A DNA stretch of 64,000 nt from Heterodontus francisci (Eukaryota), in NCBI RefSeq assembly GCF_036365525.1, contig NC_090399.1, forward strand, positions 49,570,430 to 49,634,429, given 5' to 3'. The notes beneath the pieces were generated by a model. That model was not told where the DNA came from. It made no database searches and worked only from the letters and a program-made list of their open reading frames with translations. Of this stretch, positions 1 to 64,000 are shown in pieces (within the stretch, counting starts at the first letter, position 1; each line of letters begins with the position of its first letter). The position numbers and the translations under genes were made by a program.

Positions 1-2110
1 AGTAGGGGAACGTTTAGGGAACAATGATCATAGTATCATCATGTTTAGATTAACTTTGGAAAAGGTCAAGGAGAAACTGGAGAAAAATATAGAATGGGAG
101 GAGGACCAATTTCAGTGGGTTGAGGACCAATTTCAGTGGGTTGAGAATGGATCTGTCCCAGGTAAATTGGAATCAAAGATTGGCAGGCAAATCTGTAGTC
201 TATAATATGCCTTTAAAGATGGGATGGTTTAGATACATTCCAAGTACAGGGTGAAAGGTATGGAAGAAAAGCCAAAGCTCTCTGGATGATGAAAGAGATA
301 GAGGGTAAGATGAAGCAGAAGAAGGGTGCATATGACAAGTTTCAGGTTGATAATACAAATGAGAACCAGGCTGAATATAGAACGTTCAGAGGGAAAGTGG
401 CAAAAGAAATGAGGGGAAAAGAAACAGTACGAGAAGAGACTGGCAACTAACATAAAAGGGACTTGAAAAGTATTCTATAGGCATATAAATAGGAGAAAGG
501 AGATATGAGTAGGCTAAAAATTTATAAAGAGATAGTATTAGAGAGGCTGACTGTACTTAGAGTTGATGTTACCAGGACTACATGGGATGCATCCAAGGAT
601 GCTGAGGGAATTAAGGTTGGAAATTGCAAAGGCAATGGCCATAATCTTCCAACCCTCTGTAGATACAGGGGTGGTGCCAGAGGACTGGAAAATTGCAACT
701 GTTACACCCCTATTCAAAGTAGGTGTCAGGATTAGACTAGCAACTACAAGCCAGTCTGTTTAACCTCAGTGGTAGGAAAGGTATTAGAAACAGTAATCCG
801 GGATAAAGTTAATAGTCACTTAGACAAGTGTTGATTAATTAAAGGAAAGCCAGCATGGATTTGTTAAAGGCAAATCATGTTTAGCTAACTTGATTGAGTT
901 TTAAGAGGTAACAGAGATTATTGATGATGGTAATGCGCTTGATTTGTTGTATATGCACTTCCAAAAGGAGATTGATAAAATGCCACATTATAGGCTTGTC
1001 AGCAAAGTTGCAGCTTATGGAATAAAAGGGACAGTGGCAGCATGGATACAAAATTATCTAAGTGACAGGAATGAGAGAGGAGTAGTGGTGAACTGTTGTT
1101 TATTTTTGGACTGGAGGAAGATATACAGTGGGGCTTCCCAGGAGTCAGAGCTAGGACAACAGCTTTTCCTGATTAAATATTAATGACTTGAACTCGGGTG
1201 TACAGGGCATTTTCAAAATTTTCAGATGAAACAGTACTTGGTGGCATAGTGAACTGTACAGAGGATAATGATAGATTTCAAGAGGACATTGACAGGCTGA
1301 TGGAATAGGTGGACACATGGCTGATAAAATTTAAAGGAGAGAAGTGCAAAGTGATACATTTTGGTAGGATGAACAAGGAGAGGCACTATAAAGTACAGGT
1401 TACAATTCTAAAGAGTGCAGAAACAGACAGACCTGGGGATATACGTACACAAATCATTGAAGGTGGCAGGGCAGGTTGAGAAAGTGGTTAAAAAGACAAT
1501 AAGGGATCCTCAGCTTTATAAATAAAGGCATGGAGTACAGAAGCAAGGAAGTTATGGTAAACCTCAACTGGAGTATTGTGTCCAATTCTGGGCATGCATT
1601 TAGGAACAATGTGAAGGCTTTAGAGAGGGTGCAGAAAAAAATTAACGAGAATGGTTCCAGAGATGAGTAACTTCAGCTATGTGGAATAGATTGGAGAAGC
1701 TGGGGCTATCTTCCTGAGAGATGACAAGGTGAGAGGAGATTTGGTAGAGGTGTTCAAAATCATGAGGATTCTAAATATAGAAATAAAGAAACTGCTCCCA
1801 TTGTCAGAACAGTTGGGAACTAGAGGACACAGATTAAAGTGATTGGCAAAAGAAGCAAAGGTGACATGAGGAAAACCCTTTTTATGCAGAGAGTGATTAG
1901 GATCTGGAATGCACTGCCTGATGATGGAGGCAGATACAATCATGGCTTTCAAAAGGGAACTAGATAAGCACCTGAAGGTTAAAAATTTGTAGGGCTATGG
2001 GGAAGGGGCTGGGGTGTGAAACTAGCTAAATTGTTCTTGCAGGGAGCCAGCATGAGCTCGAGGGGCCAAGTGGCCTCCTCTGTGGTATAACCATTTTATG
2101 GTTCTATGAA
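1..2110 (+). mobile_element. Degenerate CR1-clade LINE (end of endonuclease, RT, 3' UTR); internally deleted, frameshifted
   Basis: Fragments VPEDWKIATVTPLFK, FQKEIDKMPHYRL, GASQESELG; 3' tail ccattttatggttctatg; 21-bp tandem duplication gaggaccaatttcagtgggtt at 101-142. Confidence 0.9.
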
Positions 2111-2134
2111 ATTCACATTTCCACCTTTATAATG

Positions 2135-2639
2135 TGGCAGTACTCTCAGAGGCAGAGCTCCCAAGTATGTTGGCACTAATCAAACAGAGGCGGCATTGGT
2201 GAATCAAACACATCCACAGGATGGAAGATGGTTGCATAGCCAAGAACCTTCTGTATGGTGAGGTAGCCGGGACCAGATGACCAGTAGGGCGCCCAAAGCT
2301 ATCCTTCAAGGATGCTTGCAAGCATGACATGAAGGCCCTAAATGTCGACAATCACACTTGGGACTCACTAGCTGATGAAAGAGGGAAATAGCAACACACC
2401 CTGTGGACACTGTGTGCACTACCACGATGACCAGTTGCGACAGCAGCTTGGCAATACGCGCCAACGTCAAAAACAACAAGTGTCACTTGGTAGCTTCATG
2501 TGCAGCACTTGTGGCAGAACCTGCATCTCAAAGATTGGCCTGCGCAGCCATTTGCAAAGGTGCTCCAAGAAAAGAGACCTCACCTAAATGGATTGTTTGT
2601 TGCCTGTCCATCATCTTCCGTAGATGAAAGGATGTCAAC
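2135..2639 (+). mobile_element. 5'-truncated RTE-clade LINE, 3' fragment
   Basis: HIHRMEDG..KNLLYGE..GRPKLSFKDACKHDMK and C-terminal CSTCGRTC.SKIGLRSH zinc finger; 11-bp TSD CCTTTATAATG at 2124-2134 and 2640-2650. Confidence 0.85.
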
Positions 2640-2879
2640 CCTTTATAATGGAATCTGCCACCATAAGCCTCTCATGCTAAAATTACACCTTCCTACCCAC
2701 AGTGGCACTGTCAGACTATGGCTTCACATTCCCCAGGTAAACTGCAATGCTCCAATCAAATCTACTTTACTGTTTCCCAATTGAATATATTCTGTTATAA
2801 ATCTCTCTCTATATTAGAAATCTTATGTACTAACTCTCCACACAACCTTACTTTGTTCTAATTTATTTTTTTTCCTATT

Positions 2880-3245
2880 AATTCATGATCAAAATCATGA
2901 AAGTCTTGAATAGAGTGATTAAGGAGAAACTGTTTCCTATGGCAGACAGGTCAGTAACCAGAGGACACAGATTTAAGGGAATTAACAAAAGAATCAGAGG
3001 TGACATGAGGAGATTAGTTTTAATGCAACAACTTGTTATGATCTGGAATGCACTGTACGAAAGAGTGCTAGAAGTAGATTGAACAATAACTTTCAAAAGT
3101 TACTTGGATTGATACTTGAAGGCTAATTGCAGGAATATGGGAAAAGAACAATGGAGTGGCACTGATTGGATAGTTCTTTTGAAGTGCCATCACATTCACA
3201 GTGGGCTAAATGGCATCATTCTGTGCTGTATCATTCTGTGACTCA
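2880..3245 (+). mobile_element. CR1 LINE 3' fragment
   Basis: KIMK..LFP..TRGHRFK..IWNAL motif plus CR1-type tail. Confidence 0.85.
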
Positions 3246-3397
3246 ATATGCCAACATTTCAATGGGAATTGCTGAGGTAAATTAGGCTGAAATGCCAATA
3301 TCTGTCTGGTGATGGAACTGCAATGCCTCAGTGTTATATTGGGCCAACACTTCAGCCTTTATTTCTGAAAAATACTCATGTATAAACTAGCTCTACA

Positions 3398-6300
3398 TTT
3401 TTTTTCTTCATTCACGGGATGTGGGCGTCGCTGGCCAGGCCAGCATTTATTGCCCATCCCTAATTGCCCTTCAGAAGGTGGTGGTGAGCTGCCTTCTTGA
3501 ACCGCTGCAGTCATGTGGGGTAGGTACACCCACAGTGCTGTTAGGAAGGGAGTTCCAGGATTTTGACCCAGCGACAGTGAAGGAACGGCGATATAGTTCC
3601 ATGTCAGGATGGTGTGTGACTTGGAGGGGAACTTGCAGGTGGTGGTGTTCCCATGTATTTGCTGCCCTTGTCCTTCTAGTTGGTAGAGGTCGCAGGTTTG
3701 GAAGGTGCTGTCGAAGGAGCCTTGGTGCATTACTACAGTGCATCTTGTAGATGGTACACACTGCTGCCACTGTGCGTCAGTGGTGGAGGGAGTGAATGTT
3801 TGTAGATGGGGTGCCAATCAAGCGGGCTGCTTTGTCCTGGATGGTGTCGAGCTTCTTGAGTGTTGTTGGAGCGGCACCCATCCAGGCAAGTGGAGAGTAT
3901 TCCATCACACTCCTGACTTGTGCCTTGTAGATTGTGGGACAGGCTTTGGGGAGTCAGGAGGTGAGTTACTCGCCTCAATATTCCTAGCCTCTGACCACAG
4001 TATTTATATGGCTACTCCAGTTCAGTTTCTGGCCAATGGTAGCCCCTAGGATGTTGATAGTGGGGGATTCAGCAATGGTAATGCCGTTGAATGTCAATGG
4101 GAGATGGTTAGATTCTCTTTTGTTGGAGATGGTCATTGCCTGGCACTTGTGTGGCACTAATGTTACTTGCCACTTATCAGCCCAAGCCTGGATATTGTCC
4201 ATGTCTTGTTGCATTTCTACATGGACCACTTCAGTATCTGAGGAGTTGCGAATGGTGCTGAACATTGTGTAATCATCAGCGAACATCCCCACTTCTGACC
4301 TTTTCATTGAAGGAAGGTCATTGATGAATCAGCTGAAGATGGTTGGGCCTAGGACACTACCATGAGGTACTCCTGCAGTGATGTCCTGGAGCTCAGATGA
4401 TTGACCTCCAACAATCACAACCATCTTCCTTTGCGCTAGGTATGACTCCAGCCAGCGGAGGGTTTTCCCCCCGATTCCCATTGACCTCAGTTTTGCTCGG
4501 GCTCCTTGATGCCATACTTGGTCAAATGCTGCCTTGATGTCAAGGGCAGTCACTCTCACCTCACCTCTTGAGTTCAGCTCTTTTGTCCATGTTTGAACCA
4601 AGGCTGTAATGAGGTCAGGAGCTGAGTGGCTTTGGTGGAACCCAAACTGAGCATCACTGAGCAGGTTGCTGCTAAGCAAGTGCCGCTTGATGGCACTGTT
4701 GATGACACCTTCCATCACTTTACTGATGATTGAGAGTAGGCTAATGGGGTGGCAGTTGGCCGGGTTGGATTTGTCCTGCTTTTTGTGTACAGGACATACC
4801 TGGGCAATTTTCCACATTGCAGGGTAGATGCCAGTGTTGTAGCTGTACTGGAACAGCTTGGCTAGGGCACAGCAAGTTCTGGAACACAGGTCTTCAGTAC
4901 TATTGCCGGAATATTGGCAGGGCCCATAGCTTTTGCAGTATCCAGTGCCTTCAGTCGTTTCTTGATATCACGTGGAGTGAATCGAATTGGCTGAGGTTTG
5001 GCATCTGTGATGCTGGGGACTTCAGGAGGAGGCCGAGATGGATCATCATCTCGGCACTTCTGGCTGAAGATTGTTGCAAATGCTTCAACCTTATCTTTCG
5101 CACTGATGTGCTGGGCTCCCCCATCATTGAGGATGGGGATATTTGTGGAGCCACCTCCTCCAGTTAGTTGTTTAATTGTCCACCACCATTCATGGCTGGA
5201 TGTGGCAGGACTGCAGAGCTTAGATCTGATCCGTTGGTTATGGGATCGCTTAGCTCTGTCTATCGCATGCTGCTTATGCTATTTGGCATGCAAGTAGTCC
5301 TGGGTTGTAGCTTCACCCGGTTGACACTTCATTTTGAGGTATGCCTGGTGCTGCTCCAGGCATGCCCTCCTGCACTCTTCTTTGAACCAGGGTTGGTCTC
5401 CTGGCTTGATGGTAATGGTACAGTGGGGGATATGCCGGGCCATGAGGTTACAGATTGTGGTTGAGTACAATTGTGCTGCTGCTGATGGCCCACAGCGCCT
5501 CATGGATGCCCAGTTTTGCATTGCTAGATCCGTTCGAAATCTATCCCATTTAGCACAGTGATAGTGCCACACAATGGACGGTATCCTCAATGTGAAGGCG
5601 GGTCTTCATCTCCACAACGACTGTGCGGTGGTCACTCCTACCAATACTGTCATGGACAGATGCATCTGTGGCAGGCAGATTGGTGAGGACGAGGTCGAGT
5701 ATGTTCTTCCCTCGTGTTGGTTCCCCCACCACCTGCTGCAGACCCAGTCTAGCAGCCATGTCCTTTAGGACCCGGCCAGCTCGGTCAGTAGTGGTGCGAC
5801 CGAGCCACTCATGGTGATGGACGTTGAAGCCCTCCACCCAGAGTACATTTTGTGCCCTTGCCACCCTCAGTGCTTCCTCCAAGGGGTGTTCAACATGGAG
5901 GAGTACTGAGTCATCAGCTGAGGGAGGGCGGTAGATGGTAATCAGTAGGAGGTTACCTTGCCCATATTTGACCTGATGCCATGAGACTTCATGAGGTCCG
6001 GAGTCGATGTTGAGGACTCCCAGGGCAACTCCCTCCCTACTGTATACCACTGTGCCACCACCTCTGCTGGGTCTGTCCTGCCGGTGGGACAGGACGTACC
6101 CAGGGATGGTGATGGCAGTGTCTGGGACATTGTCTGTTAGGTATGATTCCGTGAGTATGACTATTTGAAGCTGTTGCTTGACTAGTCTGTGGGACAGCTC
6201 TCCCAACTTTGGCACAAGCCCTCAGATGTTAGTAAGGAGGACTTTGCAGGGTCGACAGGGCTGGGTTTGCTTTTGTCGTTTCCGGTGCCTAGGTCGATGC

Positions 6301-6668
6301 TGGGTGGTCCGTCCGGTTTCATTCCTTTTTATAGACTTTGTAGTGGTTAGGTACAACTGAGTGGCTTGCTAGGCCATTTCAGAGGGCATGTAAGAGTTAA
6401 CCACATTGCTGTGGGTCTGGAGTCACATGTAGGCCAGACCAGGTAAGGACAGCAGATTTCCTTCCCTAAAGGACATTAGTGAACCAGATGGGTTTTGACA
6501 ACAATCGTTTCATGGCCATCATTAGACTAGTTTTTAATTCCAGATTTTTTTATTCAGTTCAAATTCCACCTTCTGCTGTGGTGGGATTCGAACCCATGTC
6601 CCCAGAGGAATACCCTGGGTCTCTGGGTTACTAGTCCAGTGATAATACCACTACGCCACCGCCTACCC
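3398..6668 (-). mobile_element. Full-length tRNA-headed single-ORF LINE (jockey/CR1-group APE endonuclease + RT), copy A; disrupted by stops and frameshifts
   Basis: EN motifs LLTNI*GL, ILTESYL, RQDR..RGGG, IYRPPS, FNVHH, LDLVLTN, IGRSDH; RT motifs WKIAQVCPVHKK, QFGF, ALDIKAAFDQVWH, GVPHGSVLGP, MFADD; A-rich 3' tail near 3398; tRNA-like 5' head. Confidence 0.92.
6570..6668 (-). promoter_or_regulatory. tRNA-Ser-like head with Pol III A and B boxes at the 5' end of the LINE
   Basis: A box TGGCGTAGTGG (6658-6648); B box GGTTCGAATCC (6594-6584); anticodon arm CTGGA-CTAGTAA-(T/C)CCAG; long variable arm CCCAG...CTGGG. Confidence 0.85.
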
Positions 6669-7052
6669 TTCTCACTTCTCACTTTCACAGTTTTCTATCA
6701 ATGTTGGTACGTAACTATAAATAATATTACAACATGCCAGAATGTCTGACATTAATTTGGAGACTAAATTATGTTTGCACAGTGTCGGCTCGTATTCACA
6801 GTCCTCCAATTTTGTTACAATGGGCTTGACGCCATGCAAAGAATTTTGGCTTTGGATAATAGTAGAAAATGGGTGATATTGGATCAGGTAATGATTACAC
6901 ACTCCACTTGCTATCCATTTCCACTGAAGTCAATCAAAGGGAAAATTGAGCAAAAATTATATTGAGCAGTTGATTCAATATTGCTCATTTTACACAATCG
7001 CACAAAGATAATTTATTCCTAATGGAAAGAACATTGCAGTCAGTGCACTATT

Positions 7053-7181
7053 ACAAAAGCAAAATACTGTGGATGTTGGAAATCTGAAACAAAAACAGAA
7101 AATTCTGGAAATGCTCAGCAGGTCCGGTTGTGGAGAGAGAAACAGACATAACGTTTCAAGTTTATCGACCTTTCATCAGAA
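7053..7181 (-). mobile_element. Penelope-like element terminal-repeat fragment with hammerhead-like core
   Basis: Same repeat family as the tail of the Penelope RT fragment at 34030-34128; - strand CTGATGA-AAGGTCGATAAACTT-GAAA-CGTTA. Confidence 0.7.
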
Positions 7182-8091
7182 TAGCCACTGTTGATTACCA
7201 TATGGCATTGGAGCCTCAAAATTACATATTTACATTGCATATCATACATGTGTTCATCAATATCATTCAACAAATGCAAGAATATTAATTAAAAAACCTT
7301 AAATTCAATCTGACAATATAATTCAATAAACACAATTTAGGTGATATGATTCTATAAATGTAATATTTCCAATGTCATTCAATATAAGAATAATACTGTG
7401 CATAAATATATTAACATGATTAAGGGGTGGGGGATTTTAAATTGGGGCCACAGTGTAAAATGGTCAATATCAAATCAGTGTGCTGTTATACATTGCCCAA
7501 CATTCAATAAATATTGTGTTGGGGTATTTGCAACTTTTATCATCAAGTGGCCAATAGTCAATCGGTCGCCACTTTACAACAGGCCTGATTTTCAGAAAAG
7601 CCACTGAAGTGTCAGCTGATTCACAATTGGCCATATTTCACCTGTTTTATACCATGCCCAATTATCGATTGAGGTGTACCCTGATTCATGGGCGGCCATA
7701 TTCACCTGGTGTTAAAAATTAACATTTCTTCTGGGAGTGAAACTCCAATGCAACTGGGGTGGTAGCAGAAAAGTGGTCAGTTGTACAACCTTGTCCATCA
7801 TTCTTTAAAGTGAATGGAAAGGAAAATCAGGCAGGGTGTACGAAGGGTGGCCTCTATGCTACTGATCATTTTGCATTCCACCAAAACTGAATTTCACCCC
7901 TAGTATTACTAATATCATTCATTAAGATCAACGTTGCCTTTCAGAGATGGGGTAAATTGGAAAATACTGATTAGACACATTATGATGTTCCTTTCTATTG
8001 AAAGGGAACCTCATCGCTGATGTTACTCTATCCCCTAAAGTTAAAATAACCCCAGTCATTCCCTACATTCACTTCAAATGAATACACTCAC

Positions 8092-8352
8092 TTGCTGTTT
8101 CGTTGATTTTCTGTAGATATCTATCAACCTGTCCCTTGATGAGTCCATGGAAGCCAGCTTGAGTGATGGTGTACATTTCCCAGTATTTCTTGTCAAATGC
8201 TTCCTCCATCCATTGCTGTCTTGGAATAGTTGCATTCATATTTTTGTCGTAATAGTCTATCTCACAGCCATCCAAAAGCCCCATCACACTATACTCCGGG
8301 AGATCAGCGCTCCCATGGTTCAGGGTGTAGTGATACAGCAGAGAATGAGACT
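8092..8352 (-). CDS. MHC class I(-like) alpha chain, exon 2 (alpha-1 domain), probably a non-classical lineage
   Basis: 261-nt phase 1/phase 1 exon between acceptor ttctgtcttag and donor A|gtgagt; open frame (E)SHSLLYHYTLNHGSADLPEYSVMGLLDGCEIDYYDKNMNATIPRQQWMEEAFDKKYWEMYTITQAGFHGLIKGQVDRYLQKINETA with class I hallmarks H3, Y7, G26, D29, D37, P47-R48, W51, Y59-W60 and the N86 glycosylation site. Confidence 0.95.
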
Positions 8353-9617
8353 CTAAGACAGAATTTCAAAACAAAAATCCCCATCATTGCAAATCAAATA
8401 TTAAAAATGTTAGCTTGCTGAACAACTTTACAAAGAGTTTGAAATAATAACTAAGTCGGAAGAACTTACGCAGAAAAATGCAAGACCATTGGATATTTTG
8501 CCATCACACCCCCAAGTTGAATCAATTCAGAAAAGGCAAAACAAGCCTCAATAGCAAAGCATTTACAGCTCATCTAATTTGTCACTCACAACCTTTAATT
8601 TATTAACTGCATGTCTGGGGATGCAGCAGTGCACCCAGCATTACGGTACTACGCCATGCAGAATCCATCCCTGGTATGAGTCGGGTGATTTGGTTTCAAC
8701 CCACTGGTTGCAGCTGAGCTGAAATGGAGAAAGTCACCTATGCTTCCTTCTCCTCCTCTGCTCCATAGTCGCCATTTCAGGGGATTGCGCGTGCATGTGG
8801 CGAGGATAAAATGGGTCCAAGTTATGATGCCTACTATTGAAACAGGAAAATGAAATTGCTCCAATTCCCACATACTATGGAACTCTATCAGGAATACGGG
8901 GTAAAAGTGGGAACCATGTGCTGCCCATTTTCTAGCTGATGCAATTCATTAATGACCATGTGAAAAAATTTACATTTCAACTCGAGTCACTCTAATACCC
9001 TCACTAAGGAAATATCTTGCAATAGTGGTTATTCCTCCTGCATGAGCCAGAATAGTAATGGGTTGCAGACTATTGAACTTTGAGGGAAACAATCCAGGAA
9101 AACTGTCCTCAAGCATTCTCTACACTCAGGCAGTTTCCATCAAGGGTAATATGACAATGAACAGCAGTGAAAATCTCCGGCTGATTTTTTTTTTTGCTGA
9201 GCCCTAGCCCTGATACCATCGGGCAAATGGTGATGTGGACACAACCTCCCAACTGACGTCATCTCTATTAGCATTCAGCAGGCACCTGCTCCACCTGTAT
9301 GGTCCAGTACCACATGCACAATTGAGAAGTTAGAAGGATAATTGCTGTTTTCCTTGAAATCATACCAGGGTAGATTTTCAACTTGCCTCCCGGTCCTTAA
9401 CTTGGTGTCGTGTATCAGCTGCCAGTTATAGAAACCACTCAACTTTAATTTCCAACAACTTGAAAACCAATCAAAATCGGACACTTCCTACAATATGCAA
9501 CCATACTGCAAACTATCCTGTCATTTGGAAGTAATTTTCACTCTCACCGCTGAGCGGCAAACCGGTAGGACAGGATCAGTAGCCCATTTTACAGCCTATT
9601 AAATTGCCTTTCCACTA

Positions 9618-10600
9618 AAATAAAAGCAAAATACTGCAGATACTGGAAATCTGAAATAAAAACTGAAGGTGCTGGAAATATTCAGCAGTTAAGGTTCAGT
9701 AAAGAAAATAAGAACATGTTTCAGAAAGTTCTGATGAAAGGTCACAAACGTGAAATGTTGGCCGTAATTTTATGTTGGGTAGGAGGCCCCGCCCACCGGC
9801 CAAAGAGTCGGGGGCGAGCCCGCCTCAGCAGGGCCTGGGAGCCAAGCTATGATTTTTCCTGGCCCAGGCCGGTAAATGGCCTCGGACAAGAATTCTATAC
9901 CTCTGAGGCAGGAAGTCCTTCTCCTTAGAGCTGCCCGTCAATCAGCATGTCAGCAGTTCTCAGTCCCAGCAGCGCCACTGGGAGCGGTGGCTACGGCTGG
10001 GACTGCAGCCAGGGAGTGCAGCAAGAGGCAAACCGGCCCCAGAGAAAAGGTATGTTTGTGGGGCCTCACCAGGGATAATTGCTGGACCTCGGCAACGCAA
10101 GGGGATCAGTTGGGAGGAGCGGAGTGAATGTCTTTCAGTGGGGGTGGTTGGACCATGGTGGGGGGAGCCATCCTTGGGGCACAAGGTGCCCAATCAAGAG
10201 GACCACACCCCACCACTCGCCCGCCCCCGCCAGCCGCAAGGAGGCCGCCAGGTTTTAATTGGGAGGCTGAGCTGCCCACCAGTAAAATACCAGCGACGGC
10301 AGGAGAAGGCCCTTAAATTGCAGTTAATTGGCCACTTAAGGGCCTTAATTGGCTTGGGGAGGGGAGGCCATTTCTCGCCACCACTGCCCCGCGTAAAATT
10401 GCAGCAGGGTGAGAAGGCAACAGGATCGGCATCCCCACCTCGCACTTAATTTTACGACCACCACCCCTCCCACCCGCCCCGCCTCCAGCCCACTCCTGCG
10501 AGGAGTGGCCTGTAAAATTCCAGCTGTTAGTTCTGTTTCTTTCTCCACCGATGCTGCCAGACTTGCTGAGTATTTCCAGCACTTTCTGTTTTTATTTTTG
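9618..10600. mobile_element. Palindromic Penelope-derived short repeat, interrupted by a MITE
   Basis: Left arm aaagcaaaatactgcagatactggaaatctgaaat; core ctgatgaaaggtcac at 9731; inverted arm resumes at 10525 (tgttagttctgtttct...ccagcactttctg). Confidence 0.7.
9760..10524. mobile_element. GC-rich non-autonomous DNA transposon (MITE-like)
   Basis: Imperfect TIRs gccgtaattttatg / tgtaaaattccagc; flanked by duplicated tgtt; related partial copy at 34130-34710. Confidence 0.7.
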
Positions 10601-10704
10601 TCATTCCATTAAATTGGGTGAACAGCTTCTGAGCAGCAGTTTTCTACCTGATGGTGAAAGTGAAAATTGTCCCCTTTTGTCTGAACTGCTGACCACAGAG
10701 GTGA

Positions 10705-12559
10705 GGACACCTTCCATCACTTTTCTGATGATCAAGAGTAGACTGATGAGGGGGTAATTGGCCAGATTTGTCCTGCTTTTTGTGGACAGGACATACCTGG
10801 GTAATTTTCCACATTGTCGGATAGATGCCAGTGTTGTAGCTGTACTGGAACAGCCTGACTCGGGGCAAGCCAGTTCTGGAGCACAAGTATTCACGACTGC
10901 TGATGGGATGTTGTCAGGGCCCATAGCCTTTGCTGTATCTAGTACCTTCTGCTGTTCCTTGATATCACATGGATTGAATCAAATTGGCTGAAGACTGACA
11001 TCTATGACGCTGAGCACCTCAGGAGGAGGCCAAGATAGATCATCCACTCAGCACGTCTGGCTAAATGTCTTTGCACTGATGTGCTGGGCTCCCCCATCAT
11101 TAAGGCTGGTGATGTTTGTGGAGCCTCCTTCTCTAGTTAATTGTGCAATTGTCCACTGCCATTTATGACTGAATGTGGCAGGACTACAGAACTTTCATCT
11201 GATCCATTGGTTTGGGATCGCTTAGCTCTGTCTATCGCATGCTGCTTCTGCTGTTTAGCATGCATGTAGTCCTGTGTCTTCGCTTCACCAGGTTGGCCCC
11301 TCATTTTTATATATGCCTGGAGATGCTCCTGGCATGTTCTCCCGTACTCCTCATTGAACCACAGTTGATGCCCTGGCTTGGTGGCAATGGTAGAATGAGG
11401 GATATGCCGTGCCATGAGGTTACAGATTGTGCTTGGATATAATTCTGCTGCTGCTAATTGCCCACAGCACCTGAACGCCTATTTCTGAGCTGCCAGATCT
11501 GTTCTGAATCTATCCCATTTATTACGCTGGTAGTGCCACACAACACGATGAAAGATATCCTCAGTGTGAAGACCAGACAACATCTCCACAAGGACTGTGC
11601 GGTGATCACTCTCACCAATACTGTCACGGGCAGATGTATCTGAGACTGGTGGATTGTTGAGGGTGAGGTCAAGCAGGCTTTTCCCTCTTATTGGTACCCT
11701 CATCACCTGTCGCAGGCCCAGTCTTGCAGCAATGTCCTCAAGACTCAGCCAGCTTGGTCAGTGATGGTGCTACCCAACCACTGTTGGTGGTGGGCATATT
11801 AGTCCCCCACCCAGATTACATTCTGTGCCCTTGTTACCCTCAGTGCTGCTTCCAAGTGGTGTTCAACATGGAGGGGTACTGATTTATTAACTGAGGGAGG
11901 GCGGTAGGTCATAATCAACAGGGTGTTTCCTTGCCCATGTTTGACCTGATGCCATGAGACTTCATGGGGTCCGGAGTCAATGTTGAGGACTCCCAGGGTA
12001 ACTCCCTCCCAACTGTTTGCCACTATGCCACCACCTCAGGGATGATGATGGAAGAGTCTTGGACATTGGCTTAAGATAGGTCAGGCTCTTGCAACTAGTC
12101 TGTGGGACAGCTCTCCCAATTTTGGCACAAGTCCCTAGATAAGGACTTTGCAGGGTGTGCCATTGTCATTTCCGCTGCCTAGGTCGATGCCAGGTAGTCC
12201 GTCTGGTGTTATTCTTTTCTGACTTTTCTGTAGCGGTTTGGTACAACTGAGTGGTTTGCTAGGCCATTTCAGAGGGGTAGTTAACTCTGTGGGTCTGAAG
12301 TCACATGTCGGCCAGACCAGGTAAGGATGGCAGATTTCCTTCCCTCAAGGACATTCGTAAACCAGATGGGTTTTTACAACAATCCAGAAGTTTCATTGTC
12401 ATCATTAATGAGACCTACATTTAATTCCATTTTTTTAATTAATTAATTGGATTTAAATTCCACCAACTGCCATGGTGGGATGTTAACTCATGCCCCCACA
12501 GCATTAGTTGAGGCCTCTGGATTACTAGTCCAGTAACATTACCACTTTGCCACCTCCCC
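10705..12559 (-). mobile_element. tRNA-headed LINE copy B (head + EN + start of RT; 3' part missing)
   Basis: Collinear with copy A 4705-6668, including the head (12245-12559) and EN fragments HQVKHGQGN..YRPPS and IGESDH. Confidence 0.9.
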
Positions 12560-12649
12560 TTCCACATTGACCACAACATTGAGCTGCTCCCCTTCCCTAT
12601 TCAAAATGTTCCACTGAATGTTTTTCGTGATACACCTGTTTGGTTCTAT

Positions 12650-13770
12650 AACCATTAATAACCGTGGCTAACATAAATCTAGTGACATTTTTGATTGACC
12701 CCAAGCCTCAACAAGTTGTTGTATTGGGAGTTCCAGACTTCCACTCCCCTTCATGTGAAGAAATGCTTCCTAACATCAATCCTAAATGGTAATTTTAAAG
12801 TTATGACCCTCGATTGGTCTCCCACAACAGAGGAAATAGTTTCTCTCCATCAATCCTGCTAAATCCTTTAATCATCGTAGACTCTCCAATTAGATCACCC
12901 CTTAGTCTATTATAGTCAAGAGAGTACACACCTTATCTATGCAATCTGTCCTCATAATGTAATCCTTTTTTGCTTCTGCATAATTCTGATGTATCTGTCA
13001 AACCTCTGCCTTCCTGAGGTGCAGTGCCCAGAACTGAAATCAGTTCTCCAGATGAGGTTGAACCAGAACTCTGTACAGCTGTAGCACAACTTCCACCTCT
13101 TTGTATTCCAGCCACCTTGAGATAAAGGCCAATATTCCAGTAGCCTTTAAATTCATTCTTTCTACCTTTTCGTGATTTCTGTATTTAAATTCCTAAATTG
13201 CTCTGTTCATGCTCAGATCCTAGCTTCTTGCCTTTTACAAAATGCTCTGATCTATCTTACGTATGTCCAAAGAGGATGACCTCACACTTTGCCACATTGA
13301 AGTCTACCTAACCACTCACTTAGTCTATCAATGTCCCTTTGCAAATTTCTGTACCCATCTTCACTATTTGCTACCTAAATAGTGCTGCCTAACCTGGTGT
13401 CATCAGAAACCTTGGAGATGTGGCTCCCTTTTCCTTCATCTAAGCCATAGTGAAAAGCTAAGATCCTACAAGTCACATCCAGCCAATTTCAGTAGATACG
13501 AATACCTCTATCTCTGTCTTCTAACTCCTAGTCAATTCCCTAACCAATCCAATAGATTGTCTCCAATTCTGCACAGCTTCATTTTTGTTAATAATCTCCC
13601 ATGTGGATACTTACAAATGCCTTCTGGAAGTTCATGTAAATAATATCCATAGGCAATCCTTTTTGACCATGTTAGTTACCTCCTCACAAAATTCAACTAG
13701 GTTCATTAGACATGACTTACCCTTTGCGAATATACCCTAGCTCAATCCAATATGTTCATATTTGTCCAAA
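12650..13770 (-). mobile_element. Old CR1 LINE RT/3' fragment
   Basis: Degenerate CR1 RT and C-terminal motifs (GLHYEDRLHR; gcatttgtaagtatccacatg). Confidence 0.75.
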
Positions 13771-14829
13771 TACTGAGTCTGGCTATGAGGGACATTTTTC
13801 TGAAATTAGCTTTCAAAATGTTCACTGAGAATGCAATTCGGCATCACAAAAATTGCTACCTAGCCTTACAATCTTAATCAGAAGGTGACTGCTTACATCA
13901 TCTCAACCTCTGTCATTTGTCACCTTGTGTTTTTGAACCAGGGCCTTACCCTCCATATAACCCAGCAAGTATTTCGATATCATTTTAAAACCATTGTTGC
14001 AGATAATATCTACGATCATATGAACATGGTCAGGTGAGGTCTTAATATTTGAGGATCACACATGATTGTCAACACTGGATTGTGTCTCTTGTAGGAAGAG
14101 GAGAGTTATCTCCATGAGCACCACAGGAATAGAAAGCACAGTTTCGCCAGCCTTTATTCTGGAATGCACTCAGTCAGTCAAGTTTTGCAGAACTGCTGTT
14201 TAGCAAGGCCTTAACAGACCGAACACATTTTATCCACAGTATGGGACTCATGCAGTCAACAGCAAAGAGACTTGCTTCCCATTCATTTGAACTGGAAATC
14301 AACTGAGCATTGAGGGTTGAAAAACTATTGAACACTCATTGGTTCTGTATACATAAGATTTGTATTTCATAACTACAAGTTATGGCCATTTTCTGCACAA
14401 GATTCTACAGGGAGGTATCTGAAAAACTACAAAACAACACAGTAAAGGCTAATTGGAAACAAGACTTTGAACAGTCTCAAATTGTTTTGACTACTTTATG
14501 GTATAGCTCGATAAGTCAATGCATTGACTTTGTTAATTAGGATGCAGATAAAGATACTGATTAACTACCACTGGCTGTTCGAATTTGTACCCAGAAAACC
14601 TTACACCAATATTTTGTTTCCTTGAGAGAAGTATTACTTTTTTGCATTTTCTTACATAATAAACTAACTCCTAAAATTAAATTAAATTGATTTTCATAAT
14701 TTTAGAATTTAAATAAAAACCAGTTCAATTTGAATCCAGGAACAACTTGCTCACACAACAGAATGTGGAACCCTGTGCCCAGAAGTTCACAGATACAGAA
14801 TTAAGTGAAGTGTTTAGACAAAAAAAGAT

Positions 14830-15170
14830 AGCTACTTCATCCAACCCTATCAACATATCCTTTCACTCCTTTCCCTCTCATGTACTTATTTAGCTGATCC
14901 TTAAAGACCTCAATGTTAGTGCCTCAACTGCCCCATGTGGCACGTTCTTCCTCAGAAATAACTATAACCCCAATTTGGTGTCATCCGCAACTTTGAAATT
15001 GTACAAATCGTTTGCATAAATGGTGAACAGCAGTGCTCTCAGTAGTGATCCCAATGGAGCACTACTTCCCACTTTCTGGTAGTCTGTGTAACTACATTTA
15101 ACCCCTACTCATTGTATTCTCTTTTGTCCATTCTGCTACTTGTCCCCTGACTCCATATACTTTGACCTTT
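14830..15170 (-). mobile_element. Old CR1 fragments
   Basis: ttgcggatgacaccaaattgg (ADDTKL motif) on the - strand; CR1-like tail. Confidence 0.6.
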
Positions 15171-15199
15171 CTCTCTCTCTTTGTCATTGTTACTACTGA

Positions 15200-15884
15200 C
15201 ATGGAACACAAAAGTCCGAGTGTTTCAAGCCTGTGTCCTCAGTACCTTGCTCTATGGCAGCAAGGCCTGGACAATGTATGTCAGCCAAGAGCGACGTCTC
15301 AACTCATTCCATCTTCACTGCCTCCAGAGCATCCTTGGCATCAGGTGGCAGGACCGTATGCAGAAGTCCTCGAGGCGGCCAACATCCCCAGCATATACAC
15401 TCGACTGAGCCAGCTTGGGTGCTTGAGATGGCTTGGCCATGTGAGCCGCATGGAAGTTGGCAGGATCCCCAAGGACACATTGTACAGCGAGCTCGTCACT
15501 GGTATCAGACCCACCGGCCGTCCATGTCTCCGCTTTAAAGACGTCTGCAAATGCGACATGAAGTCCTGTGACATTGACCACAAGTCATGGGAGTCAGTTG
15601 CCAGTGATCGCCAGAGCTGGCGGACAGCCATAAAGGTGGGGCTAAAGAGTGGCGAGTCGAAGAGACTTAGCAGTTGGCAGGAAAAAAGATAGAAGCGCAA
15701 GGAGAGAGCCAACTGTGTAACAGCCCCGACAACCAATTTTATCTGTAGCACCTGTGGATGAGTCTGTCACTCTAGAATTGGCCTTCATAGCCACTCCAGG
15801 CGCTGCTTCACAAACCACTGACCATCTCCAGGCACTTACCCATTGTCTCTCAGGACAAGGAGGCCAAAGAAGAAGAAGAAGAAG
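15200..15884 (+). mobile_element. RTE-clade LINE 3' fragment
   Basis: LSTLLYGSKAW, LRWLGHVSRME, RIPKDTLYSEL, GRPCLRFKDVCK; C-terminal zinc finger; (AAG)n tail. Confidence 0.9.
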
Positions 15885-18220
15885 CCTTTCTTTCTCTCTT
15901 CCTGCTTCTTTCATTCACTCTCTCTTCCTGTCTCTTTCTCTCTCTCTATCTCTCTCAGACTCTTTATCTTCCATCTCTATCCTTGCACTTTGTGCTTCTT
16001 TGTGTCGCTGTCTTTTATATCTATCTATATCTATCCCCATTTCTTTCTCTTTCTCTCTCTGCCTTTGTACCTATCTCTCTCCTTCTTTGTCCCAAATATT
16101 AATTATGTCACTGTCTCTGTCTTTTCCCCTGTCTTTCATTCTCTCTCTCCTCTCTCTTATTCCATCTCAGTCACTGTCCTTCTGTTTTCTCTTTATCACT
16201 ATCTCTTTGACCCTGTGTGTCTTTAATTCCTTCACTCTCCCTCTGTCCATCACTCTCTCTCTCTCTCTATCTCTGTTTCTTTCCCAGTTTCTATTTTTCT
16301 TTCTCTTTATCTCTATTATTTTTCTCTTACTCTTTCTGCCAAAATTTCTCTCTTATCCCCATTATATAGGCTTCATTGAAAAGTACTCTGAAACATTTCA
16401 GACTCACAGGAGGGAGAGGAAGTGAGTAGAGATGAAGAGTGGAGGGGAAGTAGAATGGAGGGAAGGGAGAGCATGGAACAGAGGGGGGGAGTGGAGAAAC
16501 GGAGACAGAATGGAGAAAGGGGAAGAAAGTGTAGGAAGGGGGGCAGGAGGAGAGGGCACAGAGTGAAGGACAAGAGAGTGGAGGGGTGGGAGACAGTGGA
16601 GGAGAGGGTAAGGTGAGGAAAGAGGAGAGAGTGGAAGGGATGGAGTGCAAGGGGAGGAAGGGGATAGAGAAGGGGCAGAGAGAGAGGGCAGAGGGAAAGG
16701 GGCAATTGGTAGGAGGAGAATGGAGGGGGAGTGGAGATCTAGGGGAGGGGAAATGGGGAGAGGGAAGGGAAGGAGATGGGAAGGGATGTGGAGGGGAGGG
16801 AGTGGAGGAGAGGGTGAATGTGGAGGGAGGGATAGTGAACTGGGAGTGGACAGTGGAGAGGGGTGAAGGGAGAGTGTACAAGGGAGGGGAGTTAGTGGCT
16901 AGAAAGGAGAGAAAGGTGAAAGAGGAATGGATGGGAAAGGGAGGGTGAAATTTGGGTGGGGAGGGAGTATAGGGGAAGGAGTGGGATAGGGTGGAGAGTA
17001 AGGGAGAAAGGTGTTGACGCGTGTCGGGGGAGGGGAGCAAGAGCGTGGTGTGGAGGGGGATAGTAGAGGAGCAGAGGAGAGAGGGCTGGAGGGAGAGGAG
17101 GGGAGGGGAGGAGGAGGGGAAGGGTTGAGGAGAAGAGGGGGATGGGAGGGGAAGTGGAGTGGGGCTTGGCGGATCGGAGGGGGAGGTGGAGAAATATCAG
17201 GGAGAGGAACGGAGAGAATGAAGTGGAGGGTGATAGAGTGGAGGTTCGGGAGAGTGTGAAGAGGAAGGGGAGAGTTTGGATGGCAGGGACAGAGTGGAGA
17301 AGGAGTGGAGGCTGAGAATTGAAGGAGAAGAGTGGGCGAGCGTGGACTCGGGGAAGGGGGAAGGGGAGAGAATGAAGGGTGGACAGTGTTTCTCTCTCCA
17401 CCAATGCTCTTTGGCCTTATCAACATTTCCAGTATTTTCTGTTTCTGCTTCCGATTTCCATTATCTACAGTATTTTGCCCTGGATCCCTGGTTTACTGAA
17501 TACTGAAGCAGTTACAGACTCCCTCACACCAGGGCTGAGAAAATATTCTGGTTTATTGAGTCCAGCAACATTGATTGTTACGTGGTCCCTATCTCACCGT
17601 CCTCTCTCTATCCCTGTCTCTGTTTCTTTTGTTTCATTCTCTCATTTCTTCCCTGTCAATTTCACTATGTTCCTTTATATTTCTCTCTCTCTCTGTATCT
17701 GTCTATCTTTCACCCTATCCCTGTATTTGTCTCTGTCTCTAAATATACCTTTCTGTGTGTGTGTCTCTCTCTCACTCTTTCCATCTCTCTTTACTTTTCT
17801 GACCATATTTCTTTTGATGTCCCTGTCACTTGTTCCCTTTCTTTAGCACTCTCCTCTCTCTCTTTGTATTTTTATCTTTGTCTCTCCTCTTACTCACTCT
17901 CCCTTTCACTCTCCCTATCTCTCTGTTACAAGCATTACTGAATCTGCCTCTTTCTCTCTCTGTCCATGTGTTCTTTTTCTGTGTCTCTAGTTTTGTCTTT
18001 CATTGTCTGTCTCTCTGACTTTCAGCATCGCTCTCTCTGTTTCTCTCAGTTACTGTTTCACTGAATTTCATCGTCTCTCTCTAACCTTCTACATTTCTTG
18101 CTCTAAGTGTCTCTTTTATATCTCTTTTGTTATTTCTATCTTTGTCTCTCTTACTTTCTCTCACTCACTGTCTTTTTCACTCTCTCTCTTTCTCAATTCC
18201 TCTCTCTGTTCTGCTCTCCA
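15885..18220. repeat. Low-complexity block: CT-rich (15885-16345), GA-rich (16405-17380), CT-rich (17590-18220)
   Basis: Base composition read directly; a Penelope-type repeat arm lies at 17385-17480. Confidence 0.9.
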
Positions 18221-18561
18221 AAGTATTCATGAATGAAAAGTATGCTGAAATGTTTGTGTCTCACCATTTAAAATGACGAGTATCAAATTGCATTTCTGAA
18301 ACAGTATGTGTTATATTGAAGATTCAAATAAGGGCTGGAAATCTTTCAGATAAATTTAGCTTCTCAACCTGAAAGATTTTAGGGTTTAAAGATGTGCTGG
18401 GATCTGAGCTCAAATATTGTTTCCATGCAGACATTCCAGCATGTTGGAGCTCCCTGTTACTTTTGCGAGACAGGGATGAGATGGGATTGTTCAATGTAAT
18501 CTCAGGCCTCACCATGCAGGTGCGGACTTCAGACTTAGAAGTGCTCAGGGCTGAATTTCTA

Positions 18562-19705
18562 AGGACATAAGCAATAGGAGCAGGAGTAGGCCATTCAGCC
18601 CTTCAAGCCTGCTCTGCCGTTCAATGAGATCATGACTGATCTTCCACTTCAACACCATTTTCCTGCACTATCCCCGTATTCTTTGACATTTTCAATACGT
18701 AGAAATCTATAGGTCTTCGTCTTGAATTGGTTCTGGACTCCCCAGCCAGGGGAAACATCCTTCCTGCATCAACCGTGTCGAGCCCTGTAAGAATTTTGCA
18801 TGTTTGAATGAGATCATCTCTCATTCTTCTAAACTCCAGAGAATGAAGGCCCTGTCTATTTAATCTTTCCTCAAAGGACAATCCCTCCATCCCAGGAATT
18901 AGTTTGGTGAACCTTCGTTGCACTCCCTTTATGGCAAGTATATTTTTCCTTAGGTAAGGAGACCAAAACTGCATACAATACTCCAGGTGCAGTCTCACCA
19001 AGGCTCTATATAATTGCAGTAAGACATCTTTATTCCTATACTCAAATACTCTTGTAATGAAGGCCAACATACCATTTGCCTTCTTAATTGCTTGCTGCAC
19101 CTGCATGTTAGCTTTCAGTGACTCATAAACAAGGACACCCATGGCCCTTTGAATTTCAACACTTCCCAGCCTCTCACCTTTCAAGAAATACTCTGTATTT
19201 CCGTTTTTCCTACCAAAGTGGGTAGCCTCACATTTCTCCACATTGTATTCCATCTGCCAAGTTTTTTCTCACTTGCTTAGCCTCTCCAAATCCCCTTCAA
19301 GCATCTTTGCATCCTCCTCACAACTCACACTTCCATCTAGTTTTGTGTCATCTGCAATCTTGGAAATATTACATTTAATCCCACATCCAGATCATTGATA
19401 TAGATTGCGAATAGCTGGGGCCCAAGCACTGATCCTTGCGGTAACCCACTAGTCACAGCCCGCCAACATGAAAATGACCCATTTATTCCTACTCTGTTTT
19501 CTGTCTTTTAACCAGTTCGCAATCCATGCCAGTATATTCCCCCCAATTCCATGTGCTCTAATTTTGTTTACTAACCTTTTGTGTGGGACCTTTTCAAAAG
19601 CTTTCTTAAAATCTAAACAGACCACATCCACTGGTTCAACCTTATCTATTCTGCTAGTTACATCTTCAAAAGCTCCAACATGTTTATTAAATATGATTTC
19701 CCTTT
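18562..19705 (-). mobile_element. CR1 LINE RT-3' fragment
   Basis: LDFKKAFEKVPHKRL, LYRALVRLHLEYCMQFWSPY; CR1 tail. Confidence 0.92.
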
Positions 19706-20536
19706 CATTTACACCAAAAGGATAACCCGAGTAGCATTGCCAACTTCAGCGCCCCTGGTGCAGGCCCATACGGTGCACCAGGAAATTCTACATCATTAGC
19801 TTGTGATTCTTTGTTTTTTTCTTTTCAATGACAGATGGAAGGTACAGAATTCCCTAATATGCAGCTTGGATGTAATTCAGAAGTGGAAAATTCCTGTCAT
19901 ATTTCACTGAAGTAGTGAACAATTGGGCTGATTAAAAAAGCAAATAAAATCACATTCCAACCATTAATCTCAAGCCAATGACTTTGAATGGGACTGTTGG
20001 AGGACAGACTCAGTATTGTATCAGTCTGGCCCGTGATAACACCAAGATTGAATTGCACTTTGACACATTGCTTGACAGCTGATCAGAATAGCACAAATGA
20101 TTGGAGTAAATTTGCGTTATCTGTAATTTGAATCCTGCTGCAAAGTACACTCAAGCTCACAGTATCTGGATTATTAGTCCCAACTTCAGTAATGTAAACA
20201 CTGTACTAATTTTCCCCATCGAACATAGAGCTGCCACAAACATCTAAGTCCTACCTGAAGAAAGCTTTAAGTCTGTACAAGCTTGTTGGAGAACTATCTT
20301 GCCACTATCTGTCCAGTAGAAACATATTGCAACGTGCAGCAGTACCATATACTGTGTGTGAGGTTAGTCTGTGATAGAGCAGTGTATTTCAGTAAGGTAG
20401 TAAGTGGCGACTTAATTCATCTGGTGTGTTCAGGGTGTCTGCTAGTTGCCCAACTTTTGGAAGGAACCTGTGTTTTGATGAGAGCAAAGGGATTTCATTT
20501 GTTCATTAGTCTAAAAGGTGGTCTTATTGAAACATA

Positions 20537-22223
20537 TGTCCCAGCCACATGGTGTTACATGGGTGGTTCCCACTGTTCAACTCCCCATCTGTCTGCAACA
20601 AGTGCATTTGTATTAAAAGTTCAATCCCTTGATGTTATATTTTTCAAATAACCAGACAGTGACAGGTTTTCTTGTAGGTTTTAAAAAACAGAAAGTCAAT
20701 TGTTTATTGATCAATACGCCTTATCCCAAATTTGACACAACTTCATTCACTCACGCATTTGTTCATACACACGAGCGTGCACAAAAACACACATACATAC
20801 ACACGAAACAGACAGAGAAGGGAAAGAGGTAGATGGGTTTCGTGGCGGCAAAGGGTTATGATAAACCTGTTGCAGGCCTGAGATGATTGTAGATTTCTGT
20901 CTTGATTGTAGGTTCTGTTGAAGATGACCGGTCACTTCTAGCTCTTCCAGCTCTGCTGTATTATGTAGATGTTAGATATTTTCATCAGGGAAGATGTTTT
21001 CTAGCTTGCTAGAATGCCAGCTGTTACAAGTAGCTTCACCTTCTGGGTCAGTCTCTTAGGTCTTTTTTTTAAAATAAAACTGTCACTTCTCACCTTCTGT
21101 TAGGAGACATTCTGGTTTCTTTCCCATGGTAATCACACAATAGCCAAGGATGTAACTACTTCACACCTCCTGTGTTTTAGAAGAAGACATTCAACTCTGG
21201 AATGTTTTTAGGATGGCTGCATTTTCTGACAAAGCAACCTCTAGGTAGCTCAGTACTTGCACATGCACAAATGCAGCCTCATGCATTGAAACGTCACTAT
21301 CTGCGACATTTTTGGCAGCTGCCAGTAATAAAGATGGTGCTGCTCAAATTATCACAAAAACAAAAACAAATTAAATCCAAGTCCCCACAAAGGCTGCGAT
21401 CGCTGCCTCCATCCCACCTCCAACAGTACTCCGCTCCCTCCTGCCATCGCACTTCTCGTCACCGTTGCCTTCTGCACCCATCTGTTCGCTGCTTGCTCCC
21501 GCTATTGCCATCTTTTTTCCCGCATGGGGGAAGCGGGGGTGAGAGAGTGACAAGATGGCGAGGGGAGGGAGACTGCGATCGGGACGGAGCAGGGAGCAGA
21601 AGCAGGAGGGAGCAGGAAGCAGAAGTAGCAAAGAGTGGGGCAGCAGAGGCAGAGCAGAAGGGAGGAAGCGGTCAGGCTGGGAACGAGTGGCCCAGAGGTC
21701 GGGGAAGGGGGTGAAGCAGGAGCGAGCAAGTGGCCGAGGGAGGAGAAGTGGCAAGGTGGGAAGTGAATGGCCCACAGGTAGGTGGGAAGGGGGTGAAGCG
21801 GGCAGCGAGCAGCCGAGGGGGGAGAAGCAACGAGGCGGGGAGCAAGCGGTGAGCAGGCGTTGCAGTACGCAAAGACGCTTTCGTGCATATGTGCGAATTA
21901 GTCCTGGCAAACTGGGTGCTGATGTAGGCTGCACATGCGCAGCACCATACTGACAGCAGGGGTCCGTTCTGCACAACATGTCCGAATCTAGGAGCACTCT
22001 GATGATGTCGGTGCTGGACTGCATTGTCAGGAGTCACTTTGTTTAAGGTTAGGTGCGAGACTGTGTGAATACAAAAAATGTAATCCCAGTTTCTTTGGCA
22101 GCCATTTTGGGCCATTGTTCACTTTTAAAAAATAAACGTTCATTTTTTCTTAAATCCGTTTTCATAAGTCCGTTTTTATTTCTTAACTCTTCAGACATCT
22201 TCGCACCTCCAATGTCCATGACA
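20537..22223 (-). mobile_element. Solo LTR (gypsy-type) inserted into a CR1 fragment, with a nested insertion
   Basis: TGTC...GACA termini; 4-bp TSD cata/caga; splits the CR1 sequence ttattgaaacata|taagatcctgagg; - strand AATAAA near 20705. Confidence 0.7.
21226..22030. mobile_element. GC-rich non-autonomous element nested in the solo LTR
   Basis: Terminal inverted repeats CTGACAAAGCA / TGCATTGTCAG; GC-rich interior unlike the flanking LTR. Confidence 0.5.
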
Positions 22224-22227
22224 CAGA

Positions 22228-22600
22228 TAAGATCCTGAGGGGACTTGACAGGGTGGATGCTGAAAGGATATTTCCCTTATGGGAGAGACTACAACGAGGG
22301 GACATTGTTTAAAAATTAGAGGTCTCCCATTTAACATGGAGATGAGGAGATTTTCTTTTCCTTTTAGAAGGTTGTTAGTCCGTGAAATTCTCTTCCCCAC
22401 AGAGCAGTGAAGGCTGGGTCATTGAATATTTTTTAGGCTGAGTTAGACCGAATCTTGATTGACAAGGGAGTCAAAGGTTATAGCAGGAAGACCAGAAAAT
22501 AGAGTTGAGGCCACAATCAGATCAGACATAGTCTTACCAAATGGCAACGCAGTTTCGAGGGGCTGAATGGCGTACTCATGCTCCTAATTCACATGTTCAT
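22228..22600 (+). mobile_element. CR1 3' fragment (continuation of 20515-20536)
   Basis: KILRGLDRVD, TRGHCLK motifs; CR1 tail. Confidence 0.85.
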
Positions 22601-23049
22601 AAAGGGATAGTGCAGCAAAAGAGTGAAGAGAGTGGAAATAAAAGCAGAAAAATGCTGAAAATATTCAGCAGGTCTGGCAACAACTGTAGAGGTAGAAATA
22701 ATTTAACATTTCAGGCCAAGATAATTTAACATTTCAAGTAAAGATATCAGCTGGAAGAATTAAGGCATAAGATAGAATAAAGAGGCAAAAGAGAAACCCG
22801 TAGCCTATGTTTTCACTGCCTCAGTATTAGCAGGTCTCTGTGCGCTTTCTGCATTGTGTACTTTTAATGTAGATTTCCAACATTTGCAGTTTACTTGTTT
22901 CCATCTTTATTGAAAGAATCTGAAGTGATAATGACATTTTATCATATGCGTTCCCAACCCACCTCCTTCCTAATAAGTAGTTTTAGTCATCTTTGAATAT
23001 ACGTGATTTGGGAGGGGCAGGGGATGGATTCGCCTACAATACTGCTTCT

Positions 23050-25447
23050 AGTTTTTTTAATTTCATGGGATGTAGGCATCACTGGCTGGGCCAGCATTTG
23101 TTGCCGATCCGTAATTGTCCTTGAGAAGGGGGTGGTGAGCTGCCTTCTTGAAATGCTGCAGTACATCTGGTGTAGGTACACCCGCAGTACTGTTACGAAG
23201 GGAGTTCCAGGATTTTGATCCAGCGACACTGAAGAAACAGCGATATAGTTCCAAGTCAGGGTGGTGTGTGGCTTGGGGGGGATCTTGGAGATTGGTTCCC
23301 ATGCATCTGCTGACCTTGTCCTTCTAGATGGACATTGTCACAGGTTTGAAAGGTGCTGTCTAAGCAGCCTTGGTGCGTTGCTGCAATGCATCTTGTATAT
23401 GGTACACACTGCTTCCACTGTGCACCAGTGGTGAAGGGAGTTAATGTTTAAGGTGGTAGATGGGGGTGCTGATCAAGCAGGTTGCTTTGTCCTGGACGGT
23501 GTCGAGCTTTCTGAGTGTTATTGGAGCTGCATCAATCCAGACAAGTGCAGAGTATTCCATCACACTTCTGACTTGTGCCTTGTAGATGATGGACAGGCTT
23601 TGGGGAGTCAGGAGGTTGGTTACTCACCACAGAACCCCCAGACTCTGACCTGCTCTGACAGCCACAGTATTTAAGTGGCTACTCCAGTACAGTTCCTGGT
23701 CAATGGTAAGCCCCAGGATGTTGATAGTGGGGGATTCAGCAATGGTAATGCTGTTGAATGTCAAGGCGAAATGGTTAGATTCTCTCTTGTTCGAGATTAA
23801 ATTTGCCTGGCACTTGTGTGGCACAAATGTTACTTGCCACTTATCAGCTCAAGCCTGGATGTTGTCCAGGTCTTGCTGCATATGGACATGGACTGCTTCA
23901 GTATCTGAGCAGTTGAGACTGGTACTGAAAATGGTACAATCATCAGAGAACATCCCCACTTCTGAACCTATGATAGAGGGAAGATCATTGGTGAAGCGGC
24001 TGGAGATGTTTGGGCCGAGGACACTACCCTGAGGAACTCCTGCAGTGGTGTCCTGGAGCTGAGATGATTGACCTCCAACGACCAGAACCATCTTCCTTTG
24101 TGCTACGTATCACTCCAACCAGTGATGCATTTCCCCCAATTTCCATTGACGTCAATTTGGCTAGGGCTCCTTGATGCCATACTCAGTTGAACGCTGCCTT
24201 GATGTCAAGGGCAGTCACCCTCATCGCACCTCTGGAATTCAGCTCTTTTGTCCATGTTTGAACCAAGGCTGTAATGAGGTCAGGAGCTGAGTGGCCCTGG
24301 CGAAACCCAAACTGAGCCTCAGTGAGCAGGTTATTGCTGTGTAAGTGCCGCTTGATAGCACTGTCGACACACATTCCATCACATTGCTGATGAGCAAGAG
24401 TAGACTGATGGGATGGTAATGGACCAGATCAGATTTGCCCTCCTTTTTGTGAACAGGACATACCTGGGCAATCTTCCACATTGTCGGTTAGATGCTAGTG
24501 TTGCGGCTGCATTGGAACAGCTTGGCTAGGGGCACAGCCAATTCTGCAGCACAAGTCTTCAGTACTGCAGCCAGAATGTTGTCAGGGTCCATAGCCTTTG
24601 CTGTATCCAGTGCCTTTAGACATTTCTTGCTATCGTGTGAAGTGAATCGAATTCGTGGAAGACTGGCACTTGTGATGCTGGGGACCTCAGGAGAAGGCTG
24701 AGATGGTTCATGCACTTGCCATTCGTTGCCCATACCTAATTGCCCTTGACAACTGAGTGGCTTGCTAGGCCATTTCAGAGGGCAGTTAAGAGTCAACCAC
24801 GTTGCTGTGGGTCTGGAGTCACATGTAGGCCAGAGCAGGTAAGGACGGCAGATTTCCTTCCCTAAAGGACATTCGTAAACCAGATGGGTTTTTACAACAA
24901 TCGATTATAGTTTCATGGCACCATTACTAATGTAATTAGTTTTCAATTGCCAGCTGCCAAGGTGGAATTTGAACCCATGTCCCCAGAGCATTAGCCTGGG
25001 CTTCTGAATTACCAATTCAGTGACATTACCACTTAGCCACCATCTCCCCTATATATATGCTGGGTCATGAGGTTACAGAGTGTGGTTGAATATATTTCTG
25101 CTGCTGCTGATGTCCACAGTGCCTCATGGATGCCCAGTTTTGAGCTCCCAGATTTGTTCTGAATCTATCCCATTTCTCACAGTGGTAGTGCCACACAACA
25201 CGATGGGCAGTATTTGCAGTGTGAAGATGGGACATCATTTTCACAAGGATTGTGCAGTGGTCACTCCTATCAATACTGTCATGGAGAGATGTACCTGTCA
25301 CAGTTGGATGGGTGAGGACAAGGTCTTGTAGGTGTTTCCCTCTTGTTGGTTCCCTCACCACCTTCTGCAGGCCCAGTCTGGCAGCTATGTCTCCAGGGCT
25401 CAGCCAGCTCGGTCTGTAGTGGGGTTACCAAGCCACTCTTGGTAATG
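23050..25447 (-). mobile_element. tRNA-headed LINE family copy C (5'-truncated within EN), interrupted by its derived SINE
   Basis: [23 protein letters not shown]; same 3' tail as copy A. Confidence 0.9.
24718..25049 (-). mobile_element. Bipartite tRNA-derived SINE (LINE 5' head fused to LINE 3' tail)
   Basis: - strand: tRNA-like head, leader ending GCCACTCAGTTG, joined directly to TCAAGGGCAATTAGGTATGGGCAA (the LINE 3' tail). Confidence 0.85.
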
Positions 25448-25596
25448 CTCTAGAAACAGAACTTGAGAAATCCCTGTCATACAGTTCTGCTTCCCCTCAA
25501 GGCTAGTTCTCGTCTGCTGGAGTTATTCATACTCACAGTTCACCCTCTCCCTTTCTACTTAGTTACTTAATTCCATGTGAGCAGCTTACACATGAA

Positions 25597-26095
25597 CCAT
25601 AGAAACATAGAAAAATTACAGCACAGAAAAAGGCCATTCAGCCCATTGTGTCTGTGCCAGCCGAAAACTAACCACCCAATCTAAATCCACCTTCCAGCAC
25701 CTGGTCCATTGCCTTGCCCCCAGCACTTCAGATGCATGTCCAGGTATTTTTTTAAAGATTTGAGGGTTTCTGCCTCCACCACCATCACTTGCAGTGAATT
25801 CCAGACACCCACCACCCTCTGGGTGAAAAAGTTTTTCCTGATGTCCCCTCTAATCCTTCTACCAATCACCTTAAATCTGTGCTCCCTGGTAATTGACCTC
25901 TCTGCTAGTGGAAACAGGTCCTTCCTGTCTACTCTATCTAGGCCCCTCATAACTTTGTACACCTCAATTAAGTCACCCCTCAGCCTCCCCTGTTCTAAGG
26001 AAAACAACCCTAGCTGATCCTTTCTTTCCTCATAGCTGCAACTTTCAAGCCATGGCAACATTCTTGTAAATCTCATCTGCACTTTCTCTGGAGCA
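25597..26095 (-). mobile_element. CR1 3' fragment
   Basis: LGLFSLEQGRLRGDLIEVYK, FFTQRVVGVWNSL; tail of (ttctatg)-like repeats. Confidence 0.92.
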
Positions 26096-26504
26096 AAGGA
26101 TCAAAGGTGATGGTTATACCACATGACGAATGAATGTGTACCTCTGCTATATATGGTTATTTTAACAGAGGCCTGTATTTAGGGTTAGCAAAAGATCAGA
26201 CACATTTGCTGAAAATTAGAGATGTGTTTATTGCCTAAAGCAAATATAATCAGAAAACTTTCAGCCCTAGAACAAACCCCAAGAGCAGTAATAATTCTCC
26301 ACACTGTGCTCTACAGTACAAAGGTCTGGGAGGGTGTGGCACCCTTACTGGAGAGAGATCAAAAATCATAAAAATTCTTAGTTATTCCCAACCCTCTCAG
26401 GGATCCCTCTATGCGGTGATTCTCTGGGCTTTAAAACCACGCAGGCCACCGGCACCTGAAATAAATGGCACCCAGTTATAAAATCCCGACTGTACGATGT
26501 AATC

Positions 26505-26700
26505 CCTCACCAGCACCATCAAAACAGATGATCTGATCATCATCATATTGCTGCTTCTGGGATCTTGCTGTGCGCAAATTGGCTGCCACATTTCAGACTA
26601 CAGCCGCTACACTTTTGAAAAGGACTTCATTGGCTGTAAAGCACTTTGGAACATCCTGAGATTGTGAAAGGCGCCATATAAATGCAAGTCTTTCTTTCCC
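26505..26700 (+). mobile_element. DeuSINE-family SINE, 3' half
   Basis: ttgctgtgcgcaaattggctgcc...ttcattggctgtaaagcactttgg...tataaatgcaagtctttcttt matches the Deu-domain plus tail pattern as I recall it. Confidence 0.75.
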
Positions 26701-26849
26701 TCTTTCTTATACATGGAGCAGTAACAGGTGCTGAAAGCTGCCTTCGGTGTGTTCACCCCGAACAGGGAGAGACTGTGACCAGCACTCAGTGAGCTGGGCT
26801 CGATCGTGCCTTTTCTTGACAATGGGCCAGTTGGCAGCCTGCTTCACAT

Positions 26850-26952
26850 GTGTTCATATGAAGGGTCACAGACCTGAAACGTTAACTCTGTTTCTCTCTG
26901 CACAGATGCTGCCAGACCTGCTAATGATTTCCACCACTTCCTGTTCTCATTT
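26850..26952 (+). mobile_element. Penelope-type terminal-repeat fragment
   Basis: atgaagggtcacagacctgaaacgttaactctgtttctctc...cagatgctgccagacctgct. Confidence 0.7.
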
Positions 26953-26989
26953 CACATCCCTCCGGATTTGTCATCCCATTTTAATCAAC

Positions 26990-27412
26990 ACGAAGAGAGA
27001 TTGGGGAAACTGGGCCTGTATTCTCTAGTTTTGAAGAAGGAGAGGTGATCTCATTGAAACCTACAAAATACTTATAGGGATAGACAGGGTAGATGCAGGT
27101 AAGAAGTTTCCCCTGGTTGGGGAGTCTAGAACCAGGGACACAATTTCAAAATAAGGGGGAAGCCACTTAGGACCGAGATGAGGAGAAATTTCTTTACTCA
27201 GAGGGTTGTGAATCTTTGGAATTCTCTACCCCAGAGGGTTGTGGAAGCTCAGTCATTGAGTATGTTTAAAACAGAGATTGACAGATTTCTAAATACAAAT
27301 GACATAAGGGGATATGGGGATAGTGTGGGAAAAAGTTATTGAAGTGGATGATTAGCCACGATCATATCGTATGGCTGGGCAGGCCAACTCCTGCACCTAT
27401 GTTCCTAAGTTC
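26990..27412 (+). mobile_element. CR1 3' fragment
   Basis: GDLIETYKIL.GIDRVDAG, FFTQRVVNLWNSLP; CR1 tail. Confidence 0.9.
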
Positions 27413-27711
27413 CCAACAGAAGGTGAAAACAGAAAGATGTAAAACATGACACCAGCGCACACGATCAGAATTACCCCAAGTTAAAACTACACATGTTGGG
27501 AATCTGCGATGTAAGAAAAAGCAGAGAGTGGTGCAAATATGCAGCAGATCAGTCTGAAAGAAATAGACAGATTAATCGCTTCACTTCCATACAAACTAAT
27601 CAGCTTTGTATAACACTTGATATCACCCACAGGCCGCCAGTCTGTTACAGTCTGTGATCAAATGGTGAATGTGTAAGACGTTAAATAATGCAACGAGAAC
27701 TGGTTACTTAC

Positions 27712-27784
27712 CAGACAGAGCTGTCCGGACGCGGTAGAAACTCAGTACAAGTGATAGAAACATACGGCCTGTTCCCCCTGCCAT
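27712..27784 (-). CDS. MHC class I(-like) exon 1 (signal peptide)
   Basis: ATG in strong Kozak context (gagATGG), MAGGTGRMFLSLVLSFYRVRTALS, then G|gtaagt; the phase-1 G joins AG of exon 2 to give GAG (Glu) in frame; further in-frame ATGs at 27820 and 27763; directly downstream of an X-Y box module. Confidence 0.8.
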
Positions 27785-27864
27785 CTCCACGAGCGAGAAT
27801 GCGGAACAATGAATGACCATGAGCTGAACTTCACTCACAAGTGGGCAGTGAGACAGCTCACAGT

Positions 27865-27915
27865 CCAATCACCACAAAAAGAAATGGTTCGTCACTGGTT
27901 TCCAAGGGGTCTCCC
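27865..27915 (-). promoter_or_regulatory. MHC-type proximal promoter: kB-like site, X1 (RFX), X2 (CRE half-site), Y box (inverted CCAAT)
   Basis: - strand GGGAGACCCC (27915-27906), CCTTGGAAACCAG (27907-27895), TGACG (27894-27890), ATTGG (27869-27865). Confidence 0.75.
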
Positions 27916-27950
27916 TGAACCCTGAGCAGCTCCGCAACAGACTTGCACTC

Positions 27951-28133
27951 AAAATAAAAGACACTGCGGATGCTGGAAATCTGAAATAAAACCAGAAAGT
28001 GCTGGAAATCCTCAACAGGTCTGACGGCATCTGTGGACAGAGAGAAGCAGAGTTAACGTTTCAGGTCTGTGACCAGCATCCCAGATGCTGATAGACCTGC
28101 TGAGGGTTTCCAGCACTTTCTGGTTTTATTTCA
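27951..28133. repeat. Penelope-derived inverted repeat
   Basis: 52-bp arms 27982-28033 and 28082-28133 with 5 mismatches. Confidence 0.85.
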
Positions 28134-28901
28134 CACTCACTCACACTGATGAGAGTTGCTTGCCTGGTACAGTGCAGGGAGAGTTTAAGCACCATCAGAT
28201 GATCATTAACACCCTTGGGAAGGCACGTCAACTTACTGACGCAATGATTCAGAACAGCAAAGGCCCACGCCAGCTTGGCGCCATTTCCACAGCCACTCCA
28301 AAAGAATGTGTAACCTGCGCCGATTTACTTGAGCGGACCCTCCTCGGGGAGATGAGTCTCACTGAGGGCTGTGATCGGGACATTGTCCCGAGCCAACTCT
28401 CTATCAACAAGAGCAGTTCTTGCCTCAGGTCTGTCAACTGTGGTGTTGTCCATGAGGTTCCACAACTTCCATGTACCAACGGTGATCGGTGCCACCCTTA
28501 CTTTCTTTTCGGAGATTGACTTATGACCGCGTTGATGGGATCCCCTGCTGCCCAGGGTAGGTGAAGCAGACAATGCTAAGGGCACTTTTTCTAGCCCGAC
28601 CTCTTTCTTGGGAGGTGAGCATTGTGGTCCTGTGAAGGGCAGCTCAGTTCCACTACTGCTTCCTTCTCGTGAAAAACAACCCTGTAGCATGGGCTGCCTG
28701 CAAGCAGGTTCAAGGCTAAAGGCGCCAGTAAATCCACACCTGCTGCTATGTCGTTCACCCATCACCAGAGGGTTTGTGACAGATGGATAATGGATGACAG
28801 ATAAAGAAATATGATGAACATGACTAGAGCGTGAATTGGATTTTAGTAAGGGAGAGTTGTGCATCGTCAGCCTCCCTCCCTGAATCCCCCATGGGCGCAG
28901 T

Positions 28902-29228
28902 GGGCGGCACAGTGGCGCAGTGGTTAGCACCGCAGCCTCACAGCTCCAGCAACCCGGGTTCGATTCTGGGTACTGTCTGTGCGAAGTTTGAAAGTTCTCC
29001 CTGTGACCGCGTGGGTTTCCGCCGGGTACTCCGGTTTCCTCCCACAGCCAAAGACTTGCAGGTTGATAGGTAAATTGGCCATTGTAAATTGCCCCTAGAG
29101 TAAGTAGGTGGTGGGAGAATATGGGATTAATGTAGGATTAGTATAAAATGGGTGGTTGATGGTCAGCTCAGACATGTTTCAGTGCTGTATCTCTAAATAA
29201 AAATAAATAAATAAATAAAAATAAAAAA
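28902..29228 (+). mobile_element. HE1-like tRNA-derived V-SINE
   Basis: A box TGGCGCAGTGG, B box GGTTCGATTC; V-domain gttctccctgtgaccgcgtgggtttcc...ccggtttcctcccaca; (TAAA)n tail. Confidence 0.9.
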
Positions 29229-29898
29229 CTATCAACATCCTGGGGGCTACCATTAACTAGAAACTGAACTGGACCAGCCATATATATTTCGTGGCTTCAC
29301 GAGCAGGTCAGAGTCTAGGCATCCTGCAGCGAGTAACTCACCTCCTGTCTCCCAAAGCCTACCATCCACAAGGCACAAGTCAGGAGTGTGATGGAATACT
29401 CTCCACTTGCCTGGATGGGTGCAGCTCCACAAACACTCAAGAAGCTCAACAACATCACCCAGGACAAAGCAGCCCACTTGAATAGCACCCCATTCACAAG
29501 CATGCACTCCCTGGACCACAGACGCACAGTAGCAGCAGTGTGTACCATCAACAAGATGCACTGTAGCAATGCACCAAGGCTCATTCGACAGCACCTTACA
29601 AACCCATGACCTCTACCACCTGGAAGGACAAGGGCAGCAGTTGCATGGGAATACCACCACCTGCATGTTCCCCTCACACACCATCCTGAATTGGAACTAT
29701 ATCACTGTTCCTTCACTGTCGCTGGGTCAAAATCCAGGGCCTCCCTTCCTGACAGCACTGTGGGTGAACCGACCACACGTGGACTGCAGCATTTCAAGAA
29801 GGCAGCTCACCACCACCTTCTCAAGGGCAATTAGAAATGGGTAATAAATGCTGTCCTAGCCAGCGATGCCCACATCCTATGAACAAATTATTAAAAAA
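29229..29898 (+). mobile_element. tRNA-headed LINE family 3' fragment (copy D), inserted at the SINE tail
   Basis: MEYSPLAWMGAAP..HRRTVAAVCTI; family 3' tail; taaaaaact on both sides. Confidence 0.88.
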
Positions 29899-30369
29899 CT
29901 CTCTCTCATCCTGACCTATCTTGGTCCACTGGCAGGATGAGTCTAGATGGCCGGATAGATCCAGTTGCAATGGGAGACCAGGTCATCTTCTGTGTCTTGT
30001 CCAGCTGTACGTGTTCACAACACACTGCTGAATCCCCTTCAGGGTCCTTCGACCTTAGATTGGGCTCATCTGTCCAACCCACCCGAATCAGTCTTTGCAT
30101 GCCGGGGAGATAAACCCCAATTCGCCAAGGGTAGCACCTCTCACAGGTGGGAAGGCTGCACTCCTTGGAGTGGCTCGTCCTCTATTGGTCCTCATCGTCA
30201 CCCAGCTGTACCTGCGGCTCCAAGCAACTGTTAGCATGGAACAGCGGCCACAGCCCAGTAAACCACTTGAACATGTGGCCAAATTAGGCAAGGATAGCCA
30301 TCAGGAATGGACAGTAATTTGCAGGCGCAGAAGGGCATTACTGTTTCACTCTAACCTTTAGTTGTCCCA

Positions 30370-30570
30370 GCTGACGAGTAAATGTATTTAAGGAGGAGGT
30401 AGATAGATTTTGAAATCTCGGGGAGTTGACGGTTAGGCAGAGCAAGCCCGAAAGAGATGTTGAGGACTGGGACAGATCAGCCATGATCTTTATTGAATGG
30501 CAGGGCAGGCTTGAGGGGCTGAATGGCCTCCTCCTGATCCAATTTCTTATGTTCATTTGTTCTTATGTTC
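30370..30570 (+). mobile_element. CR1 3' tail
   Basis: gatcagccatgatct...ggctgaatggcctcctcctg...ttcttatgttc. Confidence 0.8.
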
Positions 30571-30601
30571 CCGTGATCCTTTTGCACTGAAAAATCTGAG
30601 A

Positions 30602-33288
30602 TTCTTGAGTGTTGTTAGAGCTGCACCCATCAGGCAAGTGGAAAGTATTCCATCACGCTCCTCACTTGTAGATGGTGGACAGGCTTTGTGGAGTCAAGAG
30701 GTGAGTTGTTTGCTGCAGGATTCCTAGGAGCTTGTGGACTGATGGTTTACTAAAAATAAAGCATTCACATTTACTCTACTCTACAACAACAAATGTACTG
30801 CATTATTTTGTGCTTCTGTGAAGTAAAATCAAACCATTAAAATATAAAGTCAAAGTGCTGTGCAAAAATAAGGAAGTAGTGACCTTGAAATGGGAACTGA
30901 AAAATTCCAGACAAAACACGTCATTCTCCAACCAGATTAATTTGTTCGCTCCCTACAGTACCCTAAATCTTACTGCATAACTACATTTTTTTTTCATTCA
31001 TTCATGGGATGTGGGCATAGCTGGCCAGGACACCATTTATTGCCCATCCCTAGTTGTCCTTGAGAAGGTGGTGGTGAGCTGCCTTCTTGAACTGCTGCAG
31101 TCATGTGGGGTAGGTACACCCACAGTGCTGTTAGGAAGGGAGTTCCAGGATTTTGACCCAGCGACAGTGAAGGAACGGCGATATAGTTCCAAGTCACGAT
31201 GGTGTGTGACTTGGAGGGGAACTTGCAGGTGGTGGTGTTCCCATGCATTTGCTGCCCTGGTCTTTCTAGTTGGTAGAGGTTACGGGTTTGGAAGGTGCTG
31301 TCTAAGGAGCCTTGGTGCATTGCTACAATGCATCTTGTAGATGGTACACACTGTTGCCACTGTGCATCGGTGGTGGAGGGAGTGAATGTAGTGAATGGGT
31401 GCCAATTAAGCGGGCTGCTTTGTCCTGGATGGTGTCGAGCTTCTTGAGTGTTGTTGGAGCTGCACCCATCAGGCAAGTTGAAAGTATTCCATCACACTCC
31501 TCACTTGTGCCTTGTAGATGGTGGACAGGCTTTGGGGAGTCAAGAAGTGAGTTACTTGCTGCAGGATTCCTAGTCTCTGACCTGCTATTGTAGCCACGGT
31601 ATTTATATGGCTACTCCATTTCAGTTTCTGGTCAATGGTAACCCCTAGGCTGTTGATAGTGGGAGATTCAGCGATTGTAATGCCATTGAATATCAAGGGG
31701 AGATGGTTAGATTCTCTCTTGTTGGAGATGGTCATTGCCTGGCACTTGTGTGGCACGAATGTTACTTGCCACTTATCAGCCCAAGCCTGGATATCGTCCA
31801 GGTCTTGCTGCGTTTCGACACAGACTGTTTCAGCATCTGAGGAGTTGTGAATGATGCTGTACATTGTGCAATCATCAGCGAACATCCCCACTTCTGAACT
31901 TATGATTGAAGCAAGGTCATTGATGAAGCAGATGAAGATGGTTGGGCCTGGGACACTACCCTGAGGAATTCCTGCAGTGATGTCCTGGAGCTCAGATGAT
32001 TGACCTTCTACAACCACAACCATCTTCCTTTGTGCTAGGTATGACTCCAACCAGTGGAGGGTTTTCCCATTGACCTCAGTTTTGCTGGGGCTCCTCGATG
32101 CCATACTCGGTCAAATGCCGCCTTGATGTCAGGGCAGTCACTCTCACCTCACCTCTTGAGTTCAGTTCTTTTATCCATGTTTGAACCAAGGCTGTAATGA
32201 GGTCAGGAGCTGAATGGCCCTGGTGGAAACCAAACTGAGTGTCTCTGAGAAGGTTATTGTTAAGCAAGTGTCGCTTGATGGCACTGTACTTGGCACCTTC
32301 CATCACTTTAGGATGATTGAGTGACTGATGGAGCAGTAATTGGCCGGGTTGGACTAGTCCTGCTTTTTATGTACAGGACATACCTGGACAATTTTCCACA
32401 TTGCCGGGTAGATGCCAATGTTGTAGCTGCCCTGGAACAGCTTGGTTAGGGGCACAGCAAGTTCTTGAGCACAAGTCTTCAGTACTATTGCCGGAATATT
32501 GGCAGGGCCCATAGCCTTTGCAGTATCTAGTGCCTTGAGTCATTTCTTGATATTACGCGGAGTGAATCGAATTGGCTGAAGTCTGGCATCTGTGATGCTG
32601 GGAACTTCAAGAGGAGGCTGAGATGGATTATCAACTCGGCACTTCTGGCTGAAGATAGTTGCAAATGTTTTAGCCTTATCTTTCGCACTGATGTGTTGGG
32701 CTCCCCCATCATTGAGGATGGGGATATTTGTGGAGCCACCTCCTCCAGTTAGTTATTTAATTGTCCACCATCATTCACGGCTGGATGTGTCAGGACTGCG
32801 GAGCTTGGATCTGATCCATTGGTTATGGGATCGCTTAGCTCTGCCTATCGCATGCTGTCTATGCTGTTTGGCATGCAAGTAGTCCTGTATTGTAGCTTCA
32901 CCACATTGACACCTCATTTTGAGGTATGCCTGGTGATGCTCCTGGCATGCCCTCCTGCACTCTTCATTGAACCAGGGCTGTTCTCCTGGCTTGATGGGTA
33001 ATGGTAGAGTGGGGGATATGCAGGGCCATGAGGTTACAGATTGTGGTTGAGTATAATTCTGCTGCTGCTGATGGCCCACAGTGCATCATGGATGTCCAGT
33101 TTTGCATTGCTCGATCTGTTCAAAATCTATCCCATTTAGCACGGTGGTAGTGCCACACAACACGATGTTCGGTATCCTCAATGTGAAGGTGAGATTTCGT
33201 CTCCACAAGGACTGTGCGGTGGTCACTTCAACCAATACTGTCATGGACAGATGCATCTGTGGCAGGCAGATTGGTGAGGACGAGGTCA
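30602..33288 (-). mobile_element. tRNA-headed LINE family copy F (30986-33288, 5'-truncated) plus short fragment E (30602-30728)
   Basis: GIPQGSVPGP, MFADD, family 3' tail at 30986; 30602-30728 duplicates ~31441-31572. Confidence 0.9.
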
Positions 33289-33559
33289 AAATACATATAA
33301 AAAAACAACAGTTTATATAAATAATGACAGTGGCATGAATTACAGATGGATGGAGATAAATTATGTCTGGGCACCTTGGCCCGCGTATCCCTAAATCACG
33401 AACCTGCCTACACTCGGTGCTAAATGTTCAACAGAAGGAAAATCGGACGGGTTCTGCAAACTGGGTTATTTATGGAGCCAGTGGGAGTCCCGACACTGGA
33501 TCACAAAGGCAAGGAGAACCCCACCTTGGCCCCTTGGAGACTCCCCAGCTCTATTATTA

Positions 33560-34128
33560 TATTCAAGTAAAAGGTGTTTTGGGTATCCGCATGCGTCCTG
33601 GGTATGCCTGCCTTTTTGTGGGATATGTTGAACATTCCTTTTTCCAGTCCTACTCAGGCCCTCTCCCTCACCTCTTTTTTCCAGTACATTAATAACTGTA
33701 TTGGTGTCACTTCCTGCTCTCGTCCAAACTGGAAAACTTCATCAACTTTGCTTCCAATTTCCACCCCTCTCCTACCTTTACATGGCCTATCTCCGACACT
33801 TCCCTTCCCTTCCTCGACTTCTCTGTCTCCATCTCTGGGGATAGGCTGTCTACTAATATCCATTATAAGTCCACCGACCCCCACGGCTACCTTGTCGACA
33901 CTTCCTCACACCCTGTTTCTTGTAAGCACCCCTATTCTCCCAGTTTCTCTGTATCCGATGCATCTGTTCTGATGATGCAACCCTCCACAACAACACTTCT
34001 GACATGTCTTCCTTTTTCCTCAAAAATGTTCTGTTGAAATGTTACGGATCTGAAAAGTTAACCCTGCTTCTCTCTCCATAGATGCAGCCTGATCTGCTGA
34101 GTATTTCCAGCACTTTCTGTTTTTACTT
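33560..34128 (+). mobile_element. Penelope-like element RT fragment followed by terminal repeat
   Basis: QVKGVLG.RMRPGYACLFVGYVEH, YINNCIG (YIDD-like), LPFLDFSVS, YKSTD..YL..SSHP. Confidence 0.85.
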
Positions 34129-34129
34129 C

Positions 34130-34710
34130 TATTTAACGGCACTCAGGCAATTAACTGCCCGGTGCCGAGATCCCCATCCCTTTAAGGACGGGGATCCCGC
34201 CTTCAAGAGCTGCCGGCCAATCAGAGGGGCTGGCAGCTCAGCAGTATCGGCAGCGCCATCAAGGGCAATGGCTTCTGCCAATATTATAAGAGGAGCAGGG
34301 CCAGGACCAGCGCTGCAGCTCGGGACCCCAGGTAAGTGTGGCAGGGGCCAGTTTGGCAGGCCCCGTCAAAGCGGGGAGAAGAGGGCAGGCCTTGAGGGCA
34401 AGGGGTGGTGGTGTTCTCAGAGGGGTAACCTTTGCCGCTGGGGGCCCTCCATGGGCCACAGATTGCCCATGGATGATTCCTCAGCCCACGCCCACATGGA
34501 GGCCATCTTGTTTTACTGGGCGACCTCTCCACACAGCAGGACTCCCACTAGAAGCTGGTAAAATACCAGCAGCCGCGAGAAGAGGCCCTTAAGTGACCAT
34601 TAAGGAAAGCCAACGGGCATTCCTCCCCCCACCTTCTGTCACTATTTTCTGTGTTCCACCCCCCCTCCGACTTCTGTTCCCTTCCCGAGAGGGCCCATAA
34701 AATTCCAGCC
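34130..34710. mobile_element. GC-rich MITE-like element, partial
   Basis: Similar to 9760-10524; ends cataaaattccagcc. Confidence 0.6.
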
Positions 34711-35649
34711 AATGTGTGGCCCACCCCATCTGGTTTTCACTCTATGGTCAGCACAGGTGAGGCTTAACATCTAGATGGTAAAGATGGAAATCTGTCCCTT
34801 GGCCTTCCTCTTGTGTGCCATGTGATGTAATGTTAGAAGAATTGGGTTCACAGTTGCATTTTGACGGTTTGGGAACAGAAATAACCTGTGCTTGTGGTTA
34901 GTGAAATCAGTAAGTTGCTTGCAACATTTTGTTGTGAAGTGTACAATGGTACTTCTCCCCCCTCTCTCTCTCTCTGTGCCCCCCCTCTCTTTGTTGGTAT
35001 TTTTGGTTTCCAACAAAGAGGAAATGTGTCCCTCTGATCTGTGCTGAGGTTGTTCATTTCAGCCAAGGCTGTGACCTGCTGGGATGAGTGATTCGAATTA
35101 GTCGCTGTGTGCTGACACATCCGAGGTACCCATTGCCTGACCTTATTGAGTGCCCATCACTAGAAGATCCTTGTGTGCTGATGTTGGATCAGTCTGTGCT
35201 GCCCCTCATAGTGGAATATCCCATTGATTATCAGCATACAGGCTCACACCTGAAAATAATCTCGTCAGCGAAATGGGAAATATTACTCTTGAAGTTGATT
35301 TCAACTATTGGATGGTCAACAAGGAGAGTACATCCTGCCCTCTCCAGCAGCAAACAGGCACTGCCCACAGTGAAGCCTCAGCATCCAAATGTAGCTTGCA
35401 GACTAAAGGGCAGTGTAAAATTAAATGGCACAGGGGGCACTGGGCAGACAACAAAGGAGGTGTAGAGTACACGGGTGGCAGCAAGACAGATGGGAGATAC
35501 TGGGAGTGACAACATAATAACTGGGCAGGCGTCGGTGACAGGAGGGTAGATGGGGGTGCCCAACGGGACAGCAGGGAAACATGGTTTGCACAGGTGGTAG
35601 CAACATTGGTGGGGGTGCCTCTGATAACAGCAGGGAAAGTGGAGGTTCA

Positions 35650-38600
35650 CGTGGTGACAGCAGGATATTTGGAGGACCCGGAGTGAGAGCAGGGTAGGTG
35701 GGGGGTCCCGGGGTGAGAGTAGGGTAAGTGGGGGGTCCCGGGGTGAGAGTAGGCTAAGTGCAGGGTCCCGGGGTGAAAGTAGGATAAGTGCGGGGTCCCG
35801 GGGTGAGAGTAGGGTAAGTGCGGGGTCCCGGGGTGAGAGCAGGGTAAGTGGGGGGTCCCGGGGTGACAGCAGGGTAAGTCAGGGATCCCAGGGTGACAGC
35901 AGGGTAAGTGCGGGGTCCTGGGGTGAAAGTAGGGTAAGTGGGGGGTCCCGGGGTGAGAGTCGGTTAAATGCGGTGTCCCGGGGTGAGAGTAGGGTAAGTC
36001 AGGGATCCCAGGATGAGAGTAGGATAAGTGCGCGGTCCCGGGGTGAGAGTAGGGTAAGACAGGGATCCCGGGGTAAGAGTAGGGTAAGTGGGGGGTCTCG
36101 GGGTGAGAGTAGGGTAAGTGCGGGGACCCGGGGTGAAGGTAGGGTACGTGCGGGGTCCCGGGGTGAAAGTAGATTAAGTGCGGGGTCCCGGGGTGAAAGT
36201 AGGGTAAGTGCGGGGTCCCGGGGTGAGAGTAGGATAAGTGCAGGGTCCCGGGGTGAGAGTAGGGTAAGTGCGGGGTCCCGGGGTGAGAGTAGGGTAAGTG
36301 CGGGGTCCCAGGGTGAGAGTAGGGTAAGTGCGGGGTCCCGGGGTGAGAGTAGGGCAAGTGGGGGGTCCCAGGGTGAGAGTAGGGTAAGTGCAGGGGGTCC
36401 CGGGGTGAAAGTAGGGTAAGTGCGGTGTCCCGGGGTGAGAGTAGGATAAGTGCGGGGTCCCAGGGTGAGAGTAGGGTAAGTGCGGGGTCCCGGGGTGAGA
36501 GTAGGTTACGTGCGGGGTCCCAGGGTGAGAGTAGGATAACTGTGGGGTCCCGGGGTGAGAGTAGGGTAAGTGCGGGGTCCCAGGGTGAAAGTAGGATAAG
36601 TGCGGGGTCCCGGGGTGAGAGCAGGGTAAGTGGGGGGTCCCGGGGTGAGAGCAGGGTAAGTGCGGGGTCCCGGGGTGAGAGCAGGGTAAGTGCCGGGTCC
36701 CGGGGTGACAGCAGGGTAAGTGCGGGGTCCTGGGGTGAAAGTAGGGTACGTGTGGGGTCCCGGGGTGAGAGTAGGGTAAGTGCGGGGTCCCGGGGTGAGA
36801 GTGGGGTAAGTGCGGGGTCCCAGGGTGAGAGTAGGGTAAGTGGGGGGTCCCGGGGTGAGAGTAGGGTAAGTGGGGGGTCCCAGGGTGAGAGTAGGTTATG
36901 TGCGGGGTCCCGGGGTGACAGCAGGGTAAGTCAGGGATCCCAGGGTGACAGCAGGGTAAGTGCGGGGTCCCGGGGTGAGAGTAGGGTATGTGGGGTGTCC
37001 CGGGGTGAAAGTAGGGTAAGTGCGGGGTCCCGGGGTGAGAGTAGGATAAGTGCGGGGTCCCGGGGTGAGAGTAGGGCAAGTGGGGGGTCCCAGGGTGAGA
37101 GTAGGGTAAGTGCGGGGTCCCGGGGTGAAAGTAGGGTAAGTGCGGTGTCCCGGGGTGAGAATAGGATAAGTGCGGGGTCCCGGGGAGAGAGTAGGGTAAG
37201 TGCGGGGTCCCGGGGTGAGAGTAGGGTAAGTGCGGGGTACCGGGGTGAGAGTAGATTACGTGCGGGGTGCCAGGGTGAGAGTAGGGTAAGTGCAGGGTCC
37301 CGGGGTGAAAGTAGGATAAATGTGGGGTCCCGGGCTGAGAGTAGGGTAAGTGCGGGGTCCCAGGGTGAGAGTAGAGTAAGTGCGGGGTCCCGGGGTGAAA
37401 GTAGGATAAGTGTGGGGTCCCGGGGTGAGAGTAGGGTAAGTGCAGGGTCCCGGGGTGAGAGTAGGGTAAGTGCAGGGTCCCGGGGTGAAAGTAGGATAGG
37501 TGGGGGGTCCCGGGGTGAGAGCAGGGTAAGTGGGGGGTCCCGGGGTGACAGCAGGGTAAGTCAGGGATCCCAGGGTGACAGCAGGGTAAGTGCGGGGTCC
37601 TGGGGTGTAAGTAGGGTAAGTGGGGGGTCCCGGGTGAGAGTAGGTTAAATGCGGCGTCCCGGGGTGAGAGTAGGGTAAGTCAGGGATCCCAGGATGAGAG
37701 TAGGGAAAATGTGGGGTCCCGTGGTAAGAGTAGGGTAAGTGGGGGGTCCCAGGGTGATAGTACGGTAAGTGCGGGGTCCCGGGGTGAGAGTACGGTAAGT
37801 CGGGGGTCCCAGGGTGAGAGTAGGGTAAGTGTGGGGTCCTGGGGTGAAAGTAGGGTAAGTGCGGGGTCCCGGGGTGAGAGTAGGTTCAGTGCGGGGTCCC
37901 GGGGTGACAGCAGGGTAAGTGAGGGATCCCGGGGTGAGAGTAGGGTAAGTGCGGAGTCCCGGGGTGAGAGTAGGGTAAGTGAGGGGTCCCGGGTTGAAGG
38001 TAGGGTAAGTGGGGGGTCCCAGGGTGAGAGTAGGGTAAGTGCGGGGTGCCGGGGTGACAGCAGGGTAAGTGCGGGGTCCCGGGGTGAGAGTAGGGTAAGT
38101 GGGGGGGGTCCCGGGGTGACAGCAGGGTAAGTGGGGGTGTCCCGGGGTGAAAGTAGGGTAAGTGCGGGGTCCCGGGGTGAGAGTAGGATAAGTGCGGGGT
38201 CCCGGGGTGAGAGTAGGGCAAGTGGGGGGTCCCAGGGTGAGAGTAGGGTAAGTGCGGGGTCCCGGGCTGAAAGTAGGGTAAGTGCGGTGTCCCGGGGTGA
38301 GAATAGGATAAGTGCGGGGTCCCGGGGAGAGAGTAGGGTAAGTGCGGGGTCCCGGGGTGAGAGTAGGGTAAGTGCGGGGTACCGGGGTGAGAGTAGATTA
38401 CGTGCGGGGTGCCAGGGTGAGAGTAGGGTAAGTGCAGGGTCCCGGGGTGAAAGTAGGATAAATGTGGGGTCCCGGGCTGAGAGTAGGGTAAGTGCGGGGT
38501 CCCAGGGTGAGAGTAGAGTAAGTGCGGGGTCCCGGGGTGAAAGTAGGATAAGTGTGGGGTCCCGGGGTGAGAGTAGGGTAAGTGCAGGGTCCCGGGGTGA

Positions 38601-41600
38601 AAGTAGGATAGGTGGGGGGTCCCGGGGTGAGAGCAGGGTAAGTGGGGGGTCCCGGGGTGACAGCAGGGTAAGTCAGGGATCCCAGGGTGACAGCAGGGTA
38701 AGTGCGGGGTCCTGGGGTGTAAGTAGGGTAAGTGGGGGGTCCCGGGTGAGAGTAGGTTAAATGCGGCGTCCCGGGGTGAGAGTAGGGTAAGTCAGGGATC
38801 CCAGGATGAGAGTAGGGAAAATGTGGGGTCCCGTGGTAAGAGTAGGGTAAGTGGGGGGTCCCAGGGTGATAGTACGGTAAGTGCGGGGTCCCGGGGTGAG
38901 AGTACGGTAAGTCGGGGGTCCCAGGGTGAGAGTAGGGTAAGTGTGGGGTCCTGGGGTGAAAGTAGGGTAAGTGCGGGGTCCCGGGGTGAGAGTAGGTTCA
39001 GTGCGGGGTCCCGGGGTGACAGCAGGGTAAGTGAGGGATCCCGGGGTGAGAGTAGGGTAAGTGCGGAGTCCCGGGGTGAGAGTAGGGTAAGTGAGGGGTC
39101 CCGGGTTGAAGGTAGGGTAAGTGGGGGGTCCCAGGGTGAGAGTAGGGTAAGTGCGGGGTGCCGGGGTGACAGCAGGGTAAGTGCGGGGTCCCGGGGTGAG
39201 AGTAGGGTAAGTGGGGGGGGTCCCGGGGTGACAGCAGGGTAAGTGGGGGGGTCCCGGGGTGACAGCAGGGTAAGTGCGGGGTCCCAGGGTGAGAGTAGGG
39301 TAAGTGCGGGGTCCCAGGGTGAGAGTAGGGTAAGTGCAGGGTCCCGGGGTGAGAGTAGGGTAAGTGCAGGATCCCAGGGTGAGAGTAGGGTATGTGCAGG
39401 GTCCCGGGGTGAGAGTAGGGTAAGTGCGGGGTCCCGGGGTGAGAGTAGGGTAAGTGGGGAGTCCCAGGGTGAGAGTAGGGTAAGTACGGGGTCCTGGGGT
39501 GAAAGTAGGGTAAGTGCGGGGTCCCGGGGTGAGAGTAGGTTCAGTGCGGGGTCCCGGGGTGACAGCAGGGTAAGTGAGGGATCCCGGGGTGTGAGTAGGG
39601 TAAGTGCGGAGTCCCGGGTTGAGAGTAGGGTAAGTGAGGGGTCCCGGGTTGAAGGTAGGGTAAGTGGGGGGTCCCAGGGTGAGAGTAGGTTCAGTGCGGG
39701 GTCCCGGGGTGACAGCAGGGTAAGTGAGGGATCCCGGGGTGAGAGTAGGGTAAGTGCGGAGTCCCGGGGTGAGAGCAGGGTAAGTGCGGGGTCCCGGGGT
39801 GAGAGTAGGGTAAGTGGGCGGGGGGGTCTCGGGGTGAGAGCAGGGTAAGTGCGGGGTCCCAGGGTGAGAGTAGGGTAAGTGCGGGATCCCAGGGTGAGAG
39901 TAGGGTAAGTGCAGGGTCCCGGGGTGAGAGTAGGGTAAGTGCAGGATCCCAAGGTGAGAGTAGGGTAAGTGCAGGGTCCCGGGGTGAGAGAAGGATAAGT
40001 GGGGGGTCCCAGGGTGAGAGTAGGGTAAGTGCGGGGTCCCAGGGTGAGAGTAGGGTAAGTGCAGGGTCCCGGGGTGAGAGTAGGGTAAGTGGGGGGTCCC
40101 AGGGTGAGAGAAGGATAAGTGGGGGGTCCCAGGGTGAGAGTAGGGTAAGTGCGGGGTCCCAGGGTGAGAGTAGGGTAAGTGCGGGTTCCCGGGGTGACAG
40201 CAGGGTAAGTCAGGGATCCCAGGGTGAGAGTAAGGTAAGTGCAGGGTCCCGGGGTGAGAGTAGGGTAAGTGCGAGGTCCCGGGGTGAGAGTAGGGTAAGT
40301 GGGGGGTCCCGGGGTGAGAGTAGGGTAAGTGGGGGGTCCCTGGGTGACAGCAGGGTTAGTGCGGGGTCCCGTGGTGAGAGTAGTGTAAGTGGGGGGTCCC
40401 GGGGTGACAGCAGGGTAAGTGCGGGGTCCCGTGGTGAGAGTAGGGTAAGTGGGGAGTCCCGGGGTGAGAGTAGGGTAAGTGCGGTGTCCCGGGATGAGAG
40501 TAGGGTAAGTGGGGAGTCCCGGGGTGAGAGTAGGGTAAGTGCAGGGTCCCGGGGTGAGAGTAGGGTAAGTGGGGAGTCCCGGGGTGAGAGTAGGGTAAGT
40601 GCAGGGTCCCGGGGTGAGAGTAGGGTAGGTGCAGGGTCCCGGGTGAGAGTAGGGTAAGTGCAGGGTCCCGGGGTGAGAGTAGGGTAAGTGGGGAGTCCCG
40701 GGGTGACAGCAGGGTAAGTGCGGGGTCCCAGGGTGAGAGTAGGGTAAGTGCGGGGTCCCAGGGTGAGAGTAGGGTAAGTGCAGGGTCCCAGGGGTGAGAG
40801 TAGCGTAAGTGCAGGATCCCAGGGTGAGAGTAGGGTATGTGCAGGGTCCCGGGGTGAGAGTAGGGTAAGTGTGGGGTCCCAGGGTGAGAGTAGGGTAAGT
40901 GCGGGGTCGCGGGGTGAGAGTAGGGTAAGTGGGGGGTCCCAGGGTGAGAGTAGGGTAAGTACGGGGTCCTGGGGTGAAAGTAGGGTAAGTGCGGGGTCCC
41001 GGGGTGAGAGTAGGCTCAGTGCGGGGTCCCGGGGTGACAGCAGGGTAAGTGAGGGATCCCGGGGTGAGAGTAGGGTAAGTGCGGAGTCCCGGGTTGAGAG
41101 TAGGGTAAGTGAGGGGTCCCGGGTTGAAGGTAGGGTAAGTGGGGGGTCCCAGGGTGAGAGTAGGTTCAGTGCGGGGTCCCGGGGTGACAGCAGGGTAAGT
41201 GAGGGATCCCGGGGTGAGAGTAGGGTAAGTGCGGGGTCCCGGGGTGAGAGTAGGGTAAGTGAGGGGTCCCGGGTTGAAGGTAGGGTAAGTGGGGGGTCCC
41301 AGGGTGAGAGTAGGTTCAGTGCGGGGTCCCGGGGTGACAGCAGGGTAAGTGAGGGATCCCGGGGTGAGAGTAGGGTAAGTGCGGAGTCCCGGGGTGAGAG
41401 TAGGGTAAGTGCGGGGTCCCGGGGTGAGAGTAGGGTAAGTGCGGGGTACCGGGGTGAGAGTAGATTACGTGCGGGGTGTCAGGGTGAGAGTAGGGTAAGT
41501 GCAGGGTCCCGGGGTGAAAGTAGGATAAGTGTGGGGTCCCGGGGTGAGAGTAGAGTAAGTGCGGAGTCCCGGGGTGAGAGTAGGGTAAGTGCGGGGTCCC

Positions 41601-44600
41601 GGGGTGAGAGTAGGGTAAGTGCGGGGTACCGGGGTGAGAGTAGATTACGTGCGGGGTGTCAGGGTGAGAGTAGGGTAAGTGCGGGGTACCGGGGTGAGAG
41701 TAGATTACGTGCGGGGTGTCAGGGTGAGAGTAGGGTAAGTGCAGGGTCCCGGGGTGAAAGTAGGATAAGTGTGGGGTCCCGGGGTGAGAGTAGGGTAAGT
41801 GCAGGGTCCCGGGGTGAGAGTAGGGTAAGTGCAGGGTCCCGGGGTGAAAGTAGGATAGGTGGGGGGTCCCGGGGTGAGAGCAGGGTAAGTGGGGGGTCCC
41901 GGGGTGACAGCAGGGTAAGTCAGGGATCCCAGGGTGACAGCAGGGTAAGTGCGGGGTCCTGGGGTGAAAGTAGGGTAAGTGGGGGGTCCCGGGTGAGAGT
42001 AGGTTAAATGCGGCGTCCCGGGGTGAGAGTAGGGTAAGTCAGGTATCCCAGGATGAGAGTAGGGAAAATGTGGGGTCCCGTGGTAAGAGTAGGGTAAGTG
42101 GGGGGTCCCAGGGTGAGAGTACGGTAAGTGCGGGGTCCCGGGGTGAGAGTACGGTAAGTGGGGGGTCCCAGGGTGAGAGTAGGGTAAGTGTGGGGTCCTG
42201 GGGTGAAAGTAGGGTAAGTGCGGGGTCCCGGGGTGAGAGTAGGTTCAGTGCGGGGTCCCGGGGTGACAGCAGGGTAAGTGAGGGATCCCGGGGTGAGAGT
42301 AGGGTAAGTGCGGGGTCCCGGGGTGAGAGTAGGGTAAGTGGGGGGGGTCCCGGGGTGACAGCAGGGTAAGTGGGGGGGTCCCGGGGTGACAGCAGGGTAA
42401 GTGCGGGGTCCCAGGGTGAGAGTAGGGTAAGTGCGGGGTCCCAGGGTGAGAGTAGGGTAAGTGCAGGGTCCCGGGGTGAGAGTAGGGTAAGTGCAGGATC
42501 CCAGGGCGAGAGTAGGGTAAGTGGGGGGTCCCGGGGTGACAGCAGGGTAAGTGCGGGGTCCTGGGGTGAAAGTAGGGTACGTGTGGGGTCCCGGGGTGAG
42601 AGTAGGGTAAGTGCGGGGTCCCGGGGTGAGAGTGGGGTAAGTGCGGGGTCCCAGGGTGAGAGTAGGGTAAGTGGGGGGTCCCGGGGTGAGAGTAGGGTAA
42701 GTGGGGGGTCCCGGGGTGAGAGTAGGTTATGTGCGGGGTCCCGGGGTGACAGCAGGGTAAGTCAGGGATCCCAGGGTGACAGCAGGGTAAGTGCGGGGTC
42801 CCGGGGTGAGAGTAGGGTATGTGGGGTGTCCCGGGGTGAAAGTAGGGTAAGTGCGGGGTCCCGGGGTGAGAGTAGGATAAGTGCGGGGTCCCGGGGTGAG
42901 AGTAGGGCAAGTGGGGGGTCCCAGGGTGAGAGTAGGGTAAGTGCGGGGTCCCGGGGTGAAAGTAGGGTAAGTGCGGTGTCCCGGGGTGAGAATAGGATAA
43001 GTGCGGGGTCCCGGGGAGAGAGTAGGGTAAGTGCGGGGTCCCGGGGTGAGAGTAGGGTAAGTGCGGGGTACCGGGGTGAGAGTAGATTACGTGCGGGGTG
43101 CCAGGGTGAGAGTAGGGTAAGTGCAGGGTCCCGGGGTGAAAGTAGGATAAATGTGGGGTCCCGGGCTGAGAGTAGGGTAAGTGCGGGGTCCCAGGGTGAG
43201 AGTAGAGTAAGTGCGGGGTCCCGGGGTGAAAGTAGGATAAGTGTGGGGTCCCGGGGTGAGAGTAGGGTAAGTGCAGGGTCCCGGGGTGAGAGTAGGGTAA
43301 GTGCAGGGTCCCGGGGTGAAAGTAGGATAGGTGGGGGGTCCCGGGGTGAGAGCAGGGTAAGTGGGGGGTCCCGGGGTGACAGCAGGGTAAGTCAGGGATC
43401 CCAGGGTGACAGCAGGGTAAGTGCGGGGTCCTGGGGTGTAAGTAGGGTAAGTGGGGGGTCCCGGGTGAGAGTAGGTTAAATGCGGCGTCCCGGGGTGAGA
43501 GTAGGGTAAGTCAGGGATCCCAGGATGAGAGTAGGGAAAATGTGGGGTCCCGTGGTAAGAGTAGGGTAAGTGGGGGGTCCCAGGGTGATAGTACGGTAAG
43601 TGCGGGGTCCCGGGGTGAGAGTACGGTAAGTCGGGGGTCCCAGGGTGAGAGTAGGGTAAGTGTGGGGTCCTGGGGTGAAAGTAGGGTAAGTGCGGGGTCC
43701 CGGGGTGAGAGTAGGTTCAGTGCGGGGTCCCGGGGTGACAGCAGGGTAAGTGAGGGATCCCGGGGTGAGAGTAGGGTAAGTGCGGAGTCCCGGGGTGAGA
43801 GTAGGGTAAGTGAGGGGTCCCGGGTTGAAGGTAGGGTAAGTGGGGGGTCCCAGGGTGAGAGTAGGGTAAGTGCGGGGTGCCGGGGTGACAGCAGGGTAAG
43901 TGCGGGGTCCCGGGGTGAGAGTAGGGTAAGTGGGGGGGGTCCCGGGGTGACAGCAGGGTAAGTGGGGGTGTCCCGGGGTGAAAGTAGGGTAAGTGCGGGG
44001 TCCCGGGGTGAGAGTAGGATAAGTGCGGGGTCCCGGGGTGAGAGTAGGGCAAGTGGGGGGTCCCAGGGTGAGAGTAGGGTAAGTGCGGGGTCCCGGGGTG
44101 AAAGTAGGGTAAGTGCGGTGTCCCGGGGTGAGAATAGGATAAGTGCGGGGTCCCGGGGAGAGAGTAGGGTAAGTGCGGGGTCCCGGGGTGAGAGTAGGGT
44201 AAGTGCGGGGTACCGGGGTGAGAGTAGATTACGTGCGGGGTGCCAGGGTGAGAGTAGGGTAAGTGCAGGGTCCCGGGGTGAAAGTAGGATAAATGTGGGG
44301 TCCCGGGCTGAGAGTAGGGTAAGTGCGGGGTCCCAGGGTGAGAGTAGAGTAAGTGCGGGGTCCCGGGGTGAAAGTAGGATAAGTGTGGGGTCCCGGGGTG
44401 AGAGTAGGGTAAGTGCAGGGTCCCGGGGTGAAAGTAGGATAGGTGGGGGGTCCCGGGGTGAGAGCAGGGTAAGTGGGGGGTCCCGGGGTGACAGCAGGGT
44501 AAGTCAGGGATCCCAGGGTGACAGCAGGGTAAGTGCGGGGTCCTGGGGTGTAAGTAGGGTAAGTGGGGGGTCCCGGGTGAGAGTAGGTTAAATGCGGCGT

Positions 44601-47600
44601 CCCGGGGTGAGAGTAGGGTAAGTCAGGGATCCCAGGATGAGAGTAGGGAAAATGTGGGGTCCCGTGGTAAGAGTAGGGTAAGTGGGGGGTCCCAGGGTGA
44701 TAGTACGGTAAGTGCGGGGTCCCGGGGTGAGAGTACGGTAAGTCGGGGGTCCCAGGGTGAGAGTAGGGTAAGTGTGGGGTCCTGGGGTGAAAGTAGGGTA
44801 AGTGCGGGGTCCCGGGGTGAGAGTAGGTTCAGTGCGGGGTCCCGGGGTGACAGCAGGGTAAGTGAGGGATCCCGGGGTGAGAGTAGGGTAAGTGCGGAGT
44901 CCCGGGGTGAGAGTAGGGTAAGTGAGGGGTCCCGGGTTGAAGGTAGGGTAAGTGGGGGGTCCCAGGGTGAGAGTAGGGTAAGTGCGGGGTGCCGGGGTGA
45001 CAGCAGGGTAAGTGCGGGGTCCCGGGGTGAGAGTAGGGTAAGTGGGGGGGGTCCCGGGGTGACAGCAGGGTAAGTGGGGGGGTCCCGGGGTGACAGCAGG
45101 GTAAGTGCGGGGTCCCAGGGTGAGAGTAGGGTAAGTGCGGGGTCCCAGGGTGAGAGTAGGGTAAGTGCAGGGTCCCGGGGTGAGAGTAGGGTAAGTGCAG
45201 GATCCCAGGGTGAGAGTAGGGTATGTGCAGGGTCCCGGGGTGAGAGTAGGGTAAGTGCGGGGTCCCGGGGTGAGAGTAGGGTAAGTGGGGAGTCCCAGGG
45301 TGAGAGTAGGGTAAGTACGGGGTCCTGGGGTGAAAGTAGGGTAAGTGCGGGGTCCCGGGGTGAGAGTAGGTTCAGTGCGGGGTCCCGGGGTGACAGCAGG
45401 GTAAGTGAGGGATCCCGGGGTGTGAGTAGGGTAAGTGCGGAGTCCCGGGTTGAGAGTAGGGTAAGTGAGGGGTCCCGGGTTGAAGGTAGGGTAAGTGGGG
45501 GGTCCCAGGGTGAGAGTAGGTTCAGTGCGGGGTCCCGGGGTGACAGCAGGGTAAGTGAGGGATCCCGGGGTGAGAGTAGGGTAAGTGCGGAGTCCCGGGG
45601 TGAGAGCAGGGTAAGTGCGGGGTCCCGGGGTGAGAGTAGGGTAAGTGGGCGGGGGGGTCTCGGGGTGAGAGCAGGGTAAGTGCGGGGTCCCAGGGTGAGA
45701 GTAGGGTAAGTGCGGGATCCCAGGGTGAGAGTAGGGTAAGTGCAGGGTCCCGGGGTGAGAGTAGGGTAAGTGCAGGATCCCAAGGTGAGAGTAGGGTAAG
45801 TGCAGGGTCCCGGGGTGAGAGAAGGATAAGTGGGGGGTCCCAGGGTGAGAGTAGGGTAAGTGCGGGGTCCCAGGGTGAGAGTAGGGTAAGTGCAGGGTCC
45901 CGGGGTGAGAGTAGGGTAAGTGGGGGGTCCCAGGGTGAGAGAAGGATAAGTGGGGGGTCCCAGGGTGAGAGTAGGGTAAGTGCGGGGTCCCAGGGTGAGA
46001 GTAGGGTAAGTGCGGGTTCCCGGGGTGACAGCAGGGTAAGTCAGGGATCCCAGGGTGAGAGTAAGGTAAGTGCAGGGTCCCGGGGTGAGAGTAGGGTAAG
46101 TGCGAGGTCCCGGGGTGAGAGTAGGGTAAGTGGGGGGTCCCGGGGTGAGAGTAGGGTAAGTGGGGGGTCCCTGGGTGACAGCAGGGTTAGTGCGGGGTCC
46201 CGTGGTGAGAGTAGTGTAAGTGGGGGGTCCCGGGGTGACAGCAGGGTAAGTGCGGGGTCCCGTGGTGAGAGTAGGGTAAGTGGGGAGTCCCGGGGTGAGA
46301 GTAGGGTAAGTGCGGTGTCCCGGGATGAGAGTAGGGTAAGTGGGGAGTCCCGGGGTGAGAGTAGGGTAAGTGCAGGGTCCCGGGGTGAGAGTAGGGTAAG
46401 TGGGGAGTCCCGGGGTGAGAGTAGGGTAAGTGCAGGGTCCCGGGGTGAGAGTAGGGTAGGTGCAGGGTCCCGGGTGAGAGTAGGGTAAGTGCAGGGTCCC
46501 GGGGTGAGAGTAGGGTAAGTGGGGAGTCCCGGGGTGACAGCAGGGTAAGTGCGGGGTCCCAGGGTGAGAGTAGGGTAAGTGCGGGGTCCCAGGGTGAGAG
46601 TAGGGTAAGTGCAGGGTCCCAGGGGTGAGAGTAGGGTAAGTGCAGGATCCCAGGGTGAGAGTAGGGTATGTGCAGGGTCCCGGGGTGAGAGTAGGGTAAG
46701 TGTGGGGTCCCAGGGTGAGAGTAGGGTAAGTGCGGGGTCGCGGGGTGAGAGTAGGGTAAGTGGGGGGTCCCAGGGTGAGAGTAGGGTAAGTACGGGGTCC
46801 TGGGGTGAAAGTAGGGTAAGTGTGGGGTCCCGGGGTGAGAGTAGGCTCAGTGCGGGGTCCCGGGGTGACAGCAGGGTAAGTGAGGGATCCCGGGGTGAGA
46901 GTAGGGTAAGTGCGGAGTCCCGGGTTGAGAGTAGGGTAAGTGAGGGGTCCCGGGTTGAAGGTAGGGTAAGTGGGGGGTCCCAGGGTGAGAGTAGGTTCAG
47001 TGCGGGGTCCCGGGGTGACAGCAGGGTAAGTGAGGGATCCCGGGGTGAGAGTAGGGTAAGTGCGGAGTCCCGGGGTGAGAGCAGGGTAAGTGCGGGGTCC
47101 CGGGGTGAGAGTAGGGTAAGTGGGCGGGGGGGTCTCGGGGTGAGAGCAGGGTAAGTGCGGGGTCCCAGGGTGAGAGTAGGGTAAGTGCGGGATCCCAGGG
47201 TGAGAGTAGGGTAAGTGCAGGGTCCCGGGGTGAGAGTAGGGTAAGTGCAGGATCCCAAGGTGAGAGTAGGGTAAGTGCAGGGTCCCGGGGTGAGAGAAGG
47301 ATAAGTGGGGGGTCCCAGGGTGAGAGTAGGGTAAGTGCGGGGTCCCAGGGTGAGAGTAGGGTAAGTGCAGGGTCCCGGGGTGAGAGTAGGGTAAGTGGGG
47401 GGTCCCAGGGTGAGAGAAGGATAAGTGGGGGGTCCCAGGGTGAGAGTAGGGTAAGTGCGGGGTCCCAGGGTGAGAGTAGGGTAAGTGCGGGTTCCCGGGG
47501 TGACAGCAGGGTAAGTCAGGGATCCCAGGGTGAGAGTAAGGTAAGTGCAGGGTCCCGGGGTGAGAGTAGGGTAAGTGCGAGGTCCCGGGGTGAGAGTAGG

Positions 47601-50600
47601 GTAAGTGGGGGGTCCCGGGGTGAGAGTAGGGTAAGTGGGGGGTCCCTGGGTGACAGCAGGGTTAGTGCGGGGTCCCGTGGTGAGAGTAGTGTAAGTGGGG
47701 GGTCCCGGGGTGACAGCAGGGTAAGTGCGGGGTCCCGTGGTGAGAGTAGGGTAAGTGGGGAGTCCCGGGGTGAGAGTAGGGTAAGTGCGGTGTCCCGGGA
47801 TGAGAGTAGGGTAAGTGGGGAGTCCCGGGGTGAGAGTAGGGTAAGTGCAGGGTCCCGGGGTGAGAGTAGGGTAAGTGGGGAGTCCCGGGGTGAGAGTAGG
47901 GTAAGTGCAGGGTCCCGGGGTGAGAGTAGGGTAGGTGCAGGGTCCCGGGTGAGAGTAGGGTAAGTGCAGGGTCCCGGGGTGAGAGTAGGGTAAGTGGGGA
48001 GTCCCGGGGTGACAGCAGGGTAAGTGCGGGGTCCCAGGGTGAGAGTAGGGTAAGTGCGGGGTCCCAGGGTGAGAGTAGGGTAAGTGCAGGGTCCCAGGGG
48101 TGAGAGTAGGGTAAGTGCAGGATCCCAGGGTGAGAGTAGGGTATGTGCAGGGTCCCGGGGTGAGAGTAGGGTAAGTGTGGGGTCCCAGGGTGAGAGTAGG
48201 GTAAGTGGGGGGTCCCAGGGTGAGAGTAGGGTAAGTACGGGGTCCTGGGGTGAAAGTAGGGTAAGTGCGGGGTCCCGGGGTGAGAGTAGGCTCAGTGCGG
48301 GGTCCCGGGGTGACAGCAGGGTAAGTGAGGGATCCCGGGGTGAGAGTAGGGTAAGTGCGGAGTCCCGGGTTGAGAGTAGGGTAAGTGAGGGGTCCCGGGT
48401 TGAAGGTAGGGTAAGTGGGGGGTCCCAGGGTGAGAGTAGGTTCAGTGCGGGGTCCCGGGGTGACAGCAGGGTAAGTGAGGGATCCCGGGGTGAGAGTAGG
48501 GTAAGTGCGGGGTCCCGGGGTGAGAGTAGGGTAAGTGAGGGGTCCCGGGTTGAAGGTAGGGTAAGTGGGGGGTCCCAGGGTGAGAGTAGGTTCAGTGCGG
48601 GGTCCCGGGGTGACAGCAGGGTAAGTGAGGGATCCCGGGGTGAGAGTAGGGTAAGTGCGGAGTCCCGGGGTGAGAGTAGGGTAAGTGCGGGGTCCCGGGG
48701 TGAGAGTAGGGTAAGTGCGGGGTACCGGGGTGAGAGTAGATTACGTGCGGGGTGTCAGGGTGAGAGTAGGGTAAGTGCAGGGTCCCGGGGTGAAAGTAGG
48801 ATAAGTGTGGGGTCCCGGGGTGAGAGTAGAGTAAGTGCGGAGTCCCGGGGTGAGAGTAGGGTAAGTGCGGGGTCCCGGGGTGAGAGTAGGGTAAGTGCGG
48901 GGTACCGGGGTGAGAGTAGATTACGTGCGGGGTGTCAGGGTGAGAGTAGGGTAAGTGCGGGGTACCGGGGTGAGAGTAGATTACGTGCGGGGTGTCAGGG
49001 TGAGAGTAGGGTAAGTGCAGGGTCCCGGGGTGAAAGTAGGATAAGTGTGGGGTCCCGGGGTGAGAGTAGGGTAAGTGCAGGGTCCCGGGGTGAGAGTAGG
49101 GTAAGGGCAGGGTCCCGGGGTGAAAGTAGGATAGGTGGGGGGTCCCGGGGTGAGAGCAGGGTAAGTGGGGGGTCCCGGGGTGACAGCAGGGTAAGTCAGG
49201 GATCCCAGGGTGACAGCAGGGTAAGTGCGGGGTCCTGGGGTGAAAGTAGGGTAAGTGGGGGGTCCCGGGTGAGAGTAGGTTAAATGCGGCGTCCCGGGGT
49301 GAGAGTAGGGTAAGTCAGGTATCCCAGGATGAGAGTAGGGAAAATGTGGGGTCCCGTGGTAAGAGTAGGGTAAGTGGGGGGTCCCAGGGTGAGAGTACGG
49401 TAAGTGCGGGGTCCCGGGGTGAGAGTACGGTAAGTGGGGGGTCCCAGGGTGAGAGTAGGGTAAGTGTGGGGTCCTGGGGTGAAAGTAGGGTAAGTGCGGG
49501 GTCCCGGGGTGAGAGTAGGTTCAGTGCGGGGTCCCGGGGTGACAGCAGGGTAAGTGAGGGATCCCGGGGTGAGAGTAGGGTAAGTGCGGGGTCCCGGGGT
49601 GAGAGTAGGGTAAGTGGGGGGGGACCCGGGGTGACAGCAGGGTAAGTGGGGGGGTCCCGGGGTGACAGCAGGGTAAGTGCGGGGTCCCAGGGTGAGAGTA
49701 GGGTAAGTGCGGGGTCCCAGGGTGAGAGTAGGGTAAGTGCAGGGTCCCGGGGTGAGAGTAGGGTAAGTGCAGGATCCCAGGGCAAGAGTAGGGTATGTGC
49801 AGGGTCCCGGGGTGAGAGTAGGGTAAGTGGGGGGTCCCAGGGTGAGAGTAGGGTAAGTGCGGGGTCCCGGGGTGAGAGTAGGGTAAGTGGGGAGTCCCAG
49901 GGTGAGAGTAGGGTAAGTACGGGGTCCTGGGGTGAAAGTAGGGTAAGTGCGGGGTCCCGGGGTGAGAGTAGGGTAAGTGTGGGGTCCCAGGGTGAGAGTA
50001 GGGTAAGTGCGGGGTCGCGGGGTGAGAGTAGGGTAAGTGGGGGGTCCCAGGGTGAGAGTAGGGTAAGTACGGGGTCCTGGGGTGAAAGTAGGGTAAGTGC
50101 GGGGTCCCGGGGTGAGAGTAGGCTCAGTGCGGGGTCCCGGGGTGACAGCAGGGTAAGTGAGGGATCCCGGGGTGAGAGTAGGGTAAGTGCGGAGTCCCGG
50201 GGTGAGAGTAGGGTAAGTGCGGGGTCCCGGGTTGAAGGAAGGGTAAGTGGGGGGTCCCAGGGTGAGAGTAGGTTCAGTGCGGGGTCCCGGGGTGACAGCA
50301 GGGTAAGTGAGGGATCCCGGGGTGAGAGTAGGGTAAGTGCGGAGTCCCGGGGTGAGAGTAGGGTAAGTGCGGGGTCCCGGGGTGAGAGTAGGGTAAGTGG
50401 GGGGGGGTCCCGGGGTGAGAGCAGGGTAAGTGCGGGGTCCCAGGGTGAGAGTAGGGTAAGTGCGGGATCCCAGGGTGAGAGTAGGGTAAGTGCAGGGTCC
50501 CGGGGTGAGAGTAGGGTAAGTGCAGGATCCCAAGGTGAGAGTAGGGTAAGTGCAGGGTCCCGGGGTGAGAGTAGGGTAAGTGCAGGATCACGGGGTGAAA

Positions 50601-53600
50601 GTAGGGTAGGTGGGGGGTCCCGGGGTGAGAGCAGGGTAAGTGGGGGGTCCCGGGGTGACAGCAGGGTAAGTCAGGGATCCCAGGGTGACAGCAGGGTAAG
50701 TGCGGGGTCCTGGGGTGAAAGTAGGGTAAGTGGGGGGTCCCGGGTGAGAGTAGGTTAAATGCGGCGTCCCGGGGTGAGAGTAGGGTAAGTCAGGTATCCC
50801 AGGATGAGAGTAGGGAAAATGTGGGGTCCCGTGGTAAGAGTAGGGTAAGTGGGGGGTCCCAGGGTGAGAGTACGGTAAGTGCGGGGTCCCGGGGTGAGAG
50901 TACGGTAAGTGGGGGGTCCCAGGGTGAGAGTAGGGTAAGTGTGGGGTCCTGGGGTGAAAGTAGGGTAAGTGCGGGGTCCCGGGGTGAGAGTAGGTTCAGT
51001 GCGGGGTCCCGGGGTGACAGCAGGGTAAGTGAGGGATCCCGGGGTGAGAGTAGGGTAAGTGCGGGGTCCCGGGGTGAGAGTAGGGTAAGTGGGGGGGGTC
51101 CCGGGGTGACAGCAGGGTAAGTGGGGGGGTCCCGGGGTGACAGCAGGGTAAGTGCGGGGTCCCAGGGTGAGAGTAGGGTAAGTGCGGGGTCCCAGGGTGA
51201 GAGTAGGGTAAGTGCAGGGTCCCGGGGTGAGAGTAGGGTAAGTGGGGAGTCCCAGGGTGAGAGTAGGGTAAGTACGGGGTCCTGGGGTGAAAGTAGGGTA
51301 CGTGCGGGGTCCCGGGGTGAGAGTAGGTTCAGTGCGGGGTCCCGGGGTGACAGCATGGTAAGTGAGGGATCCCGGGGTGAGAGTAGGGTAAGTGCGGAGT
51401 CCCGGGTTGAGAGTAGGGTAAGTGAGGGGTCCCGGGTTGAAGGTAGGGTAAGTGGGGGGTCCCAGGGTGAGAGCAGGTTCAGTGCGGGGTCCCGAGGTGA
51501 CAGCAGGATAAGTGAGGGATCCCGGGGTGAGAGTAGGGTAAGTGCGGAGTCCCGGGGTGAGAGTAGGGTAAGTGCGGGGTCCCGGGTTGAAGGAAGGGTA
51601 AGTGGGGGGTCCCAGGGTGAGAGTAGGTTCAGTGCGGGGTCCCGGGGTGACAGCAGGGTAAGTGAGGGATCCCGGGGTGAGAGTAGGGTAAGTGCGGAGT
51701 CCCGGGGTGAGAGTAGGGTAAGTGCGGGGTCCCGGGGTGAGAGTAGGGTAAGTGGGGGGGGGGTCCCGGGGTGAGAGCAGGGTAAGTGCGGGGTCCCAGG
51801 GTGAGAGTAGGGTAAGTGCGGGATCCCAGGGTGAGAGTAGGGTAAGTGCAGGGTCCCGGGGTGAGAGTAGGGTAAGTGCAGGATCCCAAGGTGAGAGTAG
51901 GGTAAGTGCAGGGTCCCGGGGTGAGAGTAGGGTAAGTGCAGGCTCCCAAGGTGAGAGTAGGGTAAGTGCAGGGTCCCGGGGTGAGAGAAGGATAAGTGGG
52001 GGGTCCCAGGGTGAGAGTAGGGTAAGTGCGGGGTCCCAGGGTGAGAGTAGGGTAAGTGCAGGGTCCCGGGGTGAGAGTAGGGTAAGTGGGGGGTCCCAGG
52101 GTGAGAGTAGAGTAAGTGCGGGTTCCCGGGCTGACAGCAGGGTAAGTCAGGGATCCCAGGGTGAGAGTAAGGTAAGTGCAGGGTCCCGGGGTGAGAGTAG
52201 GGTAAGTGCGAGGTCCCGGGGTGAGAGTAGGGTAAGTGGGGGGTCCCGGGGTGAGAGTAGGGTAAGTGGGGGGTCCCTGGGTGACAGCAGGGTTAGTGCG
52301 GTGTCCCGTGGTGAGAGTAGTGTAAGTGGGGGGTCCCGGGGTGACAGCAGGGTAAGTGCGGGGTCCCGTGGTGAGATTAGGGTAAGTGGGGAGTCCCGGG
52401 GTGAGAGTAGGGTAAGTGCGGTGTCCCGGGATGAGAGTAGGGTAAGTGGGGAGTCCCGGGGTGAGAGTAGGGTAAGTGCGGGGTCCCAGGGTGAGAGTAG
52501 GGTAAGTGCAGGGTCCCGGGGTGAGAGTAGGGTAAGTGGGGGGTCCCAGGGTGAGAGTAGGGTAAGTGCGGGTTCCCGGGGTGACAGCAGGTTAAGTCAG
52601 GGATCCCAGGGTGAGAGTAAGGTAAGTGCAGGGTCCCGGGGTGAGAGTAGGGTAAGTGCGAGGTCCCGGGGTGAGAGTAGGGTAAGTGGGGGGTCCCGGG
52701 GTGAGAGTAGGGTAAGTGGGGGGTCCCTGGGTGACAGCAGGGTTAGTGCGGGGTCCCGTGGTGAGAGTAGTGTAAGTGGGGGGTCCCGGGGTGACAGCAG
52801 GGTAAGTGCGGGGTCCCGTGGTGAGAGTAGGGTAAGTGGGGAGTCCCGGGGTGAGAGTAGGGTAAGTGCGGTGTCCCGGGATGAGAGTAGGGTAAGTGGG
52901 GAGTCCCGGGGTGAGAGTAGGGTAAGTGCAGGGTCCCGGGGTGAGAGTAGGGTAAGTGGGGAGTCCCGGGGTGAGAGTAGGGTAAGTGCAGGGTCCCGGG
53001 GTGAGAGTAGGGTAGGTGCAGGGTCCCGGGTGAGAGTAGGGTAAGTGCAGGGTCCCGGGGTGAGAGTAGGGTAAGTGGGGAGTCCCGGGGTGACAGCAGG
53101 GTAAGTGCGGGGTCCCAGGGTGAGAGTAGGGTAAGTGCGGGGTCCCAGGGTGAGAGTAGGGTAAGTGCAGGGTCCCAGGGGTGAGAGTAGGGTAAGTGCA
53201 GGATCCCAGGGTGAGAGTAGGGTATGTGCAGGGTCCCGGGGTGAGAGTAGGGTAAGTGTGGGGTCCCAGGGTGAGAGTAGGGTAAGTGCGGGGTCGCGGG
53301 GTGAGAGTAGGGTAAGTGGGGGGTCCCAGGGTGAGAGTAGGGTAAGTACGGGGTCCTGGGGTGAAAGTAGGGTAAGTGCGGGGTCCCGGGGTGAGAGTAG
53401 GCTCAGTGCGGGGTCCCGGGGTGACAGCAGGGTAAGTGAGGGATCCCGGGGTGAGAGTAGGGTAAGTGCGGAGTCCCGGGTTGAGAGTAGGGTAAGTGAG
53501 GGGTCCCGGGTTGAAGGTAGGGTAAGTGGGGGGTCCCAGGGTGAGAGTAGGTTCAGTGCGGGGTCCCGGGGTGACAGCAGGGTAAGTGAGGGATCCCGGG

Positions 53601-56600
53601 GTGAGAGTAGGGTAAGTGCGGGGTCCCGGGGTGAGAGTAGGGTAAGTGAGGGGTCCCGGGTTGAAGGTAGGGTAAGTGGGGGGTCCCAGGGTGAGAGTAG
53701 GTTCAGTGCGGGGTCCCGGGGTGACAGCAGGGTAAGTGAGGGATCCCGGGGTGAGAGTAGGGTAAGTGCGGAGTCCCGGGGTGAGAGTAGGGTAAGTGCG
53801 GGGTCCCGGGGTGAGAGTAGGGTAAGTGCGGGGTACCGGGGTGAGAGTAGATTACGTGCGGGGTGTCAGGGTGAGAGTAGGGTAAGTGCAGGGTCCCGGG
53901 GTGAAAGTAGGATAAGTGTGGGGTCCCGGGGTGAGAGTAGAGTAAGTGCGGGGTCCCGGGGTGAAAGTAGGATAAGTGTGGGGTCCCGGGGTGAGAGTAG
54001 GGTAAGTGCAGGGTCCCGGGGTGAGAGTAGGGTAAGTGCAGGGTCCCGGGGTGAAAGTAGGATAGGTGGGGGGTCCCGGGGTGAGAGCAGGGTAAGTGGG
54101 GGGTCCCGGGGTGACAGCAGGGTAAGTCAGGGATCCCAGGGTGACAGCAGGGTAAGTGCGGGGTCCTGGGGTGAAAGTAGGGTAAGTGGGGGGTCCCGGG
54201 TGAGAGTAGGTTAAATGCGGCGTCCCGGGGTGAGAGTAGGGTAAGTCAGGTATCCCAGGATGAGAGTAGGGAAAATGTGGGGTCCCGTGGTAAGAGTAGG
54301 GTAAGTGGGGGGTCCCAGGGTGAGAGTACGGTAAGTGCGGGGTCCCGGGGTGAGAGTACGGTAAGTGGGGGGTCCCAGGGTGAGAGTAGGGTAAGTGTGG
54401 GGTCCTGGGGTGAAAGTAGGGTAAGTGCGGGGTCCCGGGGTGAGAGTAGGTTCAGTGCGGGGTCCCGGGGTGACAGCAGGGTAAGTGAGGGATCCCGGGG
54501 TGAGAGTAGGGTAAGTGCGGGGTCCCGGGGTGAGAGTAGGGTAAGTGGGGGGGGTCCCGGGGTGACAGCAGGGTAAGTGGGGGGTTCCCGGGGTGACAGC
54601 AGGGTAAGTGCGGGGTCCCAGGGTGAGAGTAGGGTAAGTGCGGGGTCCCAGGGTGAGAGTAGGGTAAGTGCAGGGTCCCGGGGTGAGAGTAGGGTAAGTG
54701 CAGGATCCCAGGGCGAGAGTAGGGTATGTGCAGGGTCCCGGGGTGAGAGTAGGGTAAGTGGGGGGTCCCAGGGTGAGAGTAGGGTAAGTGCGGGGTCCCG
54801 GGGTGAGAGTAGGTTCAGTGCGGGGTCCCGGGGTGACAGCATGGTAAGTGAGGGATCCCGGGGTGAGAGTAGGGTAAGTGCGGAGTCCCGGGTTGAGAGT
54901 AGGGTAAGTGAGGGGTCCCGGGTTGAAGGTAGGGTAAGTGGGGGGTCCCAGGGTGAGAGCAGGTTCAGTGCGGGGTCCCGAGGTGACAGCAGGGTAAGTG
55001 AGGGATCCCGGGGTGAGAGTAGGGTAAGTGCGGAGTCCCGGGGTGAGAGTAGGGTAAGTGCGGGGTCCCGGGTTGAAGGAAGGGTAAGTGGGGGGTCCCA
55101 GGGTGAGAGTAGGTTCAGTGCGGGGTCCCGGGGTGACAGCAGGGTAAGTGAGGGATCCCGGGGTGAGAGTAGGGTAAGTGCGGAGTCCCGGGGTGAGAGT
55201 AGGGTAAGTGCGGGGTCCCGGGGTGAGAGTAGGTTCAGTGCGGGGTCCCGGGGTGACAGCATGGTAAGTGAGGGATCCCGGGGTGAGAGTAGGGTAAGTG
55301 CGGAGTCCCGGGTTGAGAGTAGGGTAAGTGAGGGGTCCCGGGTTGAAGGTAGGGTAAGTGGGGGGTCCCAGGGTGAGAGCAGGTTCAGTGCGGGGTCCCG
55401 AGGTGACAGCAGGGTAAGTGAGGGATCCCGGGGTGAGAGTAGGGTAAGTGCGGAGTCCCGGGGTGAGAGTAGGGTAAGTGCGGGGTCCCGGGTTGAAGGA
55501 AGGGTAAGTGGGGGGTCCCAGGGTGAGAGTAGGTTCAGTGCGGGGTCCCGGGGTGACAGCAGGGTAAGTGAGGGATCCCGGGGTGAGAGTAGGGTAAGTG
55601 CGGAGTCCCGGGGTGAGAGTAGGGTAAGTGCGGGGTCCCGGGGTGAGAGTAGGGTAAGTGGGGGGGGGTCCCGGGGTGAGAGCAGGGTAAGTGCGGGGTC
55701 CCAGGGTGAGAGTAGGGTAAGTGCGGGATCCCAGGGTGAGAGTAGGGTAAGTGCAGGGTCCCGGGGTGAGAGTAGGGTAAGTGCAGGATCCCAAGGTGAG
55801 AGTAGGGTAAGTGCAGGGTCCCGGGGTGAGAGTAGGGTAAGTGCAGGCTCCCAAGGTGAGAGTAGGGTAAGTGCAGGGTCCCGGGGTGAGAGAAGGATAA
55901 GTGGGGGGTCCCAGGGTGAGAGTAGGGTAAGTGCGGGGTCCCAGGGTGAGAGTAGGGTAAGTGCAGGGTCCCGGGGTGAGAGTAGGGTAAGTGGGGGGTC
56001 CCAGGGTGAGAGTAGAGTAAGTGCGGGTTCCCGGGCTGACAGCAGGGTAAGTCAGGGATCCCAGGGTTAGAGTAAGGTAAGTGCAGGGTCCCGGGGTGAG
56101 AGTAGGGTAAGTGCGAGGTCCCGGGGTGAGAGTAGGGTAAGTGGGGGGTCCCGGGGTGAGAGTAGGGTAAGTGGGGGGTCCCTGGGTGACAGCAGGGTTA
56201 GTGCGGTGTCCCGTGGTGAGAGTAGTGTAAGTGGGGGGTCCCGGGGTGACAGCAGGGTAATGCGGGGTCCCGTGGTGAGATTAGGGTAAGTGGGGAGTCC
56301 CGGGGTGAGAGTAGGGTAAGTGCGGTGTCCCGGGATGAGAGTAGGGTAAGTGGGGAGTCCCGGGGTGAGAGTAGGGTAAGTGCAGGGTCCCGGGGTGAGA
56401 GTAGGGTAAGTGGGGAGTCCCGGGGTGAGAGTAGGGTAAGTGCAGGGTCCCGGGGTGAGAGTAGGGTAGGTGCAGGGTCCCGGGTGAGAGTAGGGTAAGT
56501 GGAGGGTCCCGGGGTGAGAGTAGGGTAAGTGGGGAGTCCCGGGGTGACAGCAGGGTAAGTGCGGGGTCCCAGGGTGAGAGTAGGGTAAGTGCGGGGTCCC

Positions 56601-58068
56601 AGGGTGAGAGTAGGGTAAGTGCAGGGTCCCGGGGTGAGAGTAGGGTAAGTGCAGGATCCCAGGGTGAGAGTAGGGTATGTGCAGGGTCCCGGGGTGAGAG
56701 TAGGGTAAGTGTGGGGTCCCAGGGTGAGAGTAGGGTAAGTGCGGGGTCGCGGGGTGAGAGTAGGGTAAGTGGGGGGTCCCAGGGTGAGAGTAGGGTAAGT
56801 ACGGGGTCCTGGGGTGAAAGTAGGGTAAGTGCGGGGTCCCGGGGTGAGAGTAGGTTCAGTGCGGGGTCCCGGGGTGACAGCAGGGTAAGTGAGGGATCCC
56901 GGGGTGAGAGTAGGGTAAGTGCGGAGTCCCGGGTTGAGAGTAGGGTAAGTGAGGGGTCCCGGGTTGAAGGTAGGGTAAGTGGGGGGTCCCAGGGTGAGAT
57001 TAGGTTCAGTGCGGGGTCCCGGGGTGACAGCAGGGTAAGTGAGGGATCCCGGGGTGAGAGTAGGGTAAGTGCGGAGTCCCGGGGTGAGAGTAGGGTAAGT
57101 GAGGGGTCCCGGGTTGAAGGTAGGGTAAGTGGGGGGTCCCAGGGTGAGAGTAGGTTCAGTGCGGGGTCCCGGGGTGACAGCAGGGTAAGTGAGGTATCCC
57201 GGGGTGAGAGTAGGGTAAGTGCGGAGTCCCGGGGTGAGAGTAGGGTAAGTGCGGGGTCCCGGGGTGAGAGTAGGGTAAGTGGGGGGGGGGTCCCGGGGTG
57301 AGAGCAGGGTAAGTGCGGGGTCCCAGGGTGAGAGTAGGGTAAGTGCGAGGTCCCAGGGTGAGAGTAGGGTAAGTGCAGGGTCCCGGGGTGAGAGTAGGGT
57401 AAGTGCAGGCTCCCAAGGTGAGAGTAGGGTAAGTGCAGGGTCCCGGGGTGAGAGAAGGATAAGTGGGGGGTCCCAGGGTGAGAGTAGGGTAAGTGCGGGG
57501 TCCCAGGGTGAGAGTAGGGTAAGTGCAGGGTCCCGGGGTGAGAGTAGGGTAAGTGGGGGGTCCCAGGGTGAGAGTAGAGTAAGTGCGGGTTCCCGGGGTG
57601 ACAGCAGGGTAAGTCAGGGATCCCAGGGTGAGAGTAAGGTAAGTGCGAGGTCCCGGGGTGAGAGTAGGGTAAGTGGGGGGTCCCGGGGTGACAGCAGGGT
57701 AAGTGCGGGGTCCCGTGGTGAGAGTAGGGTAAGTGGGGGGTCCCGGGGTGACAGCAGGGTAAGTGCGGGGTCCCGTGGTGAGAGTAGGGTAAGTGGGGGG
57801 TCTCGGGGTGACAGCAGGGTAAGTGCGGGGTCCCGTGGTGAGAGTAGGGTAAGTGGGGAGTCCCGGGGTGAGAGTAGGGTAAGTGCGGTGTCCCGGGATG
57901 AGAGTAGGGTAAGTGGGGAGTCCCGGGGTGAGAGTAGGGTAAGTGCAGGGTCCCGGGGTGAGAGTAGGGTAGGTGCAGGGTCCCGGGGTGAGAGTAGGGT
58001 AAGTGGGGGGTCCCGGGGTGAGAGTAGGGTAAGTGGGGAGTCCCGGGGTCACAGCAAGGTAAGTGGGA
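35650..58068 (+). repeat. ~22.4-kb minisatellite, 30-bp unit GGTGAGAGTAGGGTAAGTGCGGGGTCCCGG, about 750 copies
   Basis: Direct periodicity; degenerate units extend left to ~35444; abrupt right end. Confidence 0.99.
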
Positions 58069-58581
58069 CATCAACTATTAGACATTACATTGTGGTTGCA
58101 GATTATTTGTTTTGCTTTGGTGAACCAAATGACAAAGGTTTGAAGGATTTTCAGTTGGATCCTCGCTATTGGATCAGTGAACATGCGGAACTGTGTATCA
58201 ATTCAGGGAACTCGCTTTGCTGAAAAGCGGCGGATTTCATCCACTTCCGCAAATGCTGAACCCGCAAAGCATTCGTTTTCAGTCATTGCCTGACAGCGTC
58301 GGTAGAAAGTATCTGCAGATAAACCACAACCGACAACAAATGAAGCACTCAGCACATTGCCAAAAGTATCCAGAACATGTCAGTGCACAGTCGGACGGCA
58401 CCATCGACCATTAGCGCGACCCTCATTACATATTGACAATGGTATTCGAAATAATTTATGCATTTTCTTCCCTGTTTCTTCCGGCATTTTCATACTCATT
58501 TTTGTTAAACTAGGATTCTTGGACCTTCAGTGGATCCTTTAAATTAGGGTGTTAAATTGGGAAACTTTTCGTTGATACCAT

Positions 58582-59328
58582 TTTTTCCAAAAAAGAAATT
58601 GTGAACTTGCAATACATAAAAGTTCAAATCTGACATTACATAAAGTGCAATACAGATCAATTTCTTTCAATACACTCTGAGGTGCCTCTACGCTTAAAAA
58701 TGCAATTTAAATTTACAATATATATTTACATTTCATGTCAAACATTCTGTGGTGCATACAGCCTGAGGTGTTTTCTATGGTTCCCAGCCCCTCGTTGTAC
58801 TATGGCCAGAGGTCCTTACATAGAGGCCTTTCCCCATTGAGCTTTTGCAGCAGCTGCCCCAAGCTTTAGTGTGTCCCTCAGCATATAGTCCCGGACCTTG
58901 GAATGTGCCGGTCTGCAACACTTAATTGTCGACAGTTCTTTGCGCTTGTAGATCAGTAAGTTTTGAGTGTCTTTCACTGAGTTGATGGGCGTCCAGCAGC
59001 AGTTGATGTTTATCTCTGTGTGTGACCCTGGGAACAGCCCATAGAGCACTGAGTCGGAGCTGCTCAGACTGATACTCAACAAAAAACACTGCATCTCTTT
59101 CCAGACCTGCTTTACAAAGGCACATTCCAGAAGGAGGTGGGAAACGGTCTCTTCTCCATCGCAGCCTCCTCCAGGGCAGCGGTATATTGGTGCTGAGACT
59201 CCAGGCATGCAGGAAGGATCTGATGAGGCAGACCCTTCTCACCACCAGCCAAGTTATGTCTTGGTGCTTGTTTGAAAGTTCTGGCAACGAGGCATTCTGC
59301 CAAATGATTTTGACAGTCTGCTCAGGGG
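58582..59328 (-). mobile_element. Tx1/L1-clade LINE 3' fragment
   Basis: CPGGGCDGEETVSHLLLEC (zf-RVT-type CCHC), VLYGLFPG, AKAQWGK; TSD accat at 58577-58581 and 59329-59333. Confidence 0.88.
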
Positions 59329-59865
59329 ACCATATTCATTAAAGTCATTTCTCCTTTTAAACATTGCCTCCAAGCGATGAGTAAGTGTGACATCCATCAG
59401 AAGAAATCAAGTCCCGTTCAGTAGGACCTGCCCTGGTAAAGACGAAGTTGCCATTAGACATTCCATAGAATAACATAGAGGAACTGCTAGCTCCTCGGTC
59501 AAAGCTACCAACAACAGACTGATTCAGGTTTGTACATGAAACAATGGCAGCATTTTGAGAAGTTTCCAGAAAGGTGTTCAACAGATGCATTTTTGTTTGT
59601 TTTAAATGTCACTAGATTGATATTTGAACTTAGTTTTTCGGGAAATTTATCATTAAAGTTTGTTATTAATGTGGCTGCCTGATACCAGTAATGTAAGGTA
59701 GTTTAAATATTATTTAAAGGGTGGTCACTTACTTGAAAGCTCAGAGGTCCAGGGTTATATCTAGCTCCCCTACCTCAGCCCCAAGCCATGTGCTTTTTAG
59801 CTTTCTACCTGCTGGTGAGGGACATGGTGCAAGTCCAGGAAGTAAGGACAGAGTATAAAGAATCC

Positions 59866-60805
59866 TACCATAGAAACCAGAGAAAAGTTATGGCACAGAA
59901 GGAGGCCATTCAGCCCATCATGTCTGCGCCAGTTGAAAAAATTAACCGCCCAATCTAATCCCACCTTCCAGCACCTGGTCCATAGCCTTGCCGGTTACAG
60001 CACTTCAGCTGCATGTCCAGGTACCTTTTAGAAGAGTTGAGGGTTTCTGCCTCCACCGCCGATTCAGGCAGTGAATTCCAGACACTCACCATCCTCTGGA
60101 TGAAAAAGTTTTTCCTCATGTCCCCCCAATCCTTCTACCAATCACCTTAAATCTGTGGCCCCAGTAAATGACCTCTCCGCTAGGAGAAACAGGTCCTTCC
60201 TGTCTACTCTATTAGGCCCCTCATATTTTGTACACCTCAATTAAGTCACCCCTCAGCCTCCTCTGTTCTAAGGAAAACATCCCTAGCCGATCCAATCTTT
60301 CCTCATAACTGCAACTTTCAAGTCCTGGCAACATTCTTATAAATCTCCTCTGTACTCTCTCCAGAGCAATTATGTCCTTTCTGTAATGTGGTGTTTTATA
60401 CAGTTCAAGCATTACATCCCTGCTTTTGTATTCTATACCTCGACCAATAAAGGAAAGCATTCCATATGCCTTCTTCATCACTCTATCTATCTGTCCTGCC
60501 ACCTTCAGGGACCTGTGGACATGCACTTCAAGGTCTCTCACTTCTTCTACCCGTCTCAACATCCTCCCATTTATTATGTATTTCCTTGCTTTGTTTGCCC
60601 TTCCAAAATGCATCATCTCACACATCTCCAGATTGAATTCCATTTGTCACTTTTCCGTCCACTCAACCAAACCACTGATATCATTCTGGAGCCTACCGCT
60701 ATCCTCTTCAGTATCAACCACACAGCCAATTTTTGAGTCATCTGCAAATTTCCCGATTATACCTCCCACATTTAAATCCAAATCATTAATATATACCACA
60801 AACAG
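59866..60805 (-). mobile_element. CR1 RT-3' fragment
   Basis: FADDSK, MEFN..CEMMHFGR, LERVQRRF.RMLPGL, RLRGDLIEVYKI. Confidence 0.92.
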
Positions 60806-61255
60806 CAATCATATCACAAATGGCCAGTGATATGGGGGAGGAACTTCAACAGCAAACCAACACTCAGAGATTGGGCTTCCCCATGCAATCCAGACTGAAG
60901 CAGTTATCTGCTGCTTCCTATTAAGCTGTGCACTCCATTGTGAGTCTCTGCTGCCTGTATAGAAGCAAAGAATCAACCACCATTTCCCCCCACTCCCCAG
61001 CAAAAAAATCTCGAAACTCTCCATTTCAATTCAGTAATAGTGAAAAGCAGAAGGGGAGGGATAAAACTGTGGTTTATTTGAAAATATTATGATTAATAAT
61101 AAGAACTTAAATTCATGAAAATGAAAAATAAATAACTAGTGTTAGGTTTCTTGAATTATATAAAGGAGGCATTGAGTCCATCATTAACTACAACACGGGA
61201 CAGGTCAATCCTCAAGCATGACCCCAGGTTTATGGTTGCTTGCATTTTACTTCAT

Positions 61256-61990
61256 AGGCAATGACCATCTCCAACGAGAGAATCTAACCATCTCCCCTTG
61301 ACATTCAACGGCATTACCATCGCTGAATCCCCCACTATCAGCATCCTAGGGGCTACCATTGACCAGAAACTGAATTGGAGCAGCCATATATATACCATGG
61401 CTACAAGAGTGGGTCAGAGGCCAGGAATCCTGCAGCAAGTAACTCACCTCCTGACTCCCCATAGCCTGTCCACCATCTACAAGGCACAAATCAGGAGTGT
61501 GATGGAATACTTTCCATTTGCCTGGATGGGTACAGCTCCAACAACACCCAAGAAGCTCGACACCATCCAGGATAAAGCAGCCTGCTTGATTGGCAACCCA
61601 TCTACAAACATTCACTCCCTCCACCACCGACACACAGTGGCAGCAGTGTGTACCATCTACAAGATGCACTGCAGCAATGCACCAAGGCTCCTTGGACAGC
61701 ACCTTCCAAGCCCACGACCTCTACCAACTAGAAGGACAAGGGCAGCAAATGCATGGGAATGCCACCACCTGCAAGTTCCCCTCCAAGTCACACATCATCC
61801 TGACTTGGATTTATATCGCTGTTCCTTCCTGGAACTCCCTTCCTAACAGCACTGTGGGTATACCTACCCCACATGGACTGCAGTGGTTCAAAAAGGCAGC
61901 TCGCCACCACCTTCTCAAGGGCAATTAGGGATGGGCAATAAATGCTGGCCTGGCCAGCGACGCGCATATCCCATGAATGAATAAAAAAAA
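61256..61990 (+). mobile_element. tRNA-headed LINE family 3' fragment (copy G) with long TSD
   Basis: LSTIYKAQIRSVMEY; tail atcccatgaatgaataaaaaaaa; 36-bp flanking direct repeat. Confidence 0.92.
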
Positions 61991-62034
61991 GACACCAAGT
62001 TCATGGTTGTTTGCATTTTGCTTCATCACCCTAC

Positions 62035-62962
62035 TGTCATGCAGGACCCACCTCCCAAGAATGATGCACATAAATTTTGCCATATGAACATTGATTTTAA
62101 ACTGTTACTGGAGTGAAGAAAGAACTTGTTAAAAAAAGAAAGCACAATGGACCCTTGCCTGGAACACATTTGCATATTAACAGAAAGTGCTTGAAGGGAG
62201 AAAGAGGGTATTCCCTGCTCCAATTTAACCCACAATGGACCTTTGATCACCAGGTAACGTGTGCAGAGGAGACATTCCAGGGTCCGCTAGGACAAGACAA
62301 ACCACAAAGCCAGAAGTGGTTATACCAGTTGTCATGTGATTAACCTGCTGACCAACTTGGGTGTTTTTTTAAATTGCAGCAACAGTTAAGAACTCAGAAT
62401 GTCTGTTTGCTCCTGGATTGAAAAGAACTCTCCTGGCTGGCTCGCCACAGCCTCTCCTGTCTGCTCCCATCTCTTACTCACAGAACTCCAAATCCACTGA
62501 AGACACATGAACACCAAGAGAGAAAAATCTCCTGCAGTGAACAATTTAAGAATACTGGGCCCCAACAAAAAACAAGATCTACCTACATCAAGGACGTTAC
62601 AGTGAGCTCGAAGAACCATAACAAACCCTCTTCAGATATTGCCTCAAACATTTCCATGATATTTCATCTGCTGTGTGTTCTGTCTCTATTTGCATGTGTG
62701 TATCGCATATGCATGCTAACATGGGTGCATCGTTTATCCGGAGGCATTAACTGAATTAAAGTTTAAGTTTAATAAAATTTCAACTTTTCTTCTTTAAACC
62801 CAAGAAAATCTGTTTCTTTGCCTTATAACTGGAAAGCTGTGAACAAGAATTCACCAAATGGGAGCTAAAAACACGGTGTGTTTAAAATTAAAACCCTGTT
62901 ACGGTAAGACCAGGTGAAGGCTGAAAGGGAACCCTAGACCCCTTTCTCACCTGGTCGTAACA
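62035..62962 (+). mobile_element. 5' LTR of a gypsy (Gmr1-like) retrotransposon
   Basis: TGTCATG...CGTAACA termini; AATAAA at 62771; followed by a PBS and gag. Confidence 0.8.
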
Positions 62963-62968
62963 GAAATT

Positions 62969-62988
62969 TGGGTGGTAGTGTCCGGAAT
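62969..62988 (+). promoter_or_regulatory. Degenerate primer-binding site (tRNA-Pro-like)
   Basis: tgggtggtagtgtccggaat versus tRNA-Pro PBS TGGGGGCTCGTCCGGGAT, just after the LTR end. Confidence 0.6.
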
Positions 62989-63105
62989 TGACCCACAGAC
63001 AAACGAAAGAAATTGGAAATGGGAAGCTAAATTGTTCCCAATCAAAAAAAAAGAGCAAGAATTTAATACAGGTTTTCTTGTGGTTGTGTGTGCTTGAATA
63101 CTAAC

Positions 63106-64000
63106 ATGTCTGCAACTGAAACTATTAGTTCTCCAAGCCAGAGTGAAGTAACTTGGGATAAGTTAAAATCACTGTCTGTGGAGGAGTTAAGGAAAATGGC
63201 TGAGCAGTATGGGATCACTGTACGTGGCAAGGCTAGGAAGTCTGAACTCCTAAGGCTAGTGGCCAACCATTTTTCCGTTGAATCTGAAGAAGCAGAAGCA
63301 GTGTTAGAAGCAGACCCTGACAGGGTACTGCTAGTAAAGGTACAACTGGAACAAAGGAAACTTGGATTTGAGGAAAGGAAAAAAGAGAGACAGAGGCAGG
63401 AGAGGAAGAAAGAAAGAGCCTTCCAGAAGGAACACATAGAAAATGAAAGACAGGAGAGGGAGAGAGAAAGAATATTCCAGAAGAAATGCAAAGAGAGAGA
63501 GCTGAAGCAGCTTGAGTTAACTGGGGGGGGAGGGGGCGACAGAGTAATCCCAGTGAAAGTATGGCCAATATGAAGGAGCGTAATTCAGGGCTGGGTACAG
63601 AATTGTTAAAACTAACTCAACTAATTCCAAAATTCAATGAGGTAGATGTGGAGGCATTTTTGTGTCCTTTGAGAAACTGGCAAGGCAACCAAAATGGCCA
63701 GCTGAGACCTGGCCTCTTTTATTGCATAACCAACTAACCGGAAAAGCCCACGAGGCTTATTCCCTGTTGCCAGTTGAGAGTTCATCAAATTATGAACTGA
63801 CAAAAATGCTATGCTTGGGGCATATGAATTAGTACCCGAAGCCTATCACCAAAAGTTTAGAACCATCAGGATGCAAGCTAATAAAACTTATCTGGAGTTT
63901 GAAAGAAATAAGCAGCTGGCTTTTGACCAGTGGCTGAGGGCTGTTAAAGTACAGCTCAGCTATGAGAATCTCAGAGAAGTAATTCTGTTAGAGGAATTTA
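63106..64000 (+). pseudogene. gag: Frameshifted gag of a Gmr1-like LTR retrotransposon (runs off the window)
   Basis: N-terminal helical motif LSVEELRKMAEQYGI..RKSELL; E/R-rich coiled coil; then IPKFNEVDVEAF..FEKLA, LTGKA.EAY, AYELVPEAYHQKFR, LREVILLEEF (SCAN-related capsid). Confidence 0.85.

What the first reader, a model, noticed from the sequence alone, without database searches (positions are those of the whole stretch)
8092..8352. Divergent, apparently intact MHC class I alpha-1 domain with non-classical features
Seen, using HLA numbering aligned by eye: Y7 and Y59 are kept, but there is K at 84 (R in non-mammalian classical molecules), L at 27, bulky Y at 63, an extra Cys near 31 and a second N-glycan sequon (NAT) besides N86. 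The helix MYTITQAGFHGLIKGQV is unlike classical shark UAA. Inference: a non-classical lineage that may bind non-standard ligands. The ORF track shows only a 72-aa piece of this exon.
Basis: partly seen in the sequence, partly recalled or inferred. Interest (0 to 1): 0.7.

Follow-up and report, generated by a model that had tools for sequence, protein, structure and literature searches.

The report
Horn shark UGA class I gene
This is one exon of an intact, spliced, single-copy shark immune gene of the already named UGA family (a nurse-shark version has been crystallised), which has lost half of the usual peptide-gripping residues and likely displays lipids rather than peptides, so it is real but of a known kind.

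Summary
It belongs to a complete six-exon class I gene, identical to an NCBI horn shark model labelled 'MR1-like', single-copy, and spliced in public contigs. It is the orthologue of the named elasmobranch lineage UGA: 68% identical to PDB 9CH4 ('shark nonclassical MHC class I, UGA'), inside a 100/99 clade with skate UGA; placement with classical UAA is rejected (p-AU 6e-37). Four of eight peptide anchors plus W167 are replaced, the groove is aromatic, and the short tail ends in a YxxΦ motif. A 2025 review reports lipid binding for UGA as a personal communication; I did not test it. The scan found UGA before in other genomes. More interesting is a neighbouring sister gene 111 kb away, conserved in sharks and rays, for which I found no name; earlier scan notes also saw it.

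The parts
8092..8352 (-). Exon 2 of the UGA class I gene: alpha-1 domain, 261 nt, phase 1 at both ends
   Evidence: AG/GT ends and open frame; covered end to end by contigs of runs X1, X5, X16
27712..27820 (-). Coding part of exon 1 (signal peptide). The NCBI model starts at 27820; orthologues begin at the second Met (about 27784). One contig extends the exon to 27990
   Evidence: tblastn of P0001; GT donor; contig X4 covers 27712-27990; alignment
8353..27711 (-). Intron 1, 19,359 nt, GT..AG
   Evidence: Joint 8352-27712 in 4 of 4 runs laid, 3 studies
1..8091 (-). Intron 2 (runs on 1 kb past the window's left end). Beyond it, in G000:C29 coordinates: alpha-2 49569140-49569415, alpha-3 49568646-49568912, transmembrane exon 49566472-49566576, tail exon from 49552339
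   Evidence: Exon reconstruction reproduces P0001; alpha-1 and alpha-2 adjoin within single contigs of X1 and X5

Best explanation
The exon encodes the alpha-1 domain of the horn shark's intact, spliced, single-copy UGA gene, a non-classical MHC class I heavy chain that likely binds lipids rather than peptides and is predicted to recycle through endosomes, as CD1 does. Shown here: gene structure, splicing, single copy, UGA orthology, position in the class Ib cluster, loss of anchors R84, T143, Y159, Y123 and of W167, conserved aromatic groove residues (Y9, F70, F99, F143, Y155, F156), and a tail of a few basic residues ending in YNAV. Inferred: it pairs with beta-2 microglobulin, holds a lipid in the groove (from a second-hand report on nurse shark UGA), is internalised through the tyrosine motif to exchange cargo, and shows it to T cells. 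Odds: UGA identity about 0.97; lipid-type ligand about 0.75; endosomal sorting by the tail about 0.6.
For: Sequence: 9CH4 E 4e-132, next hit 2e-56. Structure: model pLDDT 80.6; best match 9CH4 'shark nonclassical MHC CLASS I, UGA', 68% identity, rmsd 1.8 A over 268 columns; Z 28.3, rmsd 1.7, 267 aligned, next entry Z 25.4. 9CH4 alpha-1 letters equal the row labelled nurse shark UGA in Supplemental File 10 of PMC10751288, and P0013 matches the skate UGA row nearly letter for letter. Tree of alpha-1+2: 15-protein clade with P0013 at 100/99; AU test against UAA p 5.7e-37. One DNA match in the genome. UFA-like and UDA-like exons lie 0.47 and 0.50 Mb away. Y159 replaced by L in 15 of 15, T143 absent in 15 of 15, W167 absent in 15 of 15; F99, F156, Y9 in 15 of 15, F70 in 14 of 15. 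YxxΦ in 7 of 15 UGA tails, 0 of 10 sister-lineage tails. CD1b, c, d use such motifs (PMC11481681 passages). PMC12562908 (passage) says crystal structure and mass spectrometry suggest UFA and UGA bind lipids, citing a personal communication.
Against: No ligand was tested and I could not find the primary UGA paper; the lipid claim rests on one second-hand sentence. Y7, Y59, Y171, K146 and W147 are kept. A crude hydropathy count over 31 groove positions barely separates this protein (mean 0.52, 16 hydrophobic) from the horn shark UAA-like gene (0.43, 16), though the other horn shark lineages except UFA (0.69) score lower. The CD1-type Pfam model PF16497 scores 19.2 bits, under its cut-off of 35 and close to zebrafish classical UBA at 17.8. 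8 of 15 UGA models lack the tail motif (some are probably alternative or mis-called last exons: P0006's tail matches the same exon in another frame). From recall, classical class I tails also carry a tyrosine at this place, so the motif need not be CD1-like in origin; shark UAA tails were not examined.
Confidence: 0.75

Rival explanations
1. UGA presents hydrophobic peptides or lipopeptides in a narrowed groove, using the anchors it keeps.
For: Y7 (13 of 15), Y59 (14 of 15), Y171 (12 of 15), K146 (14 of 15) and W147 (15 of 15) are kept. After 9CH4 the closest folds are peptide-presenting chicken BF2 chains, and chicken YF1 with N-myristoylated ligands scores similarly.
Against: Y159, T143, W167 lost in all 15; bulky F70, F99, F143, F156 fill the groove positions; reported lipid binding.
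Confidence: 0.12
2. UGA does not present antigen: it is a carrier or receptor-binding class I-like chain (as ZAG, HFE or FcRn are), and the tail motif serves uptake or recycling.
For: Strong conservation across sharks and rays (mean 65% over alpha-1+2), single copy, only 2 and 3 differences in alpha-1 and alpha-2 in a second organism; no T-cell data seen in any paper read.
Against: Lies in the MHC class Ib cluster; intact class I architecture; review describes it as CD1-like.
Confidence: 0.08
3. It is a shark MR1 that presents vitamin B metabolites, as the NCBI name suggests.
For: NCBI name; MR1 single-chain constructs are the next sequence hits after 9CH4; Y63 and F70 align with MR1 aromatic residues.
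Against: The MR1 lysine that forms the Schiff base (K43, recalled) aligns with Thr; the top MR1 scores are inflated by fused beta-2 microglobulin, and free MR1 chains score below fish and shark classical chains; Y63 is kept in only 4 of 15.
Confidence: 0.04
4. It is a divergent classical UAA allele or an orphan pseudo-exon.
For: None beyond the shared class I fold.
Against: AU test p 5.7e-37; 31.6% identity to the UAA-like gene 16.8 Mb away; all exons open and spliced.
Confidence: 0.01

Closest known systems
Elasmobranch class Ib lineage UGA (nurse shark, PDB 9CH4; nurse shark and skate UGA rows in Supplemental File 10 of PMC10751288)
   Same: 68% identity over the ectodomain, gap-free alpha-1, same fold (rmsd 1.7-1.8 A), same clade, shared AGFHG helix motif, C31, L159, F143, F156.
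   Different: Horn shark has Y at 63 where nurse shark has C, an extra sequon at N43, and Y at 81 where the other 14 UGA proteins have W.
Shark UFA (sequence of PDB 8GM8 chain A equals the UFA row of the supplement over the aligned part)
   Same: Same class Ib cluster, reported CD1-like; falls on the same side of a 100/99 split as UGA in the unrooted tree.
   Different: Only 27% identical over alpha-1+2; the horn shark UFA is a separate gene at 50.05 Mb. UFA is a long branch, so its place is unsure.
Mammalian and avian CD1
   Same: Likely lipid ligand (second-hand), short basic tail with YxxΦ.
   Different: PF16497 below cut-off; keeps Y7/Y59/Y171/K146/W147; orthology to CD1 untested, and PMC10751288 calls it hard to assess even for UFA.
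MR1
   Same: About 33% identity, aromatic groove residues.
   Different: No lysine at the Schiff-base position; identity no higher than to classical class I.
Classical shark UAA (PDB 6LUP)
   Same: Class I fold, N86 glycan, five of eight anchors.
   Different: 32-34% identity; R84, Y123, T143, Y159, W167 replaced; outside the class Ia region.

Membership tests
Elasmobranch UGA | Closest to the reference UGA sequences and in their clade | tested here: met
   68% to 9CH4; clade with skate UGA 100/99
Elasmobranch UGA | MHC-linked, in the class Ib cluster with UDA, UFA, UEA | tested here: met
   UFA-like at 50.05 Mb, UDA-like at 50.08 Mb, UEA/UCA-like from 50.10 Mb on the same contig; labels by comparison with the supplement rows
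Elasmobranch UGA | Single or low copy | tested here: met
   1 DNA match; next alpha-1 46% and next alpha-3 50% identical
Elasmobranch UGA | Binds lipid | not testable with these tools
   Only a review's personal communication
Classical class Ia (UAA) | Full set of peptide-terminus anchors (Y7, Y59, R84, Y123, T143, K146, W147, Y159, Y171) | tested here: not met
   K84, A123, F143, L159; the UAA-like gene keeps all
Classical class Ia (UAA) | Clusters with UAA | tested here: not met
   p-AU 5.7e-37
Classical class Ia (UAA) | High allelic polymorphism, ubiquitous expression | tested here: inconclusive
   No difference in one sample, which may be the source animal; tissues not known
CD1 | Matches the CD1-type alpha-1/2 profile PF16497 above cut-off | tested here: not met
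   19.2 bits vs 35
CD1 | Fold closer to CD1 than to classical class I | tested here: inconclusive
   Listed rows cannot exclude an unlisted family; groove volume could not be measured
CD1 | Tyrosine-based YxxΦ tail motif | tested here: met
   YNAV then stop, exon found with AG acceptor; function untested
CD1 | Orthology by tree | not tested
   No CD1 sequence was among the stored proteins
MR1 | Schiff-base lysine (K43, number recalled) | tested here: not met
   Aligns with Thr

The most novel reading that the evidence does not exclude
UGA and the unnamed sister gene 111 kb beside it are a pair of lipid-presenting class I molecules older than the shark-ray split that divide the work as CD1 isoforms do: UGA, with a tyrosine tail motif, samples endosomal lipids, while the sister, with a still oilier groove, no N86 glycan, an extra invariant Cys at 99 and no tail motif, samples surface or secretory-pathway lipids; with UFA this would give cartilaginous fish a three-member CD1-like system inside the MHC.
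Probability: 0.2. Interest if true: 0.6.

Novelty: new member of a known kind. Interest (0 to 1): 0.17.

Why it matters
For the exon itself, little: it corrects a database label (UGA, not MR1) and adds a horn shark member to a lineage that already has a solved structure. The comparison shows which residues are fixed across sharks and rays (Y9, F70, F99, F156, L159, C31) and so guides ligand and T-cell receptor studies on the origin of lipid presentation. The sister lineage beside it is the better lead.

Tried and rejected
Primary papers on UDA and UEA (PMC7002201, PMC8454915) are not held. Seven literature searches found no primary paper on UGA or 9CH4 and none on horn shark class I; most subscription papers are outside the library. 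No RNA holder listed: none of 19 runs is on record as RNA, so expression rests on spliced joints in contigs, and tissue and level are unknown. Runs X8 and X12 gave only partial exon pieces. No CD1 chain appears among the rows shown by the two fold searches; that does not exclude likeness. The groove hydropathy count did not separate this protein from the UAA-like gene. Y63, K84 and the N43 sequon were rejected as lineage markers. A search with alpha-3 for further UGA copies found none above 50%; I did not identify beta-2 microglobulin from that list and ran no complex prediction. Rows left out of trees: alpha-1 tree 55 rows after dropping 16 (duplicates, partial or isoform models, 3 teleost rows); alpha-1+2 tree 38 rows after dropping up to 16 of 45 proteins; AU test on 21 of these 38. 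UGA plus sister as one clade was 98/88 on alpha-1 alone but unsupported on alpha-1+2 once UFA is included. No earlier scan note near this place.

Full report
Observation. The minus strand of 8092-8352 is a 261-nt exon, preceded by AG and followed by GT, open throughout. It scores above the Pfam MHC_I cut-off and aligns without gaps to PDB 9CH4 at E 7.5e-41. I numbered residues by counting along the HLA-A2 row of a published alignment that also holds nurse shark UGA; the roles of the numbered positions are textbook knowledge, recalled.

The gene. The window is G000:C29:49570430-49634429. A database protein, P0001 (344 aa, NCBI 'MR1-like', Heterodontus francisci), contains the exon at 100%. Its other exons map to a leader inside the window (27712-27820) and to alpha-2, alpha-3, transmembrane and tail exons 1-18 kb left of it. 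Joining five exons at their AG/GT sites reproduces the first 339 residues of P0001, and a sixth exon with an AG acceptor supplies the last five residues and the stop. Contigs of 4 of 4 runs laid (3 studies) skip intron 1 exactly; in 2 of 4 runs a single contig holds alpha-1 and alpha-2 side by side. The runs are only guessed to be RNA, but the genome has one DNA match to the exon, so a processed copy is unlikely to explain the joints.

Identity. 9CH4 is titled 'Crystal structure of shark nonclassical MHC CLASS I, UGA', released March 2026. The AlphaFold model (mean pLDDT 80.6) matches it best: 68% identity, rmsd 1.8 A; Z 28.3 against 25.4 for the next entry. The 9CH4 letters equal the nurse shark UGA row in Supplemental File 10 of PMC10751288, and P0013 matches the skate UGA row. 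In a tree of alpha-1+2 (38 rows), the gene sits in a 15-protein shark-and-ray clade with P0013 at 100/99; forcing it with the two UAA-like genes of this genome is rejected (21 rows, p-AU 5.7e-37). UFA-like, UDA-like and UEA/UCA-like genes follow within about 0.5 Mb, as PMC10751288 describes for the class Ib cluster.

Groove. Of eight peptide-terminus anchors plus position 123, Y7, Y59, K146, W147 and Y171 stay; R84, Y123, T143 and Y159 do not, nor does W167. The UAA-like gene keeps them all. Across 15 UGA proteins (three each from sawshark and sawfish) L159, F99, F156 and Y9 are invariant, F70 and G97 are in 14, C31 in 13. C31 is the only ectodomain Cys besides the two canonical pairs, so it is probably free; its role is open. 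Against an easy lipid reading: mean hydropathy over 31 groove positions is 0.52 here and 0.43 for the UAA-like gene, and the CD1-type profile PF16497 stays under its cut-off.

Tail. After five Arg-rich residues the protein ends in YNAV. A YxxΦ motif is present in 7 of 15 UGA models. CD1b, c and d use such motifs for endosomal traffic (PMC11481681). From recall, classical class I tails also have a tyrosine near here, so shared origin with CD1 is not implied.

Mechanism. Most likely a beta-2 microglobulin-associated, low-polymorphism class I chain that carries lipid in an aromatic groove, cycles through endosomes by its tail motif and shows the lipid to T cells. The lipid step rests on one sentence in PMC12562908 citing a personal communication about crystal structure and mass spectrometry of UFA and UGA; sorting and T-cell recognition are inference. 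The MR1 label is a best-hit name: the Schiff-base lysine position holds Thr (residue role recalled).

Sister gene. 111 kb to the right lies a second gene with open leader, alpha-1, alpha-2 and alpha-3 exons, 39% identical to UGA over alpha-1+2. It has orthologues in sharks and rays at 70-89% in alpha-1 (11 proteins) and forms its own 99/99 clade. It lacks N86, has F7, H59, an invariant C99, groove hydropathy 1.14-1.36 and no tail motif in 10 of 10 proteins. No row of the supplement matched it by eye and the seven searches gave no name, but figures, the thesis and subscription papers were not visible, and the authors may count it as a second UGA. Earlier scan notes describe what appears to be the same lineage in other genomes; I found it independently before reading them and did not compare their sequences.

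Papers seen. PMC10751288: passages, supplement term searches and parts 97-98 of 98; figures not visible. PMC12562908 and PMC11481681: passages only. Almeida 2020 and 2021: reference listing only (not held). Supplements of preprints were closed and may bear on the naming of the sister gene.

Verdict. New member of a known kind, interest 0.17.

Noticed in passing
G000:C29:49680835-49694271 (-), L002, L051, L052; 46-60 kb right of the window end: Separate UGA-related class I gene, conserved in sharks and rays (mean 76% over alpha-1+2), no N86 sequon, invariant extra Cys at 99, very hydrophobic groove, no tail motif; no name found.
   Followed up: partly
G000:C29:49408613-49551298 (+), L028-L043: At least five full-length and several partial single-exon seven-transmembrane receptor matches (about 58-61% to the receptor part of skate model P0016) begin about 1 kb beyond the UGA tail exon on the opposite strand; the skate model fuses UGA to such a receptor, probably a read-through annotation.
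   Followed up: partly
window 35677-58065: 22-kb tandem array of a 30-nt G-rich unit, about 745 copies, 86% matches, strong GC skew, upstream of the UGA leader exon; its stop-free frames give many spurious long ORFs.
   Followed up: no
window about 3400-6700 (-): LINE-like retrotransposon remnant with broken frames in intron 2 (judged by eye and by very high contig depth).
   Followed up: no
G000:C29:57.4-62.8 Mb and C815, C1655, C1290: About ten near-identical copies of a class I gene resembling the supplement's UAA-2 row.
   Followed up: no
window 27784-27820 (-): The NCBI model starts 12 codons upstream of the Met at which orthologues start; the shorter start is more likely.
   Followed up: partly
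P0006 tail vs G000:C29:49552271-49552339: The sawshark model's tail matches the horn shark tail exon in another frame, suggesting a mis-phased last exon that hides the tyrosine motif.
   Followed up: partly
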